DNA of 64,000 nucleotides, taken from contig JAJAYZ010000091.1 of NCBI GenBank assembly GCA_027118455.1, positions 416 to 64,415 of the forward strand, given 5' to 3'. Both the position numbers and the translations under genes were made by a program. Of the stretch, positions 1 to 64,000 are shown piece after piece (positions within the stretch are counted from its first letter, which is position 1; each line of letters begins with the position of its first letter). The stretch is from Actinomycetes bacterium. Lineage in GTDB: Bacteria; Actinomycetota; Actinomycetes; JAHEKZ01. The notes under the pieces were generated by a model that saw only the letters and a list, made by a program, of their open reading frames with translations, searched no databases and was not told the origin of the DNA.

Positions 1-662
1 ATCCCTACACGCCGCCGGGCCTGGAGGGTTTTGTCCAGTCCCTCGAGTTCGTGGCACTTGGCTTTCTGATCACATTGGCGCTGTCGGTGTGGTCCCTGGC
101 GGTGCGCTTCCGGCGCGGGGGTCGTCGGGAGCAGTCTCAGATCAAGTGGCTGATCCTTGCTGGCTTAGTCATGGCCGTCTTCATGGTTCAAGCACTGGCC
201 ACGAACTGGTCGCGGAGTGACACAATTCTGTTGGCGGTGGTGCTGTCGTTGCTCCCGCTGTCGGTAGGGGTGGCGATTCTTCGCTATCACTTGTACGACA
301 TCGATCGAATCATCAGCCGGTCGACCTCCTACGCGCTGGTGACGGCGCTCGTGGTCGTTGTCTATCTGGGTGTCGTGGCGGCTGCGAGCGCGGTCATACC
401 CGTCTCTGACGCGCTTCCGGTGGCGTTGGCGACCTTGGTGGCAGCCGCCGTGTTTCGTCCGGCATTGCGTTGGACACAGACAGTGGTCGATCGACGCTTT
501 GACCGGACGCGCTATGACGCAGAAACCACCGTTCAGGTCTTCAGCCAGCGCCTCGCTCGGGAGGTCGACGCAGACATTGTCACCGACGAGTTGCTAGAAG
601 TTCTGGACGAGACTGTGCAACCGTCGAGTGTGGGACTGTGGGTCGCCGGAGGCCAGTCGTGA
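1..662 (+). CDS. Polytopic membrane protein, 5'-partial at window edge; function unknown
   Basis: ORF 51..662 has no stop upstream to position 1 in the same frame. Several hydrophobic helices are followed by a charged C-terminal tail. Confidence 0.4.
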   Translation, partial: PYTPPGLEGFVQSLEFVALGFLITLALSVWSLAVRFRRGGRREQSQIKWLILAGLVMAVFMVQALATNWSRSDTILLAVVLSLLPLSVGVAILRYHLYDIDRIISRSTSYALVTALVVVVYLGVVAAASAVIPVSDALPVALATLVAAAVFRPALRWTQTVVDRRFDRTRYDAETTVQVFSQRLAREVDADIVTDELLEVLDETVQPSSVGLWVAGGQS

Positions 663-787
663 CATCGTCTCCGAAGACCTCCTGGCGGTTCTCGCCAACA
701 CCATGCAACCCTCGGTAGCCGGCCTGCGGGTCCGCGAGAGTTGACGTGCCTGTCCGGAGGGCATCTGCGACGACGTGAGGATGAGCC

Positions 788-2209
788 TTGAGCATGGATG
801 TCGACACCGTTGTGGTCGGTTCCGGTCCCAACGGCCTCGTTGCGGCCGTCCGTTTGGCAGAAGCTGGGCAACGGGTGGTGGTGCTTGAGGCAGCTGACCG
901 GGCCGGTGGCGGGCTTCGGACCGAAGAGCTCACGCTCCCGGGGTTCCGGCACGACGTGTGCTCGACCGTGCATCCGTTGGCGCTGGCATCTCCAGCGTTT
1001 CGAGCCCTTGACCTTTCGCGGGAGGGGCTGAAGTTCGCTCATCCTGCCGCAGCCTTCGGGCACCCGGTAGACGGACGCACCTCGGGAGTTGTCTATCGGG
1101 ATCTCGATCGCACTGCCGGTGAACTCGGCCGCGATGGTGGTGGATGGCGAAGGGTCGTCGGCGGTGTTTCGCGCGGTGGCGAACGGTTGGTCGACGGTCT
1201 GCTGTCTCCACTGGACTTCCCTCCCAAGGCGCCACTCGCACTGGCCGCATACGGCAGCGTTGGAGCCTGGCCAGCGCGGTGGGTGGGGCAGGTAGCGTTC
1301 AGGGAGGAGCCGGCTCGCGCGCTGATGGCTGGGTTGGCCGCCCACTCGATGTTGTCGCTGTCGTCTCTGACCACCGCTGGCTTCGGGATGCTTCTGGGTG
1401 GGCTGGCACACAGCGTTGGCTGGCCGGTAGCAGTGGGTGGCTCGCAGGCCATCGCGGACGCGCTGGTGGCGCGCTTGCGTTCGCTCGGCGGGGAGGTGGT
1501 CACTGGCCACCGCGTGACGTCGGTGACCGACCTGCTGAAGGCGTCCAACGTCGTCCTCGACCTGACACCGCGGCAGGTCACCGACGTCGCGCGGGAGGTG
1601 CTGCCCACTGGCTATCGGAAGCGCCTCGAAGCCTTTCGGTACGGGCCGGGGGTGTTCAAAGTTGACTGGGCGCTGGACGGTCCCGTGCCATGGGGCGATG
1701 AGCGACTGTGCGCAGCTGGCACCGTCCACGTCTGTGGTACGGCCGACGAGGTAGCCCTCAGCGAAAAACTGGCTGCTGCCGGTGAGCACGCGGAGCGCCC
1801 TTATGTGCTCTTCGTGCAAGCCAACACCGCTGACTCCTCTCGAGCCCCTGAGGGTAAACACACTGGATGGGCGTACTGCCATGTGCCGAATGGCTCCCGG
1901 GTCGACATGACCGACCGGATCGAGGCGCAGATCGAGCGGTTCGCGCCCGGCTTCCAAGATCGGATCTTGGCCCGGCACACGATGGACACCGCCGCGCTAG
2001 AGGCGCACAACGCCAACGAGGTCGGCGGGGACATCGCGGGGGGCGCCTCTGACTGGCGGCAGTTCATCGCGCGGCCGGTGTTGTCCCGATCGCCGTGGGC
2101 GACACCGGTACCAGGGCTCTACATGTGCTCGTCGTCGACGCCTCCGGGCGGGGGAGTGCACGGAATGGGTGGCTGGCACGCCGCTGGACAGGTACTCGCC
2201 AGGGCCTGA
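788..2209 (+). CDS. FAD/NAD(P)-binding oxidoreductase, phytoene-desaturase (CrtI)-like family
   Basis: N-terminal Rossmann dinucleotide motif VVVGSGPNGLVAAVRLAEAG...VLEA. 473 aa with high-GC3 coding pattern. Confidence 0.8.
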   Translation: MSMDVDTVVVGSGPNGLVAAVRLAEAGQRVVVLEAADRAGGGLRTEELTLPGFRHDVCSTVHPLALASPAFRALDLSREGLKFAHPAAAFGHPVDGRTSGVVYRDLDRTAGELGRDGGGWRRVVGGVSRGGERLVDGLLSPLDFPPKAPLALAAYGSVGAWPARWVGQVAFREEPARALMAGLAAHSMLSLSSLTTAGFGMLLGGLAHSVGWPVAVGGSQAIADALVARLRSLGGEVVTGHRVTSVTDLLKASNVVLDLTPRQVTDVAREVLPTGYRKRLEAFRYGPGVFKVDWALDGPVPWGDERLCAAGTVHVCGTADEVALSEKLAAAGEHAERPYVLFVQANTADSSRAPEGKHTGWAYCHVPNGSRVDMTDRIEAQIERFAPGFQDRILARHTMDTAALEAHNANEVGGDIAGGASDWRQFIARPVLSRSPWATPVPGLYMCSSSTPPGGGVHGMGGWHAAGQVLARA

Positions 2210-2293
2210 CCCGCCGTAACGCTTTCCGGACGCTGGCTCGTGCATCGTGCAACTTGCGGGCGGTTCGCGCCCCACGTCTTCGGAAGGTGTCTC

Positions 2294-2734
2294 ATGCCAG
2301 TTGTCGAGGAGAGTGTCGTCATTGCCCGTTCGCCCCATGAGGTGTTCGCGTTCATCGTCCAGGCCGAGAACCTGCCGATCTGGGATTCGATGACGATTGA
2401 GGCCGAGCAGGTCAGCAACGGTGAACCCGGGCTCGGAACTCGTACCAAAGGAGTGAGCAAACTGTTGGGGAAGCGGCTGGACTGGACCTCTGAGGTGACC
2501 GCCTTCGAACCGGATGCCCTGGCGACCTACTCGACGGTGGGCGGAAGGCTGAAGTTCTCGGCCACCAGCAAGCTTGAGCCGGCCGACGAAGGCACCCGGC
2601 TGACCTACCGCGTCGAGGCTGAGTCTGGTCTGGCTGGAGTCTTCGGCAAGATGTCCGACCCCCTGGTGACCAGCGCCCTGGCCCGGACGGTCCGCGCCAA
2701 CCTGGGCAGCCTGGCGGACCTGTTGGAGCAGTGA
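2294..2734 (+). CDS. SRPBCC-superfamily (polyketide cyclase/dehydrase-like) ligand-binding protein
   Basis: About 146 aa starting MPVVEESVVIARSPHEVFAFI, typical of SRPBCC/Bet v1-like proteins. The internal ATG was chosen over the longer ORF start. Confidence 0.6.
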   Translation: MPVVEESVVIARSPHEVFAFIVQAENLPIWDSMTIEAEQVSNGEPGLGTRTKGVSKLLGKRLDWTSEVTAFEPDALATYSTVGGRLKFSATSKLEPADEGTRLTYRVEAESGLAGVFGKMSDPLVTSALARTVRANLGSLADLLEQ

Positions 2735-2805
2735 GTCTCCTCACCGCCGGAATCGAAGGTGACCAGGTGGCGTTGGAACACGTAGACTGGGGGCACAACT
2801 GCACA

Positions 2806-3177
2806 GGGGGTGAAAGGTTTCGACTTTGTACGTACCGTCTAGGGGAAGCGGGTCGAGGATGCCAAGGACGATCTCGTTAACCATTCCTTGGAAACCAATA
2901 AGTGCCAATACATCGCGCACTGATCTCACTCTCGCTGCCTAAGCGAGCTTGAAGATCCGTCAGCCCGGAGCTGCTTCCGATCCGGTGTCTGGCGTCGACT
3001 AGGAAGCTCAACCTGATGGCCCGGTCACGGGGCTAGCGGGAACATCAAACAGTGACTGAGCCCGCCGGCAGCTTGCCTGCGTGACTGCCGGGGCTGAGAA
3101 AAGCACAGTGGGCTGCACCCGGAGAAGCCCTGTATGGACGACGAAGGACGCGGGTTCGATTCCCGCCACCTCCACCA
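2806..3177 (+). ncRNA. ssrA: tmRNA (SsrA)
   Basis: 5' end GGGGGTGAAAGGTTTCGACTT and 3' tRNA-like end GGACGCGGGTTCGATTCCCGCCACCTCCACCA match actinobacterial tmRNA. The internal tag ORF ends ...LTLAA-TAA (gccaatacatcgcgcactgatctcactctcgctgcctaa). Length about 372 nt. Confidence 0.9.
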
Positions 3178-3226
3178 TTCTGACCTGCGGAAACGCAAGA
3201 GCTGTTGACACAAGTGTGGCTATCTG

Positions 3227-4423
3227 TTGACACGGCAGCTATCTTCTTGGTTGATGGCCTCCATTCGAGAACGCCGCAGAGCAAACGGAACACTCTCTTT
3301 CGCTGTGCTGTGGCGAGACCCGGACACCCGCCGCCAAGCGTCCCTTACCTACGACGACCAGCGTGACGCCCTCGTTGCGAAGCAGTTGATCGAAGCCGCT
3401 GGGGGTCGTGCTGTTGAGGCAGCGCGTATCGCCGAGGCCGTGCGTGCTGCCGGACCCACGGTGGCCGAGCTGGTCAGTGAACACATTGACTTGCTGACTG
3501 CGGTAGGTCCGGACACTCGGAGCCATTACCGCTACCAGTTGAATCACCACATCACGCCGATGCTCGGCGCGCTCCCTGTGAAAGGCCTGACCTATCGACA
3601 CATCGCCGGGTGGGTGCAGGCCATGAGTGAGAAGGACCTCGCACCCAAGACTGTTGCGAATGTGCATGGGTTGCTCTCGGCGTCGCTGACGACAGGGGTC
3701 CGGCTGGGCTACCGGACTGACAATCCGTGTGCCGGCGTTGACCTGCCCAAGAGCCAGTCGATTCGCGACGAGATGAAGGTCTTGACTCGGGAAGAGTTCT
3801 CTCTCTTGCTGGGACGAATCCCCGCGTTTTATCAACCGCTGGTGCTCACTTTGGTTGCAACAGGTCTGCGGTGGGGGGAAGCAACTGCACTAACCGCCGG
3901 TGATGTGAACCTGAATTCCCGACCGGCAACTCTGCGTGTGACGAAAGCATGGAAACGCGACGCGGAACGCCGCTGGTACGTCGGGCCTCCGAAAACGAAG
4001 CGGGCGCGGCGGACGGTGTCCCTGCCCGACGACATGATCGATGTTTTGATGCCATTGATCGCTCAAAAGGATCCTGATGAACTTCTCTTCACCAACACTC
4101 ACGGCGGCCAGCTGTCCTCCTCGCGATTTTGGACGACGACGTGGACTCCGGCTCTGGATGCCGCCGTCAATCCTCGTTGCTCCGATGGCACCCTTGATCC
4201 CGACGCGCGACGACTCACCAAGCGACCCCGAGTGCACGATCTTCGTCACACTCATGCTTCGTGGATGATCGCCGAAGGCACCGATCTGTTCGTACTCCAA
4301 CGTCGGCTGGGCCACGAGTCGATCACAACCACGACCGACACTTACTCCCACCTCCTCCCGGATCAGCAGAACGCCGCAGCTCAAGCGGCCGGGCGGTCAC
4401 TTCGAGGTTTGACGGTCGCTTGA
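3227..4423 (+). CDS. Tyrosine-type site-specific integrase (phage integrase family)
   Basis: C-terminal catalytic region LRHTHASWMIAEGTDLFVLQRRLGHESITTTTDTYSHLL carries the R...H-x-x-R...Y signature. The N-terminal AP2-like arm-binding segment reads ASIRERRRANGTLSFAVLWR. It lies immediately 3' of ssrA. Confidence 0.9.
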   Translation: MTRQLSSWLMASIRERRRANGTLSFAVLWRDPDTRRQASLTYDDQRDALVAKQLIEAAGGRAVEAARIAEAVRAAGPTVAELVSEHIDLLTAVGPDTRSHYRYQLNHHITPMLGALPVKGLTYRHIAGWVQAMSEKDLAPKTVANVHGLLSASLTTGVRLGYRTDNPCAGVDLPKSQSIRDEMKVLTREEFSLLLGRIPAFYQPLVLTLVATGLRWGEATALTAGDVNLNSRPATLRVTKAWKRDAERRWYVGPPKTKRARRTVSLPDDMIDVLMPLIAQKDPDELLFTNTHGGQLSSSRFWTTTWTPALDAAVNPRCSDGTLDPDARRLTKRPRVHDLRHTHASWMIAEGTDLFVLQRRLGHESITTTTDTYSHLLPDQQNAAAQAAGRSLRGLTVA

Positions 4424-4828
4424 CCGTCGCCGACCGTGTTCTGCTTTGACTGACTCCGCTTGTCGACGCGAAGGATCAGGCTTCCCCCGCACATCGGCGC
4501 TTCTATACAGCTCCGTAGGCGAGCAATTGCCGAGGCTCGGAGACCGAGTGGGGGACCGGTGCGCCTTCAGTGATCTCTGCGTCGCACCGAGCGCTTCCAA
4601 GGTGGGTGGTCTGATCGGCGCAGGAGTGACGGCGACATCCTTGGCGGGCTCGACTGTAGAGAGCCTTACCAGCGCATTGACCTGTTCCGGAAGGAATCGG
4701 ATGCGCTGCCGACCGAGGCGCAGGTGAGGTATGCGTCCACGCCTCGCCTGCTCGCGAACCCACCAGGGCGAGGTGCCCAAGGTCCGGGCTACATCCTCTG
4801 GGCTCAACGTAGCTACATCACCGTCCAT
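4397..4828 (-). CDS. Excisionase-family helix-turn-helix DNA-binding protein with low-complexity tail
   Basis: N-terminus LSPEDVARTLGTSPWWVREQARRGRIPHLRLGRQRIRFLPEQVNALV is typical of Xis/MerR-type HTH. It is convergent with and overlaps the integrase 3' end. Confidence 0.6.
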   Translation of the reverse strand: MDGDVATLSPEDVARTLGTSPWWVREQARRGRIPHLRLGRQRIRFLPEQVNALVRLSTVEPAKDVAVTPAPIRPPTLEALGATQRSLKAHRSPTRSPSLGNCSPTELYRSADVRGKPDPSRRQAESVKAEHGRRRSSDRQTSK

Positions 4829-4956
4829 GATTGAACCTCCGTCGCGTCCACGTCTACCTAGAGGTGTGCGAATGACCCATCAACACTCGACTGGCATCGA
4901 GGTCGGTCCGGTCGTCGGTTTAGAACTGCGTGATGGCCTCGCCCTCGACGTGCTGA

Positions 4957-5002
4957 TAGGGCTCATAACCCAGAGGTCGCAGGTTCAAATCCTGCCCCCG
5001 CT
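4957..5002 (+). tRNA. Partial (3' half only) initiator tRNA-Met sequence; probable att-site remnant
   Basis: GGGCTCATAACCCAGAGGTCGCAGGTTCAAATCCTGCCCCCGC matches the anticodon-loop-to-acceptor 3' portion of bacterial tRNA-fMet (CAT anticodon). No matching 5' acceptor/D-arm lies upstream. Confidence 0.6.
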
Positions 5003-5104
5003 ACGAACGTAAGTGCAAGTCAGGGGCCGGATCGCCAAAAATGGTGATCGGGCCCCTGACTCGTTTGACCGCACCTTGACCGCAAGCGACTTCCCGACTC
5101 GCCC

Positions 5105-5392
5105 GTGGATGACGGTGGACGCCGCTGGCTGACGCAGCAGGGCGCAGCTAGGTTGGATGCATTGAGTAAGAGATGGGGCTCCTTCAACGTTGGCGGTGGG
5201 GCCGGTCGACCCGGGATGAGCGCAGTGCGAATCCAACGGTTTCTTGATCAGTTTCCTGAGCGTCTCGTCGTGCCGATGCTCGACAAACTTGAGGCGCTTA
5301 CCTTCCTGACGCGCGCGGACCTCGGCGAGCGACTCGCCGGTACCCTCAACTTCGACACCGTTGAATCCGTGAATGTGGCCCCGCTGATTTAG
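5105..5392 (+). CDS. Hypothetical protein; possibly the N-terminal part of the downstream PRTase-like ORF (same frame, separated by an in-frame TAG)
   Basis: It shares a frame with 5426..6124. A single TAG at 5390-5392 separates them. Confidence 0.3.
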   Translation: MDDGGRRWLTQQGAARLDALSKRWGSFNVGGGAGRPGMSAVRIQRFLDQFPERLVVPMLDKLEALTFLTRADLGERLAGTLNFDTVESVNVAPLI

Positions 5393-5425
5393 CGGCCGGA
5401 CGAGTCGGCTAGTACCGCTACGTAC

Positions 5426-6124
5426 ATGCTGCGGCGAGACGCGGCTATTCCCTTCGACCTCGAGACTGGTCCAGAGGCCGCAGTAGCCAAGTTGCAGTCG
5501 AATGACACCGCGTCCTTGGTCCTCGTGGACGACTACTCGCTGTCGGGCAAACAGGCGCGCACGGTATTGCAGGCGTGGTTCGGTCTCGCCCTTGATCTCC
5601 CGGAGGAGCATGGGATCGCTTCTCAGCAGACTGAGGTAGTGCGCGAGGTACTTCGAAGCCGCGGGTTTTCGCTCGTCTTTGCGTATGCGAGTGCCGAGGC
5701 GGTTGTCGCGGTCGAGGCCCTTATGTCCGAAATCGGGCTGCCCGGGTCCTCGACTGTTCGTTCGCTCGTTCCAGCCGAGACCGTCGCGCGGATCGATCTC
5801 GATGATAGCTCCGAGCTGACGGCATTCCTCAAAGCAGTCGGGGATAGCCTGCTTCAAGACAAGAATGCGGAGAATCCAGGCAAGTGGACTCCCGAGTTGA
5901 TCGCCTCACGCGCGCTTGGGTACGGAAACCGGGGCATGTTGATCACGTTCTTCTACACTGTGCCTACGTCGATGGTGACGGCTTTGTGGAAGTTCGGAAG
6001 GTTCCGGTCTTCCGATTGGCTACCTCTGTTTCCTCGTAGCGGAGAGCGTGTCCGAAGCCGCCAGCCGACGCTTGAGGGCGGGGTGATGTGGCAGTGGTTA
6101 TCTTTATTCGCCTGCCGCATGTAA
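5426..6124 (+). CDS. Phosphoribosyltransferase (PRTase)-like domain protein, possibly disrupted
   Basis: ASLVLVDDYSLSGKQARTV resembles the type-I PRTase PRPP-binding motif (hydrophobic-hydrophobic-DD-x-x-S/T-G). The C-terminal 60 aa look non-protein-like, suggesting a frameshift or decay. Confidence 0.4.
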   Translation: MLRRDAAIPFDLETGPEAAVAKLQSNDTASLVLVDDYSLSGKQARTVLQAWFGLALDLPEEHGIASQQTEVVREVLRSRGFSLVFAYASAEAVVAVEALMSEIGLPGSSTVRSLVPAETVARIDLDDSSELTAFLKAVGDSLLQDKNAENPGKWTPELIASRALGYGNRGMLITFFYTVPTSMVTALWKFGRFRSSDWLPLFPRSGERVRSRQPTLEGGVMWQWLSLFACRM

Positions 6125-6432
6125 TTTGCCTGTGGCGGCTGCCCGGGGCGGTTGAGCGTCGCCTTAGGTCAGCGGTGCATCGCCAAGGCCTTCGCAGACC
6201 GCCATCACGGGCTGGCGCGTCGGGAAGGTGCTAAAGGTGAATGGGATCACCGCAAGGCACGCCGTGCGCGGCTTCACCTCGGTTGACTTTGTGCGTAATT
6301 GTGACTGCCTTGCGCTGCCGGCGGTGGTCTGCTTGGCGCCGTCGTCGAGCCTCTCGAGGATGGCGGCGACGATGCCTGGCTTTCGTCGGTCGACTTGAAC
6401 CGGGTGAGGGTGGCTCTGGCTGGACTCCCGCA

Positions 6433-6567
6433 CCCTTTACCGCGAGCGAAGCAAGGCGCGCAATTGGGCTAAGTAGGCGTTGGACATTGCCCATCCTCAA
6501 TCACCTTGATTCGGGTGGCTTGACCACTCGCCGCCACGATAGTCGACGAAGCGTGCGTTTGGACTGA
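6433..6567 (+). pseudogene. Ghost copy of the 3' end of selB (about 44 codons)
   Basis: The translation PFTASEARRAIGLSRRWTLPILNHLDSGGLTTRRHDSRRSVRLD aligns with the SelB C-terminus at 33522..33653 (PFTASEARQALGLSRRCTLQILNHLDSRGVTLRHQDSRRSIRS). DNA identity is roughly three quarters by eye. Confidence 0.6.
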
Positions 6568-6866
6568 CCCTCCATCGCTTCGTACGGAAGCGGGCAGGTG
6601 GCGCGATGAATATCCCTAAGTTGTCGACTGGGACTCCGACCACTTGTCTGCGCGCCTTGCCACATGGAAGGCGTAACCCGATGTGAGTTCACTCCGATAA
6701 GGCGCACTCAGTCATGGCCAGCAGAGGTAGGTTGAGTGGGCCGCGTCGCGCTTCCCCGAGTGGAGATGGATGAGTCGACGCCGCACGGACGACAGCATTC
6801 AAGTCAGGCGCTAGCCGAAGCTGCACCGCCCTAGTTTCTCCACTTGACGCATAGGCTGCTAGACGT

Positions 6867-7295
6867 ATGGATGCATCCGCGATTCTTCCGGCCGCTGGAG
6901 TATCCCTGCTCGGGATGCCGCTACTGCTTAGCGCCAGCACTCACCTACGCCAGTTCGGAGCCTTTAAAGCAGTGGTTGTAACCCAGTCTGTCGTCCCCTT
7001 CAGACTCCATCAACCGGCTGCCCTTGCCTTCGTCGTCTGCGAGCTGACGGTTGGAGTAGCTGGGGGCGCTGTGCTTCTTCCAATGGCACGGCAGGGAGTG
7101 GTGTGGGTCGTCGTCGCCGAGGCATCGATGTACCTAGGGCTCTCCCTATACGTCGGCACAATTGTCCATCGCGGCCTGAAGGTTCCTTGTGGATGTTTCG
7201 GCAAGGTGCGTCCCATATCGAGGCTCACCCTTCTACGGAACATCGCTCTCTTCGTGGCATGCTTGGCAGTGGGTGTCTGGATTGGAATTCCCTGA
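6867..7295 (+). CDS. MauE/DoxX-family redox-associated membrane protein (cassette copy 1)
   Basis: Four TM helices and the VPCGCFG motif characteristic of the MauE/DoxX family. It is a paralog of 34165..34698 (DADCGCSPG). Confidence 0.6.
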   Translation: MDASAILPAAGVSLLGMPLLLSASTHLRQFGAFKAVVVTQSVVPFRLHQPAALAFVVCELTVGVAGGAVLLPMARQGVVWVVVAEASMYLGLSLYVGTIVHRGLKVPCGCFGKVRPISRLTLLRNIALFVACLAVGVWIGIP

Positions 7296-7375
7296 TTCCT
7301 TGAAGCGATGCGAGGTTCAGATTCTCCCCGCTGAGTCAAGTCAACCCTTGACATCGGACTGTTCCCGCGACATCT

Positions 7376-7882
7376 TTGATCAATCTCTCACGGCAGGGGC
7401 TGGGGTTGTCTACACAATCAGGTGCGTTGATTGCCCTGTGGATCGTGGTGCTATTTCTGGGACTGGTTGTCGCCGCGCTCCTTCGAGATGTACGTCAGGT
7501 GCAACGCGGAATTCGTCGTGAGCGACGATCAGAACCGTGGCCAGCTTCGCTGGTAAGTCCCACGGGGGTATCACTAGTCTTAGTCGTGAGCGAGGGGTGC
7601 TCAGTATGCGCTGAGGCCGCGGTGACACTTTCGTCAGCGGTTACGAGGGTTGACGGCCTACTCACAGTCAGCATCCTCGCGGACACCGACTCAGTTCGCC
7701 ATGCCTCGTCAGGTTCGGTCCGTGTTGTCACGGACGATGATACCTATGCTCGACTCTTCCCCGGGTGGGTGCCGGCGCTGGCGGTTTTCGAGGAAGGTGA
7801 GTTGAAGACCCTGCAACCCGCCGGTTCTGAAGAAGCTGTTCTCCATATCGTTGATACGGCGTCAAAGCGAGTTAGCGCGTGA
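7376..7882 (+). CDS. Membrane-anchored thioredoxin-like CxxC protein (cassette copy 1)
   Basis: N-terminal TM helix followed by LVLVVSEGCSVCAEA (CxxC). It is a paralog of 36953..37474 (VIVVDGSCETCVDV). Confidence 0.5.
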   Translation: MINLSRQGLGLSTQSGALIALWIVVLFLGLVVAALLRDVRQVQRGIRRERRSEPWPASLVSPTGVSLVLVVSEGCSVCAEAAVTLSSAVTRVDGLLTVSILADTDSVRHASSGSVRVVTDDDTYARLFPGWVPALAVFEEGELKTLQPAGSEEAVLHIVDTASKRVSA

Positions 7883-8091
7883 ACAGCCCGACTGAACCCG
7901 TCTCCGAGCCAAGACATTCGCGGGTGGAGACAGCCACTCAACCCGTCGTGATTGCTTGCTTGATGGCTTTTACGGTGATTGCAGTTGCCATAGGCGTTGT
8001 GCTGGGAGCGACCGGGTGGACCTTATGGATGTCGATCGCATTCGCAGCTGGATACTCCATTTCAGGGTCCGTATGAAGCCACAACTCAGCG

Positions 8092-8640
8092 ATGCTCATC
8101 TCGTCGGTCTGGCGGGAACAGGCTCGAATGGTGTTCGTCTTCGGACTGCTTGTAGGTGGTCTCATTTCGGCTGCCTTGCTCGCGCTCGTCGGAGTGTTGC
8201 TGTTCCGCTGGTGGATCTCAGCTTGGCTGTCGATGGCCTTAGTCAGCGGGGCCTTTGTCCTTGCCACTCTTGCCGATCTGCGTGTGCTGGCGCTTCCGAA
8301 AGTCCACAATGCGCGTCAGGTGCCACAGGCCGTTCAGAGAAGAGGACCGGTGGTTGGTGCGCTGCAGTTCGGCGTGGAAATGGGAAGCGGTGCCAGGACC
8401 TTCATGACCGGTTACCTTCCTCTGGTGGTCGCGCTCGCACTCGTACTGATAGTGCCTTGGCAAGGAGTTGCGTTGATCGGGATATCTTTCGGTGCTGGCA
8501 GATCGATTGTTCCGCTGGTCAGAGCGTCAAGCCACAACGATTCACACTGGTCGAATAACTTCATGAGACATGCTCGTCTGATACAGGGGCTGCTGTCAGT
8601 TGTATGTCTCGCCGCCTGGGCATCTACGCGGGTCAGCTAG
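8092..8640 (+). CDS. Polytopic membrane protein (cassette copy 1)
   Basis: It is a clear paralog of 38273..38821. Compare VPQAVQRRGPVVGALQFGVEMGSGARTFMTGYLPLVVALALVL with VPITVFRLGERFGPIQFGFEMGSGIRTYVTSSLPYLLVVATVL. Confidence 0.55.
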   Translation: MLISSVWREQARMVFVFGLLVGGLISAALLALVGVLLFRWWISAWLSMALVSGAFVLATLADLRVLALPKVHNARQVPQAVQRRGPVVGALQFGVEMGSGARTFMTGYLPLVVALALVLIVPWQGVALIGISFGAGRSIVPLVRASSHNDSHWSNNFMRHARLIQGLLSVVCLAAWASTRVS

Positions 8641-8653
8641 CTGAGGAGATGGG

Positions 8654-9382
8654 ATGAATAGCACTGAATTTCTTGCGCCAGACGGGAGCCTGGTTAGTCT
8701 GGCGTTACCCAGCGATTACATCGTGGACTCCTGGTCGTCTCGGGCATACGTTGTTGCTCCCTTGGATGGACGGGCGCCTGATGCGGAGCGCATTCGTGAC
8801 TACCACATCACAAGGCTCGGTAACTGTGACTACATACTCAACACGATGTACAAGACATATGTTGCTCAGGAAGTCAAGATGTCGGGTGGAACTCTAACGA
8901 TGCACGTCAATGAGCACCCGAGCGGTCAAGGCTTCGTGGTGTGGAGGGGTCTGGAGCACGAAGTCTCTAGTTACATGCCCCCCGCCCTTGCACGTAATGC
9001 CGAGTTCGTGTTTGGGTACTTCTCCGGCCTTCACTTCGAGGAAGAGGCCGCAGGCGTGTTGATCACTTCGCCTGAAACTGGCGTCGAGGTGGGGTTCCGA
9101 GAGGCAACCACCTACGTCAGGGATGTTGGACTCGTGGACGTGAGGAGTCCCTCCGAGGGCTTGGCTCTGGTGCCGTCATGGCAAGGGGCCCAAGTAAGGG
9201 CGGGCGAGGTTTGGAAGGCCTCGCATGAGGGCGAGGAAGTGGCGCCCGACCAGTTCATCCTGGCTTCTGACACTGCGATCATGATTGTTAGCCCAGAGAT
9301 GGAAAGTGGACTTGAGCCGACGGTCAGGTTCCTGGAGTCCATTGATCGAGTTTCGATTCAGGAGAGCGGGTGGATCAAGTGA
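8654..9382 (+). CDS. Cytoplasmic hypothetical protein (cassette copy 1)
   Basis: 242 aa with no TM helix or signal peptide. It sits in the position equivalent to 36251..36952, with weak local similarity (e.g. GLEHEV / GPYHEVV). Confidence 0.45.
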   Translation: MNSTEFLAPDGSLVSLALPSDYIVDSWSSRAYVVAPLDGRAPDAERIRDYHITRLGNCDYILNTMYKTYVAQEVKMSGGTLTMHVNEHPSGQGFVVWRGLEHEVSSYMPPALARNAEFVFGYFSGLHFEEEAAGVLITSPETGVEVGFREATTYVRDVGLVDVRSPSEGLALVPSWQGAQVRAGEVWKASHEGEEVAPDQFILASDTAIMIVSPEMESGLEPTVRFLESIDRVSIQESGWIK

Positions 9383-10035
9383 GTGCCCTTCAGCTTGCTG
9401 ATATTCCGAGCGCTGGTATACGACCGGCGCGCTATGAGCGAAGTGTTAGCCGCCGTGACCTAGTCAGAAACGGGCTGGGGCGCAGAAGCTTTCTGAGGAT
9501 TAGCTTTGTTCTTGGATCGGCATTCGCGCTCACATCCTTCGAGAGTTTAGTTACACGATCACGCGCGTTTGCGGAGCCGGAAACCTGGAACAACTGCACA
9601 GCCTGGGATCCCTACAAGACGAACGGTTGGTGGGTCGAGTGCAACCCCCTTGCTAATGATTACTACGGCGGGCAAATCGACAGCCAGAACATCGGTAATC
9701 ATCTATGCAACGATAATGGTTACCACCGCCAGGACACCACGTACGGTCCAGGGTCGATTAAGAGGAACCACCATCAACGTCTTTCTTGCGGTACCAAAAA
9801 TGCTTGGGAATGGCGCATTACAGACAGCGAATCCTGGCAGAACAAGAGGAGCCGTCGATGCTCGGATGGGTGGTTCAAGGTCACAAACACCGATACGGGC
9901 AACGAGATCACTCGTTCCAACTCAGTTTGCATGAAGATGTTCCCCGGCTCTGACCCCAATCCGGGCGGGCTTCCCTTTAATCAGTACACACCCGACGGCT
10001 GCAAACCCGGTGCGGATCGGCCCGCGGATTGCTAG
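9370..10035 (+). CDS. Tat-exported secreted 8-Cys protein (cassette copy 1)
   Basis: Twin-arginine leader LGRRSFLRISFVLGSAFA. The mature part has 8 Cys and a motif NAWEW...RCSDGW shared with 37455..38093 (NAWTW...RCSDGK). Confidence 0.55.
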   Translation: MDQVSALQLADIPSAGIRPARYERSVSRRDLVRNGLGRRSFLRISFVLGSAFALTSFESLVTRSRAFAEPETWNNCTAWDPYKTNGWWVECNPLANDYYGGQIDSQNIGNHLCNDNGYHRQDTTYGPGSIKRNHHQRLSCGTKNAWEWRITDSESWQNKRSRRCSDGWFKVTNTDTGNEITRSNSVCMKMFPGSDPNPGGLPFNQYTPDGCKPGADRPADC

Positions 10036-11198
10036 ATGGATTCGCGGCACTGACGAAGTTAGGCGTGGCCTTGTTCGTGATGGCCGTGGTGGTGTCGTGT
10101 ACCGAGGGTGCGCAGACGCCTCAACCTGCGGAGAGTAGCGCGTCGGAGCCTCCACACGGTGAACCTGATGTGTCGTGGGCCGAGACGATAGATGGCCTGA
10201 AGGTTCAGCAACCGAAGGTACGCAAGCGATTGCCTGGCTCGAACTTGCCGATCGAGGTACCCCGCTCAGGCGATGCGCTGCCGGATTTGCTTGACGACTT
10301 GCCCGGCCGCGCGGTTATGACGTCCTATAGCCCGCCGCGATGCGTAGTAGACAGGGGGGAGTCGTCCTACGTCCTGTTCTACGGAGTGGACGGTGAGTGG
10401 CGTCGCTTGATCATTTCGGACCTCGGCATCTCTGCCGTCTCCGAGGAGTACAGCTGCGATGTGCGAGGGTCCGGCGCCCTCTCACCGAATGGGCGGTTGT
10501 GGGCGATGCCGGCGGAATCGTCGTTGGTGGTGCTCAATCTCAAGACCGGCAGAGTGGAGAGTCGCCCGCTCGCAAAGGGCGGCCAGGTGTTCATCTGGAG
10601 CCCATCGGGTCAACAGTTAGCCATTTACGAAGAAGGCATGAAACTAGCCTCGTTGTGGACGTTCCCTCTGCGCAAGTTGACCAACCTGCCCTCTGTGTTC
10701 GAATACGACACGCTACCCGTACTGCTCCAGCAGGGCGGTTACGTAATCGGTCACGAACCTGACCGATTACGTCGCGGCGCAGATGACACGATGCGACTCG
10801 ACTTCTTTTCACTCCGCGGTTACCCGCTTAGGAAGACCTTTGTTCCGATCCCACCTGGCGAAGATTGCAACTTGGCGAGCTCCATCGCGGACAAGGTTGT
10901 ACTCAGCTGTAGATCGAAAAATGAAGAGCGGTTTCAGCTCTACGTTCTGAGCCTGTCCGACTGGCGGGCGATGGCATCTCTAGTTCTGCCGTCGCGGCAA
11001 GGCCTGTATCCGGGTGGTCCGTGGTTGGACAGCAGGGCTTGGCTGCTGGAAACCGGGATTGACGTGACCGTTTGGCGACCGAAGGCACAAGTGGTCGCTT
11101 CCATGGTCGATCTCCCGCCGGAGAGTGTCCCGTATTTCAGCGGCGGGTTCTCTCTTGCAGGGGACCTGGTATTCAGCCGCGCCAAGCGTGGGGGTTGA
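10029..11198 (+). CDS. Lipoprotein with beta-propeller-like (TolB/WD-like) repeats (cassette copy 1)
   Basis: Signal peptide with lipobox LFVMAVVVSC. It has SPNG/SPSG beta-propeller-type repeats and resembles the extracytoplasmic domain of the anti-sigma factor 38848..40092. Confidence 0.5.
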   Translation: MLDGFAALTKLGVALFVMAVVVSCTEGAQTPQPAESSASEPPHGEPDVSWAETIDGLKVQQPKVRKRLPGSNLPIEVPRSGDALPDLLDDLPGRAVMTSYSPPRCVVDRGESSYVLFYGVDGEWRRLIISDLGISAVSEEYSCDVRGSGALSPNGRLWAMPAESSLVVLNLKTGRVESRPLAKGGQVFIWSPSGQQLAIYEEGMKLASLWTFPLRKLTNLPSVFEYDTLPVLLQQGGYVIGHEPDRLRRGADDTMRLDFFSLRGYPLRKTFVPIPPGEDCNLASSIADKVVLSCRSKNEERFQLYVLSLSDWRAMASLVLPSRQGLYPGGPWLDSRAWLLETGIDVTVWRPKAQVVASMVDLPPESVPYFSGGFSLAGDLVFSRAKRGG

Positions 11199-11346
11199 CT
11201 GGTCTTTCGGAGGCCGATTCAAGAACTCAGAATTCGGCAAGAAGTACCATCACGCAGTCGCGACCTGGGACAGCATAGGAGCGGTTTATCCCGTTCCTGG
11301 CGTTCCCCCCCACGAACATGGCGTTGGCAAGTTCCACCCGGGTCTT

Positions 11347-11529
11347 TCATTTCTTGCGGTTCAGCAACTCAATCTGCATCAAGGACCAGAACGATTCCAT
11401 CATCGCGTTGTCGAGCCCGTCTCCCACTGTCCCGAACGATGGCATCAGCCCGGAAGACTTCAGCCGCTGGGTGAGGTCAAGTCCGCGGATGTGGTGGATG
11501 AAGGTTGCCACGTGATCCGGTTGTTGCAC
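11347..11529 (-). pseudogene. IS3-family transposase OrfB C-terminal fragment
   Basis: 60 aa ...GTVGDGLDNAMMESFWSLMQIELL matches the end of the rve (DDE) domain of IS3 OrfB (GxxGDxxDNAxxESFF). No upstream part is present. Confidence 0.5.
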
Positions 11530-11530
11530 T

Positions 11531-12230
11531 TTAGGCGGTGAGTGCGGGGGGTGTCAGTACCTCCGTCTCGGGCTCGGTGGTGATGAGGGCAAGTCGGGAT
11601 TTGGCGAGGACTTCGAGGCCGAGGTAGCGGCGGCCTTCGATCCATTCGTCATGTTGTTCGGCGAGGACGGCTCCGACGAGTCGGATGACGGCGCCGCGGT
11701 TGGGGAAAATGCCGACGCTGTCGGTGCGGCGACGGATCTCGCCGTTCGGTCGTTCGGAGGGGTTGTTGGACCAGATCTGGCGCCAGATCTCTTTGGGGAA
11801 TGCGGTGAACGCGAGGATGCCGGCCCGCGCTTCGGCGAGGTAGTCCGCGACGACTGGAAGCTTCTCGCTCAGGGTGTCCACGACACGGTCGAACTGGGCG
11901 TGTACTGCGTCGGGGTCGGGTTGGTCGTAGATCGAGTGCAGCATGGCCTTGACCCACCCCCACTGCGCCTTGGGGGTGATCGACATCAGGTTGGCCGCGA
12001 CGTGGGTGCGGCAGCGTTGCCAGCCGGCGCCGGGCAAGGTGGCGCTGATCGCGGCGACCAAGCCCGGGTGAGCGTCGGAGGTGACGAGCTTGACCCCGGA
12101 CAGGCCGCGTGCGGTCAGGTCCCGGAAGAACGTCAGCCAGCCAGCGCCGTAGCGCCATGTCTTGATCGCCTAGAGCTGCTCAGGCGAACCGAGCACCTTC
12201 ACTGGTTGATCATTCAACATCCGCGCAGCT
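11531..12230 (-). pseudogene. IS256-family (mutator-type) transposase, C-terminal half, interrupted
   Basis: ISATLPGAGWQRCRTHVAANLMS...FPKEIWRQIWSNNPSERPNGEIRRRTDSVGIFPN is the conserved C-terminal region of IS256 transposases. The N-terminal half is absent and a stop lies at about 12170. Confidence 0.6.
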
Positions 12231-12586
12231 CCTCCTAACGCGACGGCTCCCATGCCGAGTGCGGAGTGATCGCGCATTCGACCGACTCGCTCGGTGGCAA
12301 GGTAGCGAGGAGGTGGGGTTCACCACCATGATCAAGAAGACTCAGTAAGGCTTACCCGCCAAGGAGGTCTGTCATGGGTCAGACGGTACTAGCGACTACT
12401 CCGTCGTCACGGATCTTCGGCCGGCTTCAGGGTCCTGGGCGTCGTCATGCTGGTAGGCAAGCCCGCTTCGGCAGCGCTCCCTTATGTCCGGCGTTACACT
12501 ATCGAGACAAAGTGACTGTCCCGCTTGGTGGTGCAGGTGTTACGAGAATTGGATCCCCGATGATGGGGGGAGGAAGACTCGCGACG

Positions 12587-12690
12587 ATGACGAAACGACG
12601 TAGGCATACACCTGAGCAGGTGATCCGTAAGCTCCGCGAGGGTGAGCGGCCGCTCGGCGAGAGAGCGCACAAGCGTCAAGGCTGCGAAGG
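12587..12690 (+). pseudogene. IS3-family OrfA N-terminal fragment
   Basis: MTKRRRHTPEQVIRKLREGERPLGE is the hallmark IS3/IS911 OrfA start. The sequence degenerates afterwards. Confidence 0.45.
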
Positions 12691-12924
12691 GGTTGTTCGC
12701 CTCCATATGCCAGTCAATACCTCGGCAATCTTCCGCTGTGCTCGAGCCAAGAACCCCATGCCCCGTCGGGCGCCCTCTGTCGAAACGGCCACGCATTTGC
12801 CGGGCCGCTTATAGACGCCGCTCGCCTCGTTAGGCGGCACGGAGAAAGGTTCCGCTTCACGAGAGCTTGAGTGCCACAGGCGTTCTGGGTTTGGATTCCA
12901 GGGACGAGGGCTGCCGGTGGTCTG

Positions 12925-13482
12925 TCACCCTGAGCGTCGACGTACCTGCTTCGTGACCCCTGTGGTGTTTACGCGAAACCGAGCCATCTCGGATGTAACA
13001 CCGAACTCGATTGCTATGTCCTCCTCCGTGTCACCCTTTGCTACTGCCGCCAACAACGCCGGGCGTGGCAGGAGAAGGGTTCCGCCATACGCAGTGGCCT
13101 GTTCCTCCTCATCTGGTTTGCAAGTTCGGAAGGCAGTTCCATTTACTTCTCGAATCTCTGTCAGGTCATGTTTAAGGAGGTGGTGGGAGATTTCGTGTGC
13201 GACATCGCTTGCAATGCGCCCAGGTGTTCGCAGCGGGTTGCTGACGATAATGACGCTGCCGCGAATCTCGAAGGTCGCGGCCGAGAACGCGAATGCCTGC
13301 AGTCGCTCAAGTTCTTCGATCCGACCTCGGTCGACGAGTTGTTCCGCACTAACGAGCTTGATGCCGACGTGTGTCGCTAGTTCCCTCACATCGAGTCGGC
13401 TCGTACGGGCAAGACCCATTTCGCTTCGCACTCGCGCGGCGGAGCGTTCGGCTTCAGCCTTGAATCCTCGGGGAAGTGTCAC
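12925..13482 (-). CDS. ImmA/IrrE-family Zn-metallopeptidase (DUF955)
   Basis: HExxH motif in DVAHEISHHLLKH. It lies immediately downstream of and 4-bp overlapping an XRE HTH gene. Confidence 0.7.
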   Translation of the reverse strand: MTLPRGFKAEAERSAARVRSEMGLARTSRLDVRELATHVGIKLVSAEQLVDRGRIEELERLQAFAFSAATFEIRGSVIIVSNPLRTPGRIASDVAHEISHHLLKHDLTEIREVNGTAFRTCKPDEEEQATAYGGTLLLPRPALLAAVAKGDTEEDIAIEFGVTSEMARFRVNTTGVTKQVRRRSG

Positions 13483-14009
13483 AATGAACCGGCCGACACC
13501 TGGTGATCGAGTTCTATGTGCATGTCTTCGAGCAAACTCGCCAGACGCGACGGCACCCCGGGTCGCATCACCGAGGCGGCCCTCAGATGGCAGGCAATGA
13601 CCGGTCTGTCGGGTTGTGGCTCCAGAGCGAGGGCCTCATACATGTCGCGCAAGAACGAACTGAGTTTGTCGGCGGCCGCCGACGTCAACCGAGGATCAGT
13701 CTGCAGGTGGGCGACCGCTTCATCTAGCGGGGTCGGTTGCCTAGCCGAAACTTGTAGAAAGAACTGTCCAGCCTCTACCCCCAGCCAAGCACAGAGCGCG
13801 GTGAATGTGGAAAGGTCGGGCTGGCCACCCCCCTCAACCCTGGACAGGGTGCTGAAACTGACGCCAGCCTCGGCGGCGGCTTGTCGTATCGAAAGCTTGC
13901 CCCGGCGTTCACGAACTAACTGCCCAAGATTCGACACGTCGAAGCGCTCAGCCTCTGATCGTTGTTCTCCTCCGGCGGCTCTGCTGCCTGTGCCCCTGGT
14001 ATCAGCCAT
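13479..14009 (-). CDS. XRE-family helix-turn-helix transcriptional regulator
   Basis: HTH_XRE segment LGQLVRERRGKLSIRQAAAEAGVSFSTLSRVEGG. Forms an operonic pair with the ImmA-like peptidase. Confidence 0.7.
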   Translation of the reverse strand: MADTRGTGSRAAGGEQRSEAERFDVSNLGQLVRERRGKLSIRQAAAEAGVSFSTLSRVEGGGQPDLSTFTALCAWLGVEAGQFFLQVSARQPTPLDEAVAHLQTDPRLTSAAADKLSSFLRDMYEALALEPQPDRPVIACHLRAASVMRPGVPSRLASLLEDMHIELDHQVSAGSL

Positions 14010-14128
14010 GGGACCATTTTACTCATCGTGCATTGCATCTTGTGTGCAACACCACCGGTATGCCACACTGATCTTGCACTGCAGCTTTGCTGCAACAGCC
14101 TGATCGATGCCGTCACGAAAGGGAGATC

Positions 14129-15487
14129 ATGACCGATCCAACGAGTCCATCGCCGGAGCCCATCGATACTACCGCCGACCAAGGTTGGCCCCAGGCTGGC
14201 ATCATTTCCCGCCCACCAGAGCACATGCTTATCGGGGCCTTCAACTTCACGGACGGCATTGACCCGGCGACAGCTCTGACCTTAGTCAGTCAACTGCGGG
14301 AACTTTTTCGTCGTGAGCTGCGCAGCGATATCGACGAACTAACACCCGCTGACGAAGTGTCGCTGCCGACCAAAGACACTGGAACACTTGGTGTTGCTGA
14401 TGGGTTCGATCGCGGGCACCTCAGCATCACCATCGGATTTTCACGTCCGGGACTCCGACTTCTTGGCGTATCTGATGACGACCAACCGCAGGACCTGATT
14501 GATGAACCTCCTTGGTCTGTCATGGGTGATACCACCGACCCCTGGGACCGCAGCCCCGGTCACATGGTGGTTCAGTTGTGTAGCGACGATGTCTACGTTG
14601 TTGAGCACACACTGCGTCGGATCGAACATGTCTTTACGGGGCGACTCGTCACCAAGTGGACGGTTGTCGGAGCTCAGCGTTACACCAGCCGTCAGGGCAG
14701 AGTTGCGGGCCGCGAGGCGCGAGCGCTCATCGGCTTTCACGACGGTCTGAGCAACCTTGACCCAGCTCACAACGACGCAGACAAGCAACTTGTCTTTGTA
14801 AATCCCGATCTCGTGTCCACCTACCCGCGGACGCCGGTCGGGCAACAGGGGCCGCCCCAAGTCGGTCAGCCGGCCTACAGTTCAGGCAACGGGGGACCGC
14901 GCTTTCCCGATGACCTTCGTCAACCGCCGACCCGAGAGCCGGATTGGACGCGAGGCGGCACCTACATGTTCATTCGTGCCAGCATCATGGAGATGGCTGG
15001 GTGGGACGAAGCGAACTTGGACACACAGCAGAAGGATGTCGGGCGTTTCAAGTACTCAGGGGCACCGCTCGATCGTCCGAACGACCCGGCGAACCTTCAT
15101 GATGAACCTGATTTCGCAAGCAACCCGGCGAATACCACCGTTCCGTTCAATTCGCACGTGAGAAAGTCGAATCCTCGGTCATCTGCAGAAGACAGCCAGC
15201 GTCGTATCTTCCGGCGTGGCTACCCACTCGTGGCCGGCAGCGTGGAGGGAAGCTTGCGGCGGGGCTTATTGTTCGTTTCTTTCTCGCGCACGCTCAGCGT
15301 GCAGCCGGAATTCATCTTCCGCGGATGGTTGCGGAACAAGGATTTCCCCACAGCAGATGCGGGAGTCGACACGCTCCTGGCCCGCGATACCCGGGTCGTT
15401 GGAGGGGGCTACTACTTTGTTCCACCACTTGAGGAATTCAGGGATGCCGGGAGCTTCCGCCTACCGCCGATCGGGAGTCCGGCATGA
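14129..15487 (+). CDS. Dyp-type (dye-decolorizing) haem peroxidase
   Basis: Conserved IGFHDGLSNL (GxxDG) motif and the proximal-His region SHVRKSNPR. An RBS gaaagggag lies upstream of the ATG at 14129. Confidence 0.8.
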   Translation: MTDPTSPSPEPIDTTADQGWPQAGIISRPPEHMLIGAFNFTDGIDPATALTLVSQLRELFRRELRSDIDELTPADEVSLPTKDTGTLGVADGFDRGHLSITIGFSRPGLRLLGVSDDDQPQDLIDEPPWSVMGDTTDPWDRSPGHMVVQLCSDDVYVVEHTLRRIEHVFTGRLVTKWTVVGAQRYTSRQGRVAGREARALIGFHDGLSNLDPAHNDADKQLVFVNPDLVSTYPRTPVGQQGPPQVGQPAYSSGNGGPRFPDDLRQPPTREPDWTRGGTYMFIRASIMEMAGWDEANLDTQQKDVGRFKYSGAPLDRPNDPANLHDEPDFASNPANTTVPFNSHVRKSNPRSSAEDSQRRIFRRGYPLVAGSVEGSLRRGLLFVSFSRTLSVQPEFIFRGWLRNKDFPTADAGVDTLLARDTRVVGGGYYFVPPLEEFRDAGSFRLPPIGSPA

Positions 15488-15776
15488 GCATCCATGAACG
15501 CAGGTAACAAAGGTTCTGTGGATGGCCAAGGACAGACACTCGATACGCCGTCAGTTCGGTAGCTCGGATGGTTCAGTTCAAAACGTCGAACCTCGGAAGT
15601 GCAATTGGAACTCAAGGTGACTGTCTCGACCGCATGGGACGCGACAACCAACTGGGAAAGCTAGTCATTATTGGCCTCGACGCCTGCAGACTTCCATGAT
15701 CCACTTGCTTCACCGATTGGTCACGTCCGGCAATGCAGCCGTGGACGTTTGACGTCGATTCGGAAAGGCGGGCCAC

Positions 15777-16220
15777 GTGCTAACCGACAACATCTCTCAG
15801 ACGACAGAAGACCTATTGGCTCAGGCATTTCCGGTGGTCTTAGACTTTTCACCACCCGTCGCCCCACCGGAAGTGGCGGGTGCTGGAGGGCGCACGGAAG
15901 CACCGTCGATCGCTGACGATGGATTGGTGGTCGCCACGCCCTCGTCGTTATGCGGTCAGATCGCGCTCTTTGCGCGAACCCAGTACGCCATGTACGTCGG
16001 CTTCCAAGTCCTGGTTTTATTGCTCGCTGCCGCGACTGCATGTGCGCTCGTCTACTTCATCTACAGAGCGACGAACGATGTGGATGTTCTAGCTTCGGTC
16101 GTCGTTCTTGGGGGAATCTGCAGTGGTGTGGCTGCGGGAGTCCTGCAAAAACTGGCCAGTGACGCCAGGACTAGATACAACGAGGCGATGGCAACGTGGG
16201 CGGGGTCTAGTTGCAGCTGA
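15777..16220 (+). CDS. Hypothetical small membrane protein
   Basis: 147 aa with two predicted TM helices. No recognisable domain. Confidence 0.3.
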   Translation: MLTDNISQTTEDLLAQAFPVVLDFSPPVAPPEVAGAGGRTEAPSIADDGLVVATPSSLCGQIALFARTQYAMYVGFQVLVLLLAAATACALVYFIYRATNDVDVLASVVVLGGICSGVAAGVLQKLASDARTRYNEAMATWAGSSCS

Positions 16221-16537
16221 TCACGCGTCAGGTGCGCGCTCGTTACGTCGGTCTAGGCATCCGCTTGACGTACGTGGCCTTGGTCGGTGGTGTAGTAGCC
16301 ACTGTCGAGGGTTGGCCGCTTCGTCGACTCCGGGAAAAGCGAGGTCGGGTACAGACAGTGCTCGGAATATCGCAGCTGCCGCGCGGCAGGTAGTCGACGT
16401 TCACCAGATCGCGAAGGTCTTCCACGCCCTCTGAAGTGATCGGTAGGGCCTTTCGGGGAACGCGAGGTCCGACGACGTCGTGTGCGCCGAAACCGGGTTA
16501 CGGTGGCCGGCATTATCTGAAGACTCCGCAGTTCAGC

Positions 16538-16843
16538 TCAGGCAGCCGGATCGGGATGCTGGCGTCGCTGCCGGTTGACGTAGTCGGTGAGGGCGTCAGC
16601 GGGGATGCGTCGTAGCCGTCCGACGTGGATGGAATCCACCTCACCGGAGGCAATGAGCTCGTAGAGCAGGCTTCGGCTGATCTCGAGGCGGTGGGCGGCC
16701 TCAACGACGGTGAGCAGCAAGCGTTCGTCCGCCTGAACCGTCACGTTCACGACCGGTGAGCCGGTGACGCCCGATTGGCGTCGATCCGTCGTCGTCGCGG
16801 TGATGAGCTTTAGCGTTGGGACGGTGGTCCGCGCTCGTGCCAT
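16538..16843 (-). CDS. Excisionase-family HTH DNA-binding protein
   Basis: LLTVVEAAHRLEISRSLLYELIASGEVDSIHVGRLRRIPADAL is a classic excisionase/MerR-type HTH. The internal Met start was chosen. Confidence 0.6.
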   Translation of the reverse strand: MARARTTVPTLKLITATTTDRRQSGVTGSPVVNVTVQADERLLLTVVEAAHRLEISRSLLYELIASGEVDSIHVGRLRRIPADALTDYVNRQRRQHPDPAA

Positions 16844-17113
16844 GGGGCCTCCTTGGTGGGAGGAGCCACCGTTCCGCGGCCCGGTTGCGACGCGGCTGGC
16901 GTCACGGATGTCGCGGCGGAAATTTCGGCGAAGACCGGGTGAGCCAAGTTGCAGGGGGCTTGCCTTGGGGCTGGCGCGAGGCTTCCGCGGGCGCAAGCCT
17001 GGACAGTGCGGTCGGTGAAGTCGCAGGTCACAGCGCTGCCGGTTCCGCGCCAGCCACGTGACAACCCCCCTTGCGCAAAGTTCCGGTGTCCATCACCCAC
17101 CGGGAGGTCCTAC

Positions 17114-18037
17114 ATGTCCGCAACCGTCACCGTTGCCCAGATCAGCGACAGCGTCGACTCCGGCGCCGAACTCAGCTCATCCATCTCTCGTGACCGGGAA
17201 GGTCTGCTCTCGGTCCTGGCTGAAGTCGACCGGGAAGGCTGGGACAGCCGGACAGCAGAGAAGCTGCTCACCTACGTCCGAGCCACGGTCGTTCGGCCGA
17301 ATGTCGCGGCGACGGGTCTGGTCGGACCGGCTGCCGAGCAGGCCGAGGCCACCGCGTGGGAGGCAAGTTGGGAGGTGTTGGCTTCACCGTCGCTCCGGTC
17401 GGCGAGATCGCCGTGGGGCGTGCTGTGGGCGACTGCGCGGCGCGCTGCCCTGGGCGAGGTCGTCGCAGGTACCTACTGCATGGATGTCCGAAGCGGGTGG
17501 CGGCTGGCGCGTCCTGGCACGGACGCCCACGTCGGCCGACTTGGGCTGGCCAGAGATGTCGGGGCCGGTCGGTACGACCCGCCGGTGAGCCTGGATGCCA
17601 TGGATGGGCGCGGCGCTGAACGCACTTCAGACTCCGAGCCCAGCCGACACTCATCGGGCTCGGTCCTGTCCGACGTCGTCCACGCGCTCGTCGACGCGGG
17701 TTGGTCGGGACATGCGGCAAAGGTCATTGTTGAAGCAGTCGCAGCTGGAGCAACCAGAAAGAGCTGCACCGTTTCCGGAGTCCGTGGATGGCGACGCTTA
17801 GCGCAAGCCCTCGACATGCCGCCCTGGCAGGTGCGACGGGTGATGGTGGTCATGCTTGGCGCTCCGGGCTGGCCGGGGCTCGTCGAACGCCTCGTCACCG
17901 ACGGCAGGGCGATTCTGGACGAAAGCGACATGCGTGCTGCCCTCCGGTCGACCCTCGTCGCGTCGTCACCCAGCCCGGCTACTGCGGCGCGGCACGCGCA
18001 GTCCTCGAAGTCGCCGGCACGTGAGTACGCAGCGTGA
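17114..18037 (+). CDS. Hypothetical protein (about 307 aa), Ala/Arg-rich, no recognised domain
   Basis: ORF with good high-GC3 bias. The internal ATG at 17114 follows a ggaggtcc RBS. Confidence 0.4.
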   Translation: MSATVTVAQISDSVDSGAELSSSISRDREGLLSVLAEVDREGWDSRTAEKLLTYVRATVVRPNVAATGLVGPAAEQAEATAWEASWEVLASPSLRSARSPWGVLWATARRAALGEVVAGTYCMDVRSGWRLARPGTDAHVGRLGLARDVGAGRYDPPVSLDAMDGRGAERTSDSEPSRHSSGSVLSDVVHALVDAGWSGHAAKVIVEAVAAGATRKSCTVSGVRGWRRLAQALDMPPWQVRRVMVVMLGAPGWPGLVERLVTDGRAILDESDMRAALRSTLVASSPSPATAARHAQSSKSPAREYAA

Positions 18038-18199
18038 TCGTCGATGCGTCTTATCCCACTGGTGTCGTGTCCGTCCGATATCCACATGCGTGCGACGAGG
18101 GGGTGTCGCGGCATCGTCATCCGGTGTAGAACGGTTTCCGAGACGGAGCCAAGCCCCGCCAACAGGTGGGTGTTGCACGTCTTCGAGGCGGTGATCTCC

Positions 18200-18787
18200 A
18201 TGGGAGGTGCGCACCGCAGGTCCCTCGGACCGGCGGTAGCAATGGCTCTCGCCGTAATGACGGCGAGCGCATGCAGCGGCGCCCCGACTCCCGAGACTGC
18301 ACCTTCTCCTGATGATTCGACGAGCCCGGCTGCAACGAGTTCACCGGCCGGCTCGGCCTCACCGAACCCGACGCAGAAGGCAACGGACACCGTGCTTGCG
18401 AACTACGACAAGTTCTGGGCGGCGCAAGTCAACTCGCAGGCCGCCCCGCAAGAGCGGCCGGACCCGGGCCTCGCTCGACACTCGGTTGACAAGGCGCTGG
18501 CCGACGCGCAAGCCACGATCTTCCTGTTCCGCAAGAACGGAATTGAGATGCGTGGGCACCCGACGCATGACGTCGAGGTGACCTCCCTGACGCTGTCGGA
18601 TCCACCCACGGCGTCTATCACCGACTGCGTGGATTCGACGAAGTGGCGACCGGTTTACGCCGCAACTGGCAAGTCAGCTCGCGCTCCCGGTCAGTCACGG
18701 CGGGTGATCGTAGAGTCCACGGCCACGATTTACGACGGCCGCTGGGTCATCAACACCTCGATTGCACATCGGGACCGGTCATGCTGA
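18200..18787 (+). CDS. Secreted lipoprotein
   Basis: Signal peptide with lipobox ...AVMTASACSG. A Pro/Ser-rich linker is followed by a globular domain. The stop overlaps the next gene's start (ATGCTGA). Confidence 0.55.
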   Translation: MGGAHRRSLGPAVAMALAVMTASACSGAPTPETAPSPDDSTSPAATSSPAGSASPNPTQKATDTVLANYDKFWAAQVNSQAAPQERPDPGLARHSVDKALADAQATIFLFRKNGIEMRGHPTHDVEVTSLTLSDPPTASITDCVDSTKWRPVYAATGKSARAPGQSRRVIVESTATIYDGRWVINTSIAHRDRSC

Positions 18788-19698
18788 CCCGCATAGGTCT
18801 CACCGTCATCGCACTGGTTGCATCGGTTCTCGGAGCGGCTCCGCTGGCAGTGGCCGGCGACGGCGACGTCACGTGCCCACCGAACCAACCGGTTTGCGTC
18901 GTCATCGTTGACGACCCCGGATCACCCGGCACAGGCGGTACGGGTGGTTCGGATGGCTCGGGTACCGGCAGCACCGTCTGCAAGGTGAGCGGAACCGGGG
19001 AGACCGTGCCGTGTTACGACCCGGCCTGGGGATGGTGGAGCAGTGCTGATGACTGTTACTACAAGGAAGTTGTACCTCCTCCGCCCGCGACAGCGCCGCA
19101 GTGGGGCGGGCACTACCCACACGGCAGCATCTACGCGGCGATGTGCCCGGCATCAGGTGGAACCGGGGGAGGTTGGACGTGGTTCGCCGATCCGCCCGAC
19201 GGATACGGCGGGGCCGCACCAACACCGGCAGCGCTTGCGCAACAGGCCATCGACACCATGCGCCTGTCGGGGCCGACCATCGGCATGGCGCCGACTGACG
19301 GCAAGACGGGCCTGGTCGGTCTACCTGTGTGGCTGTGGACCGAGGTGTCGGCAACGACTTGGGGGCCGACGTCCGCCACGGCCTCGATACCGGGCTTGTC
19401 CGTGACGGCCACGGCACGCGCCAAGCAGATTGTTTGGGACATGGGGGATGGGCACACCGTTACATGTATCGGCCCCGGAACTCCGTACACGACATCAAAG
19501 GGCGACGCCCAGTCACCGACGTGCGGCCATGTGTACACCCGTTCATCGGCGTCGCAGCCGGACCACCTCTACACGGTCACGGCAACAAGCACCTGGATCG
19601 TCAACTGGTCCGGCGGCGGACAGTCCGGCCAACTCGCAGTGCCGCGTAGCTCAACGGCTCTGGTGCGAATCGGCGAGCTCCAAGTGCTCGTGTCCTAA
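18781..19698 (+). CDS. Secreted Gly/Thr-rich protein with signal peptide
   Basis: N-terminal signal MLTRIGLTVIALVASVLGAAPLAVAG. Translationally coupled to the upstream lipoprotein. Confidence 0.5.
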   Translation: MLTRIGLTVIALVASVLGAAPLAVAGDGDVTCPPNQPVCVVIVDDPGSPGTGGTGGSDGSGTGSTVCKVSGTGETVPCYDPAWGWWSSADDCYYKEVVPPPPATAPQWGGHYPHGSIYAAMCPASGGTGGGWTWFADPPDGYGGAAPTPAALAQQAIDTMRLSGPTIGMAPTDGKTGLVGLPVWLWTEVSATTWGPTSATASIPGLSVTATARAKQIVWDMGDGHTVTCIGPGTPYTTSKGDAQSPTCGHVYTRSSASQPDHLYTVTATSTWIVNWSGGGQSGQLAVPRSSTALVRIGELQVLVS

Positions 19699-19733
19699 CC
19701 CAGCTCGCAAAGGCAAGCAACGGAGGAGGCGCA

Positions 19734-20426
19734 ATGACGACGGCGACCAACGGGTCCAGATCGCCCCAAGCACCCACGACCACGCCGTCGTCGGCCCGTC
19801 CCATGCCTGTCGCACCGCGCGTGGCCACACCCAAAGGCCGGCGCCGACCAGGACTCCTTACGCTAGGGATCGCACTCGTTGCGGTCGGAGCGCTGGCGGC
19901 GGTGTGGCTGGTGAACTCTGCCGGGCAACGAACACCGGTGATAACTGTCGTCCGCGAAGTGCCCTATGGATCGGTGGTCACCGAGGCCGATCTCGGAACC
20001 GCAAACGTCTCGGTCGATGCGACTGTGCAGACCATCCCAGCCAGTGAGGCAAGCACCATCGTGGGCAGTGTCGCTGCGACAAACCTGGTCGCTGGCTCAC
20101 TGCTTGGGCCTGCGCAACTGACGACCACTGCACCGCCGGGGACCGATGAAGTACTCGTAGCTGTCGCCATTCCAGCGACCCGGATGCCCGCCGGTGGGCT
20201 CCAAGCCGGAGACAACGTGCTGGTCGTCGACACACCCAACCCAGACGCAGCCCCCTCCGGTGAACCACCTGGAACGATCCCAGCAACGGTCGTGCGACTG
20301 GGACCAGCTGACGTAAACGGCATCACCGTCGTCGACGTCACAGTCGCAACAGGTGACGGTCCGGCGCTGGCTGCCCGATCAGCCACAGGGCGGATCGCGT
20401 TAGTCATCCAACCGAGTGACGGCTGA
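19734..20426 (+). CDS. cpaB: Flp pilus assembly protein CpaB/RcpC-like (SAF domain)
   Basis: N-terminal TM helix then a SAF-like beta-rich domain. It lies directly upstream of a tad locus. Confidence 0.6.
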   Translation: MTTATNGSRSPQAPTTTPSSARPMPVAPRVATPKGRRRPGLLTLGIALVAVGALAAVWLVNSAGQRTPVITVVREVPYGSVVTEADLGTANVSVDATVQTIPASEASTIVGSVAATNLVAGSLLGPAQLTTTAPPGTDEVLVAVAIPATRMPAGGLQAGDNVLVVDTPNPDAAPSGEPPGTIPATVVRLGPADVNGITVVDVTVATGDGPALAARSATGRIALVIQPSDG

Positions 20427-21270
20427 CATGACCGTCATTGCGCTCGCGTCCTCAAAGGGCTCTCCCGGTGTGACGACGACTGCATTGGCGTTGGCGTGGG
20501 TGTGGCCCGAAGTCGCGACCTCCCGGCGCGTACTGGTCGTCGATGCGGACGTAGCCGGTGGTGACATCACCACTGGTTACCTACGGGGAGCGGTGACCTC
20601 AACCGACGGCCTGCTGGGATTGTCCAGCGACCGAAGCGGCGACGCGACGGCTGCACTTTGGGGCCACCTGATCGCCCTCGACGACGATGCGACCCGGCTG
20701 CTGCTAACTGGCGTCAGCGACCCAGCGCAGGCGCGCTCGCTCGTCGGCACCTGGCCCAACCTGGCCAGCGTGTTTGCGAAGCTTGATGAAGAGGACGCAC
20801 CCGTCGACGTCATTGTGGACCTCGGTCGTATTGGCTCCGCGCACGAGGCCGCAGTCCTACGACAGCGAGCTGACCACGTCCTGCTGGTGATGCGATCGTC
20901 GCTCACATCGACGGCATCCGCCCGGTCGGCGGTGCGCCGACTTGCAGAGGAGCGAAGTGCAGCTCAGAACGAACTGCTCGGTTTCGGCTGTCTACTCGTT
21001 GGCGAGTGCCAGCCATACAACCGTGCGGAGATCACCGCTGCGGTCGAAGCCCCGGTCGTGGCGACTATCGCGTGGGATCCGGCTGCGGCTGAGGTGTTCT
21101 CGACGGGATCGCCCGCCGGTTGGCGGTTCAGCCGATCCCCGTTGCTGCGCTCAGTCCGAGCTACGGCTGCCGCCCTCCTCCCTGCAACCACGCCAACACA
21201 GGTGCCCTCGGCGCAACGTGAACCGATACCGGCGGTCAGCGGAGCTCACGGTCGGGGAGTGGCGACATGA
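20416..21270 (+). CDS. CpaE/TadZ-like (degenerate ParA/MinD-fold) pilus assembly protein
   Basis: IALASSKGSPGVTTTALALAW is a degenerate deviant-Walker-A region, as in mycobacterial Ssd/CpaE-like proteins. It precedes tadA. Confidence 0.6.
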   Translation: MTADMTVIALASSKGSPGVTTTALALAWVWPEVATSRRVLVVDADVAGGDITTGYLRGAVTSTDGLLGLSSDRSGDATAALWGHLIALDDDATRLLLTGVSDPAQARSLVGTWPNLASVFAKLDEEDAPVDVIVDLGRIGSAHEAAVLRQRADHVLLVMRSSLTSTASARSAVRRLAEERSAAQNELLGFGCLLVGECQPYNRAEITAAVEAPVVATIAWDPAAAEVFSTGSPAGWRFSRSPLLRSVRATAAALLPATTPTQVPSAQREPIPAVSGAHGRGVAT

Positions 21271-22745
21271 CAGAACAACTGCGCGCCTGGGACGTCGACC
21301 CTCTTGTCCATCCCGTGGGCCATGGCACATGGTCGGCGGAGGTGGTGACCTCCGAATGGCCGGATCCGCAAGCGTCCCCCGAGCCTGCGGGTGTCGACCA
21401 CGCGGTCGTGCGGGACACCCGCCGCCAGATCGCTGAGCAACTCGCCGCCCGGCTACAGATCGAATCGATCAGCGATGCATCTGCGCGACGCGAGCTCTGC
21501 CGATCACTGCTAGCCGATCTGCTCACCACGCAGGCGCGTGAGCTTGTTCGGGCTGGGCTCGACGCACGGACCGTTGAGGAGGAATACGCGCTAGCCGACG
21601 CGGTCATGGCCGCGCTGTTCGGACTTGGCCGACTCCAACCCCTCGTCGACGACCCGGACGTCGAGAACATCGAGGTGAACGGACACGACCAGGTCTGGGT
21701 GTCCTACGCCGACGGCCGCGAGGAGCCAGGTCCACCAGTGGCCGACTCCGACGAGGAACTCATCGAGCACCTCCAGCTTTTGGCGGCCCGGGTCGGCGGT
21801 TCCGAGCGGACTTTCTCCACAGCCAACCCGCGGCTGCACCTCCGGCTCGAGGACGGCTCACGACTTGCGGCGATGGCGTGGACGACGCCGCGTCCCCAGG
21901 TCGTCGTCCGCCGCCATCGTGTCCGCGACGTCGACCTCGACGACCTGATCGAGCTCGGAACCCTCGACACCTCGCTCGTCGCGTTCCTGCGGGCAGCGCT
22001 GCGGGCCGGGAAGAACATCGTTGTCACCGGCCTGCAGAACGCCGGCAAGACGACCCTCATCCGCGCGCTCGCCAATGAGTTCCCACCGATGGAGCGGTTC
22101 GCCACGATCGAGCGCGAGTACGAACTGCACTTACATGAGATGCCCGAGCGACATCCGCGAGTGGTTGCCATGGAGGCGCGCGAGGGGAGTAGTGAGAAGG
22201 ATGCCGCCGGTCGCCGTGCCGGGGAGGTCACCCTGTACGACCTTGTGGTGGATTCGCTGAGGATGAATCTGCGGCGCATCATCGTCGGCGAGGTCCGCGG
22301 CAGTGAGGCCATCCCGATGCTTGAGGCAATGAGCACCGGTGATGGGTCGCTGTGCACCGTCCACGCCAGAACCGCCCACCACGCCCTCGACCGGCTGGTC
22401 ACTTTGTGCCTGTCTGCCGACATCGGTATGACCGACGTCTTCTCCTACCGACTCGTCTCCGGGTCCGTCGACTTCCTGGTTCACATCGATCTGCTTGACG
22501 AATCCGCGATCGGCGGCCGCCGACATCGGTTCGTCTCAGAGGTTCTGGAGATCAACGGGATGGGCGAAGGGGGACGCCCGACGATCACTACCGTGTTTGG
22601 TCCCGGTTCGGACGGTCGCGCGGTTCCCACACATGCTCCGGCGTGCTTACCCGAGTTGCTCCGGGTCGGCTTCGACCCCGCGTTCCTTGATGCGCGCCTG
22701 GGCACGTGGCCGGCACCGCTGCACACGGTTGGGATGACGCTGTGA
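21267..22745 (+). CDS. tadA: TadA/CpaF type II/IV secretion ATPase
   Basis: Walker A GLQNAGKTTL and the conserved RRIIVGEVRGSEA box. Confidence 0.85.
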   Translation: MTEQLRAWDVDPLVHPVGHGTWSAEVVTSEWPDPQASPEPAGVDHAVVRDTRRQIAEQLAARLQIESISDASARRELCRSLLADLLTTQARELVRAGLDARTVEEEYALADAVMAALFGLGRLQPLVDDPDVENIEVNGHDQVWVSYADGREEPGPPVADSDEELIEHLQLLAARVGGSERTFSTANPRLHLRLEDGSRLAAMAWTTPRPQVVVRRHRVRDVDLDDLIELGTLDTSLVAFLRAALRAGKNIVVTGLQNAGKTTLIRALANEFPPMERFATIEREYELHLHEMPERHPRVVAMEAREGSSEKDAAGRRAGEVTLYDLVVDSLRMNLRRIIVGEVRGSEAIPMLEAMSTGDGSLCTVHARTAHHALDRLVTLCLSADIGMTDVFSYRLVSGSVDFLVHIDLLDESAIGGRRHRFVSEVLEINGMGEGGRPTITTVFGPGSDGRAVPTHAPACLPELLRVGFDPAFLDARLGTWPAPLHTVGMTL

Positions 22746-23674
22746 CGGCACTGATAGCGGCGATGACGGGCGCGGCCATCGTGGCCGGACTGCTCGTCAT
22801 CGTCGCCGGGTTGCGACGTGTACCCGCGGACGCACATCACCGCCTGCGGATACCAATCGGCATGAAGGGTGGAACTCGGTGGCGGGCCACCACCCCGTGG
22901 TCGCGGTGGCGCGGTCCAGTCGCGTTGGGGGCAGCCGCGCTGGCGTGGTTGCTGAGCGGCTGGCCCGTCGCCGGCCTGATCGTCGCGCTCACCATCTGGG
23001 GGCTGCCCGTTCTGCTGTCGACGTCGCGGGATGTAGCCCACGCTATTGACCGGATAGAGGCAGTCGAGGAGTGGGCTAGACGCCTTGGCGATGTCCTCGT
23101 TGTTGGCGTCGGACTCGAGCAGGCCATCACGGCGACGGTGCGAACCTGTCCTGAGCCGGTGCAGCCGGAGGTCTCAGCGTTGTCGGCGCGGCTGACCGCA
23201 CGTTGGCCGACCGAGTCAGCGCTGCGCGCGTTTGCCGATGACCTCGACGATGCCACCGGGGACCTGATCGCTGCGACCCTGATCCTCGGCGCCCGCCGTC
23301 GAGGTCCTGGTTTGGCCCGAGTGATGGCCGCCGTCGCGGACTCAGTTGCCGAGGAAGTGGCCATGCGCCGCAAGGTGGAGGCAGAACGAGCCAAACCCCG
23401 TGCGACCGCCCGCGCGGTCACCCTGATTACGTTGGGCGTAGTCGCGATCGGTGCGCTCAACGGCACCTACCTGACGCCATATCGCACCACATTGGGGCAG
23501 CTCGTCCTCGTCGCGATCACGCTCGGGTTCGTCGGGGCGCTCGCATGGATGCGCGCACTGACTCTGACCAAACCCGAACCGCGATTCCTCGTCAGTCATG
23601 TGAGACGTGGCCACGGGCGATCCGCCCCGACTCCTGAGGACTCCGACGTACCAAGTCACGCGGAGTTGACGTGA
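22742..23674 (+). CDS. tadB: TadB (type II secretion system F-family) membrane protein
   Basis: Polytopic membrane protein following tadA. The GTG at 22742 overlaps the tadA stop (GTGA). An alternative ATG lies at 22706. Confidence 0.75.
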   Translation: MTALIAAMTGAAIVAGLLVIVAGLRRVPADAHHRLRIPIGMKGGTRWRATTPWSRWRGPVALGAAALAWLLSGWPVAGLIVALTIWGLPVLLSTSRDVAHAIDRIEAVEEWARRLGDVLVVGVGLEQAITATVRTCPEPVQPEVSALSARLTARWPTESALRAFADDLDDATGDLIAATLILGARRRGPGLARVMAAVADSVAEEVAMRRKVEAERAKPRATARAVTLITLGVVAIGALNGTYLTPYRTTLGQLVLVAITLGFVGALAWMRALTLTKPEPRFLVSHVRRGHGRSAPTPEDSDVPSHAELT

Positions 23675-24567
23675 TCAGCGCACCGGTCGTCCTCGCGGGT
23701 GCCTGCGTCGGCGCTGGGATCACCCTCGTGGTCCGTTCCCTGGTGCAGCCAGCCCCTGATCTGCGGTCGGCACTCGAGCACATCGACGGCGTCGGTCAGA
23801 CGCTGCCCGTCAGCCGAGATAAGACTCTGCCTGGTCAGTTGGGTCAGGTGGCCGCGCGGACGGCTCCGCGCATCGTCGAATCCCTCGGGCTTCGCCGATT
23901 CCACGCGGACCTCGAACTGGTTGGCGAAACGCCCGAGACCTTCGCAATGCGCAAGGTTGGTTACGCACTGCTCGGGCTGGCGTTCCCTGTCCTGATGGTG
24001 ATCCTGATGGCGGCCATGGGGGTGCTGCCACCGTTGGTCATCCCGTTGGTTGCTTCGTTGGCGTTGGCCACTGTGCTGTTCTTCGTCCCCGATGTGGACC
24101 TTCACAGGAGAGCCGCGACCGCCCGCGACGAGCTGCGTCGCGTTGTCTGCGCCTACCTCGAACTCGTTGCCCTTGAACGTGCAGGTGACGCTGGCACGGT
24201 CGAGGCACTCGAACGGGCTGCCACGGTTGGTAACTCACCCGGCTTTGTCCTCATCCGTGATGCCCTGACTGGCGCTGAACTCGCCGGCAAACCGCCGTGG
24301 CAAGGCCTTAGCGAGCTTGCCGATGATGTGGGTGTCCCCGAGCTGGGTGACATCGCCGACATCATGCGGATATCCGGGGAGGATGGCGCCGCGGTCTACG
24401 CAACGCTGCGCGCCCGTGCTGCCTCGCTGCGTACCCAACTCCTGACCGCCAGCGCCGCCCAAGCGAACGCGGCGTCCGAGCACATGATTGTCCCTGTCGC
24501 GCTGCTCGGTATCGCGTTCATGGCCCTCATCGGCTACCCGGCTTTCGCACGCATCCTTTTCGGCTGA
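23671..24567 (+). CDS. tadC: TadC (GspF-like) membrane protein
   Basis: Second GspF-like polytopic membrane protein. Its start overlaps the tadB stop. Confidence 0.75.
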   Translation: MISAPVVLAGACVGAGITLVVRSLVQPAPDLRSALEHIDGVGQTLPVSRDKTLPGQLGQVAARTAPRIVESLGLRRFHADLELVGETPETFAMRKVGYALLGLAFPVLMVILMAAMGVLPPLVIPLVASLALATVLFFVPDVDLHRRAATARDELRRVVCAYLELVALERAGDAGTVEALERAATVGNSPGFVLIRDALTGAELAGKPPWQGLSELADDVGVPELGDIADIMRISGEDGAAVYATLRARAASLRTQLLTASAAQANAASEHMIVPVALLGIAFMALIGYPAFARILFG

Positions 24568-24613
24568 CCCCATGAAACAACAGGAGCACGACCCAAACAA
24601 AGGGAGACTGGAT

Positions 24614-24832
24614 ATGAGCGACGAACTGATCCATCCCACCTACATCGTGCTGCGTGGGCTCGCCGAACGGGCTCGAACTGGCGTGACACAAAGAGTGCGC
24701 GGAGCGGAACCTGACAGTGGGGTTTCGACTCTGGAAATGGTGATTATCGCGCTCGGGTTGGTCGCGGTCGCCACCTTGCTGGTCACTGCCATCACCGTCG
24801 CGGTCACCCGTCGCACCGACCAGATCAAGTAG
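24614..24832 (+). CDS. flp: Flp-family type IVb pilin
   Basis: ...GAEPDSGVSTLEMVIIALGLVAVATLLVTAI matches the Flp prepilin G/(V)ST-x-E-x-hydrophobic core. An RBS agggag lies upstream. Confidence 0.65.
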   Translation: MSDELIHPTYIVLRGLAERARTGVTQRVRGAEPDSGVSTLEMVIIALGLVAVATLLVTAITVAVTRRTDQIK

Positions 24833-24846
24833 CTGGTCCCTCCCAC

Positions 24847-25269
24847 ATGTTCCGACGCCGATGTCAGCCTCTTGAACCTCACCGGGCGCGTGACCGCGGC
24901 TCGGCGAGTTTAGAGATCGCCATCTTGGCCCCGGCGTTGCTGTTCCTCATCTTCAGCATCGTGCAGGCAGGGCTGTGGTTCTACGCCCGCAGTCTCGCCC
25001 TGGCCGCCGCACAAGAGGGCGTCACCTCCGGCCGCGCTTACGGCGCCGATCCTGACACCGGGATCAGTCGCGCCGAGTCATTCCTCGACCAGCAGGCGGG
25101 GGACTCACTCACGCGAACCTCGGTGAGCAGTGCCGGCAGCACTGCGACCACGGTCCGCATCGAGGTCTCCGGTCGTGCACTCTCAGTACTGCCCGGAGTG
25201 CCGGGCCTTGAGGTCACGCAGTCCGCGGTCGGGTCAGTCGAACGCTTTACGACGGATACCACCCCATGA
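24847..25269 (+). CDS. TadE-like pilus assembly protein
   Basis: N-terminal GSASLEIAILAPALLFLIFSIVQ is the TadE-type pseudopilin-like segment. Confidence 0.65.
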   Translation: MFRRRCQPLEPHRARDRGSASLEIAILAPALLFLIFSIVQAGLWFYARSLALAAAQEGVTSGRAYGADPDTGISRAESFLDQQAGDSLTRTSVSSAGSTATTVRIEVSGRALSVLPGVPGLEVTQSAVGSVERFTTDTTP

Positions 25270-25697
25270 CGACGAACCGTCGTCGCCGCGACACAGGCAG
25301 CATCACCCTGGAACTGACGATCCTCGCCCCCGCCGTGCTTGCGCTGCTGGGACTGGTCATCGTTGGCGGACGCATCGAGATCGCTGGTGGGGCTGTCGAA
25401 CAGGCGTCGGCAGCCGCCGCACGTGAAGCGTCGCTCGCCAGGTCCCCGGAAGCCGCACGTCAGGCAGCCACCCGCGCGGCGATGGACAACCTAAGCGACC
25501 AGGACCTGCACTGCACCGATCTCGTCGTGGTCGTCGACTCCGCCGAATTCTCCGTGCCAGTGGGAAGCCCCGCATACGTCAGTGCCCGAGTGTCGTGCAC
25601 GGTCGAGCTGGGCGACATCAGCGTTCCCGGCATGCCCGGTAGCCGCACTCTGACGTCAGAGACGCAAAGCACCCTCGACAGGTACCGATCACGATGA
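25266..25697 (+). CDS. TadE-like pilus assembly protein
   Basis: N-terminal GSITLELTILAPAVLALLGLVIV. Confidence 0.65.
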   Translation: MTTNRRRRDTGSITLELTILAPAVLALLGLVIVGGRIEIAGGAVEQASAAAAREASLARSPEAARQAATRAAMDNLSDQDLHCTDLVVVVDSAEFSVPVGSPAYVSARVSCTVELGDISVPGMPGSRTLTSETQSTLDRYRSR

Positions 25698-26140
25698 CCA
25701 CCGTCCGCGAGCGCTCGCATCCACCTCGGTCAGACTCGGGGTCGGTGACGCTGTTCCTCGTCATCTCCGTCGTGGGACTCCTTGCGCTGGTTGGGCTCGT
25801 CGTTGACGGCGGAGCGAAGGTCCGGGCCGTCCAGCGCGCTGACACCTTGGCCGCCGAAGCTGGCCGAGCCGGTGGCCAAGCCATCAACGTCCCCGCGGCC
25901 ATCACAGGTGACGCTCCGACTGTCGATGCCCGCGCGGCCGTTGCCGCAGCTCACGACTACCTCACCCAAAACGGTGTCAACGGAACTGTCACGGTCACGG
26001 ACGCCGGACGCACCCTCATCGTCACAGTTACCTCGACAACAGAGACGATTTTCTTGGGGATCATCGGAATCAACGCTATGACCGTGCACGGCCACGCCCA
26101 GGTCACACTGGTCCGTGGTGTCACAGGAGCCGAGACATGA
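25694..26140 (+). CDS. TadE/TadG-like pilus assembly protein
   Basis: N-terminal GSVTLFLVISVVGLLALVGLVVDGG. Same organisation as the mycobacterial tad operon tail. Confidence 0.6.
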   Translation: MTTVRERSHPPRSDSGSVTLFLVISVVGLLALVGLVVDGGAKVRAVQRADTLAAEAGRAGGQAINVPAAITGDAPTVDARAAVAAAHDYLTQNGVNGTVTVTDAGRTLIVTVTSTTETIFLGIIGINAMTVHGHAQVTLVRGVTGAET

Positions 26141-29100
26141 GCACCCACATTCCAGGTCCCCTCCACTCCAAGCGGCGCAGTGGAACTGAGACCGACCCCG
26201 TGCCGGTCGCGTCCCGGCGGACTGCCGCGGACGTGGTCCGGGGCGTCGGAGCCTTGACGCTGTTGACCTCGCTCGTGGTTGGCATCCCTGCTGTGTTGGT
26301 TCTCGCCTCACCAGTCAGATCGTTGACGCTGCCAAGCTGGACCGGGATCACCGACGCGCTCACCGGACCGGACGATGGGCACTTGTTCCTGACAACGCTG
26401 GCGATTGTCGCCTGGCTGGCGTGGGCCGCCTTCACCGTTAGTGTCGCGATCGAAGTGGTCGCCGTCGTCCGAGGCTTGCCCAGCCCACGACTGCCACTAC
26501 TCCGCGTCCCGCAGCGCGCTGCCTCAACGCTCGTCGCCGCGGCGGCAGTGGTACTAACGGTTCAGCCGCTCCCAACGGGTCCTTCAACGGCCCACGCGGT
26601 TCCCACCTCATTCGCGAACAATGCGCAACACACGCACGCGGTTTCAGTGGACCGCGGACCAAGTAGGGCGTCAGTACTTCCCCCGAGGAGGGTTTCCCTG
26701 GCAGCCCCGGCTGACACGGGCCTTCGTGCGAACTTGTCTCCGACCTCGCGAGCCGCCGAAGTTCGAAGCCCGCTGCATGCCACCGTCACGGTTCGTCGCG
26801 GCGACACCCTGTGGGCACTAGCCGAGCAGCACCTGGGTTCAGGTAGCCGCTACCGGGAGATCGCAAAGCTCAACTACGGTCGCGTCCAACCGGACGGCCG
26901 CACCCTCACCGATGCGCACTGGATTTACCCCGGTTGGGTACTGCAAGTTCCCCCTGATGCCACCGGCGTCCGGCAGGGTGTTGTGGATGAGCCGGCCGTA
27001 GAGGATGAGCCGGCGCCTGCGACAGAAAGCAGCTACACCGTCCGACCCGGCGACACCCTCTGGGGAATCGCCGAGCAGCGCGTCGGTGATCCACGGCGGT
27101 ATCGCGACATCTACGAACTCAACGCCGGACAGCCGCAGGACATCGGCGGGCACCTGGCCGACCCCGCTGTGCTCATCCCCGGATGGGTCCTCCGCATCCC
27201 GGCGACCGACCCAGCAGTCCAAAACACTCGCCCGCAGGCGGAGCCAAGGCTGACACCCCCTGTCATTCCCCCGAAACCAAATCCGGCGGTGTCGGACCGG
27301 CCCGACCGGCCAACCGTTCAGCCGTCCCCGCCCAGCGCGGGGGAGGGTGATCCCGTCGACGCGATCGGTTCCTCGCCGAGCACGGACGACCTCGACGAAT
27401 CCTCATTTCCGCTGAATCAGCTAGCTCTCGGTATGACGGTGCTCGCCTCGGCTGGGCTGATCGGCGAAGTGGCCCGCCGACGTCGGCGACAGCAACGGCT
27501 TCGTCAACCGGGAAACCGCATCGCGCTTCCCGACAGGGAGGCGGCCGTCGTCGAACAAGCGCTACACGTTGCACAAGACCCGGTCACGGTCGAGACACTC
27601 AGAACTGCACTTGGTGCTTTGGCGACCAACTGCCGCACGAACGGCAGGGACTTGCCGCGGATTCTAGCGGTCAAGGTCTCGTCGGATCGCCTCGACCTGC
27701 TCACTGACGAACCGGACGATGCCGTCGAGCCGTTCGTGTCGGTCGGAAACGGGACCTGGCGACTGGACCGATCTAAACCCACCGGCGGCCGGAACGATGG
27801 TGACCTTCCTAACCCTTACCCGGCGCTCGTCACGGTGGGGGTCGCAGACGATTCTGTGGAGTTGGTCAACCTCGAGGCCGCGGGAACACTGACCATGGTG
27901 GGGGAGAGTCACGTTGTCAACGAAGTGATTCGTGCGTTGGTGGTGGAGCTGGCAACCAGCAACCTCACTACTGGAACGACCCTGGTTCTCCCTGAGTCAT
28001 TGTCTGAGTTGGCCGATAGCACCGACGCCAGTCGCGTTCAATGCGCATCAGATGGGGAAGCAGCGCATCGAGCCCGGACGCGGGCCGCGAACGTCGCCGC
28101 GCTCCTGACCGACTCGGGGGCCGCCGACCTCCATGATGCGCGGTCTCGTGGCGTGGCTGCTGACACTTGGACTCCGGAGATCTTCGTCGCGTCTGCGCCG
28201 ATCGATGCTGAACCTTGGTCTGGTATCGCGGTCATCGGTGGCGGCGAAGAAGCCAGGTCCGGTTGGACTTTGAAAGTCGACTCCGGCGGTCGCGGGAGAC
28301 TCGACCCGCTCGGTATCAGCATTGACGTGTCTCGGCTGAACACCGATGACTACGGCTCCGTGACCAAGCTGCTGAAGTCCTCCGACGTTGGCTCTGAACC
28401 GTCCGTGCCAGAGCCAAGTGCTGATGGGCTCGACGGGGTTAGCCAGGTCGCCACCCAGGATCTTCCACAGGCCGTCCTCACTGCGCTTCCGCTTCCGCCC
28501 CAAGGCCTCCCGAGGGTCGTCGGCGAAGAGTCGGAAGTGAACAAGGCGCCCCGAGTGAACGTTCTCGGCAGAGTTGAGATCGCGGGGCTTTTGGCAGGAG
28601 CGTCGAGTAATCGACGGGCTCGAGCCACGGAGTTCGTTGCCTACCTTGCCCTTCACCCGGGTGCCAGCGCTCATGAGATCGACGAGGCCATCTGGCCCGG
28701 CCGACGGGTCGCGAAGGAGATGCGAAATTCCTTCGTGTCTCGCGTCCGTCATTGGCTGGGCAACGACTCTGACGGCCAACTGTTTCTTCCGTTGGTTGGG
28801 GACCATGGCGACTACCGACTGAGCCCCGAGTTCGATTGCGACTGGCACGTCTTCCTCCGTCTGGCTCGCGAGGGTCTCGCCAGGGGTCCCAATGGAGCCG
28901 ACCTGCTAGAGCAAGCATTAACGCTCGTGCGTGGCCGCCCGTTCCTTGGCGTCGACCCCACGACATACATCTGGGCGGAGGCGGACGCCCAGGAGATGGT
29001 CAGCGCTGTCGTCGACGTCGCCCATGTGCTGTCAGCGCTCCAACTCGGTCTCGGGGATTCTCGCGCGGCCCAGGACGCGGCTTCCCGGGGGCTCCTCGCC

Positions 29101-29286
29101 GAACCTGGCTCGGAGGTCCTTCATTGCGACGCCATCCGTGCGGCGGCTGCCAGGGGTGACTCGAAAGAGATCGTCCGCCTGTCTGCTCGCCTTCGGGCGC
29201 AGATCGAGGCCATTGAACCGGACGGGGGGTTTGGCGAGGAGACGATTGAGCTGCTCAGGCAGCTCAGCCCGAGATGCGGTGATTAG
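26137..29286 (+). CDS. Large membrane-anchored protein with two LysM domains and a C-terminal BTAD/SARP-like region
   Basis: Two TM helices near the N-terminus. Two LysM repeats (VTVRRGDTLWALAEQHLGSGSRYREIAKLN... and YTVRPGDTLWGIAEQRVGDPRRYRDIYELN...) are followed by a Pro-rich linker. The C-terminal roughly 300 aa resemble a bacterial transcriptional activation domain (TPR-like). Confidence 0.6.
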   Translation: MSTHIPGPLHSKRRSGTETDPVPVASRRTAADVVRGVGALTLLTSLVVGIPAVLVLASPVRSLTLPSWTGITDALTGPDDGHLFLTTLAIVAWLAWAAFTVSVAIEVVAVVRGLPSPRLPLLRVPQRAASTLVAAAAVVLTVQPLPTGPSTAHAVPTSFANNAQHTHAVSVDRGPSRASVLPPRRVSLAAPADTGLRANLSPTSRAAEVRSPLHATVTVRRGDTLWALAEQHLGSGSRYREIAKLNYGRVQPDGRTLTDAHWIYPGWVLQVPPDATGVRQGVVDEPAVEDEPAPATESSYTVRPGDTLWGIAEQRVGDPRRYRDIYELNAGQPQDIGGHLADPAVLIPGWVLRIPATDPAVQNTRPQAEPRLTPPVIPPKPNPAVSDRPDRPTVQPSPPSAGEGDPVDAIGSSPSTDDLDESSFPLNQLALGMTVLASAGLIGEVARRRRRQQRLRQPGNRIALPDREAAVVEQALHVAQDPVTVETLRTALGALATNCRTNGRDLPRILAVKVSSDRLDLLTDEPDDAVEPFVSVGNGTWRLDRSKPTGGRNDGDLPNPYPALVTVGVADDSVELVNLEAAGTLTMVGESHVVNEVIRALVVELATSNLTTGTTLVLPESLSELADSTDASRVQCASDGEAAHRARTRAANVAALLTDSGAADLHDARSRGVAADTWTPEIFVASAPIDAEPWSGIAVIGGGEEARSGWTLKVDSGGRGRLDPLGISIDVSRLNTDDYGSVTKLLKSSDVGSEPSVPEPSADGLDGVSQVATQDLPQAVLTALPLPPQGLPRVVGEESEVNKAPRVNVLGRVEIAGLLAGASSNRRARATEFVAYLALHPGASAHEIDEAIWPGRRVAKEMRNSFVSRVRHWLGNDSDGQLFLPLVGDHGDYRLSPEFDCDWHVFLRLAREGLARGPNGADLLEQALTLVRGRPFLGVDPTTYIWAEADAQEMVSAVVDVAHVLSALQLGLGDSRAAQDAASRGLLAEPGSEVLHCDAIRAAAARGDSKEIVRLSARLRAQIEAIEPDGGFGEETIELLRQLSPRCGD

Positions 29287-29464
29287 TGGGGGTTCGCGGC
29301 CAATGCCAGCAGGCTCGCGCACCTTGTCTAGACGCCGCCACAGCCATGGAAGAGTTCCCGTTGCTTCTCGGGTCGAGCAATGCCACGCGGCCTCCAGCAG
29401 GACCTCGCCGAAGCGCTCGGTCGGTTTTCCTATGCCGTTGACGCATTCCAAGTGTCACCCTGCG

Positions 29465-30469
29465 TTAGCGCACGGTGATGAATTCTTGCTGCGACGACGC
29501 TGCAATGAACTCACCAATAATGGGGTAGCCAGGAACTTCGCCGGCCACAAGCAGCCCGCCGGACGTTTGCGCATCTGCTAACAACATCAGTTCGTCGTCA
29601 CCCACGTGGGTTCGAACGTGCGGTGTTACCCACTGCAGATTCCTCTGAGTGCCGCCTGGCACGTATCCCCCGCTCAGAGACATACGTGCACCTTCGAGAT
29701 ATGGCACGCAACCAGAGTCAACAATTGCTGCTACACCGCTGGCTCGCACCATCTTGAGCAGATGCCCCAGAAGGCCAAACCCGGTTACGTCTGTCGCCGC
29801 TCGACAGCCAGTACGTAGGGCGGTTCTGGCTGCATCCCTGTTGAGAGTGGTCATGGTCTCGATAGCCTGCGGAAAGACTTCACCTGTCACTTTGTGGCGG
29901 TTGTTCAGCACTCCAAGCCCCAATGGTTTGGTGAGCGTGATTGCCGTCCCGGGCTGAGCGGCATCGTTACGGAGCAAGTGGTCGGGGTTGGCCCAGCCGG
30001 TGACTGCCATTCCATACTTTGGCTCGGGGTCGACGATGCTATGGCCACCCGCTAGTGGAACACCGGCCTCTTGGCAGACGGCAGCGCCGCCGTCAAGAAC
30101 TTCTCGCGCGATGGCTAGATCCAACTTCTCGCTCGGCCAGCCTAAGAGGTTGATGGCCAAGATTGGTTCCCCGCCCATGGCGTACACATCAGACAGGGCG
30201 TTGGCGGCTGCGATACGACCCCAATCGAAGGGATTGTCAACCACTGGCGTGAAGAAGTCGGCGGTGGAGATGACAGCCCCCTGCGTGCCCAGCCGTACGA
30301 CTGCTCCGTCATCGCCAGATTCCAGACCCACTACCAGATCCTTGCTCGGCGACTGCTGTGCCAGTCCGGCTAGCAACGACTCCAGATCGGAGGGTGGGAT
30401 CTTGCAGGCACATCCACCACCTGCCGCGTACTGCGTCAGTCTCACGCCAGCACTCCCAGGTTCTGGCAT
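29465..30469 (-). CDS. selD: Selenide, water dikinase (selenophosphate synthetase), Cys-type
   Basis: N-terminal LTQYAAGGGCACKIPPSDLESLL matches the SelD active-site region. The Met 48 aa into the long ORF was chosen so the gene does not overlap selC. Confidence 0.85.
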   Translation of the reverse strand: MPEPGSAGVRLTQYAAGGGCACKIPPSDLESLLAGLAQQSPSKDLVVGLESGDDGAVVRLGTQGAVISTADFFTPVVDNPFDWGRIAAANALSDVYAMGGEPILAINLLGWPSEKLDLAIAREVLDGGAAVCQEAGVPLAGGHSIVDPEPKYGMAVTGWANPDHLLRNDAAQPGTAITLTKPLGLGVLNNRHKVTGEVFPQAIETMTTLNRDAARTALRTGCRAATDVTGFGLLGHLLKMVRASGVAAIVDSGCVPYLEGARMSLSGGYVPGGTQRNLQWVTPHVRTHVGDDELMLLADAQTSGGLLVAGEVPGYPIIGEFIAASSQQEFITVR

Positions 30470-30514
30470 TCGGTGACTCCCAAGGTCTGCGGCGAATGTC
30501 GTTACTATAGATGT

Positions 30515-30609
30515 GGAGGTGTTCCTCATCTGGTGATGGGCGCGGTCTTCAAAGCTGTTGTAGGCGAGTATCTCGCCTAGGCGGGTTCGATTCCCGTCCA
30601 CCTCCGCCA
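30515..30609 (+). tRNA. selC: tRNA-Sec (UCA anticodon)
   Basis: 95 nt. GGAGGTG...CTTCAAAGC (anticodon TCA) ...long variable arm...GGTTCGATTCCCGTCCACCTCCGCCA. It lies between selD and selA as in sel operons. Confidence 0.85.
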
Positions 30610-30633
30610 CATCGCAGAAGTAGGGGAGGGACG

Positions 30634-31947
30634 TTGGTTGAGTCGGACCCTCGCCGGCTCACGCCCAGGGTCGATAGCGTCCTCATGAACCCGCGTGTGG
30701 CTCAGCTGACCTCCATTCTTGGCGACCGGTTCGTGCGACACGTCGTTCTGGATGTCCTCGAAGTTTGCCGCCGAGGCGAACTCGACCCCGACCAGGTCGT
30801 TGACGAAGTTGTATTTCGGCTCCCTACTGCCCCAACTGGATTGAAGCGCGTGATCAACGCCACCGGGATTCTGATTCACACCAATCTTGGGCGGGCACCG
30901 CTGTCTCAAGCCGCGATCGACGCTGTTGCCCTTGCGTCCAGCACGACCGATCTTGAGTTCGATCTGGCGACAGGTATGCGCGCAAGTAGAGGGACCAGCG
31001 CACTGGACGCTCTTTCACGGGCTGTCCCGCCAGCGGAAGCTGTCCACGTTGTCAACAATGGGGCTGCAGCTCTGACGCTGGTCGCTGCGGGCTTGGCACG
31101 TGGTCGCGAGGTGGTTGTCGCTCGCGGTGAACTGATCGAAATCGGAGATAGCTTCCGGATCAAATCTATGCTGGAAGCCGCCGGAACACAGGTTCGTGAA
31201 GTCGGGGCCGCAAATCGCGTGCACCTGCGGGACTACCAGGAGGCACTCAACCAAAGAACCGGATTAGTCTTAAAGGTTCACCCATCGAACTTTGCGACCA
31301 CCGGCTTTACCAAGAGCGTCAGCACCCGCGAACTGACCACTCTCGACGTTCCCGTGGTCGTGGATATTGGCTCCGGTCTGCTCAATCCCCACCCGCTGTT
31401 GCCGAACGAGCCTGACGCCACCTCGACCTTAGGTGAGGGAGCGGATGTGGTTTTGGCCTCAGGAGACAAACTGCTTGGGGGACCGCAATGTGGACTAGTC
31501 TTGGGGCGCCGAGTCCTGATCGACCGTCTTCGGCGCGATCCCCTGGCCCGCGCCCTCCGCGTTGGGAAGATGACGCTCGCAGCTCTTGAGGCAACCATCG
31601 ACGGCCCACCATCGCCGGTAGCTACGGCATTGCGTCTGACTCAAGCTGAGGTCCTTGAGCGAGCTCACGCGATCGTTGGCCAACTGTCGCACGACATTGA
31701 CAGTGGGGTCATTGACACGGTCGCACGGATTGGCGGTGGAGGCGCCCCAGAAGTCTCCCTGAAGAGCGCAGCGGTGAGACTGTCCGAACCGATGGCGGCG
31801 CCTCTGCGCACCGGACGCCCAACGCCGGTAGTCGGCTACCTCCGGCAGGGCCATCTCCTGCTCGACCTGCTCACCGTTGCCCCGCAGGATGACGAGGAAG
31901 TACTCAAGTCCATCCTGGGAGCGCACCGACAGTTAAGCAACCGATGA
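30634..31947 (+). CDS. selA: L-seryl-tRNA(Sec) selenium transferase
   Basis: GILIHTNLGRAPL and conserved PLP-enzyme regions. The long ORF start at 30511 overlaps selC, so the start was trimmed to the in-frame TTG at 30634. An ATG at 30685 is also possible. Confidence 0.8.
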   Translation: MVESDPRRLTPRVDSVLMNPRVAQLTSILGDRFVRHVVLDVLEVCRRGELDPDQVVDEVVFRLPTAPTGLKRVINATGILIHTNLGRAPLSQAAIDAVALASSTTDLEFDLATGMRASRGTSALDALSRAVPPAEAVHVVNNGAAALTLVAAGLARGREVVVARGELIEIGDSFRIKSMLEAAGTQVREVGAANRVHLRDYQEALNQRTGLVLKVHPSNFATTGFTKSVSTRELTTLDVPVVVDIGSGLLNPHPLLPNEPDATSTLGEGADVVLASGDKLLGGPQCGLVLGRRVLIDRLRRDPLARALRVGKMTLAALEATIDGPPSPVATALRLTQAEVLERAHAIVGQLSHDIDSGVIDTVARIGGGGAPEVSLKSAAVRLSEPMAAPLRTGRPTPVVGYLRQGHLLLDLLTVAPQDDEEVLKSILGAHRQLSNR

Positions 31948-33653
31948 ACGTAGTGGCCACCGCTGGTCACGTTGACCACGGCAAATCGCTCCTGCTGTCC
32001 GCGCTCACCGGCATGCAGACCGACCGTCATGTTCAGGAACGTCAAAGAGGGCAGACCATCGATCTCGGGTTCTGCTGGACCAATCTCGGAAGTGCCGGTG
32101 ATGTTGCTTTCATCGATGTGCCCGGCCACGAGAGGTTCATCAACACCATGCTGGCGGGCGTCGGATCGCGACCAGCGGTTCTGTTCTGCGTTGCAGCAGA
32201 TGGCGGATGGATGCCTCAGTCCGCAGAGCACCTTGCGATCCTGGACGCCATCGGATGCACCAACGCGGTAGTAGCAGTCACTCGCACCGACTTAGCCGAC
32301 CCAGCAACGGCCATCGGAGAGGCTGAGCGCGAGTTCGCGGCGACCTCGATGTCTGGTGCGGCGATAGTCCCGGTTTGCGCTAAGGACGGAACAGGACTGT
32401 CCGACCTACGGAGTCGTCTTGCTCAGATGCTCGAGGTGATTCCCCTTCCACATGCAGACTCCGATGTTCGCCTGTGGATTGACCGCTCATTTGTCGTGCA
32501 CGGCGCGGGAAGGGTGGTGACCGGAACTTTGCAAGCTGGCACGCTGACCGTTGGAGACACGCTGCAAATCCAAGACACGCAAGTGCGCGTTAGGGGGATA
32601 GAGACGCTGGGGCGGGCGGTGAGCTCGATCGTTGGGTCGGCGCGGGTTGCGCTCAACGTGGCTGGCCCCGATGCCAGTCTGGCCGGTTCAGGAATGTGTC
32701 TCACGACGCCAGATAGGTGGATCTACACCAGCGAGTTCGACATGCGACTGCGATCTGGAACCGGTCCTCTACCGCGACAGGTTGGCCTTCACTTCGGAAC
32801 CCATCGAACCTCAGCCAGGGCAAGAACTCTGGACGACCGTCACATCCGCGTAATGCTCCAGACAGCTATCCCGCTTCGAGTCGGCGACCGGGTTGTCCTG
32901 CGTGATCCCAGCACGCGCGTCACCTGGGCAGGTTCGGTCCTGGACCCGGTGCCGCCGAAGTTGACCAGAAGAGGCGACGCCAAGCGCCGCGCCACAGTCT
33001 TGGCGTCCGCGCCGAACAACGCCTCGCTCGCGTTCGAACTACAGACACGCGGTCTCGTACAGCGCAGCAAACTCGTCCAGTTGGGAGTCGAGGTCCCGGT
33101 GAGTTTGACGGCGGAAGGCGGCCCCTGGCTACTCAGCGATCAGAAGGCAGAGAAGATCCGCGAGGGACTCCAAGAACTTCTTGATATGAACAATGCTGAG
33201 CCAGTCCCGGTCCCTGAAGTCATGGGATGGCTGGGTTGTGAAGATCTGGCGATACTTCAAGGCGTTGTAAAGCCACCACTGCGAATGGAGACAGGCTTCG
33301 TCCTCGGCGAAGGGACGTGGACCGTGGTCGTCGATGAGCTTGTTCGCGGCGAGTGCCAGATTCGACCGATAACAGTGGAATGGCTCAAAGCCAATGCAGT
33401 CAGTCCGCGGGTTTTGCGGTACTGCACAGCGAGCGGAGTCCTCGTGCCGATAGTGAGCGGTGTTTGGCTCTCGTCCGCTGACGTGGGGCGGCTCCCGAGC
33501 GTTCTCCGCGAACTGCCCGACCCATTTACCGCAAGTGAAGCGCGGCAAGCCCTTGGCCTGAGTAGGCGCTGCACACTACAAATTCTCAATCATCTGGACT
33601 CGCGTGGAGTGACGCTTCGTCACCAGGACAGTCGACGGAGCATCAGGTCATAA
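31944..33653 (+). CDS. selB: Selenocysteine-specific elongation factor
   Basis: G-domain AGHVDHGKS...DVPGHERF...NAVVAVTRTD. Domains II-IV and the winged-helix C-terminus are present. The start overlaps the selA stop. Confidence 0.85.
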   Translation: MNVVATAGHVDHGKSLLLSALTGMQTDRHVQERQRGQTIDLGFCWTNLGSAGDVAFIDVPGHERFINTMLAGVGSRPAVLFCVAADGGWMPQSAEHLAILDAIGCTNAVVAVTRTDLADPATAIGEAEREFAATSMSGAAIVPVCAKDGTGLSDLRSRLAQMLEVIPLPHADSDVRLWIDRSFVVHGAGRVVTGTLQAGTLTVGDTLQIQDTQVRVRGIETLGRAVSSIVGSARVALNVAGPDASLAGSGMCLTTPDRWIYTSEFDMRLRSGTGPLPRQVGLHFGTHRTSARARTLDDRHIRVMLQTAIPLRVGDRVVLRDPSTRVTWAGSVLDPVPPKLTRRGDAKRRATVLASAPNNASLAFELQTRGLVQRSKLVQLGVEVPVSLTAEGGPWLLSDQKAEKIREGLQELLDMNNAEPVPVPEVMGWLGCEDLAILQGVVKPPLRMETGFVLGEGTWTVVVDELVRGECQIRPITVEWLKANAVSPRVLRYCTASGVLVPIVSGVWLSSADVGRLPSVLRELPDPFTASEARQALGLSRRCTLQILNHLDSRGVTLRHQDSRRSIRS

Positions 33654-34164
33654 CTGTCGTTGCCCAGGTGCCTATCGTCCGGGCCTACGACCGAGGTAGT
33701 TGTGAGGTCGAGTGCTTGAAGCGGGAGCGCGTCCAACTGCGCCTGCGCGACGGCGGCGCCCAAGGGAAGCAAAGACCTCTCGCGGAGTGCCCCCAGCCCG
33801 CCAGGCGACGATTCCGATCTGACATGACCCCCTGCCCGTCGATTTGTGTTGAGCGGCAGCCTTGCCGACACGTCGCAGCAAAAGGGCTTGATCGGTGTGA
33901 CGACCAAGCGCAGACGTATCCCACGGGAGGCGGTTGGCAAATTGGATTTGGCGAATAAGGACGCTCACTGACGGCAAGGAAGCCGCTGATGTGTGCCGAC
34001 GGCTGTAGGCACCTGACCAAAGTTCTGCGGATGGCGGAGTCAGTACGGCGGTTGGCCGTCGATGAGTCTAGGTGGCTGAGAGACTTGGCGAAGACGAGCA
34101 CCCATGGGAGAAGGTAGGGAGTGGGCCGCTGGGCGCCCCTCGTCGTCATCTGGATAATGCTCGC

Positions 34165-34698
34165 ATGAACATGCTGGAGATCGTCTCCGCGGTGTTGACG
34201 GCAGTGGGGGCCACGCTGCTCCTATTGGCGGGGACAGGGAAGCTATTCGAAGTAAGGGCTTGGAGAGACGCTCTGGCCCAGCATGGGCTGCCTGGGTGGT
34301 TGTACCCCGTTATCCTTGTCGGCGTCCCTGCTGCCGAACTCGGCATTGGAATCTGCACCCTGCTCATGGTCACCCTGCTTGAGACCAGTCCCTCCTCGTT
34401 GATTCTTGCGGCACAATTCTTCTTGGGCATGGCGCTCTTGGTTTACTCCGCCCAGCTGAAGCGCACTCGACCGGACGCGGACTGTGGCTGTTCCCCCGGC
34501 TCACGCAGCGATTTCGGTGAACGGTGCTTTTGGGCGATCGTAATTGCGGCGGGCCCCGCAATTTCATTCTCGAGTGGAGACCACACCATCGCTTCGGAGT
34601 CGAACACCGTGGTAGCGGCGTGTTGTGCCATGGCCGTGACTGTGAGTTGGCTCATCGTGACGTTACCGGCGGCGCGGATACTCATTCGTGATGGCTAG
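34165..34698 (+). CDS. MauE/DoxX-family membrane protein (cassette copy 2)
   Basis: TM helices and the DADCGCSPG motif. Paralog of 6867..7295. It sits about 0.5 kb downstream of selB. Confidence 0.55.
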   Translation: MNMLEIVSAVLTAVGATLLLLAGTGKLFEVRAWRDALAQHGLPGWLYPVILVGVPAAELGIGICTLLMVTLLETSPSSLILAAQFFLGMALLVYSAQLKRTRPDADCGCSPGSRSDFGERCFWAIVIAAGPAISFSSGDHTIASESNTVVAACCAMAVTVSWLIVTLPAARILIRDG

Positions 34699-34811
34699 CG
34701 CCCGAAATCATGCGTCAAGATTCGTAACTCGGCGGTAGGTGTCCTAATGGGACGACTAACACCGGGCTCAATCATAGAAGCAGGAAACCCATCGAATCTT
34801 CCCACGGACCC

Positions 34812-36189
34812 CTGTTGCCTCATGTCAATACCTCCGGCATGGCTAGGTCGTTGCCTCATTTGATTTCCTCGGCCAATCGGCCTGGTTCCAGGCGGTGTTG
34901 ACCGCGGGTTTGTGTCGGGGTGCCTTCTTGGCCTGAGCCAGTACTTCGAGCTCGCCGGTCAGCGCCAGGATGTGCCGTGAGAGTGCCCCGGGTTTGATCT
35001 TCTTGAACGCTGCGTTCATCGTAATGATCGGGCGTCTTCGCATCGCCGGATGAGTCACCGCTCGCTGGTGAGGCGTGGTCGCGGTGTCGTGCTTCTTGGT
35101 CACCTTGGCCCCGTGGCGCTGCTTGAACACCAGCTTCTGTTGCGGCAGGAAATAGTTGGTGAAGAGCGCGTCCAGTTCCCAAATCTCGTTGAGTTTGGCC
35201 AACTCACTGGGGGTGTCGTAGCGGTAGTAGCCGACCAGTTCGCGGACCCTGGCCCAGTTCTTCTGCTTCACGTGCGCGCCGTCGTTGGAGTTGCCTGGCC
35301 GGGAACGGGTGAACGTCACCTTCTGCTCGATGCACCACTTCAGCAACTGGTCGTTGATGAACTCGGTGCCGTTGTCGGAGTCGATCCCCACGATCGGGAA
35401 CGGAAAGACCTCCACCACATGCTGCAACGCTTCGAAGACCCGCTTCTGGGCCTTGTTCCGCACCGATCGGTTCACCGTCCACCCGGTGCAAACATCAGTC
35501 ACAGTAAGGGTAAAACAAAACTCACCACTGGCGTTGCCGCCCTCATGCCCGACCAGGTCAATCTCAACAAAGCCGGGCACCGCATCGTCCCACTCAGCCC
35601 AGGTCCGCACCGGGATCTGCGACTTCAACAGACTTCCCGGTTTGGTGTGGGAACGACCCCGCGGCATCAACTTCGCCCGATGCTCAGCCAGCCGGCGGTC
35701 GATCGTCGCGGCGCTCATCCGACACAGCAACGCGGCCTCGGCATCGGTCACATCAAGCTCACCGTCGCGGCGCAAGATCGGCACCAGCACCGGCAGCATC
35801 GGCGCCAGCCGCTTACCAGCCGGAGCCCGAAGCACCGCCCAACACTTCACCAACGCCGCAATCACCGACGGCCCATACAGCGGCTCCCGTCGCGCACGCG
35901 GCTTGACAATCTTCAGGCGTAACGCCTCCCGCAACGCCACCCGGGCGTAGTCACGGTGCCACCCGGTCAGCTCGACCAACTCATCGAGAATCCGGGTCTT
36001 ACCCGCCCGATCTGCCCGGGCATACCCCCTCGCCTTCGCCTTGCTGACCGCCTGCCGCTGACTCATCGAAAGACCCATCTTCTGGGCGTAGACCCGACAC
36101 GAACCAACCCCCCAACGACACACCGCAAACGGAGGTTTCTAAATGAGGCAACGTATAGGCCCACGCGGAGGTTTTTGATGAGTCAACGC
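34812..36189 (-). mobile_element. Apparently intact insertion sequence (rve/DDE transposase) with nested terminal/subterminal inverted repeats
   Basis: Inner IR: CGTTGCCTCATTT at 34849-34861 and its reverse complement at 36141-36153. Outer IR: GTTGCCTCATGTCAATACCTCC (34814-34835) versus the reverse complement of GGAGGTTTTTGATGAGTCAAC (36169-36189). The IRs flank a single 426-aa transposase ORF. Confidence 0.55.
34843..36123 (-). CDS. DDE (rve integrase-core) transposase, IS481/IS30-like
   Basis: N-terminal HTH region, then FVEIDLVGHEGG...TGW...IVGIDSDNGTEFIN, typical of rve-domain transposases. Alternative starts lie at 36078 and 36066. Confidence 0.6.
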   Translation of the reverse strand: MCRWGVGSCRVYAQKMGLSMSQRQAVSKAKARGYARADRAGKTRILDELVELTGWHRDYARVALREALRLKIVKPRARREPLYGPSVIAALVKCWAVLRAPAGKRLAPMLPVLVPILRRDGELDVTDAEAALLCRMSAATIDRRLAEHRAKLMPRGRSHTKPGSLLKSQIPVRTWAEWDDAVPGFVEIDLVGHEGGNASGEFCFTLTVTDVCTGWTVNRSVRNKAQKRVFEALQHVVEVFPFPIVGIDSDNGTEFINDQLLKWCIEQKVTFTRSRPGNSNDGAHVKQKNWARVRELVGYYRYDTPSELAKLNEIWELDALFTNYFLPQQKLVFKQRHGAKVTKKHDTATTPHQRAVTHPAMRRRPIITMNAAFKKIKPGALSRHILALTGELEVLAQAKKAPRHKPAVNTAWNQADWPRKSNEATT

Positions 36190-36250
36190 GGGACCTTGAC
36201 CGCCACCCTGTCCGACTGGTTCTATCTCATCAAGCTTAGGAGGTGGGGTT

Positions 36251-36952
36251 GTGGAGACGACTATTCAAGCCCCCAGTGGTAGGCGGCTGGTGGTGCGCTT
36301 CGGGTCAGAAGCTGAGACTCTCAACGTTGCTGCCTTTGGATACTTTGCCGGCCCCGGCCAGTCGGTCAAGATCATGATTGGTGGGCCAGGCTACTTTGAA
36401 GCATCTCGCCAAGATCCAGACTTCAGGCCCAGCGTAGTGGTCGCACGGGAGGTGTTTCAGGGCCTGGAGATGGTGACGGCTCGACACGAGAAGGGAACGA
36501 ACGTCCTCGTTGGAGTACTGGGCCCGTATCACGAGGTGGTCTACGCGGTAGGTGGTCCGTCACCTTCGATGGAGCAACTGAGGGCCGCCCTTATGCGCTT
36601 TGACTTCCGCGACGAACCGAGTGGGATGCTCGTTGATCCCGCGGGCAGCTCGGATCTCATACAGGTTGGTGAAAACGTAGACATTTCGTTCTCAAATGGA
36701 TTCGACCTAAGCGTGTCCGACCCGGAGGCGGGACGAAAGTTGCTACCAGAATTCTCCGGCGCTACTACGCAATACGGCGAGATGTGGAAGGAGATTGTGT
36801 CTTTCGGCGACGATGCGGCCATGGAGTACCTGAAACTTATCCTTGGCTGTCCTACCGCTACAGGGGAACTTGTGCTCCACGATGAAAGGGAGGAACGCCA
36901 GAACGACGCCGTCAAGTGGCTGAGCGAAGTGTCATTGGCTTGGGAGGTCTAG
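36251..36952 (+). CDS. Cytoplasmic hypothetical protein (cassette copy 2)
   Basis: 233 aa with no TM helix or signal. Positional counterpart of 8654..9382. Confidence 0.45.
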   Translation: METTIQAPSGRRLVVRFGSEAETLNVAAFGYFAGPGQSVKIMIGGPGYFEASRQDPDFRPSVVVAREVFQGLEMVTARHEKGTNVLVGVLGPYHEVVYAVGGPSPSMEQLRAALMRFDFRDEPSGMLVDPAGSSDLIQVGENVDISFSNGFDLSVSDPEAGRKLLPEFSGATTQYGEMWKEIVSFGDDAAMEYLKLILGCPTATGELVLHDEREERQNDAVKWLSEVSLAWEV

Positions 36953-37474
36953 GTGTCGGGTCAAGCCGCCCTAAACGTCCTGCTATTGATTGGAATGGCT
37001 CTCACCTTTCTCGCGAGCAGCCGCCTAATGTATGAGGTGCTGCAGTTGCGCACCGACGTTCGACGCCTCACGAGCACGAACAACGGGGCAAGCGCGGTGG
37101 AGCGCATCCGCTTTGAGGATTCACGACTCGCCTCACGGTTGGTAATCGTCGTCGACGGAAGCTGCGAGACCTGCGTTGACGTCCTGCAGGCGGTCTCGGG
37201 TGGAGACGTAACCGCACAGTCTGTGGTTCTCTGTCCCGAGAGCCAGGCCGGCAAATGGGACAAAGTCTTGGAGGGGAGCGGTTCGACCAGCGTGGTGGCT
37301 CACGACCAGCTTTGGGCAGTCCTTCGTCCGCTCCACCCGCCCGCTCTCGTTCTTACGGACAACTCAGGGTCGGCGATAAGTCTTGCCCTGCCTCACGACG
37401 GACCATCAGCGCGCGAAGCGTTGGCCAACTGGGGCTTGATCAGGAGGAACTCAGATGTCACTCACACTATCTGA
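36953..37474 (+). CDS. Membrane-anchored thioredoxin-like CxxC protein (cassette copy 2)
   Basis: N-terminal TM helix then VIVVDGSCETCVDVLQ. Paralog of 7376..7882. Confidence 0.5.
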   Translation: MSGQAALNVLLLIGMALTFLASSRLMYEVLQLRTDVRRLTSTNNGASAVERIRFEDSRLASRLVIVVDGSCETCVDVLQAVSGGDVTAQSVVLCPESQAGKWDKVLEGSGSTSVVAHDQLWAVLRPLHPPALVLTDNSGSAISLALPHDGPSAREALANWGLIRRNSDVTHTI

Positions 37475-38093
37475 CCTACCCGAGCGGCGGGGGAAACCTT
37501 CCACGACCGCAACGGCAACTAGAGCCATGCAGGGTTGGTCGCCGCAACCAAGCCGTCGTCGAGTCCTTCAAGCCGCAACCGTGGTGTTCCTCGCCGCCGG
37601 TACCAGCGTGCTCAGCTGGGGCGGGCGACTCACCAACAGGGCGTGGGCGGTTGATGGGCCCGACGGCCTGACAGGTCACCTGAACTGCGGAGGGAATGAT
37701 TATTCCGGTGGCACCCCTGACACTGGTGGCGACTACAAACACTCCAATGGCTGGCTAGCGGCATGTCTGAGTGACGGAGGGCTTATCAGCAGTCACTTCT
37801 GCCGGACGAACAATCAAATTTCTTGGCACCGTTCCGACACTATTACGATTGACACCAACGAAAGGTACAAATTCGAGCCCGTCGAGACTCTATGTTGGAG
37901 CGGCACCAACGATATCCGCAACGCATGGACATGGCCGTCAAAGCGTCACGATATCAGCAACCCTCCGGATCGGGACTTCAGGTGCTCGGACGGCAAACGT
38001 AAGAGACAAGTTTGGGTTGAGTCACATGGGGGTTTCTGGGACACGCGCGAAGTCTGGGATACGATCTGTCGTCGGTGCCTCGATTGCCCGTGA
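37455..38093 (+). CDS. Tat-exported secreted 8-Cys protein (cassette copy 2)
   Basis: Twin-arginine leader PSRRRVLQAATVVFLAAGTSVLS. It has 8 Cys and the shared motif NAWTWPS...RCSDGK. Confidence 0.55.
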   Translation: MSLTLSDLPERRGKPSTTATATRAMQGWSPQPSRRRVLQAATVVFLAAGTSVLSWGGRLTNRAWAVDGPDGLTGHLNCGGNDYSGGTPDTGGDYKHSNGWLAACLSDGGLISSHFCRTNNQISWHRSDTITIDTNERYKFEPVETLCWSGTNDIRNAWTWPSKRHDISNPPDRDFRCSDGKRKRQVWVESHGGFWDTREVWDTICRRCLDCP

Positions 38094-38272
38094 GTCTCCT
38101 ACAGCGGACCTGGCACCAACCTTCGGCTTTCCTGGCCTTGCTCCTATTCGCTTGCGCCGGCGCACTAATAGCGAGTATTGCGAGTGGCAGTGAATTCGGC
38201 GTGTGGCTCGTGGTTGGCGCTGCGGCGGGCTACGCACTGAGCGGCTCTACTTGAAGTAAGAACTCGGCGGCA

Positions 38273-38821
38273 ATGTTCGCAGGGTCGGTCCGGCCTTCTT
38301 TAGCCACTTTTTACTACACTTGTGGTCTGGTATTGGGTTCGTCGTCTACAGCCGTGATACTTGTGATCATGAGTTCCCTCGCGCATATTCAGGACATCTC
38401 GGGGGAGATGCGTAAACTCTTGCTTGTAATTGTCATTGGGATTTTGGCGGGAAGAGAACTCGGAGTTCTTCGATTTCCCCTACCTCAGAATAAGAGGCTG
38501 GTCCCGATCACCGTTTTCAGACTCGGAGAGCGGTTTGGACCGATACAGTTCGGCTTCGAGATGGGTTCGGGCATCCGAACCTACGTAACGAGCTCCCTGC
38601 CGTACCTGCTGGTCGTCGCGACCGTCTTACTTGCGAGCTTGCCCGAGGCCCTCGTGGCCGGTGGTGGATTCGCTATAGGTCGATCAGCCATGGCCATCCA
38701 AAGCGTGCGGGTCGGGGATGTTTTGGACTGGACGGGCAACTTTAACGACGATGCTTGGCTCAGACCCTGGCTCCTCGGGTTGACCCTAGCCGGACTAGCG
38801 GGTGTTCTCTTTTCGACTTGA
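38273..38821 (+). CDS. Polytopic membrane protein (cassette copy 2)
   Basis: Paralog of 8092..8640 (the QFGFEMGSGIRTY block). Confidence 0.55.
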   Translation: MFAGSVRPSLATFYYTCGLVLGSSSTAVILVIMSSLAHIQDISGEMRKLLLVIVIGILAGRELGVLRFPLPQNKRLVPITVFRLGERFGPIQFGFEMGSGIRTYVTSSLPYLLVVATVLLASLPEALVAGGGFAIGRSAMAIQSVRVGDVLDWTGNFNDDAWLRPWLLGLTLAGLAGVLFST

Positions 38822-38847
38822 TCGCACGGTCGTGATTTACGGGGACC

Positions 38848-40092
38848 TTATCGCCAAACGAAGGGAATGCTCGGAGACGATAAGGGAGTCTGGAGGAGAA
38901 GCCCGCACTTACCATCGTCAGTCGTGCAGCCGAGGATGAAGCCCATGAATGGGTGTTCACTCGAAGAGCCCACCACCTTGTCCGCAGGGACTACGAACGA
39001 GTAGAAAGTCTTCGGGGGGACGCGTGCTTGTGAGTCAGGGATTCCTCGCCACCACGCACCGTAACGCACGTTCATCTCCTCCGAGAGGCCCAGCAGACCA
39101 TCGGGCAATTGAAGTTCTTGTACCTGCTCGCCCGACTCCAGGTCGTAGATTCGACCGTCGTCCGCCAAGGCCAACTTCGGTCCGGGGATCCAAATAGGAC
39201 TCAGACTGATCAACGCGTTATCTGCGCAGTGAGTTGCAATCAGATTTACTGCTCCCTCTGCCGTCAGTTCATAGACTTTGGAGCATTCTCCGTCCTGAAC
39301 GATGCCGCGGCCGTCGGGCTGAAGGTTATAAGTGCTGTCTAGTCGCTCCGGCGCGGAACCGGGATTCCAGAGCCAGGCGCTGCCTTGCTGGTCTTGGTAG
39401 ACATAACCCGCGGGAGTCCAGGCTTGCGTCTTGAACAGGTTCTCGGGTACCGAACCGATACGTTGACCAGACTCGTCCAAGAGCGACGCGCCCATGTTTA
39501 TGTACTGACCGTCAGGGGATGCTGCGAACGCGTCGGGATTGGAAGGATCTTGATTCGGAAACGGTCGAAAATCCCCGCCCATATCTCCCAGCCAGCCAGC
39601 AACCGGCCCGTTTCGCTCCAGTTGGATCATCCAACCGGGAGGAGTCCCGACGATAACCCGCGAAGCCTGAACTGAACCAGGGACGCCATTTGTCATTTCC
39701 TTCCATGCCCCATACCAAAGCCGGCCATCGACAACGTAGGAAGGACTGCTGTCCTCGGCGGAGTGGCCAGGGTAATCGGGGTGGGTCACAGTTTGGATAA
39801 CATCTTCGACCGTCGCCTGCTCGGGTGGTGCTTCGGATTCACCAGCAACTATTTGCGAGTCACCCACAGGCGGAGTTGTCAGGTGGTTGGCGACCAGCAC
39901 CACTGCGGCCGTTGCGACGGCCACGAGTGTGGCTGAGGCAACTGCCCGACCTCGCGTGTGACTCCGAGACCTGGCCCAAGCCTCCGGCGCCATGTCCATC
40001 CCTGAATGAGCGTTGCCCGCGACCTCAACCAGTAGCCGCCTGACATCAGATTCGTTCGCTGGCATCTTGATCCTCCCACTTCGTGGTGACAC
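38848..40092 (-). CDS. Anti-sigma factor: single-pass membrane protein with a large extracytoplasmic beta-propeller-like domain
   Basis: A short cytoplasmic N-terminus and one TM helix (AVASATLVAVATAAVVLVA) precede a periplasmic domain of about 330 aa with SPDG-type repeats. The start overlaps the 3' end of the ECF sigma gene. Confidence 0.6.
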   Translation of the reverse strand: MSPRSGRIKMPANESDVRRLLVEVAGNAHSGMDMAPEAWARSRSHTRGRAVASATLVAVATAAVVLVANHLTTPPVGDSQIVAGESEAPPEQATVEDVIQTVTHPDYPGHSAEDSSPSYVVDGRLWYGAWKEMTNGVPGSVQASRVIVGTPPGWMIQLERNGPVAGWLGDMGGDFRPFPNQDPSNPDAFAASPDGQYINMGASLLDESGQRIGSVPENLFKTQAWTPAGYVYQDQQGSAWLWNPGSAPERLDSTYNLQPDGRGIVQDGECSKVYELTAEGAVNLIATHCADNALISLSPIWIPGPKLALADDGRIYDLESGEQVQELQLPDGLLGLSEEMNVRYGAWWRGIPDSQARVPPKTFYSFVVPADKVVGSSSEHPFMGFILGCTTDDGKCGLLLQTPLSSPSIPFVWR

Positions 40093-40555
40093 TCCTGAGA
40101 CGTGTCAGCGCTGCTGCACTGTGGCTCTTCACGGTTCCTACTGTCACTCCCAGGACCTCGGCGGTTTGCTGTTCGGAAAGGTCTTCGAAATATCGAAGAA
40201 CCAACACCGAACGCTGCTTCTTTGTGAGGTGAGCAAGGGCCGCGATTAGACTCTCCCGCTGAACGATCCGGGCACTGTGATCCGGTTCCGCCAGGTCCCG
40301 GGACGCCGCAACTGCGGGAGTGCTGTTGCGCTTCAATCTGCGCCATGAAACGAAACTGTTGAAGAGCACCTTACGGGCGTAGGCTTCGGGATTCTCGTGC
40401 TCTAAGCGCGACCAACGCTCGGCAACCTTGATCAAAGTCTCCTGAACAAGGTCCTCGGCTTGTGGCTGGCTCCCCGACAGCAGGAAGGCTGATCGCACAA
40501 GCCTGGCCTGGTGCATTCGTGCCCAGGCTGTGAAAGTCGCCTCGCCCGTGTCCAA
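40046..40555 (-). CDS. ECF-type RNA polymerase sigma-70 family factor
   Basis: Region 2 (EDLVQETLIKVAERW) and region 4 HTH (VLVLRYFEDLSEQQTAEVLGVTVGTVKSHSAAALTRLR). Confidence 0.8.
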   Translation of the reverse strand: MDTGEATFTAWARMHQARLVRSAFLLSGSQPQAEDLVQETLIKVAERWSRLEHENPEAYARKVLFNSFVSWRRLKRNSTPAVAASRDLAEPDHSARIVQRESLIAALAHLTKKQRSVLVLRYFEDLSEQQTAEVLGVTVGTVKSHSAAALTRLRSVTTKWEDQDASERI

Positions 40556-41227
40556 AGTCTCTCCTCCGTCTTCTTTTATAACGCTTTGAGTGACGTGTTC
40601 GGATGGGTCTCACGCGCACCAATCATGCCCTTCTCTCCAAGTTGGACGCCATACGCCGGCAGAGCCCCGCTGACAGCTGGGCTCTGAGGTGATCTTCGGG
40701 TTCAGACTCGCTGCTGTCGATCGCGGCAATGGCGTGATTATCGCTGAGTTGGGAGGGCTTGGCCCAAGAGCCTTCAGTGAGCTAGCCGCGGGACTGAGGT
40801 TTACTAGTTCAAAGCCCGATGCGGTCAAGCTTGCGAAGCCTCATCTTGCTGGGGCTCGATCGAGCTGAGCGCGGGTCGCCACCAGTCGGGCGCGAAGAAC
40901 TGATTAGTCGCGATGCCTCTGACGACGACGTCGCTGTTTGACCACTTTAGCTTCGTGTAGTAGGCGTAGACTGGTGTCTTTACCGAGGCAGTACTTCTCC
41001 ATCAGTTGGGGTGAGGTCTTCCCCGCTTGGTAGTCGGCAACGATCTGCTTGGGACCTTCTGCCCGTAGCCTGTGCTCGATCTCTCAGTTAACTTCGGAGT
41101 GGGCGAGCAGATGATTCGCTTTCGGACAAACGCTACCGGTGCCGTGAAGCGGGTAAGGAGAGGCTCCGCTCGTCCCAGGCGATGGGAAAGTCTCGCGGGC
41201 AGGTAAATGTAGGTCGTCGGCAGTCAA

Positions 41228-41994
41228 CTAGCCGGCTAGGTAGGCACGGCGCGCGGCCTGCGCCTTCTTCCAGTCGTCTTCAAACTCTGCAACGGTCGGT
41301 TTGGTACTCATCTTTTCTGCTGCATGTGAATGCCCGGACCTGCGATCGCAGGCGCGAGCAAAGAGCGGCTCTATGACGGCGGTTGCGGCTTTGAGGTGGA
41401 CCGCGTCGATCTTTGCCAACTTGGTCATCATGATGTTGTGTCGGTAGCGCTGGGTAACGCCTTGGAGGAGTTCTTGCTCCACGAACGCTTCGCACCAGGC
41501 GCGCAGGGATCGTATGCCTCCTTGATGAGTGCGTCTTGCACGATTGCTTCAGCCTTAGGCATGATCTGGACCTTTGCGTTGATCCGCTTCGCGAGTTCTG
41601 CCGGTGTATCGAGTTGAGGCTCGACATCGGGCGCGAGGATTCCCTTCTCCTCTCCGCCGTCGCGCGCTTCGTATATCTTGACTCGGAGCTTCTTGTTCTG
41701 GCGAGTGGCGATGAGCGCTGACGCGAACATGATGTTGTGAGTTAGGACGACGACTTGATGTGATTCAGCCAGATGCTGGATTCGTGCGGCGACCTCATCA
41801 AGCCGTCGATAGTTCAGGCTTGTGACCGGGTCGTCGAATACAAGCAGGGCCTTATTGCCGCGCATGCGGCTCTCGGCTAGGAAGTCAGCGAGGGCCAGCA
41901 CCTTCTGCTCTCCCTCAGAGAGCGTGAACACGCCTGAAGTCATAGAGCTGCGCCAACACCCCAAGAGGCTCACACAAACTGACCGGGTAGGCAC
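41228..41994 (-). pseudogene. C-terminal fragment of an ABC/AAA-type ATPase (signature motif plus D-loop), frameshifted
   Basis: LSEGEQKVLALADFL...ALLVFDDPVTSL is an ABC signature followed by Walker B. No Walker A or N-terminal half lies upstream. The C-terminal continuation sits in another frame (41228..41482). Confidence 0.45.
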
Positions 41995-42379
41995 GTAGCT
42001 CGCTGTGCCGTCTTACTCAAATTCTGGTCCCAGGGGCGGCGGGGGGTGAGTTCCCAGGAGTGCCTGGCTAGGAACTCTGATCACCCGATCCGCCCCACCA
42101 AGTCTGGGCGTGTCGCCTAGTCAACGACGTGTAGCAGTTGCTGAAGCTGCGGGGCGGTAAGTCCGAGGACTCGACTAGGCGTCCGACGCCTCCTGCATCC
42201 CGGCACGTGTCTAGGTCTGCCAGCGCTGTCCCGTAGGGGAGGATCGCGGCCCGGAACGCGTCAAGTTCTCGGTTTTCGCGAAGGCGCAGATCTTGGAGCC
42301 TTTTCTGCACACCTCCTGACGGGCTGTCCCACATCGGGCACCCCGCAGGGCCTTCCTGATTGCGAGAGGTGGCAAAGTC

Positions 42380-42685
42380 ATGGCGCGGTTACTGGGTTCG
42401 GTCCTGGCCGCCGATCCAGGGGTCAACCCCAACAACAGCGGATTGCCCGGGCTCAGCGTGCTCAAGCAGATGGTCGGTGCGCTGTTGACTTGGGGGCTCG
42501 TGGCGTGTGTCGCCGCTTTGGTGGTGTCGGTGATCCTCTGGGCGCTTGGGCATCACGGCGGCAACTACTCGCAGACCACCAGCGGCAAGACAGGTGTACT
42601 CGTGGCGTCGGGCGGCGCCCTCCTCATTGGCGGGGCCAACGCAATCGTGGCCTTCTTCTCGGGCCTTGGCGCGGGGATTCACTGA
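42380..42685 (+). CDS. Small membrane protein, possible VirB2/TrbC-like conjugative pilin
   Basis: 101 aa with two hydrophobic helices and a Gly-rich C-terminus. It is the first gene of a T4SS-like cluster. Confidence 0.4.
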   Translation: MARLLGSVLAADPGVNPNNSGLPGLSVLKQMVGALLTWGLVACVAALVVSVILWALGHHGGNYSQTTSGKTGVLVASGGALLIGGANAIVAFFSGLGAGIH

Positions 42686-42686
42686 C

Positions 42687-43925
42687 ATGCCATTCCCGAC
42701 GGTCGACGTGTGCGTCGGTCCACTAGACCCGCTATGTCAGGCAGTCGACGGAGCTGCTGGCTCGGTGGGTGACGCGGCATCGGACGCTGTGCTCGGAGGG
42801 CTGGGCTCGGCGTTCGTATCCGCCGCCGATGAGGTGTCAGCGACGGCGCTCGCCGCCCTTGACGCGACCACCCGGATTGACCTGACTGCGTCATGGTTCC
42901 AGCAGAATGTCGCCGTCATCGCGGCAGTCACGCTCCCAGCGGTCGTCGGTCTCTTTGTACTTCAGGTGATCGCGTCGGTCCTGCGCCGAGAGCCGGGTGG
43001 ACTCGTTCGGGCGGTTGTGGGAGTAGGCAAGGCGATGCTTGGCTCAGCCATCGCCATCGCGGCGACCCAGACGGCCTTGCTTTCTGTCGACCAGATCTGC
43101 GAGTTCATCGCCGCGTCCGCGGGGACCACTGTGGTGGGTGCCGCATCACAGTTCCTGGATCTGACATGGCTTGCAGGGCCGGCAGCAGGTCCTGTCCTTC
43201 AGATCTTGTTGGGGCTGGCGATGATCGTCGGCTTCCTGCTGATGTGGGCCGTGCTCCTCTTCCGCAAGGCCGCCCTGATGTTGGTGGCGGTCTTTGCGCC
43301 CATTGCGTTCGCCGGATCGGTGTGGGACCACACCCGGATCTGGACGCGGCGTTGGATCGAAGTCGTCGTCGCGCTGGTGTTCTGCAAGGTGGTCATCGTT
43401 GTGGTCTTTGTCGTCGGCGCGAGTGCGTTCTCCGGTGTTGGTCCAACTGTTCCCGGAGGCGATATGACGGCAGTTGCAGCAAAGCCCGCAGCGTCACTGT
43501 CGGATCTGCTCGTCGGCCTTCTCCTTCTGACCATCGCTGTGTTTGCTCCCTGGGTGACATGGCGGTTCGTTCACTGGTCAGGAATGGAAGCGGCTGCAGT
43601 GATGCATGGGGCTGTGATGGCTGGCCCTGTTCCCAATGCCGTTCGTGCATCCGGTTCACAAGCGAGGTTCATGGCGCAATCTGCCGTCACCACGATGGTT
43701 ATGGAAGGCGCTGGCGCAGCTTCCGGTGGAGGCGGTGCTGCCGCTGCGTCTGGGGGTGCGTCTGCGCGCGCGGGGGGAGGGCCCGCGTCGGGCGCGCTTT
43801 CTGGCGTCAGCCCTGCGGCTGGTCCCGTCGCGGGAGGTTCGGGCAGTCGCTCAGCCGCCGGGGGACACAGCGCCCCGGTGGTCGACCAGCCAGCACGTCG
43901 TCCCAGCGACGAGGACCGGTCATGA
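42687..43925 (+). CDS. VirB6/TrbL-like polytopic conjugal-transfer membrane protein
   Basis: At least six TM helices and a Gly/Ala/Ser-rich C-terminal tail. The start follows the upstream stop (TGACATG). Confidence 0.5.
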   Translation: MPFPTVDVCVGPLDPLCQAVDGAAGSVGDAASDAVLGGLGSAFVSAADEVSATALAALDATTRIDLTASWFQQNVAVIAAVTLPAVVGLFVLQVIASVLRREPGGLVRAVVGVGKAMLGSAIAIAATQTALLSVDQICEFIAASAGTTVVGAASQFLDLTWLAGPAAGPVLQILLGLAMIVGFLLMWAVLLFRKAALMLVAVFAPIAFAGSVWDHTRIWTRRWIEVVVALVFCKVVIVVVFVVGASAFSGVGPTVPGGDMTAVAAKPAASLSDLLVGLLLLTIAVFAPWVTWRFVHWSGMEAAAVMHGAVMAGPVPNAVRASGSQARFMAQSAVTTMVMEGAGAASGGGGAAAASGGASARAGGGPASGALSGVSPAAGPVAGGSGSRSAAGGHSAPVVDQPARRPSDEDRS

Positions 43926-45355
43926 GCTCGGCCCCCAGCGCAACGGTTCGGTTCGGACGTCTCGAACGTCGGGGCGTGCTGCTGGGGCTCTCAGCAGGGC
44001 AGCTGACCGCACTTGCTGGTGGGCTGGTCGTCTTGGTCGCTGCGGAGTACACGGCGGGCGCGGTGGGCGTGCTGGCCAGTGCCCCGGTGTGGGTGACGTT
44101 GGCGGGTGTTGCCCTGATCGCAGTCGCCGGTCGACCGGTGGTGGCTTGGCTCCCGATCGTTGGAGACTGGACGCTACGCCGCGCACTCCGTCAGACAGTG
44201 CACGTCACCCGCCCCTTGCGTGAACTGTCACCGGATGCACTTGCGCTCCCGGGCATCCCGGGTCCGCTCGACGTGATCGTGTCATCCGCCAACGGCGCCG
44301 CGTACATCGTCGACCCTCGGTGGTCGACCGTGACGGCCATCGTGGAGGTGAGTGGGCGTAGCTTCGTCCTTGAGGACCCAGGGACGCAGGATCGCCACGT
44401 TGGCGGCTGGGGCAGGGTCCTTGCTTCGCTGTGTCAGCAACCCGAGGTCGTCCGTGTGCAGGTGCTGCACCGAACCTCGCAGGGTGGCGCGACAAAGGTC
44501 CGGCGGTGGTGGGCTTCCCACGCGCTTGCTGATGCACCATGGGCCTCCCGCGTGGTGGCCGAGCTAATAGCAGATGCCGAGCAGGTCGCCGACCGACAAG
44601 AGTGCCTCCTAGCTGTCGCGATACGCCTACCCCGCGCCGGTCGACGAATTAGCGGGGCGACGCTGACCGCGGTCGACCAGCACGTCGGTGCGATTGTCAA
44701 TTCCCTTGCGTCAGCAGGCTTGGATGTGCACGGCTGGGTGGCGCCCGCTCAGTTGCGGCATGTACTTCGGACGTCGTACGACCCGAACGGGGCAGCGGTC
44801 GCCGACGTCAGCAAAGCGGATGACCGGCAGCCCTCTCCGATGGTCGGGCCGATGGGGGTGTCGGAATCGTGGGATTCGGTGCGTACCGACACCGCGCACC
44901 ACGTCGTCTACTGGGTTCAGGAGTGGCCGCGTAGCGATGTGCATCCGGGCTTCCTTCAACCACTGTTGCTGACACCGGGAGCGCGCCGGTCGTTCACGCT
45001 CATCGCGGAGCCGTTGCCTCCGGCCAAGGCGTTCCGTGAGATCCGGCGGGCGAAGGTCGAGCACACCGCCGACGCTGCCCAGCGCGCGCGGATCGGTCGA
45101 CTGGAGGATGAATCCACTCGAGCCGAAGCTGCCGATTTGGTGCGCCGGGAGCAGGACTTGGTGGCGGGGCACGGTGATCTGCGTTTCGCAGGACTGGTTA
45201 CTGTCAGCGCTGGGACACGTGACGAGCTGGACGCGGCATGCCGGGCCACCGAGGCTGCGGCCGGCCAAGCGATGTGCGAGTTGCGTCGACTGGTCGGTCA
45301 GCAGGGTCAGGCACACGCCGCTGCGGCGCTGCCGCTGGCGCGAGGTCTCCTGTGA
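43922..45355 (+). CDS. SCO6880-family-like conjugative element membrane protein
   Basis: N-terminal TM pair then a domain of about 400 aa. The gene context is typical of actinobacterial ICE T4SS modules. The long ORF 42893..45355 is an antisense-like N-terminal extension, so the start was trimmed to the ATG overlapping the upstream stop. Confidence 0.45.
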   Translation: MSSAPSATVRFGRLERRGVLLGLSAGQLTALAGGLVVLVAAEYTAGAVGVLASAPVWVTLAGVALIAVAGRPVVAWLPIVGDWTLRRALRQTVHVTRPLRELSPDALALPGIPGPLDVIVSSANGAAYIVDPRWSTVTAIVEVSGRSFVLEDPGTQDRHVGGWGRVLASLCQQPEVVRVQVLHRTSQGGATKVRRWWASHALADAPWASRVVAELIADAEQVADRQECLLAVAIRLPRAGRRISGATLTAVDQHVGAIVNSLASAGLDVHGWVAPAQLRHVLRTSYDPNGAAVADVSKADDRQPSPMVGPMGVSESWDSVRTDTAHHVVYWVQEWPRSDVHPGFLQPLLLTPGARRSFTLIAEPLPPAKAFREIRRAKVEHTADAAQRARIGRLEDESTRAEAADLVRREQDLVAGHGDLRFAGLVTVSAGTRDELDAACRATEAAAGQAMCELRRLVGQQGQAHAAAALPLARGLL

Positions 45356-46719
45356 ACGGGCTGATGACGCGGCACCGAACTGTTCGCCCTGTGACCTTTC
45401 GGTCGCGGGCGCCGCAGTGGCGGACCTGGACACCGTTTCGACTCCCGGCGCATCGAGCGAGCTCGGCGACGCTGGCTGGGGCATATCCGTTCCTGGTTCC
45501 AGCTCCGTCCGACACGGGCGTCTATGTCGGTACCGATGCGCTCACCGGCGGTCCGTTCTGCTTCGATCCATGGTCCCTATACACCGCCGGAGTGCTCACC
45601 AATCCGAACGTTCTGCTCGCGGGGGTGATCGGACAGGGCAAGTCGGCCCTAGCGAAGTCACTGGCAGTGCGGTCGATCGCTGCGGGTCGACGCGTCTACG
45701 TGCCCGGCGACCCAAAGGGGGAGTGGGCCGCCGTTGCAGACGCTGTCGGAGGGACGGTGGTCTCGCTCGGGCACGGCATGACGACGCGACTCAATCCACT
45801 CGATCCGGGTCCGCCACCCCGCGACCACGAGTCTTCCGCGTGGGGGTCGCTGGTGCGCGGACGACGCCTACGGCTGCTTTCCGCTGTGGTCGAGCTGACC
45901 CTCGGGAGGGAGCTGCGTCCGGTCGAGCATGATGCCCTTGACGCGGCGCTCACCGTCGTTGAGCAAATGAGCGCGCCGACGATCCCCGACGTCGTCCGCT
46001 CGCTCACCGATCCCGATCAGGTTGCTGCGACCGCTGATGGCACGACTGTCGCTGAGCGTGCATTGGACGGACGAGACCTTGCCCATGCGCTTCGCCGTTT
46101 GGTGCGGGGAGACCTAGCTGGCATGTTCGATGGTCCCTCATCTGAACGGCTGGACGCTAGTGCGCCCATGGTTGTGCTCGACCTTTCCCGGGTCGGGTCG
46201 GACGACTCTGCGCTGGCGCTTGCCATGACGTGCGCGTCGTCCTGGCTCGAAGCAGCGCTCACCTCGGACACTGGTGGGCAGCGGTGGGTGGTCTACGACG
46301 AGGCCTGGCGCTTGCTGCGATCTGTGCCGCTCGTGCGACGAATGCAGGCGCAGTGGAAGTTGTCCCGCTCATATGGCATCGCGAACCTACTCGTCATCCA
46401 TCGGCTCTCCGACCTCGACGCGGTGGGCGCTGCTGGCAGCGAAGCCCGTGCCATCGCCGATGGTTTGCTGGCCGACTGCTCCACGCGCGTGGTGTACCGA
46501 CAGGAGACCGACCAACTCATCGGCACAGGTGACGCGCTGGGCTTGACCACGACCGAGCGCGAGCTACTCCCTGCACTGCCAAGGGGTACCGGGTTGTGGA
46601 AGATCTCAGGCCGCTCATACATCGTGCGCCATCAGCTTCATGTCGACGAGCTCGCCGTGTTCGACACGGATGCGGCCATGCGCGATCTGGGACGTTCGCT
46701 TCCCGTGGGTGAGCGATGA
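45352..46719 (+). CDS. VirB4/TraC-like conjugative ATPase (short actinobacterial form)
   Basis: Walker A VLLAGVIGQGKSALAKSL and Walker B-like VVYDEAWRLL. The GTG at 45352 overlaps the upstream stop. An alternative ATG lies at 45238. Confidence 0.6.
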   Translation: MNGLMTRHRTVRPVTFRSRAPQWRTWTPFRLPAHRASSATLAGAYPFLVPAPSDTGVYVGTDALTGGPFCFDPWSLYTAGVLTNPNVLLAGVIGQGKSALAKSLAVRSIAAGRRVYVPGDPKGEWAAVADAVGGTVVSLGHGMTTRLNPLDPGPPPRDHESSAWGSLVRGRRLRLLSAVVELTLGRELRPVEHDALDAALTVVEQMSAPTIPDVVRSLTDPDQVAATADGTTVAERALDGRDLAHALRRLVRGDLAGMFDGPSSERLDASAPMVVLDLSRVGSDDSALALAMTCASSWLEAALTSDTGGQRWVVYDEAWRLLRSVPLVRRMQAQWKLSRSYGIANLLVIHRLSDLDAVGAAGSEARAIADGLLADCSTRVVYRQETDQLIGTGDALGLTTTERELLPALPRGTGLWKISGRSYIVRHQLHVDELAVFDTDAAMRDLGRSLPVGER

Positions 46720-47840
46720 ACGCGGTGCATTTTGCTGAGCAGGCGACTCTCGGGTGCCTCCTGCTCGACCCCGCTGCCGCAAGGCCGGTGGCGACGGTGT
46801 TACGCGCGGAGGACTTTGCCCATCCCTGGCACCGCGCGGTCTTCACCACCATCCGGGAACGCCACGTTGCTGGCGCCCCACTGGACGCGAAGATGGTGGG
46901 TCCTGCCCTCGTCGAACGACTGGGGCAGCGTAAGGCCGATCTCCCACGTGTCCTCGATCTGCTGCGTGCGGCGCCGATTCACCCCCAAACAGAGCGCTAC
47001 GCAGCGATGGTTCTCGAGGCTTCGCTGCGCCGCCAGGTCGCCTGCCATGGCGTCCTTCTAGAGGCAGCTGCTCTGTCCGCGTCGTTGTCGATGAAGAGTG
47101 GCCCAGTCACACGGGTCGCCGGTCTCGTCGACGCTGCGCTTAGGGACGCCGAACGTCGCTGGCTCATCGCCAGGGGCAGTCACTCGGATGCCGATGCCGC
47201 CGCGCAAACGGACCCATCGACTCGGCTCTTCGATACCGCGTTGGGAGCCGATCGGCTCCTGAGGGCTCATCCGCCGATCGATTCGACCGAGGCAATGCAA
47301 AACGAAGCGCACCTGGTTGCGGCCCTGGTCACACATCCCGCTGACGTCGCGACCACCGCCGCGTGGCTGCGACCAGAGGCGCTCACCGATCCGGCCTGGC
47401 GACCGGTATACGCCGCACTTGTCCAGGTGGCGGAGTCAGGCGAGCCCATCGACGTCGTGACGGTCAACTGGGAGGTGCGTCGCGCCTCCGCGCGGATGGG
47501 TCAAGGGCCGGGTACCCGAGAGCTCCGTGAGGCAGTCGACTCGGCCGCCGCGAGCGATCCCGGATACCTGAGTCGCGCTGTCGCCTCTGACCAGTTGCGG
47601 TCCACGGCTGCGCACGCTGCGGATGCCCTGCGTTCGTGTGCGAGCAACCCCGGCATTGACTTGGTCGACGTTCTGCACACCGGTCATCTGTTGACTAAGG
47701 CGCTGTGTGAGAAGGCGAACGTCCTTCCGGAACGGTCGTCTGGCAGTCCCCCGCAGAGACACCTGGCGGCGGTGCACGACCGTACCCAAACGCGGGACAT
47801 TGAGTCGATGCGTGGGGTCCTCGGGCCGGTGGCCGGATGA
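46716..47840 (+). CDS. DnaB-helicase N-terminal-domain protein (no ATPase domain)
   Basis: AEQATLGCLLLDPAAARPVATVLRAEDFAHPWHRAVFTTI resembles the DnaB N-terminal domain. Confidence 0.5.
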   Translation: MNAVHFAEQATLGCLLLDPAAARPVATVLRAEDFAHPWHRAVFTTIRERHVAGAPLDAKMVGPALVERLGQRKADLPRVLDLLRAAPIHPQTERYAAMVLEASLRRQVACHGVLLEAAALSASLSMKSGPVTRVAGLVDAALRDAERRWLIARGSHSDADAAAQTDPSTRLFDTALGADRLLRAHPPIDSTEAMQNEAHLVAALVTHPADVATTAAWLRPEALTDPAWRPVYAALVQVAESGEPIDVVTVNWEVRRASARMGQGPGTRELREAVDSAAASDPGYLSRAVASDQLRSTAAHAADALRSCASNPGIDLVDVLHTGHLLTKALCEKANVLPERSSGSPPQRHLAAVHDRTQTRDIESMRGVLGPVAG

Positions 47841-49675
47841 CTCCCGCACGCCGGTCTCCAGTTCGACCATCTGGCTCCTACGCGACGGGTTCCGGCATGG
47901 ATTACGCGAACTGGGGCCTCTCCGCACTTCTAGCCTTGTTGGCGTTCGCTTGTGTTCAGTGGGCAGGGGCTGCGCTGGCCGGTGTGGTGACTGGTCGAGG
48001 AGTTCCACGCGGCGGGATGCTGCCCGCGTTGGTGGCGGTCACGGATTTGCAGGATCCCTCGACAGCTTGGCCTGAGCCGGCGCAAGTGCCCGCGTGGATT
48101 CCGTACTGGGGCTGCACCCTGCTGGTGTGGATCGCCGTGGGAGCATTCGTCCTCCTCGGCAAGCACCTGTGGTGCCGCTTTCTGGTTCCGAGTTCGTCCG
48201 CAGTGGACCGCGTTCGGTCACTACCTGGGTTGGCGACACCGAGCGAGGCCGAGACTGCCTCGGGGCGCAAAGCCCTGCAACGTCGCGCAGCTGTCGCACG
48301 ACCGTCGCTGGTCGGGAAAACCGCTCCCACTGACGTCGGCTATCGGCTCGGTCGGGTGCGCGGCAAGGATCTGTGGTGCTCGGTCGAGGACTCGGCGTTG
48401 CTAGTCGGACCACCGCGCATGGGCAAGGGCCTTCACATCGTCATCCCATGGGTGGTCGACGCTCCGGGGTCGGTGGTGGCGACGTCGACGCGACCGGACA
48501 CGCTCGCGGTCGCCTTCCACGCCCGTGCCACACACGGCGAAGTCGCGGTCTTCGACCCACAACGGCTTGCAGGTCTGCCGGGCGGTCTGCGCTGGTCGCC
48601 GGTGCGCGGCTGTGAATCCCCTCAGACCGCTCTCGTCCGGGCGCGAGGACTGGGGTCCGGCGCCGGATTCGGCAAGACGGTGTCGGACTCAGACTTCTGG
48701 GCCGGACAAACCGAGACGGCGTTGCGCTGCCTCCTGCACGCCGCAGCTTTGGACGGTCGGCGAGCGGTCGACTTGTACCGGTGGTCGCTGAACCCCGCAC
48801 TGGCTGAAGACGCGGTCACGATTCTCACTCGTCACGCAGACGCTGCAACCGGCTGGGCGGACGCCCTGGAGGCGGCCGTGCATGCCGATCCGCGGACGCG
48901 CGACAGTGTCTGGCTCGGTGTGCGTCAGTCGCTCGCCGCACTCGCTGACCCCGACGTGCTGGATGCCGTCGATCCTGGCCCGGGTGAAGCCTTCGACCCG
49001 GTGGGCTTCTTGAAGAACTCCGGCACCCTGTTCCTTCTGGCGTCGTCGGTTGCGTCGTCGTCTTGCGCGCCGCTGGTGGCGGCCTTCGTCGAGGACATCA
49101 CCGAGACTGCACGGACCCTGGCCGCCCGCGCCACCGGTGCGCGGCTCGACCCGCCGCTCCTTCTTGCACTGGATGAGATCGCCAACCTGACCCCGCTTCC
49201 GTCCCTTCCGTCGTTGATGGCCGAGGGCGGCGGGTCGGGCATCACCACTCTGGCTGTGTTGCAATCACTCGCCCAGGCACGACACCGGTGGGGCGAGCAC
49301 GCTGCCGACGCGATCTGGGATGCCGCCACAGTCAAGCTCGTCCTCGGCGGACTGGCGAAACTGCGCGACCTCGACGACGTGTCTCGCCTACTGGGCGAGA
49401 TCGACGAACCAACCCAGACCCTCTCTCGCGGTCGAATGGGGGAACGCTCCTCGTCCACGAGCCTGCGCCAGATGCCGGTTATGCCGCCCTCAGTTCTGCG
49501 AACCCTGCCGTTCGGAACCGGTGTGCTGCTCCTGCGACACGCCCGCCCCGTCGTCATCGACCTTCAGGCATGGCCCGACCGACCAGACGCCGACCGACTG
49601 ATCGCGGGACGCACCGCCATCGAGGCCGCAACTGCAGCGAGCCCGCTTCCGAACTCGTTGGCCGAAGTCCAATGA
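47837..49675 (+). CDS. Type IV coupling protein (VirD4/TraD/TraG-like)
   Basis: N-terminal TM helices, P-loop LLVGPPRMGKG and a C-terminal TraM-recognition-like region. Confidence 0.65.
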   Translation: MTPARRSPVRPSGSYATGSGMDYANWGLSALLALLAFACVQWAGAALAGVVTGRGVPRGGMLPALVAVTDLQDPSTAWPEPAQVPAWIPYWGCTLLVWIAVGAFVLLGKHLWCRFLVPSSSAVDRVRSLPGLATPSEAETASGRKALQRRAAVARPSLVGKTAPTDVGYRLGRVRGKDLWCSVEDSALLVGPPRMGKGLHIVIPWVVDAPGSVVATSTRPDTLAVAFHARATHGEVAVFDPQRLAGLPGGLRWSPVRGCESPQTALVRARGLGSGAGFGKTVSDSDFWAGQTETALRCLLHAAALDGRRAVDLYRWSLNPALAEDAVTILTRHADAATGWADALEAAVHADPRTRDSVWLGVRQSLAALADPDVLDAVDPGPGEAFDPVGFLKNSGTLFLLASSVASSSCAPLVAAFVEDITETARTLAARATGARLDPPLLLALDEIANLTPLPSLPSLMAEGGGSGITTLAVLQSLAQARHRWGEHAADAIWDAATVKLVLGGLAKLRDLDDVSRLLGEIDEPTQTLSRGRMGERSSSTSLRQMPVMPPSVLRTLPFGTGVLLLRHARPVVIDLQAWPDRPDADRLIAGRTAIEAATAASPLPNSLAEVQ

Positions 49676-50877
49676 GCAAACTCGTGGGGTTCACTGTTCT
49701 GATCGTCGGCTTGATGGCCGTACCTGCCATCGCACTACTCGCCCTCATCGGACTAACCGCCAACGCGATCGCTTGCACGCAGTTCACGGGCGGGTCGCTG
49801 CGACCTTCAGCGCCAGTACCTGCGCAGGCAAAGTTGTGGATTGCCTTGGCGCAGTCGGCATGTCCGGACCTCCCAGGAGCGTGGATCGCTGCGGTCATGG
49901 CGCAGGAGTCGGGGTTCCGACCGAACGCGTACGCCGACGATGTCAACGGCGGAACGTGGGGGCTGTTGCAAATCAACGAGGGCATTTGGCGCGCCACTTA
50001 CGGAGCTGGTTGGAACGCCGACCGCAACCACAACGGTGTCTGGGATGTGAAAGACCCCGAGATCCACGCTGTCGTCGCCGGAAAGTACCTGTGCGCACGC
50101 CTTGATGGCGTACGTCGCATCCGTACCGAGCATCCCGACTGGGTGTCCACTCAAGACTTGACTGAGCTCGACGCACTCGTGGTCGCGCACAACGCGGGGG
50201 AGTCCCAGCTGGAGACATACCCATCGATCCCCAACGTCACAGCCGACTTCATCCGAACCGTTCGTCATCATGTCGTGGCATGGTCTGGACCGACAGCAAG
50301 TGGGTCAAGCGCCGTCGCTGCCCCTGACCAGCCGACGGTCGATGCTGCCTGCCTTGCGAGCTTGGGCCCGGCAAGCGGGATCGTCGTACCACCCGGCACC
50401 CCGGCTGACGTCGCGACCGCGGTTCGCACGTCGCTCGGCCTTGTCGGGTCTCGCTCCGGCTGGGCGGGGATGTGCGACCGTCTGGCCTGCCGGGCGTACG
50501 GATTCGACAACAGCGGCTACGCATCGGCCTCCGTGCACTGGGCGGCCATGGTTGCGTCCGACCGAGCCCACGTTGATGACCGGTGCCCACCGGTCGGGTC
50601 ATTTGTGTTCTGGTCCACCAGCGGTCCATACGGTCACGTCGCACTTGTCGTTCAATCCGACAGTGGCTGCGATCCCGACCAGATCAAGCTCGTCAGCAAC
50701 GACGTGCTGGACAGCCGCACCGGTTACGACGGCGGTGTGTATCTCGTAACGCTCACGCAGATCGAGTCGGGCTTCATGTCACGCACCGGTTATCTCGGCT
50801 GGTCGGATCCCGTCTGCGCGGGCACCCCGCTGCCATCAGCCGCGTCGAGGGCGCGGCGGGTCGCCAGGGCCGGCTGA
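49672..50877 (+). CDS. Secreted peptidoglycan hydrolase: lytic transglycosylase (SLT) N-domain plus NlpC/P60-CHAP-like C-domain
   Basis: Signal/TM, then the SLT motif AVMAQESGFRPNAYADD...GLLQINE. The C-terminal Cys-His region reads GMCDRLACRAYG...YGHVALVV. Confidence 0.65.
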   Translation: MSKLVGFTVLIVGLMAVPAIALLALIGLTANAIACTQFTGGSLRPSAPVPAQAKLWIALAQSACPDLPGAWIAAVMAQESGFRPNAYADDVNGGTWGLLQINEGIWRATYGAGWNADRNHNGVWDVKDPEIHAVVAGKYLCARLDGVRRIRTEHPDWVSTQDLTELDALVVAHNAGESQLETYPSIPNVTADFIRTVRHHVVAWSGPTASGSSAVAAPDQPTVDAACLASLGPASGIVVPPGTPADVATAVRTSLGLVGSRSGWAGMCDRLACRAYGFDNSGYASASVHWAAMVASDRAHVDDRCPPVGSFVFWSTSGPYGHVALVVQSDSGCDPDQIKLVSNDVLDSRTGYDGGVYLVTLTQIESGFMSRTGYLGWSDPVCAGTPLPSAASRARRVARAG

Positions 50878-50880
50878 TCC

Positions 50881-51861
50881 GTGGTGGGGGCTGCCTCGGT
50901 CGATCGAGTCGATCGACTCACGCAGTTGCATGAGCAACTCACCACTGCTGTGGATGAGCTCGCCAACAGTGACGCCTGGCGCCGCATGCTGGAGGTCGCC
51001 GCGCGGATGCCGACCTACAGCCCGTCTAACGTCTTGCTCATCGCCGTGCAGCGTCCGGAGGCCACGCGAGTTGCCGGGTTCGGTACCTGGAAGTCGCTCG
51101 GGCGCCACGTCTGCAAAGGCGAGAAAGGCATCGCGATTCTGGCGCCGTGCCTATACCGGGGCCGTGACAACGGGGAAGCCGATCGGGCGGTGTCGCGTGA
51201 GGAGCAGGCGAACGCACACGAGGAGGCGAAGCGTGAGCTGCGAGGGTTCCGGGTGGTGCACGTCTTCGATGTGAACCAGACCGAGGGCGATCCGTTGCCT
51301 GACGTTGCACCGGACCTGCTTATCGGAGCAGCCCCGGACAGGTTGTGGGAGCAACTCGTCCGTCTCGTCGAAGCGGATGGCTTCGTGGTGGAGCGCGGTG
51401 CGTGTGTGTGGGCCAACGGGTACACACGCTTCGACGACTGTGTCGTCCGGGTGCGCGACGACGTGGATCTAGCCCAGGCAGTGAAGACACTGGCGCACGA
51501 ACTCGGTCACATCCGAGCCGACCACGGGACACGTTTCGCCGACACGTACCACCGGTCCGTGGACTGCCGTGGTGTGGCCGAGATTGAGGCCGAATCCATC
51601 GCATACCTCGTGACTGCTGCGGCTGGGCTCGACGCGGGTGGTTACTCCGTGCCGTACGTCGCCGGCTGGTCCGGCGGAGATCCGGATCTGCTTCGCGCCA
51701 CCGCGACCAAGGTGCTAGCTACGGCGAGCAAGATTGACGAGGAGCTCGCCAGCACCGCGCGACCTGGGATCCCAGATGGGTCCACTGGTGTCCGCCGGCA
51801 CCCCATCCCGTTCCGTCAAGTTCCTGGGCGGAGCCCTGTGGGCCGGGCCGCCGGAGGCTGA
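50881..51861 (+). CDS. ArdC-like antirestriction protein (ssDNA-binding N-domain plus HExxH metalloprotease C-domain)
   Basis: YSPSNVLLIAVQRPEATRVAGFGTWKSLGRHVCKGEKGIAI matches the ArdC N-domain. The C-terminal motif is LAHELGHI. Confidence 0.65.
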   Translation: MVGAASVDRVDRLTQLHEQLTTAVDELANSDAWRRMLEVAARMPTYSPSNVLLIAVQRPEATRVAGFGTWKSLGRHVCKGEKGIAILAPCLYRGRDNGEADRAVSREEQANAHEEAKRELRGFRVVHVFDVNQTEGDPLPDVAPDLLIGAAPDRLWEQLVRLVEADGFVVERGACVWANGYTRFDDCVVRVRDDVDLAQAVKTLAHELGHIRADHGTRFADTYHRSVDCRGVAEIEAESIAYLVTAAAGLDAGGYSVPYVAGWSGGDPDLLRATATKVLATASKIDEELASTARPGIPDGSTGVRRHPIPFRQVPGRSPVGRAAGG

Positions 51862-52066
51862 GGGCCGTGCTCCCTCGTCTGCAGATGACCGGAATCGGCT
51901 CCGGTCTAGCGAATCAAGGGGACGCCACCTGGCACGGTCCCGTCATTAGTCTTCGACGTGCGTCTATCCGCCCATTAAGACGCACGTGGGCAGCGCTATT
52001 GAGTCGATCGAGGCTTTCAAGACCGTCGTTCAAACCCACGGATGATGCAAGCTCTAGGCTCCGATC

Positions 52067-52915
52067 GTGGCGATCACGAGTAGCGACTTCTTCACGAGCG
52101 GGTCGGGCGGTGACTGGTTGGAGCCTGTCGAGCCGGAGGAGCTCGACCGCGACAGGTTGACGAGGCTCCTCGAAGCAGCAGATCCTGTCGAGCCCGACAT
52201 CGACGTCACACTCGCCTTGATGGATCTCGTCCGAGACGACCTCACAGCCTCGGGAACCGGAGGGGGTGAGTCGCTAAGCGACCAGGACATGCGCCTCGCG
52301 ACACGGGTCCTGAGCTGCGTCGCGGACCGTGCGGGCTACGAATTCAAACTGCCTTTTCGCGATCACACGAGTTGGCGTGCTTGGTGGAACCGGAACGACG
52401 GATACGGCTCGTGGCAGGCGCGTCGCGATTTGCTTGGCGGTCTATTCGACGAGACCTACGCTCGCTTAATCGCAGCGCAAGAGCAAGCGCTTGACGCCAC
52501 GTTGGCCGAGGCGATCTCTCCCCACCGCACTCTCGGTTGGCCCGACGTGGACGCCGAGATAAACGAGCTCCGCCGTCAGTTCAGCAGGGCCACGACGCCT
52601 CAGGACTGCGCAGCCGTCGGCCTCGTCGCGGTTCGTGTGACCGAAGCCTTGAGCCGGAAGGTCTATGTGCACGCGGTCCACGGCGCCCCTGGAGAGGAAG
52701 AGCCGAAAATCTCCGACACTAAGAAGCGGCTCGGCTCATACGTCGTTGCCAAGTTGCCAGGCAAGGGGAACGAAGAGCTGCGACGCCTCGCCAAGACGAC
52801 GATCGAGGCTGCTCAGGCTATGAAGCATCGGGGAACGCCTACTCGAACCGAGGTCGGGGTAGCCGCCGACGCCGTGATTTTGCTCGCGAACATGCTGCGC
52901 CGCCTCGACGAGTAA
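52067..52915 (+). CDS. Hypothetical alpha-helical protein (282 aa), immediately upstream of a TIR-domain gene
   Basis: No recognised domain. Acidic N-terminus. Confidence 0.4.
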   Translation: MAITSSDFFTSGSGGDWLEPVEPEELDRDRLTRLLEAADPVEPDIDVTLALMDLVRDDLTASGTGGGESLSDQDMRLATRVLSCVADRAGYEFKLPFRDHTSWRAWWNRNDGYGSWQARRDLLGGLFDETYARLIAAQEQALDATLAEAISPHRTLGWPDVDAEINELRRQFSRATTPQDCAAVGLVAVRVTEALSRKVYVHAVHGAPGEEEPKISDTKKRLGSYVVAKLPGKGNEELRRLAKTTIEAAQAMKHRGTPTRTEVGVAADAVILLANMLRRLDE

Positions 52916-53007
52916 CGCGAGCTAAGGAGCCCCAGCGTGGGGAATCGGCGACCAACAACAGAGCTCGGTGGCGTCGTAGCGTCAGACGTCTCGTTTATCA
53001 TCGCCAT

Positions 53008-53718
53008 ATGGCGCAATGCACAGCACCGTATAGAGGTCATCGGACCGCGAGTGGGCTGGCAAATTGCCCTGCGTGCGCTGGTAGGCGGTACGGCCGCTCG
53101 TCTTACTCGTCGTACTCGCACAGCGGCGGGTCATCGAACGGCGGCAGGGGTAGATCGAGTTACGGCAGTTCGTCCGGCGGTAGTGGCGGAGGCTCGCGTC
53201 GGACTAGGACCGGCCGGTCGGTGTCGTACACCCCGACCGAATGGCGCACCGTCGAGCCCTTCACGGAGAAGGCCAGTGAGCAGGCTCAGGCGCACCCCGA
53301 ACGTCGCGACCTCTTTTTGTGCCACGCCTGGGACGACCGAGAAGGTAGCGCGAAAGAGTTGCACGGCCACCTAAAGGCGAATGGCGCGTCGGTGTGGTTC
53401 AGCGAAGAAGACCTTCCCCTTGGTTCGCTCATGATCCGCGAGATTGACAAGGGACTACGGAACTCCCGCGTAGGGATAGTGCTTGTCACGCCAGCGCTGC
53501 TCAAGAGCATCGAGGGCGAGGGCGTGGCGGAAAAGGAACTCGCCGTATTGCTCTCGACCCGTCGCGTCATCCCCGTACTGCACGGAGTCAGCTTCGACGA
53601 CCTGAACAACGTCAGCCCCATGCTGGCTTCGCACGCTGGCCTAGACGCGAAGGAGTCGTCGCTCGGCCTGATTGCGGCGAAGGTTGCCGCCGCTGCCGCC
53701 GCGCTCCCCGCCGCCTAG
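53008..53718 (+). CDS. TIR-domain protein with Gly/Ser/Arg-rich low-complexity N-terminus
   Basis: RDLFLCHAWDDREGSAKELHGHLKANGASVWFSEEDL...IVLVTPALLKSIEGEGVAEKELA matches the bacterial TIR fold (FxSHAxxD ... VWxDE ... LLKS..C..E). An alternative in-frame GTG start lies at about 53222. Confidence 0.6.
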   Translation: MAQCTAPYRGHRTASGLANCPACAGRRYGRSSYSSYSHSGGSSNGGRGRSSYGSSSGGSGGGSRRTRTGRSVSYTPTEWRTVEPFTEKASEQAQAHPERRDLFLCHAWDDREGSAKELHGHLKANGASVWFSEEDLPLGSLMIREIDKGLRNSRVGIVLVTPALLKSIEGEGVAEKELAVLLSTRRVIPVLHGVSFDDLNNVSPMLASHAGLDAKESSLGLIAAKVAAAAAALPAA

Positions 53719-53911
53719 GGAAAGACGCAACAGGTCGATTGCGATATGGACCTGCTTAAGGTGCGTCACTTCGCCACTAGCCGACCTGATGCGGAGATGG
53801 CTCCTAGGGTGTGAGGAAGGCCTCCCTGCGGGTGTGTCGCCCGGACTTCTGGCTCGATCCCTGCTGGCTGCTTTGGTCAGGGAGGATCGAGCCCCGCGGA
53901 CAGAGGTGAGA

Positions 53912-54382
53912 TTAGACGGAAGTGAACAGAGTCCGGTATCTCGAATACTCCGGGTCGTGGTCATCTGGGTGGGTGTGGGCAGTCCAACCCAGCGAGTGCC
54001 AGAACGGGTCTGAGGTCGCGTTCAGAGACATCGCAACGACTGGCTGACCGTAGTGCTGAGCGATCAACTCGACTACTCGCATTCCGTATCGTCGTCCGGA
54101 CTTTCGGAGGTCATCGCGAACCTCGATGAGATCGATTTCTGCCACACCAGCGTGGGGGCAAGTCCACGACGTGTACCCGCGGTAATGGCCGGAACGCGGC
54201 AGCACTTTGGCACGCGCCACCTCTTCACCGTCGTCCACGGCGCGGCAATAGGAAACAGGACTCTTTGCGCTGCCGCGGTGCCACCAAGAGAAGTCGAAGC
54301 GGGGGTCTTGACCAAAGTCGGGAGTCACGAGCTCTCGGCGAGCGGACAGACTCTCAGCGACTATCTCAAGTGCAAGCACCAC
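53912..54382 (-). CDS. GNAT-family N-acetyltransferase
   Basis: Motif A-like RKSGRRYGMRVVELIAQHYG in a 156-aa protein. Confidence 0.5.
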   Translation of the reverse strand: MVLALEIVAESLSARRELVTPDFGQDPRFDFSWWHRGSAKSPVSYCRAVDDGEEVARAKVLPRSGHYRGYTSWTCPHAGVAEIDLIEVRDDLRKSGRRYGMRVVELIAQHYGQPVVAMSLNATSDPFWHSLGWTAHTHPDDHDPEYSRYRTLFTSV

Positions 54383-54461
54383 AGGAGAATGGTCCCATGG
54401 AGCGAACGCCTCTTTGCTAGCGCGTCATCCCGCCGCGACTCGGTCAGACACGTGATTTGGG

Positions 54462-55154
54462 TCAGCCCCCGTGAATAGACTCAAAGTGTTGAGCTGTCGA
54501 TGGTTGCCCCCGAAAGCGATCTCTCGCGTCGATTAGATCTGGCAATTCCTGGTTCGCCATCCGGTTCCACTGGTAGAACGACGGGTGTGGAACGTGGAGT
54601 GGGCTGGGCGTCAGATCGGGGATGGCCGCAGCAACCATGAGCTGCGCGAAGGTGCCTGCGGCCACTACTCGGCCGTCGGAACGAGTAGCGACACCCGAGA
54701 GCCAATTGCGGAGCCCGTCAACGAGAACCTCTGAAATCGCCCGTGTCACAGCTCCTCGCATGGACGAAATTGAGCGCGCCCTCGACCGGCGAACCTTTTC
54801 GATCAGAGTCCACTCGTCTTCTCCGAGGTCGGGGGCCTCGACGTCGACGAAGGCGGCTTCCTGCATGGGAACGTTGCTGACGTTCAATATGGCAATACGA
54901 CCGTCCCCAGCAGCGTGACTCTGCTGGACGAAGCGCCCGAGACTCCGGTCCTTTGGTTGAGCTGGCTGTAGGAAACGAAGGGCACTCCTGCCGGCGGTCC
55001 CAACGACGGGCAGTCCCTTCCTCAGTTCGTCGACATGGGGTGACTCGAAGACGAAAAGGAGTTCCACGGCGCGGTTGGGTGGCACGAGGTCGGGGACATG
55101 CCACCGCGCATAGATCCCGCTGCCGTCCTCGCTCAGATAATTGATGGCAGTCAT
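54462..55154 (-). CDS. Uracil-DNA glycosylase-superfamily protein
   Basis: LLFVFESPHVDELRKGLPVVGTAGRSALRFL follows the UDG family-4/5 motif-A pattern (hydrophobic-FVGEAPG..E...G.PFVG.AG..L). Confidence 0.5.
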   Translation of the reverse strand: MTAINYLSEDGSGIYARWHVPDLVPPNRAVELLFVFESPHVDELRKGLPVVGTAGRSALRFLQPAQPKDRSLGRFVQQSHAAGDGRIAILNVSNVPMQEAAFVDVEAPDLGEDEWTLIEKVRRSRARSISSMRGAVTRAISEVLVDGLRNWLSGVATRSDGRVVAAGTFAQLMVAAAIPDLTPSPLHVPHPSFYQWNRMANQELPDLIDARDRFRGQPSTAQHFESIHGG

Positions 55155-55355
55155 GTCAGATCCGTTTGTAGGGGCACGTTGCGGATCCGATTGTTGCGCG
55201 GCGGCCGCTATCGGGCGAGTCGAGCTCTCTGCGTCTTTCCCGCCGCCTGCCGTCGTGGGTTGAGCGTGGGCCTAGCGTCGGTGTGTTGGGGTGCCTCGCT
55301 GTGTGGGTGGCGAGCACGGCGCGGCCTCACAGTAGATCGTCGCGTGAGGTGCTCC

Positions 55356-56263
55356 ATGTCCACCACATCGCGGCTGTTGCCGTTCCAGCCGATGGCGATG
55401 ACTGCTGCGCAGCTCGCGACCTTCTCGTGCCTTGCCCGGTATGCCGGGCACACCCACGAGCTGTACTGCTACCAGCTGCGTCTCTGGTTCCAGTGGTGTG
55501 AAGGCAACGGGCTGGATCCGTTGGTCGGGATCCAACGCGCTCACGTTGAGCTGTACATTCGCGGTCTGGGCGAGGCGGGGCTCATGGCGTCCTCGACCAA
55601 CACGATGATGCACGGAGTCCGCGGGTACTTCCGGTTCGCCCACATCGACGGCCTGATCCCAGCCGACCCCGCCGTCTACGCGCGGCTTTCGCAGGTGCAC
55701 AGCGACGAGTCGTGGACCCATGGCCTAGACCGGTTTGAGCTGATCTGCTTCCTCCAAGTCGCCCAGACCACCACCGTGCACCACGGCGCCCTGGCCTCCC
55801 TGCTGGGAATCAACGCGCTGCGAGCCTCGGAGGCGGTAGCGGTCCGCATCGAGGACTACGCCGAGACCCTGCGCGCGACCGGGTCCTGCACCTGGTGGGC
55901 AAGGGCGACAAACCCGCCTCCATGCCGTTGACCGTCCCCGTCCTGCGCGTCCTAGAGGCCTGCCGCAGTGAGCGGACCACCGGCCCGTTGGTTCGGCGGC
56001 CCAAATCGGGCGCCGATCGACCACCGCGACGCCTATCGGATGGTCACGGGGTCGCGAACGCCGCATGGGTTCCCCGACACATCAGCCCAATAGCTGCCTC
56101 ATCCGGCGATCACCAGCCCACTCGACGTCGGCGTTCCGCTCCGAGACGCCCAGAACCTCGCCCGTCACGCCGACCATGAACCACCGAGCACTACGACCGT
56201 GCCCGCGACAACCTCGACCGCCAGGGAGCCCACTTCCTCACCGCCTACGTCGCCGGGGTCTAA
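55356..56263 (+). pseudogene. XerC/XerD-like tyrosine recombinase, disrupted by at least three frameshifts
   Basis: The core-binding N-domain is intact. The catalytic domain is spread over three frames: LHLVGKGDKPASMP (box I) in a second frame, RHISP... in another, and TTEHYDRARDNLDRQGAHFLTAYVAGV-TAA (catalytic Tyr) in a third. Confidence 0.7.
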
Positions 56264-56364
56264 CCGACTCGGCGGGTACATCAACTTCGCCCAGATTGAT
56301 GTATCAGCAACGTCCTTGGAACGCGCTCCGTCGACCCGACCTTAAGCCGTACGCGCGACGCATC

Positions 56365-58278
56365 TCAACCGATGCGAACGAGTGGAACGCCACCGCGTGC
56401 AAGCTCGTCGTAGATGTCTTGGATAGGACTCTGCGAACCGCGTTGGTCGCACTGCGTGAAGATCAGTCTTTCGGCAGCGCGTGAGACCCCAACGAAGAAG
56501 GCCATGGTGGAGTCGATGGTCTCTCTCGCATGTGCCCACCATTGGTCGCCGTCGAGCCCGACGAAGAAGACCGTGTGGTACTCCAGCCCCTTGCTACGGT
56601 GGATGGTGAGCAGGGGGACGGCGTCTTCCTCGATGAAGGCACCAGCTACTTGGTCCCATGCGTCCGCGTCCGCGATCACGGCCCCGAGGCGGAGCTTGAA
56701 CGCATCCAGGGTGATGTCTAGGTCCTCAGGTCGGTCGGTGAAGACTCGCTTGTGAGCGAGGTCGTCCAGCTGCACGAACTCAGTCAGCAGGTCCGTCAGA
56801 TCGTCGGTCAGTTCTTTCACGCGTTCAGGGGTCGGTGACGCCACAATGTGATTGTCGAGGAACCTAGCTGCGAACCACGACCGTAGTTGGACGAGGAAAG
56901 CCGCGAGCGAGTCGTCGGCGCGGCTTCCGACCTCGCGGTTGAGTTCTTCTGGGATGAACTGAGCCAGGATGCCTACGACGTCGCGCCATGCTCCGGGTTG
57001 TCCCCCTCGCGACGCACCGAGGCGAATGAGCCCCACGAGCAGCCTTATCAGTTCGTCCTTGAGCAGGTCCTGGAGACGAACCTTTCCGATGAGCGCGTCG
57101 TCGTTGCGTAGCTTGAGCTGTTGCTTGGCAAGGGAGCTCGCAAGAGCCGGCTCCAGGTCAGCGACCTTCTGGCGAGCGATGAGGGCGTATTTGGACGCCG
57201 GACGACCCGATTGCTCGATGTCAGCGGCAATCCACGCCGCGAGGGTGTCGGCCTCGAGCGTGGTGGTTGAGAACGACCAGATCGCTGTCGGGCTCTCCCC
57301 GAGAGTTGCGGGAACCTGTGAGATCTGGCGTTGTGCTTGCGGGTGGAGAAGCTCCGCGAACCGATGTTGTAGGTCGACGAGTTGCTGGGTGGAGCGAAAG
57401 TTCCAGTTCAGTTCGAAGGGGGAGGCACTGAAGTCGTGCTCGAACTGGCTGAATGCGTCGTCGAGCGCGCCGGCCCATCCCATGATGCGCTGTTTGCGGT
57501 CTCCGACCACGGTGACGATGGTTTGAGAGCCACCGAACACCGAGTGGAGGAAGGAGTACTGCGTGTAGGTCGTGTCCTGGAACTCGTCGACGAACACGTA
57601 CGGGTAGGTAGCGAGCAGTGCACGTCTGAGCTGGGGATTTGTCCGGATCAGCAGCTCTGCCAGACGGTTGAGCATGACGAAGTCGACCGTGGGTACCTCG
57701 TGAGCGAGGTACTTCTGCGCCCACCAGCTGAGCACTGCGTATTCAGCAGGAGTGGTTGTAGCACCGAGTTCAGAGGGAAGCTGAGTCGGTCCGACCATGT
57801 CCGAGATGAAGGTGCCGCCCTTGATCGCGTTAAGCGCCGACTGCAACCCTGGGTCGGCGCTGGCAGCGAGGTTGTCTAGGAAGTCGCGCACCTCCCTGAC
57901 GCTTGAGAACCCGACCCTGTAGGGCCTCTTCATTGCCCAGGTCACTGGGAGCAGGTCCTTGAACCGGTCGACGAGGGACTTGGTGAAGGCGTCGAAGGTC
58001 ATCGAGGTGAAACGGTCGGCATGCTCGGGGATTCGCCCCCAGACCCGTCGCCGCAGGTTCGCCGCAGCATCGCGCTTGAAGGAGATTGCCAGGATCTGCT
58101 GGGGTGGCCGGCAGATGCCCGTTTCGAGGAGATAGCTTGCCCTTTGCGCGAGGAACTCTGATTTGCCGGCGCCCGGGCCGGCTGTGACGCTGGAAGTGTT
58201 CGCTCGTAGGGCATCCCACGCCGCCGGCTCCAGATCGTCGATGTCGCGTGGTCGCCACTCGGCTGGGTCAGTCCTCAC
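56365..58278 (-). CDS. UvrD/Rep-family helicase (GajB-like)
   Basis: Motif I SVTAGPGAGKSEFLAQR and UvrD-like helicase motifs. The GTG start overlaps the upstream OLD-family stop (GTGA). The longest ORF start lies at 58374. Confidence 0.7.
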   Translation of the reverse strand: MRTDPAEWRPRDIDDLEPAAWDALRANTSSVTAGPGAGKSEFLAQRASYLLETGICRPPQQILAISFKRDAAANLRRRVWGRIPEHADRFTSMTFDAFTKSLVDRFKDLLPVTWAMKRPYRVGFSSVREVRDFLDNLAASADPGLQSALNAIKGGTFISDMVGPTQLPSELGATTTPAEYAVLSWWAQKYLAHEVPTVDFVMLNRLAELLIRTNPQLRRALLATYPYVFVDEFQDTTYTQYSFLHSVFGGSQTIVTVVGDRKQRIMGWAGALDDAFSQFEHDFSASPFELNWNFRSTQQLVDLQHRFAELLHPQAQRQISQVPATLGESPTAIWSFSTTTLEADTLAAWIAADIEQSGRPASKYALIARQKVADLEPALASSLAKQQLKLRNDDALIGKVRLQDLLKDELIRLLVGLIRLGASRGGQPGAWRDVVGILAQFIPEELNREVGSRADDSLAAFLVQLRSWFAARFLDNHIVASPTPERVKELTDDLTDLLTEFVQLDDLAHKRVFTDRPEDLDITLDAFKLRLGAVIADADAWDQVAGAFIEEDAVPLLTIHRSKGLEYHTVFFVGLDGDQWWAHARETIDSTMAFFVGVSRAAERLIFTQCDQRGSQSPIQDIYDELARGGVPLVRIG

Positions 58279-60298
58279 GCTGGATCGACCGCCTTGGCGA
58301 TGGCGTCGAGCAGCCTTCCCAGCCGCTCTGGCGGCCTGGCTAAGCCAGAAGCACTGACTTGGTTGAGGGCGCACAAGTGAGTGCCGGGCTTCGAGTGGGT
58401 GAGAAAGAGGTACCTGTACCAGCGCAGGTCCTCAAGCTTGTCGTCCGTAGCCCAGATCGGAACATCCGGCCTGACCTTGGGCTGGCCGAGCACGGCATCG
58501 CGAGGATCGCCCTCGCTACTCGGTCCCTTGGCGCCCGGCTCAAGGTTTGTCGTGTAGGCATCCCTGAACGTCATGAGAAGCGCCATGTCGAGGTCGAGTG
58601 GGGTGGAGAAGAAGATGTTCCACTTCTCAAGATGGTTGAGCCAAGCGACGAGTTGGTCCTGGTCGAGGCCGTCGATGTAGTCTTTGGAAGTGAAGCCTTC
58701 GATACCTTCAAACGGGTCGTAGCCATTCGCGGCCAGCTGTTCGCAGACATCGCGGATTCGGCCCTCGCCGCCGCCAGCACGTCCCCAGTCGAGGTCGAGG
58801 AGCGTGGCGTAGGGAATATCGAGTTGAGAGAGAAGGCGCCAGAAGTGGTTGGTGTGCCGTCCGCCGAGCGGCACGACAGCGACGAAGGATTGGTCGATGT
58901 GCATGCCTCGACCGGCCGCCAACTTAGGCAGAACCAGTTCCTCAGACGCTCCCTCGCCGAGCACTACGAACCTGGCAAAGTACAGTTCCGGGTGCGCACG
59001 GACGGCTTCCCGGATGTATTTTCCGGCCTCGGTGGAGTCGTCGGGCAGGACGATCTCTCGAACCTTGGACGTCTTCGTGGACTCGTCGAGACGAAGGTGT
59101 CGGATCTTCTCTGGCTCGATGCGCGCGACGGCGCTGGCTGAGTGACTTGAGATGACAGCCTGGGCTCGGCCGCTCGTGGTTACGTCGAGAAGTTGCTGGA
59201 CGACGCGGGAGAGGAAGTATGGGGCGAGGTTGTTCTCGGGCTCCTCCAGCGCCAGCAGGGTCAGGGACGGGAGGTTTTTATTTGACAGGTCGAACTCGTC
59301 GTCGTGGTCACCGGCGGCGATTGCCGCTTCGATGTCAAGGATTGCGGCCGTCAACGCGATGTAGAGCAACGACTGCTGACCATCACTGAGCTCCTGCGCC
59401 GGGCGGGTTCTTCCTGCAGGGGAAGGCTCGAAGATCAGCTCGGCGCTGGACACCAGCACGCTGACGTCGCGATTGATCGGCTCGAAGGACGGCTTCTGGT
59501 CGGCGACCGCATGATGGAGTTGTTGCCAACGACTGGAGATGGCCTTCGTGACCGCGTCGACAACAGGCTCGTCCTTGAACTTGTCAGTGAGCTCCTCGGC
59601 TGCCTCGCTGACGTGGGTACGGAAGGGCTCTGACCACTGGCTGGCGCGCCAGACCCGACCGCGGAGGAAGGTGCTGACCTGCCGGGCGCCATCACGGGTC
59701 GCAGGGACGTAGACCATCTGGATGCGATTGCGGTCCGAGGCGCGAAGTTCGACCCAGCTCTCTCCATATTCTTCTTCGAACGTATGAACGACCCGCCGAC
59801 TCTCCTCGACCGTGCCAACCACCGGGCCATCCGCTGACCAGACGGCTTCGAGCACGATGCGCAGCTTGAGCTGGCCGTCTTCATCCGCAGACATCTGTGC
59901 GAAGAACTCCGGCACGGCGCCGGGTGGGGCGTCATCTTCTTCCGCAGCGAGCTCAGGGAAGGCGAAGACTGCCTCGATGGTTAGGGCCCGCTCGTCGGGC
60001 TCTTCCTGTTCGGCGTCGGGAACGTGGAAGTCCTCGACCCGCACCTGGCGCTGGTCCGAGACGACGCTGAACAGTCGCAGTAGAGCCTGGCAGACAGCTG
60101 TCTTCCCACTCGCGTTGGCGCCGAGCATCGCAGTGAGCTGCGCATCGAACCGGATCGTCGTCGGCTCCGGCCCGAAGCACTGGAAGTTGGTGACGGTCAG
60201 ACGCTCTAGGAACAACTCGGCCTCCGACCTTCGTGCCCAGTCACCCAGGCCAGTTATGTGAACGATACGAAATCTGACATGACTACGTCGGGTCGACA
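58275..60298 (-). CDS. OLD-family ATP-dependent endonuclease: ABC-type ATPase plus TOPRIM (GajA-like, class 2 OLD)
   Basis: Walker A LGANASGKTAVCQALLRLF. The TOPRIM glutamate motif VVLGEGASEELVLPKLAA and the DxD motif LLDLDWG lie in the C-terminal domain. Confidence 0.7.
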
Positions 60299-60435
60299 TC
60301 CGAAGTCGCAGCTTCGTCTTCGGTTTCGGAGTCAGATCGGTTGCAAGAAGGTTGCCGCCTCGGTCAGGCGCAGCGCCACGCAAAAGTCGCCGAAATTCGT
60401 GAGGTCGAACCTCGGTCCGGTGGCATCCTTGGACC

Positions 60436-60654
60436 GTGACTGACTACGCCACTGACCCGAAGGGGTATGAAGAACGCCTGCTGGCGAAACTTCAGCCTTC
60501 TCGGGTTCGTTCGACCCTGGCGTTCACCGCCCTGTTCCAGCTCACTCACGAAATGTTGAAGTCGATGGTCCTCGACGACGTGAAGAGCTTCTACGGGTAC
60601 ATCAACCTCGGCGGAGACGTCCGATGGTTCCCCGAAGGAGGCGAGGTCGAGTAG
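60436..60654 (+). CDS. Hypothetical protein; same frame as 60667..61023 across a single TAG
   Basis: 72-aa ORF. The TAG at 60652-60654 is followed in frame by a 118-aa ORF. Confidence 0.3.
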   Translation: MTDYATDPKGYEERLLAKLQPSRVRSTLAFTALFQLTHEMLKSMVLDDVKSFYGYINLGGDVRWFPEGGEVE

Positions 60655-60666
60655 CAACGGAAGGTC

Positions 60667-61023
60667 TTGAACCTTCACACGAACAGATTCACCGCCTCCC
60701 TGCTGTGGCTCCAGCAGATGGATGCGCTCACTGCTGAGCCGGCGGCGCGCCTGCATGACATCTACGAACACCGGCATGACCTCACCCATGAGCTCGCGAA
60801 GTACCTGGTGGACCCGAACCTTGAACCCAACTTCGACCTGTTCATCGAGGCCCTGAAGACGCTGAAGGCGCTGTCGCGGTTCTGGACCGAGGTCGAAGCC
60901 GGCTACGGCACCTTCGAGGATTTCCCCGACCTCGACCTCGACGAGGTCAAGAACGGCCGGATGATTCTGATCGAGCTATGCATTAGCGCGTACGGGCACG
61001 GTCTCACCAACGCCGACACTTGA
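60667..61023 (+). CDS. Hypothetical protein
   Basis: 118 aa, alpha-helical, no recognised domain. Confidence 0.35.
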   Translation: MNLHTNRFTASLLWLQQMDALTAEPAARLHDIYEHRHDLTHELAKYLVDPNLEPNFDLFIEALKTLKALSRFWTEVEAGYGTFEDFPDLDLDEVKNGRMILIELCISAYGHGLTNADT

Positions 61024-61357
61024 CCCCGAAACCTGCGTTCAACACCGCTGTCGCCATGAGAGAGTTTCTCTTCGACACCTGGCACGACCGCGAGAAGAAG
61101 GGCGCCGACACGTAAACCCGGCCGCCCGAACGAACCGGTTGCGCGATGCTGAACCCGTGACGGAGAAGACGAACCAACTGGAGTTGCCGCCGGGGTTGGA
61201 CCGGCTGGTCGCGCACGCGACCGGGCAGGCAGTCTTCGGTCTCGGCGTCCTCTCCACGCTCGTCGCTGGCCTGGAGGAAGAGCTTGCTGCACCACCAGGG
61301 TTTCGGTCCCTTGAGAAGGCCGTTCTCGGGTGCGCGATGTGGACGAAGCGCGCCCAA

Positions 61358-63604
61358 CTATGTGTGTCCCGCCCGGTCCCTATGGAGCGAGTCGATCAAC
61401 TCCCGCGTCCTCTCTTGAACACTGCTCCGGATCTCGATCGACCGGATGCTTGCCGACACCGGGAGGCGGGTTGACGCCAGACGGCCGGCGAACTCCTTTG
61501 ACCGCGAGTTCCAGAGGTTGAGGTTGAACTGAAGCGGTCGGTCGGGGATCGGCGTGGGGTCCCATGTCATCCGTTCGTAGACGACCGCGCCGTCCACGAG
61601 CCAGCGGATCGCGTTCGGCTGCCAGTCGATCTCGTAGGTATGGAAGTCACTGGCGGCATCGAACCCGAGATCGACCAGAGTCGGCGTGCCGCGGTAGCCG
61701 TACTCGAGCTTCGTGCCCTCGGGACCAGGGTTGTAGAACACGTTGATGAGCATCTTGCTGGTGTCCTTGCCGAGAAACTCGATATCGATCTCTTGGCGTG
61801 GCCCGTTTCGATGAAGGAACATGCCTGTCACGAGTCCATGCACGGCCGGAGGACAGAGGTCAGCCTTGAACGTTCCGTAGCGGTAGGCGGATCGGGTGGC
61901 GATCGCTCCGGACGTGAGTCCACGGACCGCGGTCCGCTCCTGACGGAGGGTGAGCAGGGCGCGGTCTCCGCGCTGACTGACGTTCGCTGGCGTAAACAGC
62001 GCCATGTTGCTTGGGAACGTGTCGTCGCGGAGTATCCAGGCTGCGTCGTCGAGTCCGGCGTCAAAGGCCCAGTCAACGCGTTCAAATGACCTGGGTGAAT
62101 CGGGAATCGTGCCGACGGTGATGCCGTCCCATGCGCGGGTTGGATTCACGATCCACGGCCCACTGTCGCGCTTCAGATCGGTCGATTTGCGAGCGCCTTG
62201 CGTAAGCGACCGGATGCCAACGGTGCGGACCCCGATGTCGTTGTCGGTCGGATAGGGCAGCGCCGGATAGTCGATGCCGAGGAACTCGCTAAGGGCCGCC
62301 CACTTGTCTGTCATATCCGGCGTAAGTGTGAGGGCGCGATCGTGAAGGGCAGGAGGCAATGGACGATTCGCGGACGTGAGGATGAATCTCGTGCCGGGAT
62401 TCGTCTTCGCCGCCTGCCGCAGAGCTTCCGCCGAAAGCGAGGTGATGTTGACGTAGGCGTTGAACAGGCAACCTCGATCACCGCGGAGGAGGGCTTGCTC
62501 TTCTGCCGTGGGCAAGTGTTCAAGGTCGTTGATGCACGTGTATCCGAGCATGGATAGGGCGGTACTGAGCGCGGTCAAGCCGGTCCCGGGTTCACCGACC
62601 GCTAGAACTGGGCCGGTCAAGTGTTTGGTTGCTGGGACGAGTGGCTTCTCGCGCGTGACGACCCCGACTTGGGACAGCACGGGCAGGACAGAGTACGAGT
62701 TGGTCGTCGGCTCGTCGATGCGCTGCTCGATGAGCGGGCGTGCCGCGATGAACGCACGCACTCGACCGAACTGCATGTTGAGCCACAAGTCGACTGGGCC
62801 GTATACGGGTAACTGGTCGAGCAGTTTTCGAGCGCCGATGCGGCTCAGGACATATCCGGAGGCTTCCCAGATCCCCGGGTGCCGTAGTCGCCGAGCGCCC
62901 GTTCCCTCGTTGGCGGCTGAGATGCTGCCGACTTCGTTGAATGCTAAGAACAGGAGTTCGAAATCTGGCTCGTCGGCCTCTTGGTGCGTGAGCGACGACC
63001 AGGTCGTTTCAAGATCGCGAGCGAAGCCGAATGTCATGAACACGTCGTCTTCAAGCACGAGCGCGTTGGAGACATCACCGTGGGCTATTAGTTTCCAGAC
63101 CTCGATGTGAGATAGGGCCACAGCGATTTCTTGCTTCGTCATCTCGATCTCACGGGCCCGCGTCTCACTGTTGATCTGAAGAAGCGGGTTTGGGTCGACC
63201 GTGAGCTGGTCGGCCAGCGTGAATCGCGGGATTAACACTGCGGGGCCTGGCATCGACTCCAAGTACCTTGCGTCAATGGCAGAGAATCGTCGGGCAAGCG
63301 TCGAGAGGCGTTCTCCGTGCCGGCCTCGAAAGCGATCGAGCTCTCGTCGTACCCGGCGCCAACGGTCGGGCCGCCGGTCGAGATTGATCACATAGATACG
63401 ACGCAAGGCAGCGGCCTCGTCGCTGCGGCAAAACACGGCTGCGCGTCGGCGCCAGTCGAATATCCGAAGGCGAAGTCGTCCGTGGTGCAGGAGGCTCTGC
63501 CGACAGTCCACGAACGCGAGTCGGTTCATGGACGGTCTCTCTTCTCCTCGCCGCGAATCCAGTTCCTCCAGTTGCGTCCGTCGCCTCGATAGTCGAGAGG
63601 CCAC
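61358..63604 (-). CDS. Multidomain carbohydrate-active enzyme: glycosyltransferase family 25-like N-domain, P-loop (sulfotransferase-like) middle region, glycoside hydrolase family 16 C-domain
   Basis: N-terminal IYVINLDRRPDRW is the GT25 (LPS glycosyltransferase) signature. A middle P-loop reads VGEPGTGLTAL. The C-terminal EIDIEFLGKD is the GH16 ExDxxE catalytic motif. Confidence 0.55.
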   Translation of the reverse strand: MASRLSRRRTQLEELDSRRGEERPSMNRLAFVDCRQSLLHHGRLRLRIFDWRRRAAVFCRSDEAAALRRIYVINLDRRPDRWRRVRRELDRFRGRHGERLSTLARRFSAIDARYLESMPGPAVLIPRFTLADQLTVDPNPLLQINSETRAREIEMTKQEIAVALSHIEVWKLIAHGDVSNALVLEDDVFMTFGFARDLETTWSSLTHQEADEPDFELLFLAFNEVGSISAANEGTGARRLRHPGIWEASGYVLSRIGARKLLDQLPVYGPVDLWLNMQFGRVRAFIAARPLIEQRIDEPTTNSYSVLPVLSQVGVVTREKPLVPATKHLTGPVLAVGEPGTGLTALSTALSMLGYTCINDLEHLPTAEEQALLRGDRGCLFNAYVNITSLSAEALRQAAKTNPGTRFILTSANRPLPPALHDRALTLTPDMTDKWAALSEFLGIDYPALPYPTDNDIGVRTVGIRSLTQGARKSTDLKRDSGPWIVNPTRAWDGITVGTIPDSPRSFERVDWAFDAGLDDAAWILRDDTFPSNMALFTPANVSQRGDRALLTLRQERTAVRGLTSGAIATRSAYRYGTFKADLCPPAVHGLVTGMFLHRNGPRQEIDIEFLGKDTSKMLINVFYNPGPEGTKLEYGYRGTPTLVDLGFDAASDFHTYEIDWQPNAIRWLVDGAVVYERMTWDPTPIPDRPLQFNLNLWNSRSKEFAGRLASTRLPVSASIRSIEIRSSVQERTRELIDSLHRDRAGHT

Positions 63605-64000
63605 TTGCTGACGGCCACCGTCTCCCAGCCCATGAGGAACTCGAAATCCCGCGCTGCACCATCTGCCTCCAGCTCGACGGCGTGCGCCGCGAGACTGGCC
63701 GTGAGGTTGCCCGGCCCGGTTACTGACTGGATGTCACGAGCCGTCTGCCTCGTGGCCAGCAAGAGCGTCGTCGAACGCTCCAGAGCCCTGGCGATCACCG
63801 GGTGCCCAGGTCCAGCGACAAGCGGATTGTTGTTGACGTAGAAGATTCGCTGCGCACCTGTCCGGTCCGCCAGTGCTTCCGCCACGTCAATCATCGAGTT
63901 CGAGGAAATGTCGAAACACAGCGCCTGAAGGAGTAGCCGACCGGTTCGCATCAATGGGTCGATGTCCGCACCCTGGTACTCATCGTCGGCGTCGACGTAC
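63526..64000 (-). CDS. Hypothetical protein, 5' end possibly beyond the window edge
   Basis: ORF 63526..63954 has open reading frame continuing to position 64000. It overlaps the start region of the neighbouring gene, so one of the two starts is mis-set. Confidence 0.25.
   Translation of the reverse strand, partial: YVDADDEYQGADIDPLMRTGRLLLQALCFDISSNSMIDVAEALADRTGAQRIFYVNNNPLVAGPGHPVIARALERSTTLLLATRQTARDIQSVTGPGNLTASLAAHAVELEADGAARDFEFLMGWETVAVSKWPLDYRGDGRNWRNWIRGEEKRDRP

Follow-up and report, generated by a model that had tools for sequence, protein, structure and literature searches.

The locus described here lies at one end of a 64,000-nucleotide stretch of contig JAJAYZ010000091.1 from an Actinomycetes bacterium (assembly GCA_027118455.1; this whole stretch is referred to as the window). 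It raises the question of whether a single open reading frame really joins a family-25 glycosyltransferase (GT25), a P-loop and a family-16 glycoside hydrolase (GH16), and what such a protein might do next to an anti-phage defence system. The open reading frame is present at the proposed coordinates, 61358..63604, but on the minus strand, with 748 aa when called mechanically from a GTG at 63604. The first 25 codons of this frame (GTG 63604 to ATG 63529) fall within the gene upstream, and the ATG at 63529 is most likely the true start, giving a protein of 723 aa. Close homologues are also 723 aa long and open with MN... at the same alignment column, the ATG overlaps the upstream stop codon (as ATGA) and is preceded by the purine-rich GAGGAGAAGAGAG, and the 723-aa product is called by gene callers on 13 independent contigs. 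Motif residue numbers are counted from this ATG. All three motifs on which the original prediction was based, YVINLDRRPDRW, GEPGTGLTAL and EIDIEFLG (the last from residue 580), can be found in the protein (Table 1).

A fusion of this kind could potentially arise when errors in sequencing or assembly merge two or three neighbouring genes, or could mark a decaying pseudogene. The comparative data already refute both possibilities, which we regard as having a negligible probability. In addition to the 13 contigs with an identical 723-aa product, 79 of 80 reference-genome loci have a single, unbroken and frameshift-free ORF with full-length profile coverage, which together exclude the joining of adjacent genes by a sequencing error. 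The same pair of Pfam domains is found in >120 database proteins of identical architecture (51–95% identity), and each of the three regions of the protein has invariant catalytic motifs. Structure prediction, which had been suggested as a check, gave a confident full-length AlphaFold model (pLDDT 82, pTM 0.72). The one split copy among the 80 genome loci is that of Virgibacillus litoralis (L060), and the copy on Rhizorhabdus plasmid pSWIT02 looks IS-disrupted.

Table 1. Features of the three-domain gene and its surroundings (positions in the window; percentages are conservation across 81 diverse homologues).
Feature	Position	Strand	Remarks
Three-domain protein CDS	61358..63529	minus	723 aa from ATG 63529; stop 61358-61360
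GT25 glycosyltransferase domain	62789..63400	minus	residues 44-247; Pfam PF01755, 58.6 bits
GT25 N-motif YVINLDRRPDRW	63359-63394	minus	residues 46-57
GT25 DXD-type metal / nucleotide-sugar motif E160-D161-D162 (in LVLEDD)	63044..63052	minus	E100 D100 D98 %
Strongly conserved loop after GT25 core, LIEQRIDEPTTNSYSVLPVLSQVGVVTREKPLV	62636..62734	minus	residues 266-298; pLDDT 44-66
Truncated sulfotransferase-fold domain	62222..62614	minus	residues 306-436; probably non-catalytic
Walker-A / PSB-loop look-alike GEPGTGLTAL	62567..62596	minus	residues 312-321; Leu replaces essential Lys/Arg
FNAYVN motif, conserved, sulfotransferase-like domain	62447-62464	minus	
DKW...YP..YP motif, conserved, sulfotransferase-like domain	62249-62308	minus	
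GH16 beta-jelly-roll domain, lichenase/XTH (ExDxE) type	61421..62092	minus	residues 480-703; PF00722
GH16 catalytic motif E580-I-D582-I-E584	61778..61792	minus	nucleophile, helper Asp, acid/base; 81 homologues
Upstream partner, GT32-like retaining DXD glycosyltransferase, 3' part	63526..64000	minus	last 157/255 codons; cut at window end
GajA	58275-60299		PADLOC E 1e-223
GajB	56365-58278		UvrD domains

The assignment of the N-terminal domain to GT25 is borne out by a PF01755 match well above threshold (cut-off 24 bits, E 1e-15) and by the match of the family profile to the catalytic domain of COLGALT1 (E 1.3e-15), with weaker matches to solved bacterial GT25 proteins (8xlz, E 5e-5). The acidic DXD-type motif is kept, its LVLEDD aligning with LvfEDD of COLGALT1. 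Across the 81 homologues, which were used for the conservation percentages of all motifs, the N-motif is conserved as I98 N98 L100 D93 R100...R100 W92 (%). Known GT25 enzymes, among them LgtB, Lic2A and LpsA of LOS synthesis, the procollagen galactosyltransferase COLGALT1 and mimivirus R655, have the same N-motif (INLxRxxDR) and the same LxxEDD. The protein differs from these enzymes in the fusion of its GT25 domain to two further domains, in being paired with a GT32-like gene at ~90% of loci, and in a family-specific invariant loop (QRxDxxSTNSYSxLPxL) after the GT25 core. This loop is modelled with low confidence, yet is extremely conserved (Q100 R98 D90 S97 N100 Y100 S100 P98 L98 G100 in 81 homologues). 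It may close as a lid over the bound donor, or bind a partner or the acceptor.

The central domain had been described as a P-loop reminiscent of the PAPS-binding sites of sulfotransferases. The resemblance to sulfotransferases holds, as the domain has the sulfotransferase alpha/beta fold, but of a functional loop only the glycine skeleton remains. Sulfotransfer_4 (PF17784) scores 20.7 bits against the full protein, which is below its cut-off of 22.8, and 25.1 bits when the segment is scored by itself. Matches at E < 0.1 were obtained for 29 of 30 homologues. Compared with the Sulfotransfer_4 enzymes Schistosoma SULT-OR (5TIV/4MUA) and Streptomyces Cpz8 (9KF2), the N-terminal loop, the central strand and the C-terminal DxW...FL..P..YP are collinear, but only ~110 of 212–275 residues are kept, the Arg/Lys of the PSB loop is replaced by Gly/Leu, and RD..W..S is missing. 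Cpz8, from caprazamycin biosynthesis, is also the second-best structural neighbour of this domain. The PSB loop of the family, GlpRTGTTS, corresponds to GxxG(S/T)GLT in the homologues, where the pattern is conserved as G100-x-x-G66-S/T-G95-L87-T/S (%); the skeleton GxxxxG-L-T/S is thus retained, while the residues between vary freely. The position of the Walker lysine or PSB arginine is occupied by Leu in 87% of the homologues and otherwise by V, T, Q, A, I or M, with Lys or Arg in 0 of 81. A Walker A motif of P-loop NTPases (GxxxxGK[ST]) can therefore be ruled out, since its invariant Lys is never present. The segment RD..W..S, which in the family follows the ILT strand and binds the 3'-phosphate, is likewise absent, the region after FILT being unconserved in the 81 homologues. 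As the PSB Lys/Arg, the 3'-phosphate motif and ~70 core residues of the fold are missing, a working PAPS site is judged unlikely. On these sequence features, the domain should be regarded as a probable pseudo-enzyme or ligand-binding spacer, in which the retained glycine loop may bind some nucleotide.

The C-terminal GH16 assignment is confirmed by a PF00722 score of 97.1 bits (cut-off 22, E 1e-27), a match to the Bacillus lichenase 1gbg (E 2e-21), a predicted jelly-roll fold similar to those of lichenases 3wvj, 3i4i and 1gbg (Foldseek TM 0.82–0.86), and an invariant Glu-Asp-Glu centre (E100 I100 D100 I83 E100 % in 81 homologues). The domain shares 26–30% identity and the beta-jelly-roll fold with the lichenases of B. 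licheniformis (1GBG) and B. subtilis (BglS), along with an identical catalytic strand (EIDIEFLGKDT) and the LGFDAA and FHTYxxDWxPNxIxWxVDG motifs. The score for the BglS equivalog model (NCBIfam NF047856) is 106.5 bits against a cut-off of 300, and the domain is thus a relative of BglS rather than its orthologue. The lichenases are small, secreted, single-domain enzymes, whereas this GH16 domain forms the C-terminus of a predicted cytoplasmic 723-aa protein, and a conserved 9-residue insertion (NPG...E.G.RG.P) lies in its cleft region. Neither a signal peptide nor a membrane segment was found in this protein or in its partner (maximum KD19 hydrophobicity 1.1–1.2), and both are predicted to be cytoplasmic. 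We know of no precedent for a GH16 enzyme that is active in the cytoplasm.

The enzyme is not a lone oddity but one member of a conserved two-gene operon, the other being a GT32-like transferase that the original prediction had missed. The stop codon of this upstream partner overlaps the ATG of the three-domain gene, an arrangement that indicates translational coupling. A complete copy of the partner gene was found on L001 (6628-7395). The partner matches PF04488 (26.5 bits, cut-off 23) and, by profile comparison, Och1 (E 2.9e-5); it contains an invariant D101-x-D103 in GGxYxDxDD, and weakly resembles the protein-glycosylating toxin domains YeGT, PaTox and SetA. A full-length partner lies upstream at 72 of 80 genome loci (~90%), and the pairwise identities of the two proteins correlate with r = 0.90 across 2,628 pairs; by this measure, the partner and the three-domain protein co-evolve. 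No natural fusion of the two was found among 120 homologues. A third gene, encoding an O-carbamoyltransferase, is found at 11 of 82 loci (~13%) and, on the Citrobacter IncC plasmid as well as at five loci in chromosomes, overlaps the stop codon of the three-domain gene by 4 nt; no remnant of it was found downstream of the gene in the window. A scan for promoters and terminators around the operon was uninformative, as the sites were no more numerous than in shuffles. The cassette contains no flippase, polymerase or membrane component, and no sugar-nucleotide, export or regulatory genes are conserved with it; the conserved genes number two or three in all.

A search of 185,579 species returned 301 relatives in ~18 phyla, and among 1.84 billion cluster representatives just 359 contain the distinctive middle module, always in full-length proteins and at a constant position. 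The nearest relatives of the gene, which is of an actinobacterial type, are in Dehalococcoidia MAGs (71–74% identity). Near-identical architecture, at 38–74% identity, is found in Actinobacteria, Chloroflexota, CPR, Bacillota, Bacteroidota and Enterobacteria, which have unrelated envelopes; this argues for a universal substrate and against a lineage-specific surface glycan. The full-length gene is carried by nine plasmids, including a Citrobacter IncC plasmid, on which it adjoins arr-3/dfrA27, and a Klebsiella IncFII plasmid; the cassette also occurs in variable islands. On the latter plasmid, pKmfe267-2 of K. michiganensis, the leading region (ssb-parB-psiB-psiA...) contains the pair in the same orientation as its other genes. 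A recombinase gene is present on each side of the pair, which may therefore be a mere inserted module. The majority of loci are on chromosomes and lack conjugation genes in their vicinity. No match to the gene was found in 50,697 phage genomes (tblastn), nor in 5,426 complete E. coli genomes when the Citrobacter copy was used as a megablast query. Judged by this distribution, the cassette is rare, patchy and horizontally transferred.

In the window, the surrounding element encodes a T4SS coupling protein, ArdC, an SLT/CHAP hydrolase and an integrase-like ORF. A TrwC relaxase gene is located immediately past the window end, and the cassette adjoins TrwC in four actinobacterial lineages. The cassette in the window is cargo of this integrative conjugative element (ICE), placed between Gabija and the relaxase. 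The Gabija-like pair had been recognised correctly: GajA and GajB are identified by the matches listed in Table 1. They occupy the same cargo region as the cassette but have no component in common with it, and since GajA neighbours the cassette at just 3 of 82 loci (the others being in Terrimesophilobacter and a Phycisphaerales MAG), membership of the cassette in Gabija is ruled out. Small ORFs on the opposite strand (60436-61023) separate the two in the window; they are confined to the window's own lineage and do not travel with the cassette.

No entry in PADLOC-DB v2 matched the three-domain protein or its partner at E <= 1, and the small flanking ORFs also had no match. Among 1,116 neighbouring ORFs, a set that is approximate given that ORFs were picked length-greedily, repeated occurrence was limited to the pair itself; a GC3-weighted choice overlooked genuine genes where islands had a lower GC content. 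The 122 nearest neighbours that were sampled, taken as raw counts, include GajA/GajB, Avs2, HmaC, TmtA, PDC-S06, type I R-M, AbiLi, Old/AriA, LmuB, a DRT-like RT, TIR_2, integrases and transposases, some of the PADLOC matches being generic ATPases. SIR2 and Shedu were observed at other loci. Defence, toxin-antitoxin or mobile-element genes lie within 10 kb in 8 of 9 gene-called contexts, a raw proportion, and one well-assembled context (L096) contains housekeeping genes exclusively. Other repeat neighbours are ordinary (response regulators, SDRs, GGDEF and NRPS-like genes). A literature search on the GT25/GH16 pair, or on glycosyltransferases, GH16 enzymes or carbamoyltransferases in defence contexts, returned nothing relevant.

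From these features, we infer donor sugars, an acceptor, a GH16 processing step and a biological role as follows. The three-domain protein would be the large subunit of a horizontally mobile glycosylation cassette, whose two cytoplasmic products are coupled in translation. The small one would be a GT32-like retaining (alpha-forming) DXD glycosyltransferase, and the large one an inverting (beta-forming) GT25 enzyme joined, through a truncated and probably non-catalytic sulfotransferase-fold spacer, to a GH16 domain with its catalytic centre intact. Both transferases would build a short mixed alpha/beta glycan from common nucleotide sugars, on an acceptor conserved across bacteria. The GH16 domain would then process this product, either cleaving it from its primer or transferring or cyclising it in the manner of retaining GH16 transglycosylases, and at about one locus in eight the coupled O-carbamoyltransferase would decorate it. 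Processing of the cassette's own product is proposed because the GH16 domain has no other obvious cytoplasmic substrate, and the step is a conjecture given the lack of a known precedent for its location. Cyclic beta-1,2-glucan synthase (Cgs; GT84, cyclase and GH94) offers a functional analogy only: one polypeptide polymerises a glycan, and its own GH-type domain processes the product. The CAZy families of Cgs are wholly different, and Cgs, a large membrane protein, serves a housekeeping pathway, whereas the present protein is soluble and belongs to an accessory module that mobile elements carry.

The role of such a glycan could be sought in the envelope, as the original prediction did in suggesting modification of a phage receptor. 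Soluble transferases at the inner face of the membrane would act on lipid-linked precursors, be it of the LPS/LOS core, teichoic acid, arabinogalactan or capsule units, and the altered surface glycan would block phage adsorption, much like seroconversion modules on mobile elements. The characterised bacterial GT25 enzymes LgtB, Lic2A and LpsA decorate LOS/LPS from the cytoplasmic side, GT32 enzymes extend glycans (compare the Och1 match of the partner), an Arg-rich helix at the N-terminus of the three-domain protein could bind membranes, and carriage by mobile elements fits the logic of lysogenic conversion. In M. abscessus, a Bac_transf/GT4/flippase polysaccharide cluster lies 4 kb from the cassette, which is also compatible with plain envelope glycan synthesis, but such genes are almost never neighbours elsewhere. 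Furthermore, a cassette with no flippase, polymerase or membrane component, and with tightly conserved architecture across unrelated envelopes, fits this reading poorly, and a cytoplasmic GH16 domain would be left with no role; we consider it unlikely. The gtrABC seroconversion modules are, like the cassette, glycosyltransferase cargo of mobile elements that could shield a host from phages. Gtr systems consist of membrane proteins that use Und-P-glucose, act in the periplasm and are lineage-restricted, whereas the cassette is soluble, includes a GH16 domain and is found in ~18 phyla.

If the cassette instead made a small oligosaccharide or glycoside, decorated and used as a natural product, signal or osmolyte, and were not directly linked to conflict with phages or mobile elements, this would account for the coupled O-carbamoyltransferase, which is of the NodU/CmcH/TobZ type typical of glycoside and Nod-factor tailoring. 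NRPS-like AMP-binding/PCP genes and SDRs lie near the pair at 4–5 loci, and the structural likeness to Cpz8 points the same way. The conserved gene set, on the other hand, is very small for such a pathway, the cassette mostly stands isolated among unrelated island genes, and the sulfotransferase-like domain has no catalytic residues, so that this reading is rated as quite improbable. A slightly slimmer chance is given to early expression in a new recipient, where the cassette would glycosylate a host defence component or an incoming DNA/protein complex, an anti-defence function by which a conjugative element would establish itself more easily. Leading regions are hotspots of anti-defence genes (PMC11541004), which makes the position of the pair on pKmfe267-2 suggestive, as do its proximity to ArdC in the window and to TrwC, which it adjoins in four actinobacterial ICEs. 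The resemblance of the partner to protein-glycosylating toxin domains fits as well, and the solved structure closest to the GT25 domain is that of COLGALT1, an enzyme whose acceptor is the side chain of a protein. Anti-defence genes, however, are usually small, whereas the cassette comprises ~1,000 codons of enzymes; most loci are chromosomal and away from conjugation genes, the gene is absent from the phage genomes searched, and the pKmfe267-2 pair, bracketed by recombinase genes, may simply have been inserted there.

Since the cassette is accessory cargo of an ICE, of conjugative plasmids and of defence-rich variable islands, a role in conflict between host, phage and mobile elements is the most likely one. 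This role rests on association, whereas the anatomy, conservation, operon coupling, mobility and neighbourhoods of the cassette were observed directly. Our preferred reading, held with slightly less than even confidence, is a self-contained mobile module for building and processing a glycan that is used in such conflict, a protective function being the leading guess. The more specific proposal that the pair, with or without the carbamoyltransferase, is a new glycosylation-based conflict system (anti-phage defence or conjugative counter-defence) directed at a universal target (a protein, nucleotide or lipid-linked precursor) is more doubtful.

The three folds are textbook ones, and the sequences are already in RefSeq as ‘family 16 glycosylhydrolase’. 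What appears undescribed is the fixed GT25/pseudo-sulfotransferase/GH16 architecture with its GT32-like partner, the predicted cytoplasmic GH16 domain, and the rare spread across many phyla on plasmids, ICEs and variable islands. The enterobacterial homologues make the cassette directly testable. Even with a mundane role, the three-domain protein would offer a natural system in which to study the cooperation of a transferase with a retaining glycosidase in a single chain, and the reason why a degenerate sulfotransferase domain is retained. If the cassette affects phage infection or plasmid establishment, glycan chemistry would join the bacterial conflict repertoire, with a bearing on the spread of resistance plasmids given its position beside arr-3/dfrA27 in Citrobacter. 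Should the conflict reading be true, no earlier system of this kind would have consisted of carbohydrate-active enzymes, and this one is already carried on clinical IncC and IncFII plasmids.

The protein with glycosyltransferase family 25 (GT25), sulfotransferase-like and glycoside hydrolase family 16 (GH16) parts is encoded, as originally predicted, by a single ORF at 61358-63604, which lies on the minus strand and runs for 748 codons from a GTG. All three motifs quoted in the original prediction are found in it, and the plus strand of the interval is riddled with stops. Translation very probably begins at an ATG 25 codons inside this ORF, at 63529, giving a 723-aa product. This ATG overlaps the stop codon of the upstream gene as ATGA, with GAGGAGAAGAGAG before it, and the nearest database homologues (95-70% identical; 712-725 aa) have their N-terminus (MN...) in the same alignment column. 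The 723-aa product was called independently on 13 metagenomic contigs. In one-genome-per-species references, the ORF is unbroken in 79 of 80 loci, with profile coverage from end to end; the only split copy is in Virgibacillus litoralis (L060 9995-12093). The three-domain fusion, judged from these sequences, is no artefact.

Both terminal domain assignments held. The GT25 domain scores 58.6 bits in Pfam (cut-off 24), and a profile built from the protein's first 300 residues matches the catalytic domain of procollagen galactosyltransferase COLGALT1 (E 1.3e-15), mimivirus R655 and solved bacterial GT25 proteins. The GH16 domain scores 97.1 bits in Pfam (cut-off 22) and 106 bits against the NCBIfam lichenase model, far under its equivalog cut-off. 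Bacillus lichenases match at E values of 1e-21 to 1e-19, their catalytic strand EIDIEFLGKDT aligning residue for residue, and lichenases superpose at TM 0.82-0.86 on the GH16 part of an AlphaFold model of the protein (whole-protein pLDDT 82, pTM 0.72). Across 81 homologues from about 18 phyla, the GT25 motifs (INLDR..RW; E-D-D at 100/100/98%) and the GH16 centre P-R-Q-E-I-D-I-E (E/D/E at 100%) are near-invariant. The three-domain architecture is fixed; its GT25 and GH16 centres are intact and its middle one is degenerate.

For the middle domain, a PAPS-type P-loop had been proposed, of which the family likeness and the glycine skeleton stood and the ligand-binding residues did not. Against Sulfotransfer_4 (threshold 22.8), the middle segment reaches 25.1 bits when scored by itself and 20.7 bits within the full protein, and 29 of 30 homologues match the family at E < 0.1. 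Only about 110 of 212-275 residues align, and the stretch linking the 'ILT' strand to the C-terminal 'DKW' helix has lost ~70 residues, so that the domain reads as the stump of a sulfotransferase fold. In the 81 homologues, the loop keeps G-x-x-x-x-G-L-(T/S) alone; the position of the Walker lysine or of the arginine of the phosphosulfate-binding loop holds Leu in 87% and Lys or Arg in none, and the 3'-phosphate-binding segment shows no conservation. The 'PAPS P-loop' thus appears to be a relic, which makes the protein less exotic in one respect. The motifs FxAYVN, DKW and YP..YP are invariant in the same homologues, which suggests selection for some non-sulfotransferase role, with scaffolding or ligand binding the obvious candidates. 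An exhaustive HMM search with the middle region against 1.84 billion cluster representatives returned only 359 matches (113 at E <= 1e-10). The module occupies residues ~255-485 in every full-length match, implying that it is used in no other architecture, and ordinary sulfotransferase-like proteins of ~200-240 aa make up the weak tail. A 33-residue loop after the GT25 core, QRxDxxSTNSYSxLPxL...G, is a flexible element, near-invariant across about 18 phyla and modelled at pLDDT 44-66. Donor-binding lids are common in GT-A enzymes, and the simplest reading is that the loop may be such a lid; a partner interface and an acceptor element are candidate alternatives.

The protein proved not to be a lone fusion enzyme and instead is half of a conserved mobile two-gene cassette. 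Its partner gene lies directly upstream on the same strand and encodes a ~255-aa product, of which the window holds the last 157 codons only; the whole gene is found on a contig of the same lineage (L001). Of 80 loci, 72 have the full-length partner, two have remnants of it and five lack it, while in one a contig end truncates it. Its product scores above the Pfam threshold for the GT32-type 'Gly_transf_sug' DXD region and carries strongly conserved motifs (QFWD, HPAMxSDYFR, GGxYxDxDD, NNNP, TGPGN, RNWR). Its best solved relative is Och1 (GT32; E 2.9e-5), and it resembles the toxin glycosyltransferase domains of YeGT, PaTox and SetA more weakly. Across 2,628 locus pairs, the pairwise identities of the two proteins are closely correlated (r = 0.90), which indicates that they move and diverge as one unit. 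On sequence grounds, the partner is obligate and translationally coupled. Neither has a signal peptide or a hydrophobic segment, and both are predicted to be cytoplasmic.

An O-carbamoyltransferase gene (Carbam_trans_N/C) is attached to the pair in 11 of 82 non-redundant loci, and none was found in the window. It overlaps the stop codon of the fusion gene by 4 nt in five chromosomal loci and a Citrobacter plasmid, and is convergent with it in the Dehalococcoidia relatives. Nonomuraea sp. (L017) has, besides the canonical pair, a second partner-like GT32 gene of divergent sequence (13689-14777, minus strand). It lies 1.5 kb downstream of the pair and adjoins a carbamoyltransferase (14609-16045); this arrangement could be a duplicate of the module or an alternative form of it. 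Signs of decay are seen in a few lineages: besides the split Virgibacillus copy, the partner is an N-terminal remnant running into the fusion ORF in Streptomyces (L044 9681-12070) and has shrunk to its C-terminal half in Amycolatopsis (L022 9564-9950), while on Rhizorhabdus plasmid pSWIT02 (L099 9001-11097) only part of the fusion gene is annotated and an IS4 insertion lies close by.

Features of the window and its continuation
Feature	Position	Strand	Remark
tmRNA gene	2806-3177		tag ANTSRTDLTLAA
1,049-aa protein	26137-29283	+	LysM repeats, C-terminal BTAD transcriptional-activator domain
tRNA-Sec, selA, selB	30515-33650		chromosomal; tRNA-Sec directly upstream
Transposase	34846-36123	-	rve family
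Two large ORFs	42893-45352, 45238-46716		no Pfam match
DnaB-like gene	46716-47837		ICE
TraG/VirD4 coupling protein	47837-49672		ICE
SLT/CHAP wall hydrolase	49288-50874		ICE
ArdC anti-restriction	50881-51858		ICE
Integrase-like ORF	55098-55931		N-terminal SAM-like domain of tyrosine recombinases only
Downstream other-frame fragments	55895-56179, 56065-56484		no Pfam match
GajB	56365-58278		UvrD domains; 4-nt overlap with GajA
GajA	58275-60299		PADLOC E 1e-223
Two small ORFs (72 and 118 aa)	60436-61023	+	convergent with fusion gene; no family match; window's own lineage alone
Fusion gene	61358-63529	-	
Conserved loop (residues 266-298)	62636-62734	-	
Partner, 3' part	63526-64000	-	
Two small genes, then TrwC relaxase	past window end		TrwC at L001 2124-5921

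The right-hand third of the window, from about 46.7 kb on, is by its sequence an integrative conjugative element (ICE), which makes the cassette ICE cargo. The catalytic domain of its integrase-like ORF (region 55098-56500) appears to be disrupted or lost, given the match to the N-terminal domain alone and the Pfam-negative fragments. The cassette stands beside a Gabija pair, as originally described, and this pair is complete. Further left, tRNA-Sec, selA and selB indicate that the host uses selenocysteine. GC content falls to 0.58-0.59 across 36-42 kb, perhaps at the edge of the ICE or in a further island.

A pattern scan of 185,579 species genomes found at least 301 relatives, a lower bound set by the pattern; the gene is rare. 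The best 80 of the 301 share 38-74% full-length identity and are spread over Actinomycetota, Chloroflexota, Bacillota, Patescibacteria, Omnitrophota, Acidobacteriota, Bacteroidota, Planctomycetota, Campylobacterota, Fusobacteriota, Nitrospirota, Gemmatimonadota, Alpha-, Beta-, Gamma- and Deltaproteobacteria, and others. Those closest to the window protein are Dehalococcoidia MAGs (71-74%), above most Actinobacteria, which is strong evidence for horizontal transfer. Full-length copies are carried by nine plasmids, including a conjugative IncC plasmid (Citrobacter freundii), a conjugative IncFII plasmid (Klebsiella michiganensis), four Aliarcobacter plasmids, one with a Shedu nuclease and an R-M S subunit near the pair, and Rhizorhabdus wittichii pSWIT02, with an Abi gene nearby; no carrier was found among 50,697 phage genomes. 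K. michiganensis pKmfe267-2 (L098 7600-12861) carries the pair in its leading region, behind ssb-parB-psiB-psiA. Two ~200-aa tyrosine recombinase/site-specific integrase genes flank the pair together with a GFA-family gene, so that it resembles a discrete cassette mobilised by recombinases. The clinical multiresistance IncC plasmid pCf164_LMB-1 of C. freundii (L092 896-11860) has a three-gene version, with the carbamoyltransferase followed by IS21, a DUF262 protein and the resistance cassettes arr-3/dfrA27.

Nearly nothing recurs beside the pair among 1,116 neighbour ORFs clustered from 82 loci (heuristic ORF calls), a hallmark of variable islands. The recurring neighbours are carbamoyltransferase (11 loci), Type I HsdM and HsdR (5 each), IS21 (4), GajA and TrwC (3 each), and some ordinary genes. 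In 122 sampled nearest neighbours we found 130 different Pfam families, integrases and transposases, and, within the 25 most frequent families among the PADLOC matches listed, strong matches to GajA/GajB, Avs2 (6e-270), HmaC, TmtA, PDC-S06, type I R-M, AbiLi, Old/AriA, LmuB, DRT-like RT and TIR_2. Nine contexts have proper gene calls: the window lineage (Gabija, TrwC); Homoserinimonas (KAP/STAND NTPase, CoiA nuclease, large helicase); Sphaerisporangium (HsdM, IS elements); M. abscessus (WXG100 nuclease toxin, RelA_SpoT, Lsr2); Modestobacter (Hypoth_Ymh, SIR2_2, TrwC); M. arabiense (in order, TrwC, pair, excisionase, integrase, Fic); Pseudoclavibacter (SIR2_2, Schlafen-like gene, IS481 on both sides); an ENA contig (BrnTA, PIN, PLD, serine recombinase); and one JGI MAG (housekeeping genes only). 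The neighbourhoods are variable and, in raw counts taken without a background comparison, defence-rich.

We found no account of the cassette in the literature. Acting together, the retaining GT32-like and inverting GT25 transferases would assemble a short glycan of mixed linkage, on an acceptor that all carrier bacteria share. The GH16 domain would process this product by release, transglycosylation or cyclisation, since it would otherwise be without substrate in the cytoplasm, and the cassette may serve in conflicts that involve phages or other mobile elements. The collagen disaccharide Glc-alpha-1,2-Gal-beta-Hyl is made by GT25 beta-transfer and then retaining alpha-transfer, the two chemistries that the cassette pairs. 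By this analogy, and given the partner's weak likeness to protein-glycosylating toxins, a protein acceptor is conceivable.

Were a surface glycan or phage receptor modified instead, the diversity of the hosts' envelopes and the lack of membrane components in the cassette would be hard to accommodate. An anti-defence or establishment function would suit the adjacency to TrwC and the place of the pair in the leading region of the Klebsiella plasmid, such regions being hotspots of anti-defence genes (PMC11541004), but many loci are chromosomal and the size of the cassette also speaks against it. The carbamoyltransferase could point to a decorated small glycoside, although other genes of such a pathway are absent.

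As a glycan-based conflict system, the cassette is a reasonable candidate. The fusion protein is already in databases, uncharacterised and under a generic name, and it combines known enzyme kinds anew. The finding is real and exceeds what had originally been recognised: the protein belongs to what is, by its sequence, a conserved mobile two-gene glycosylation unit.
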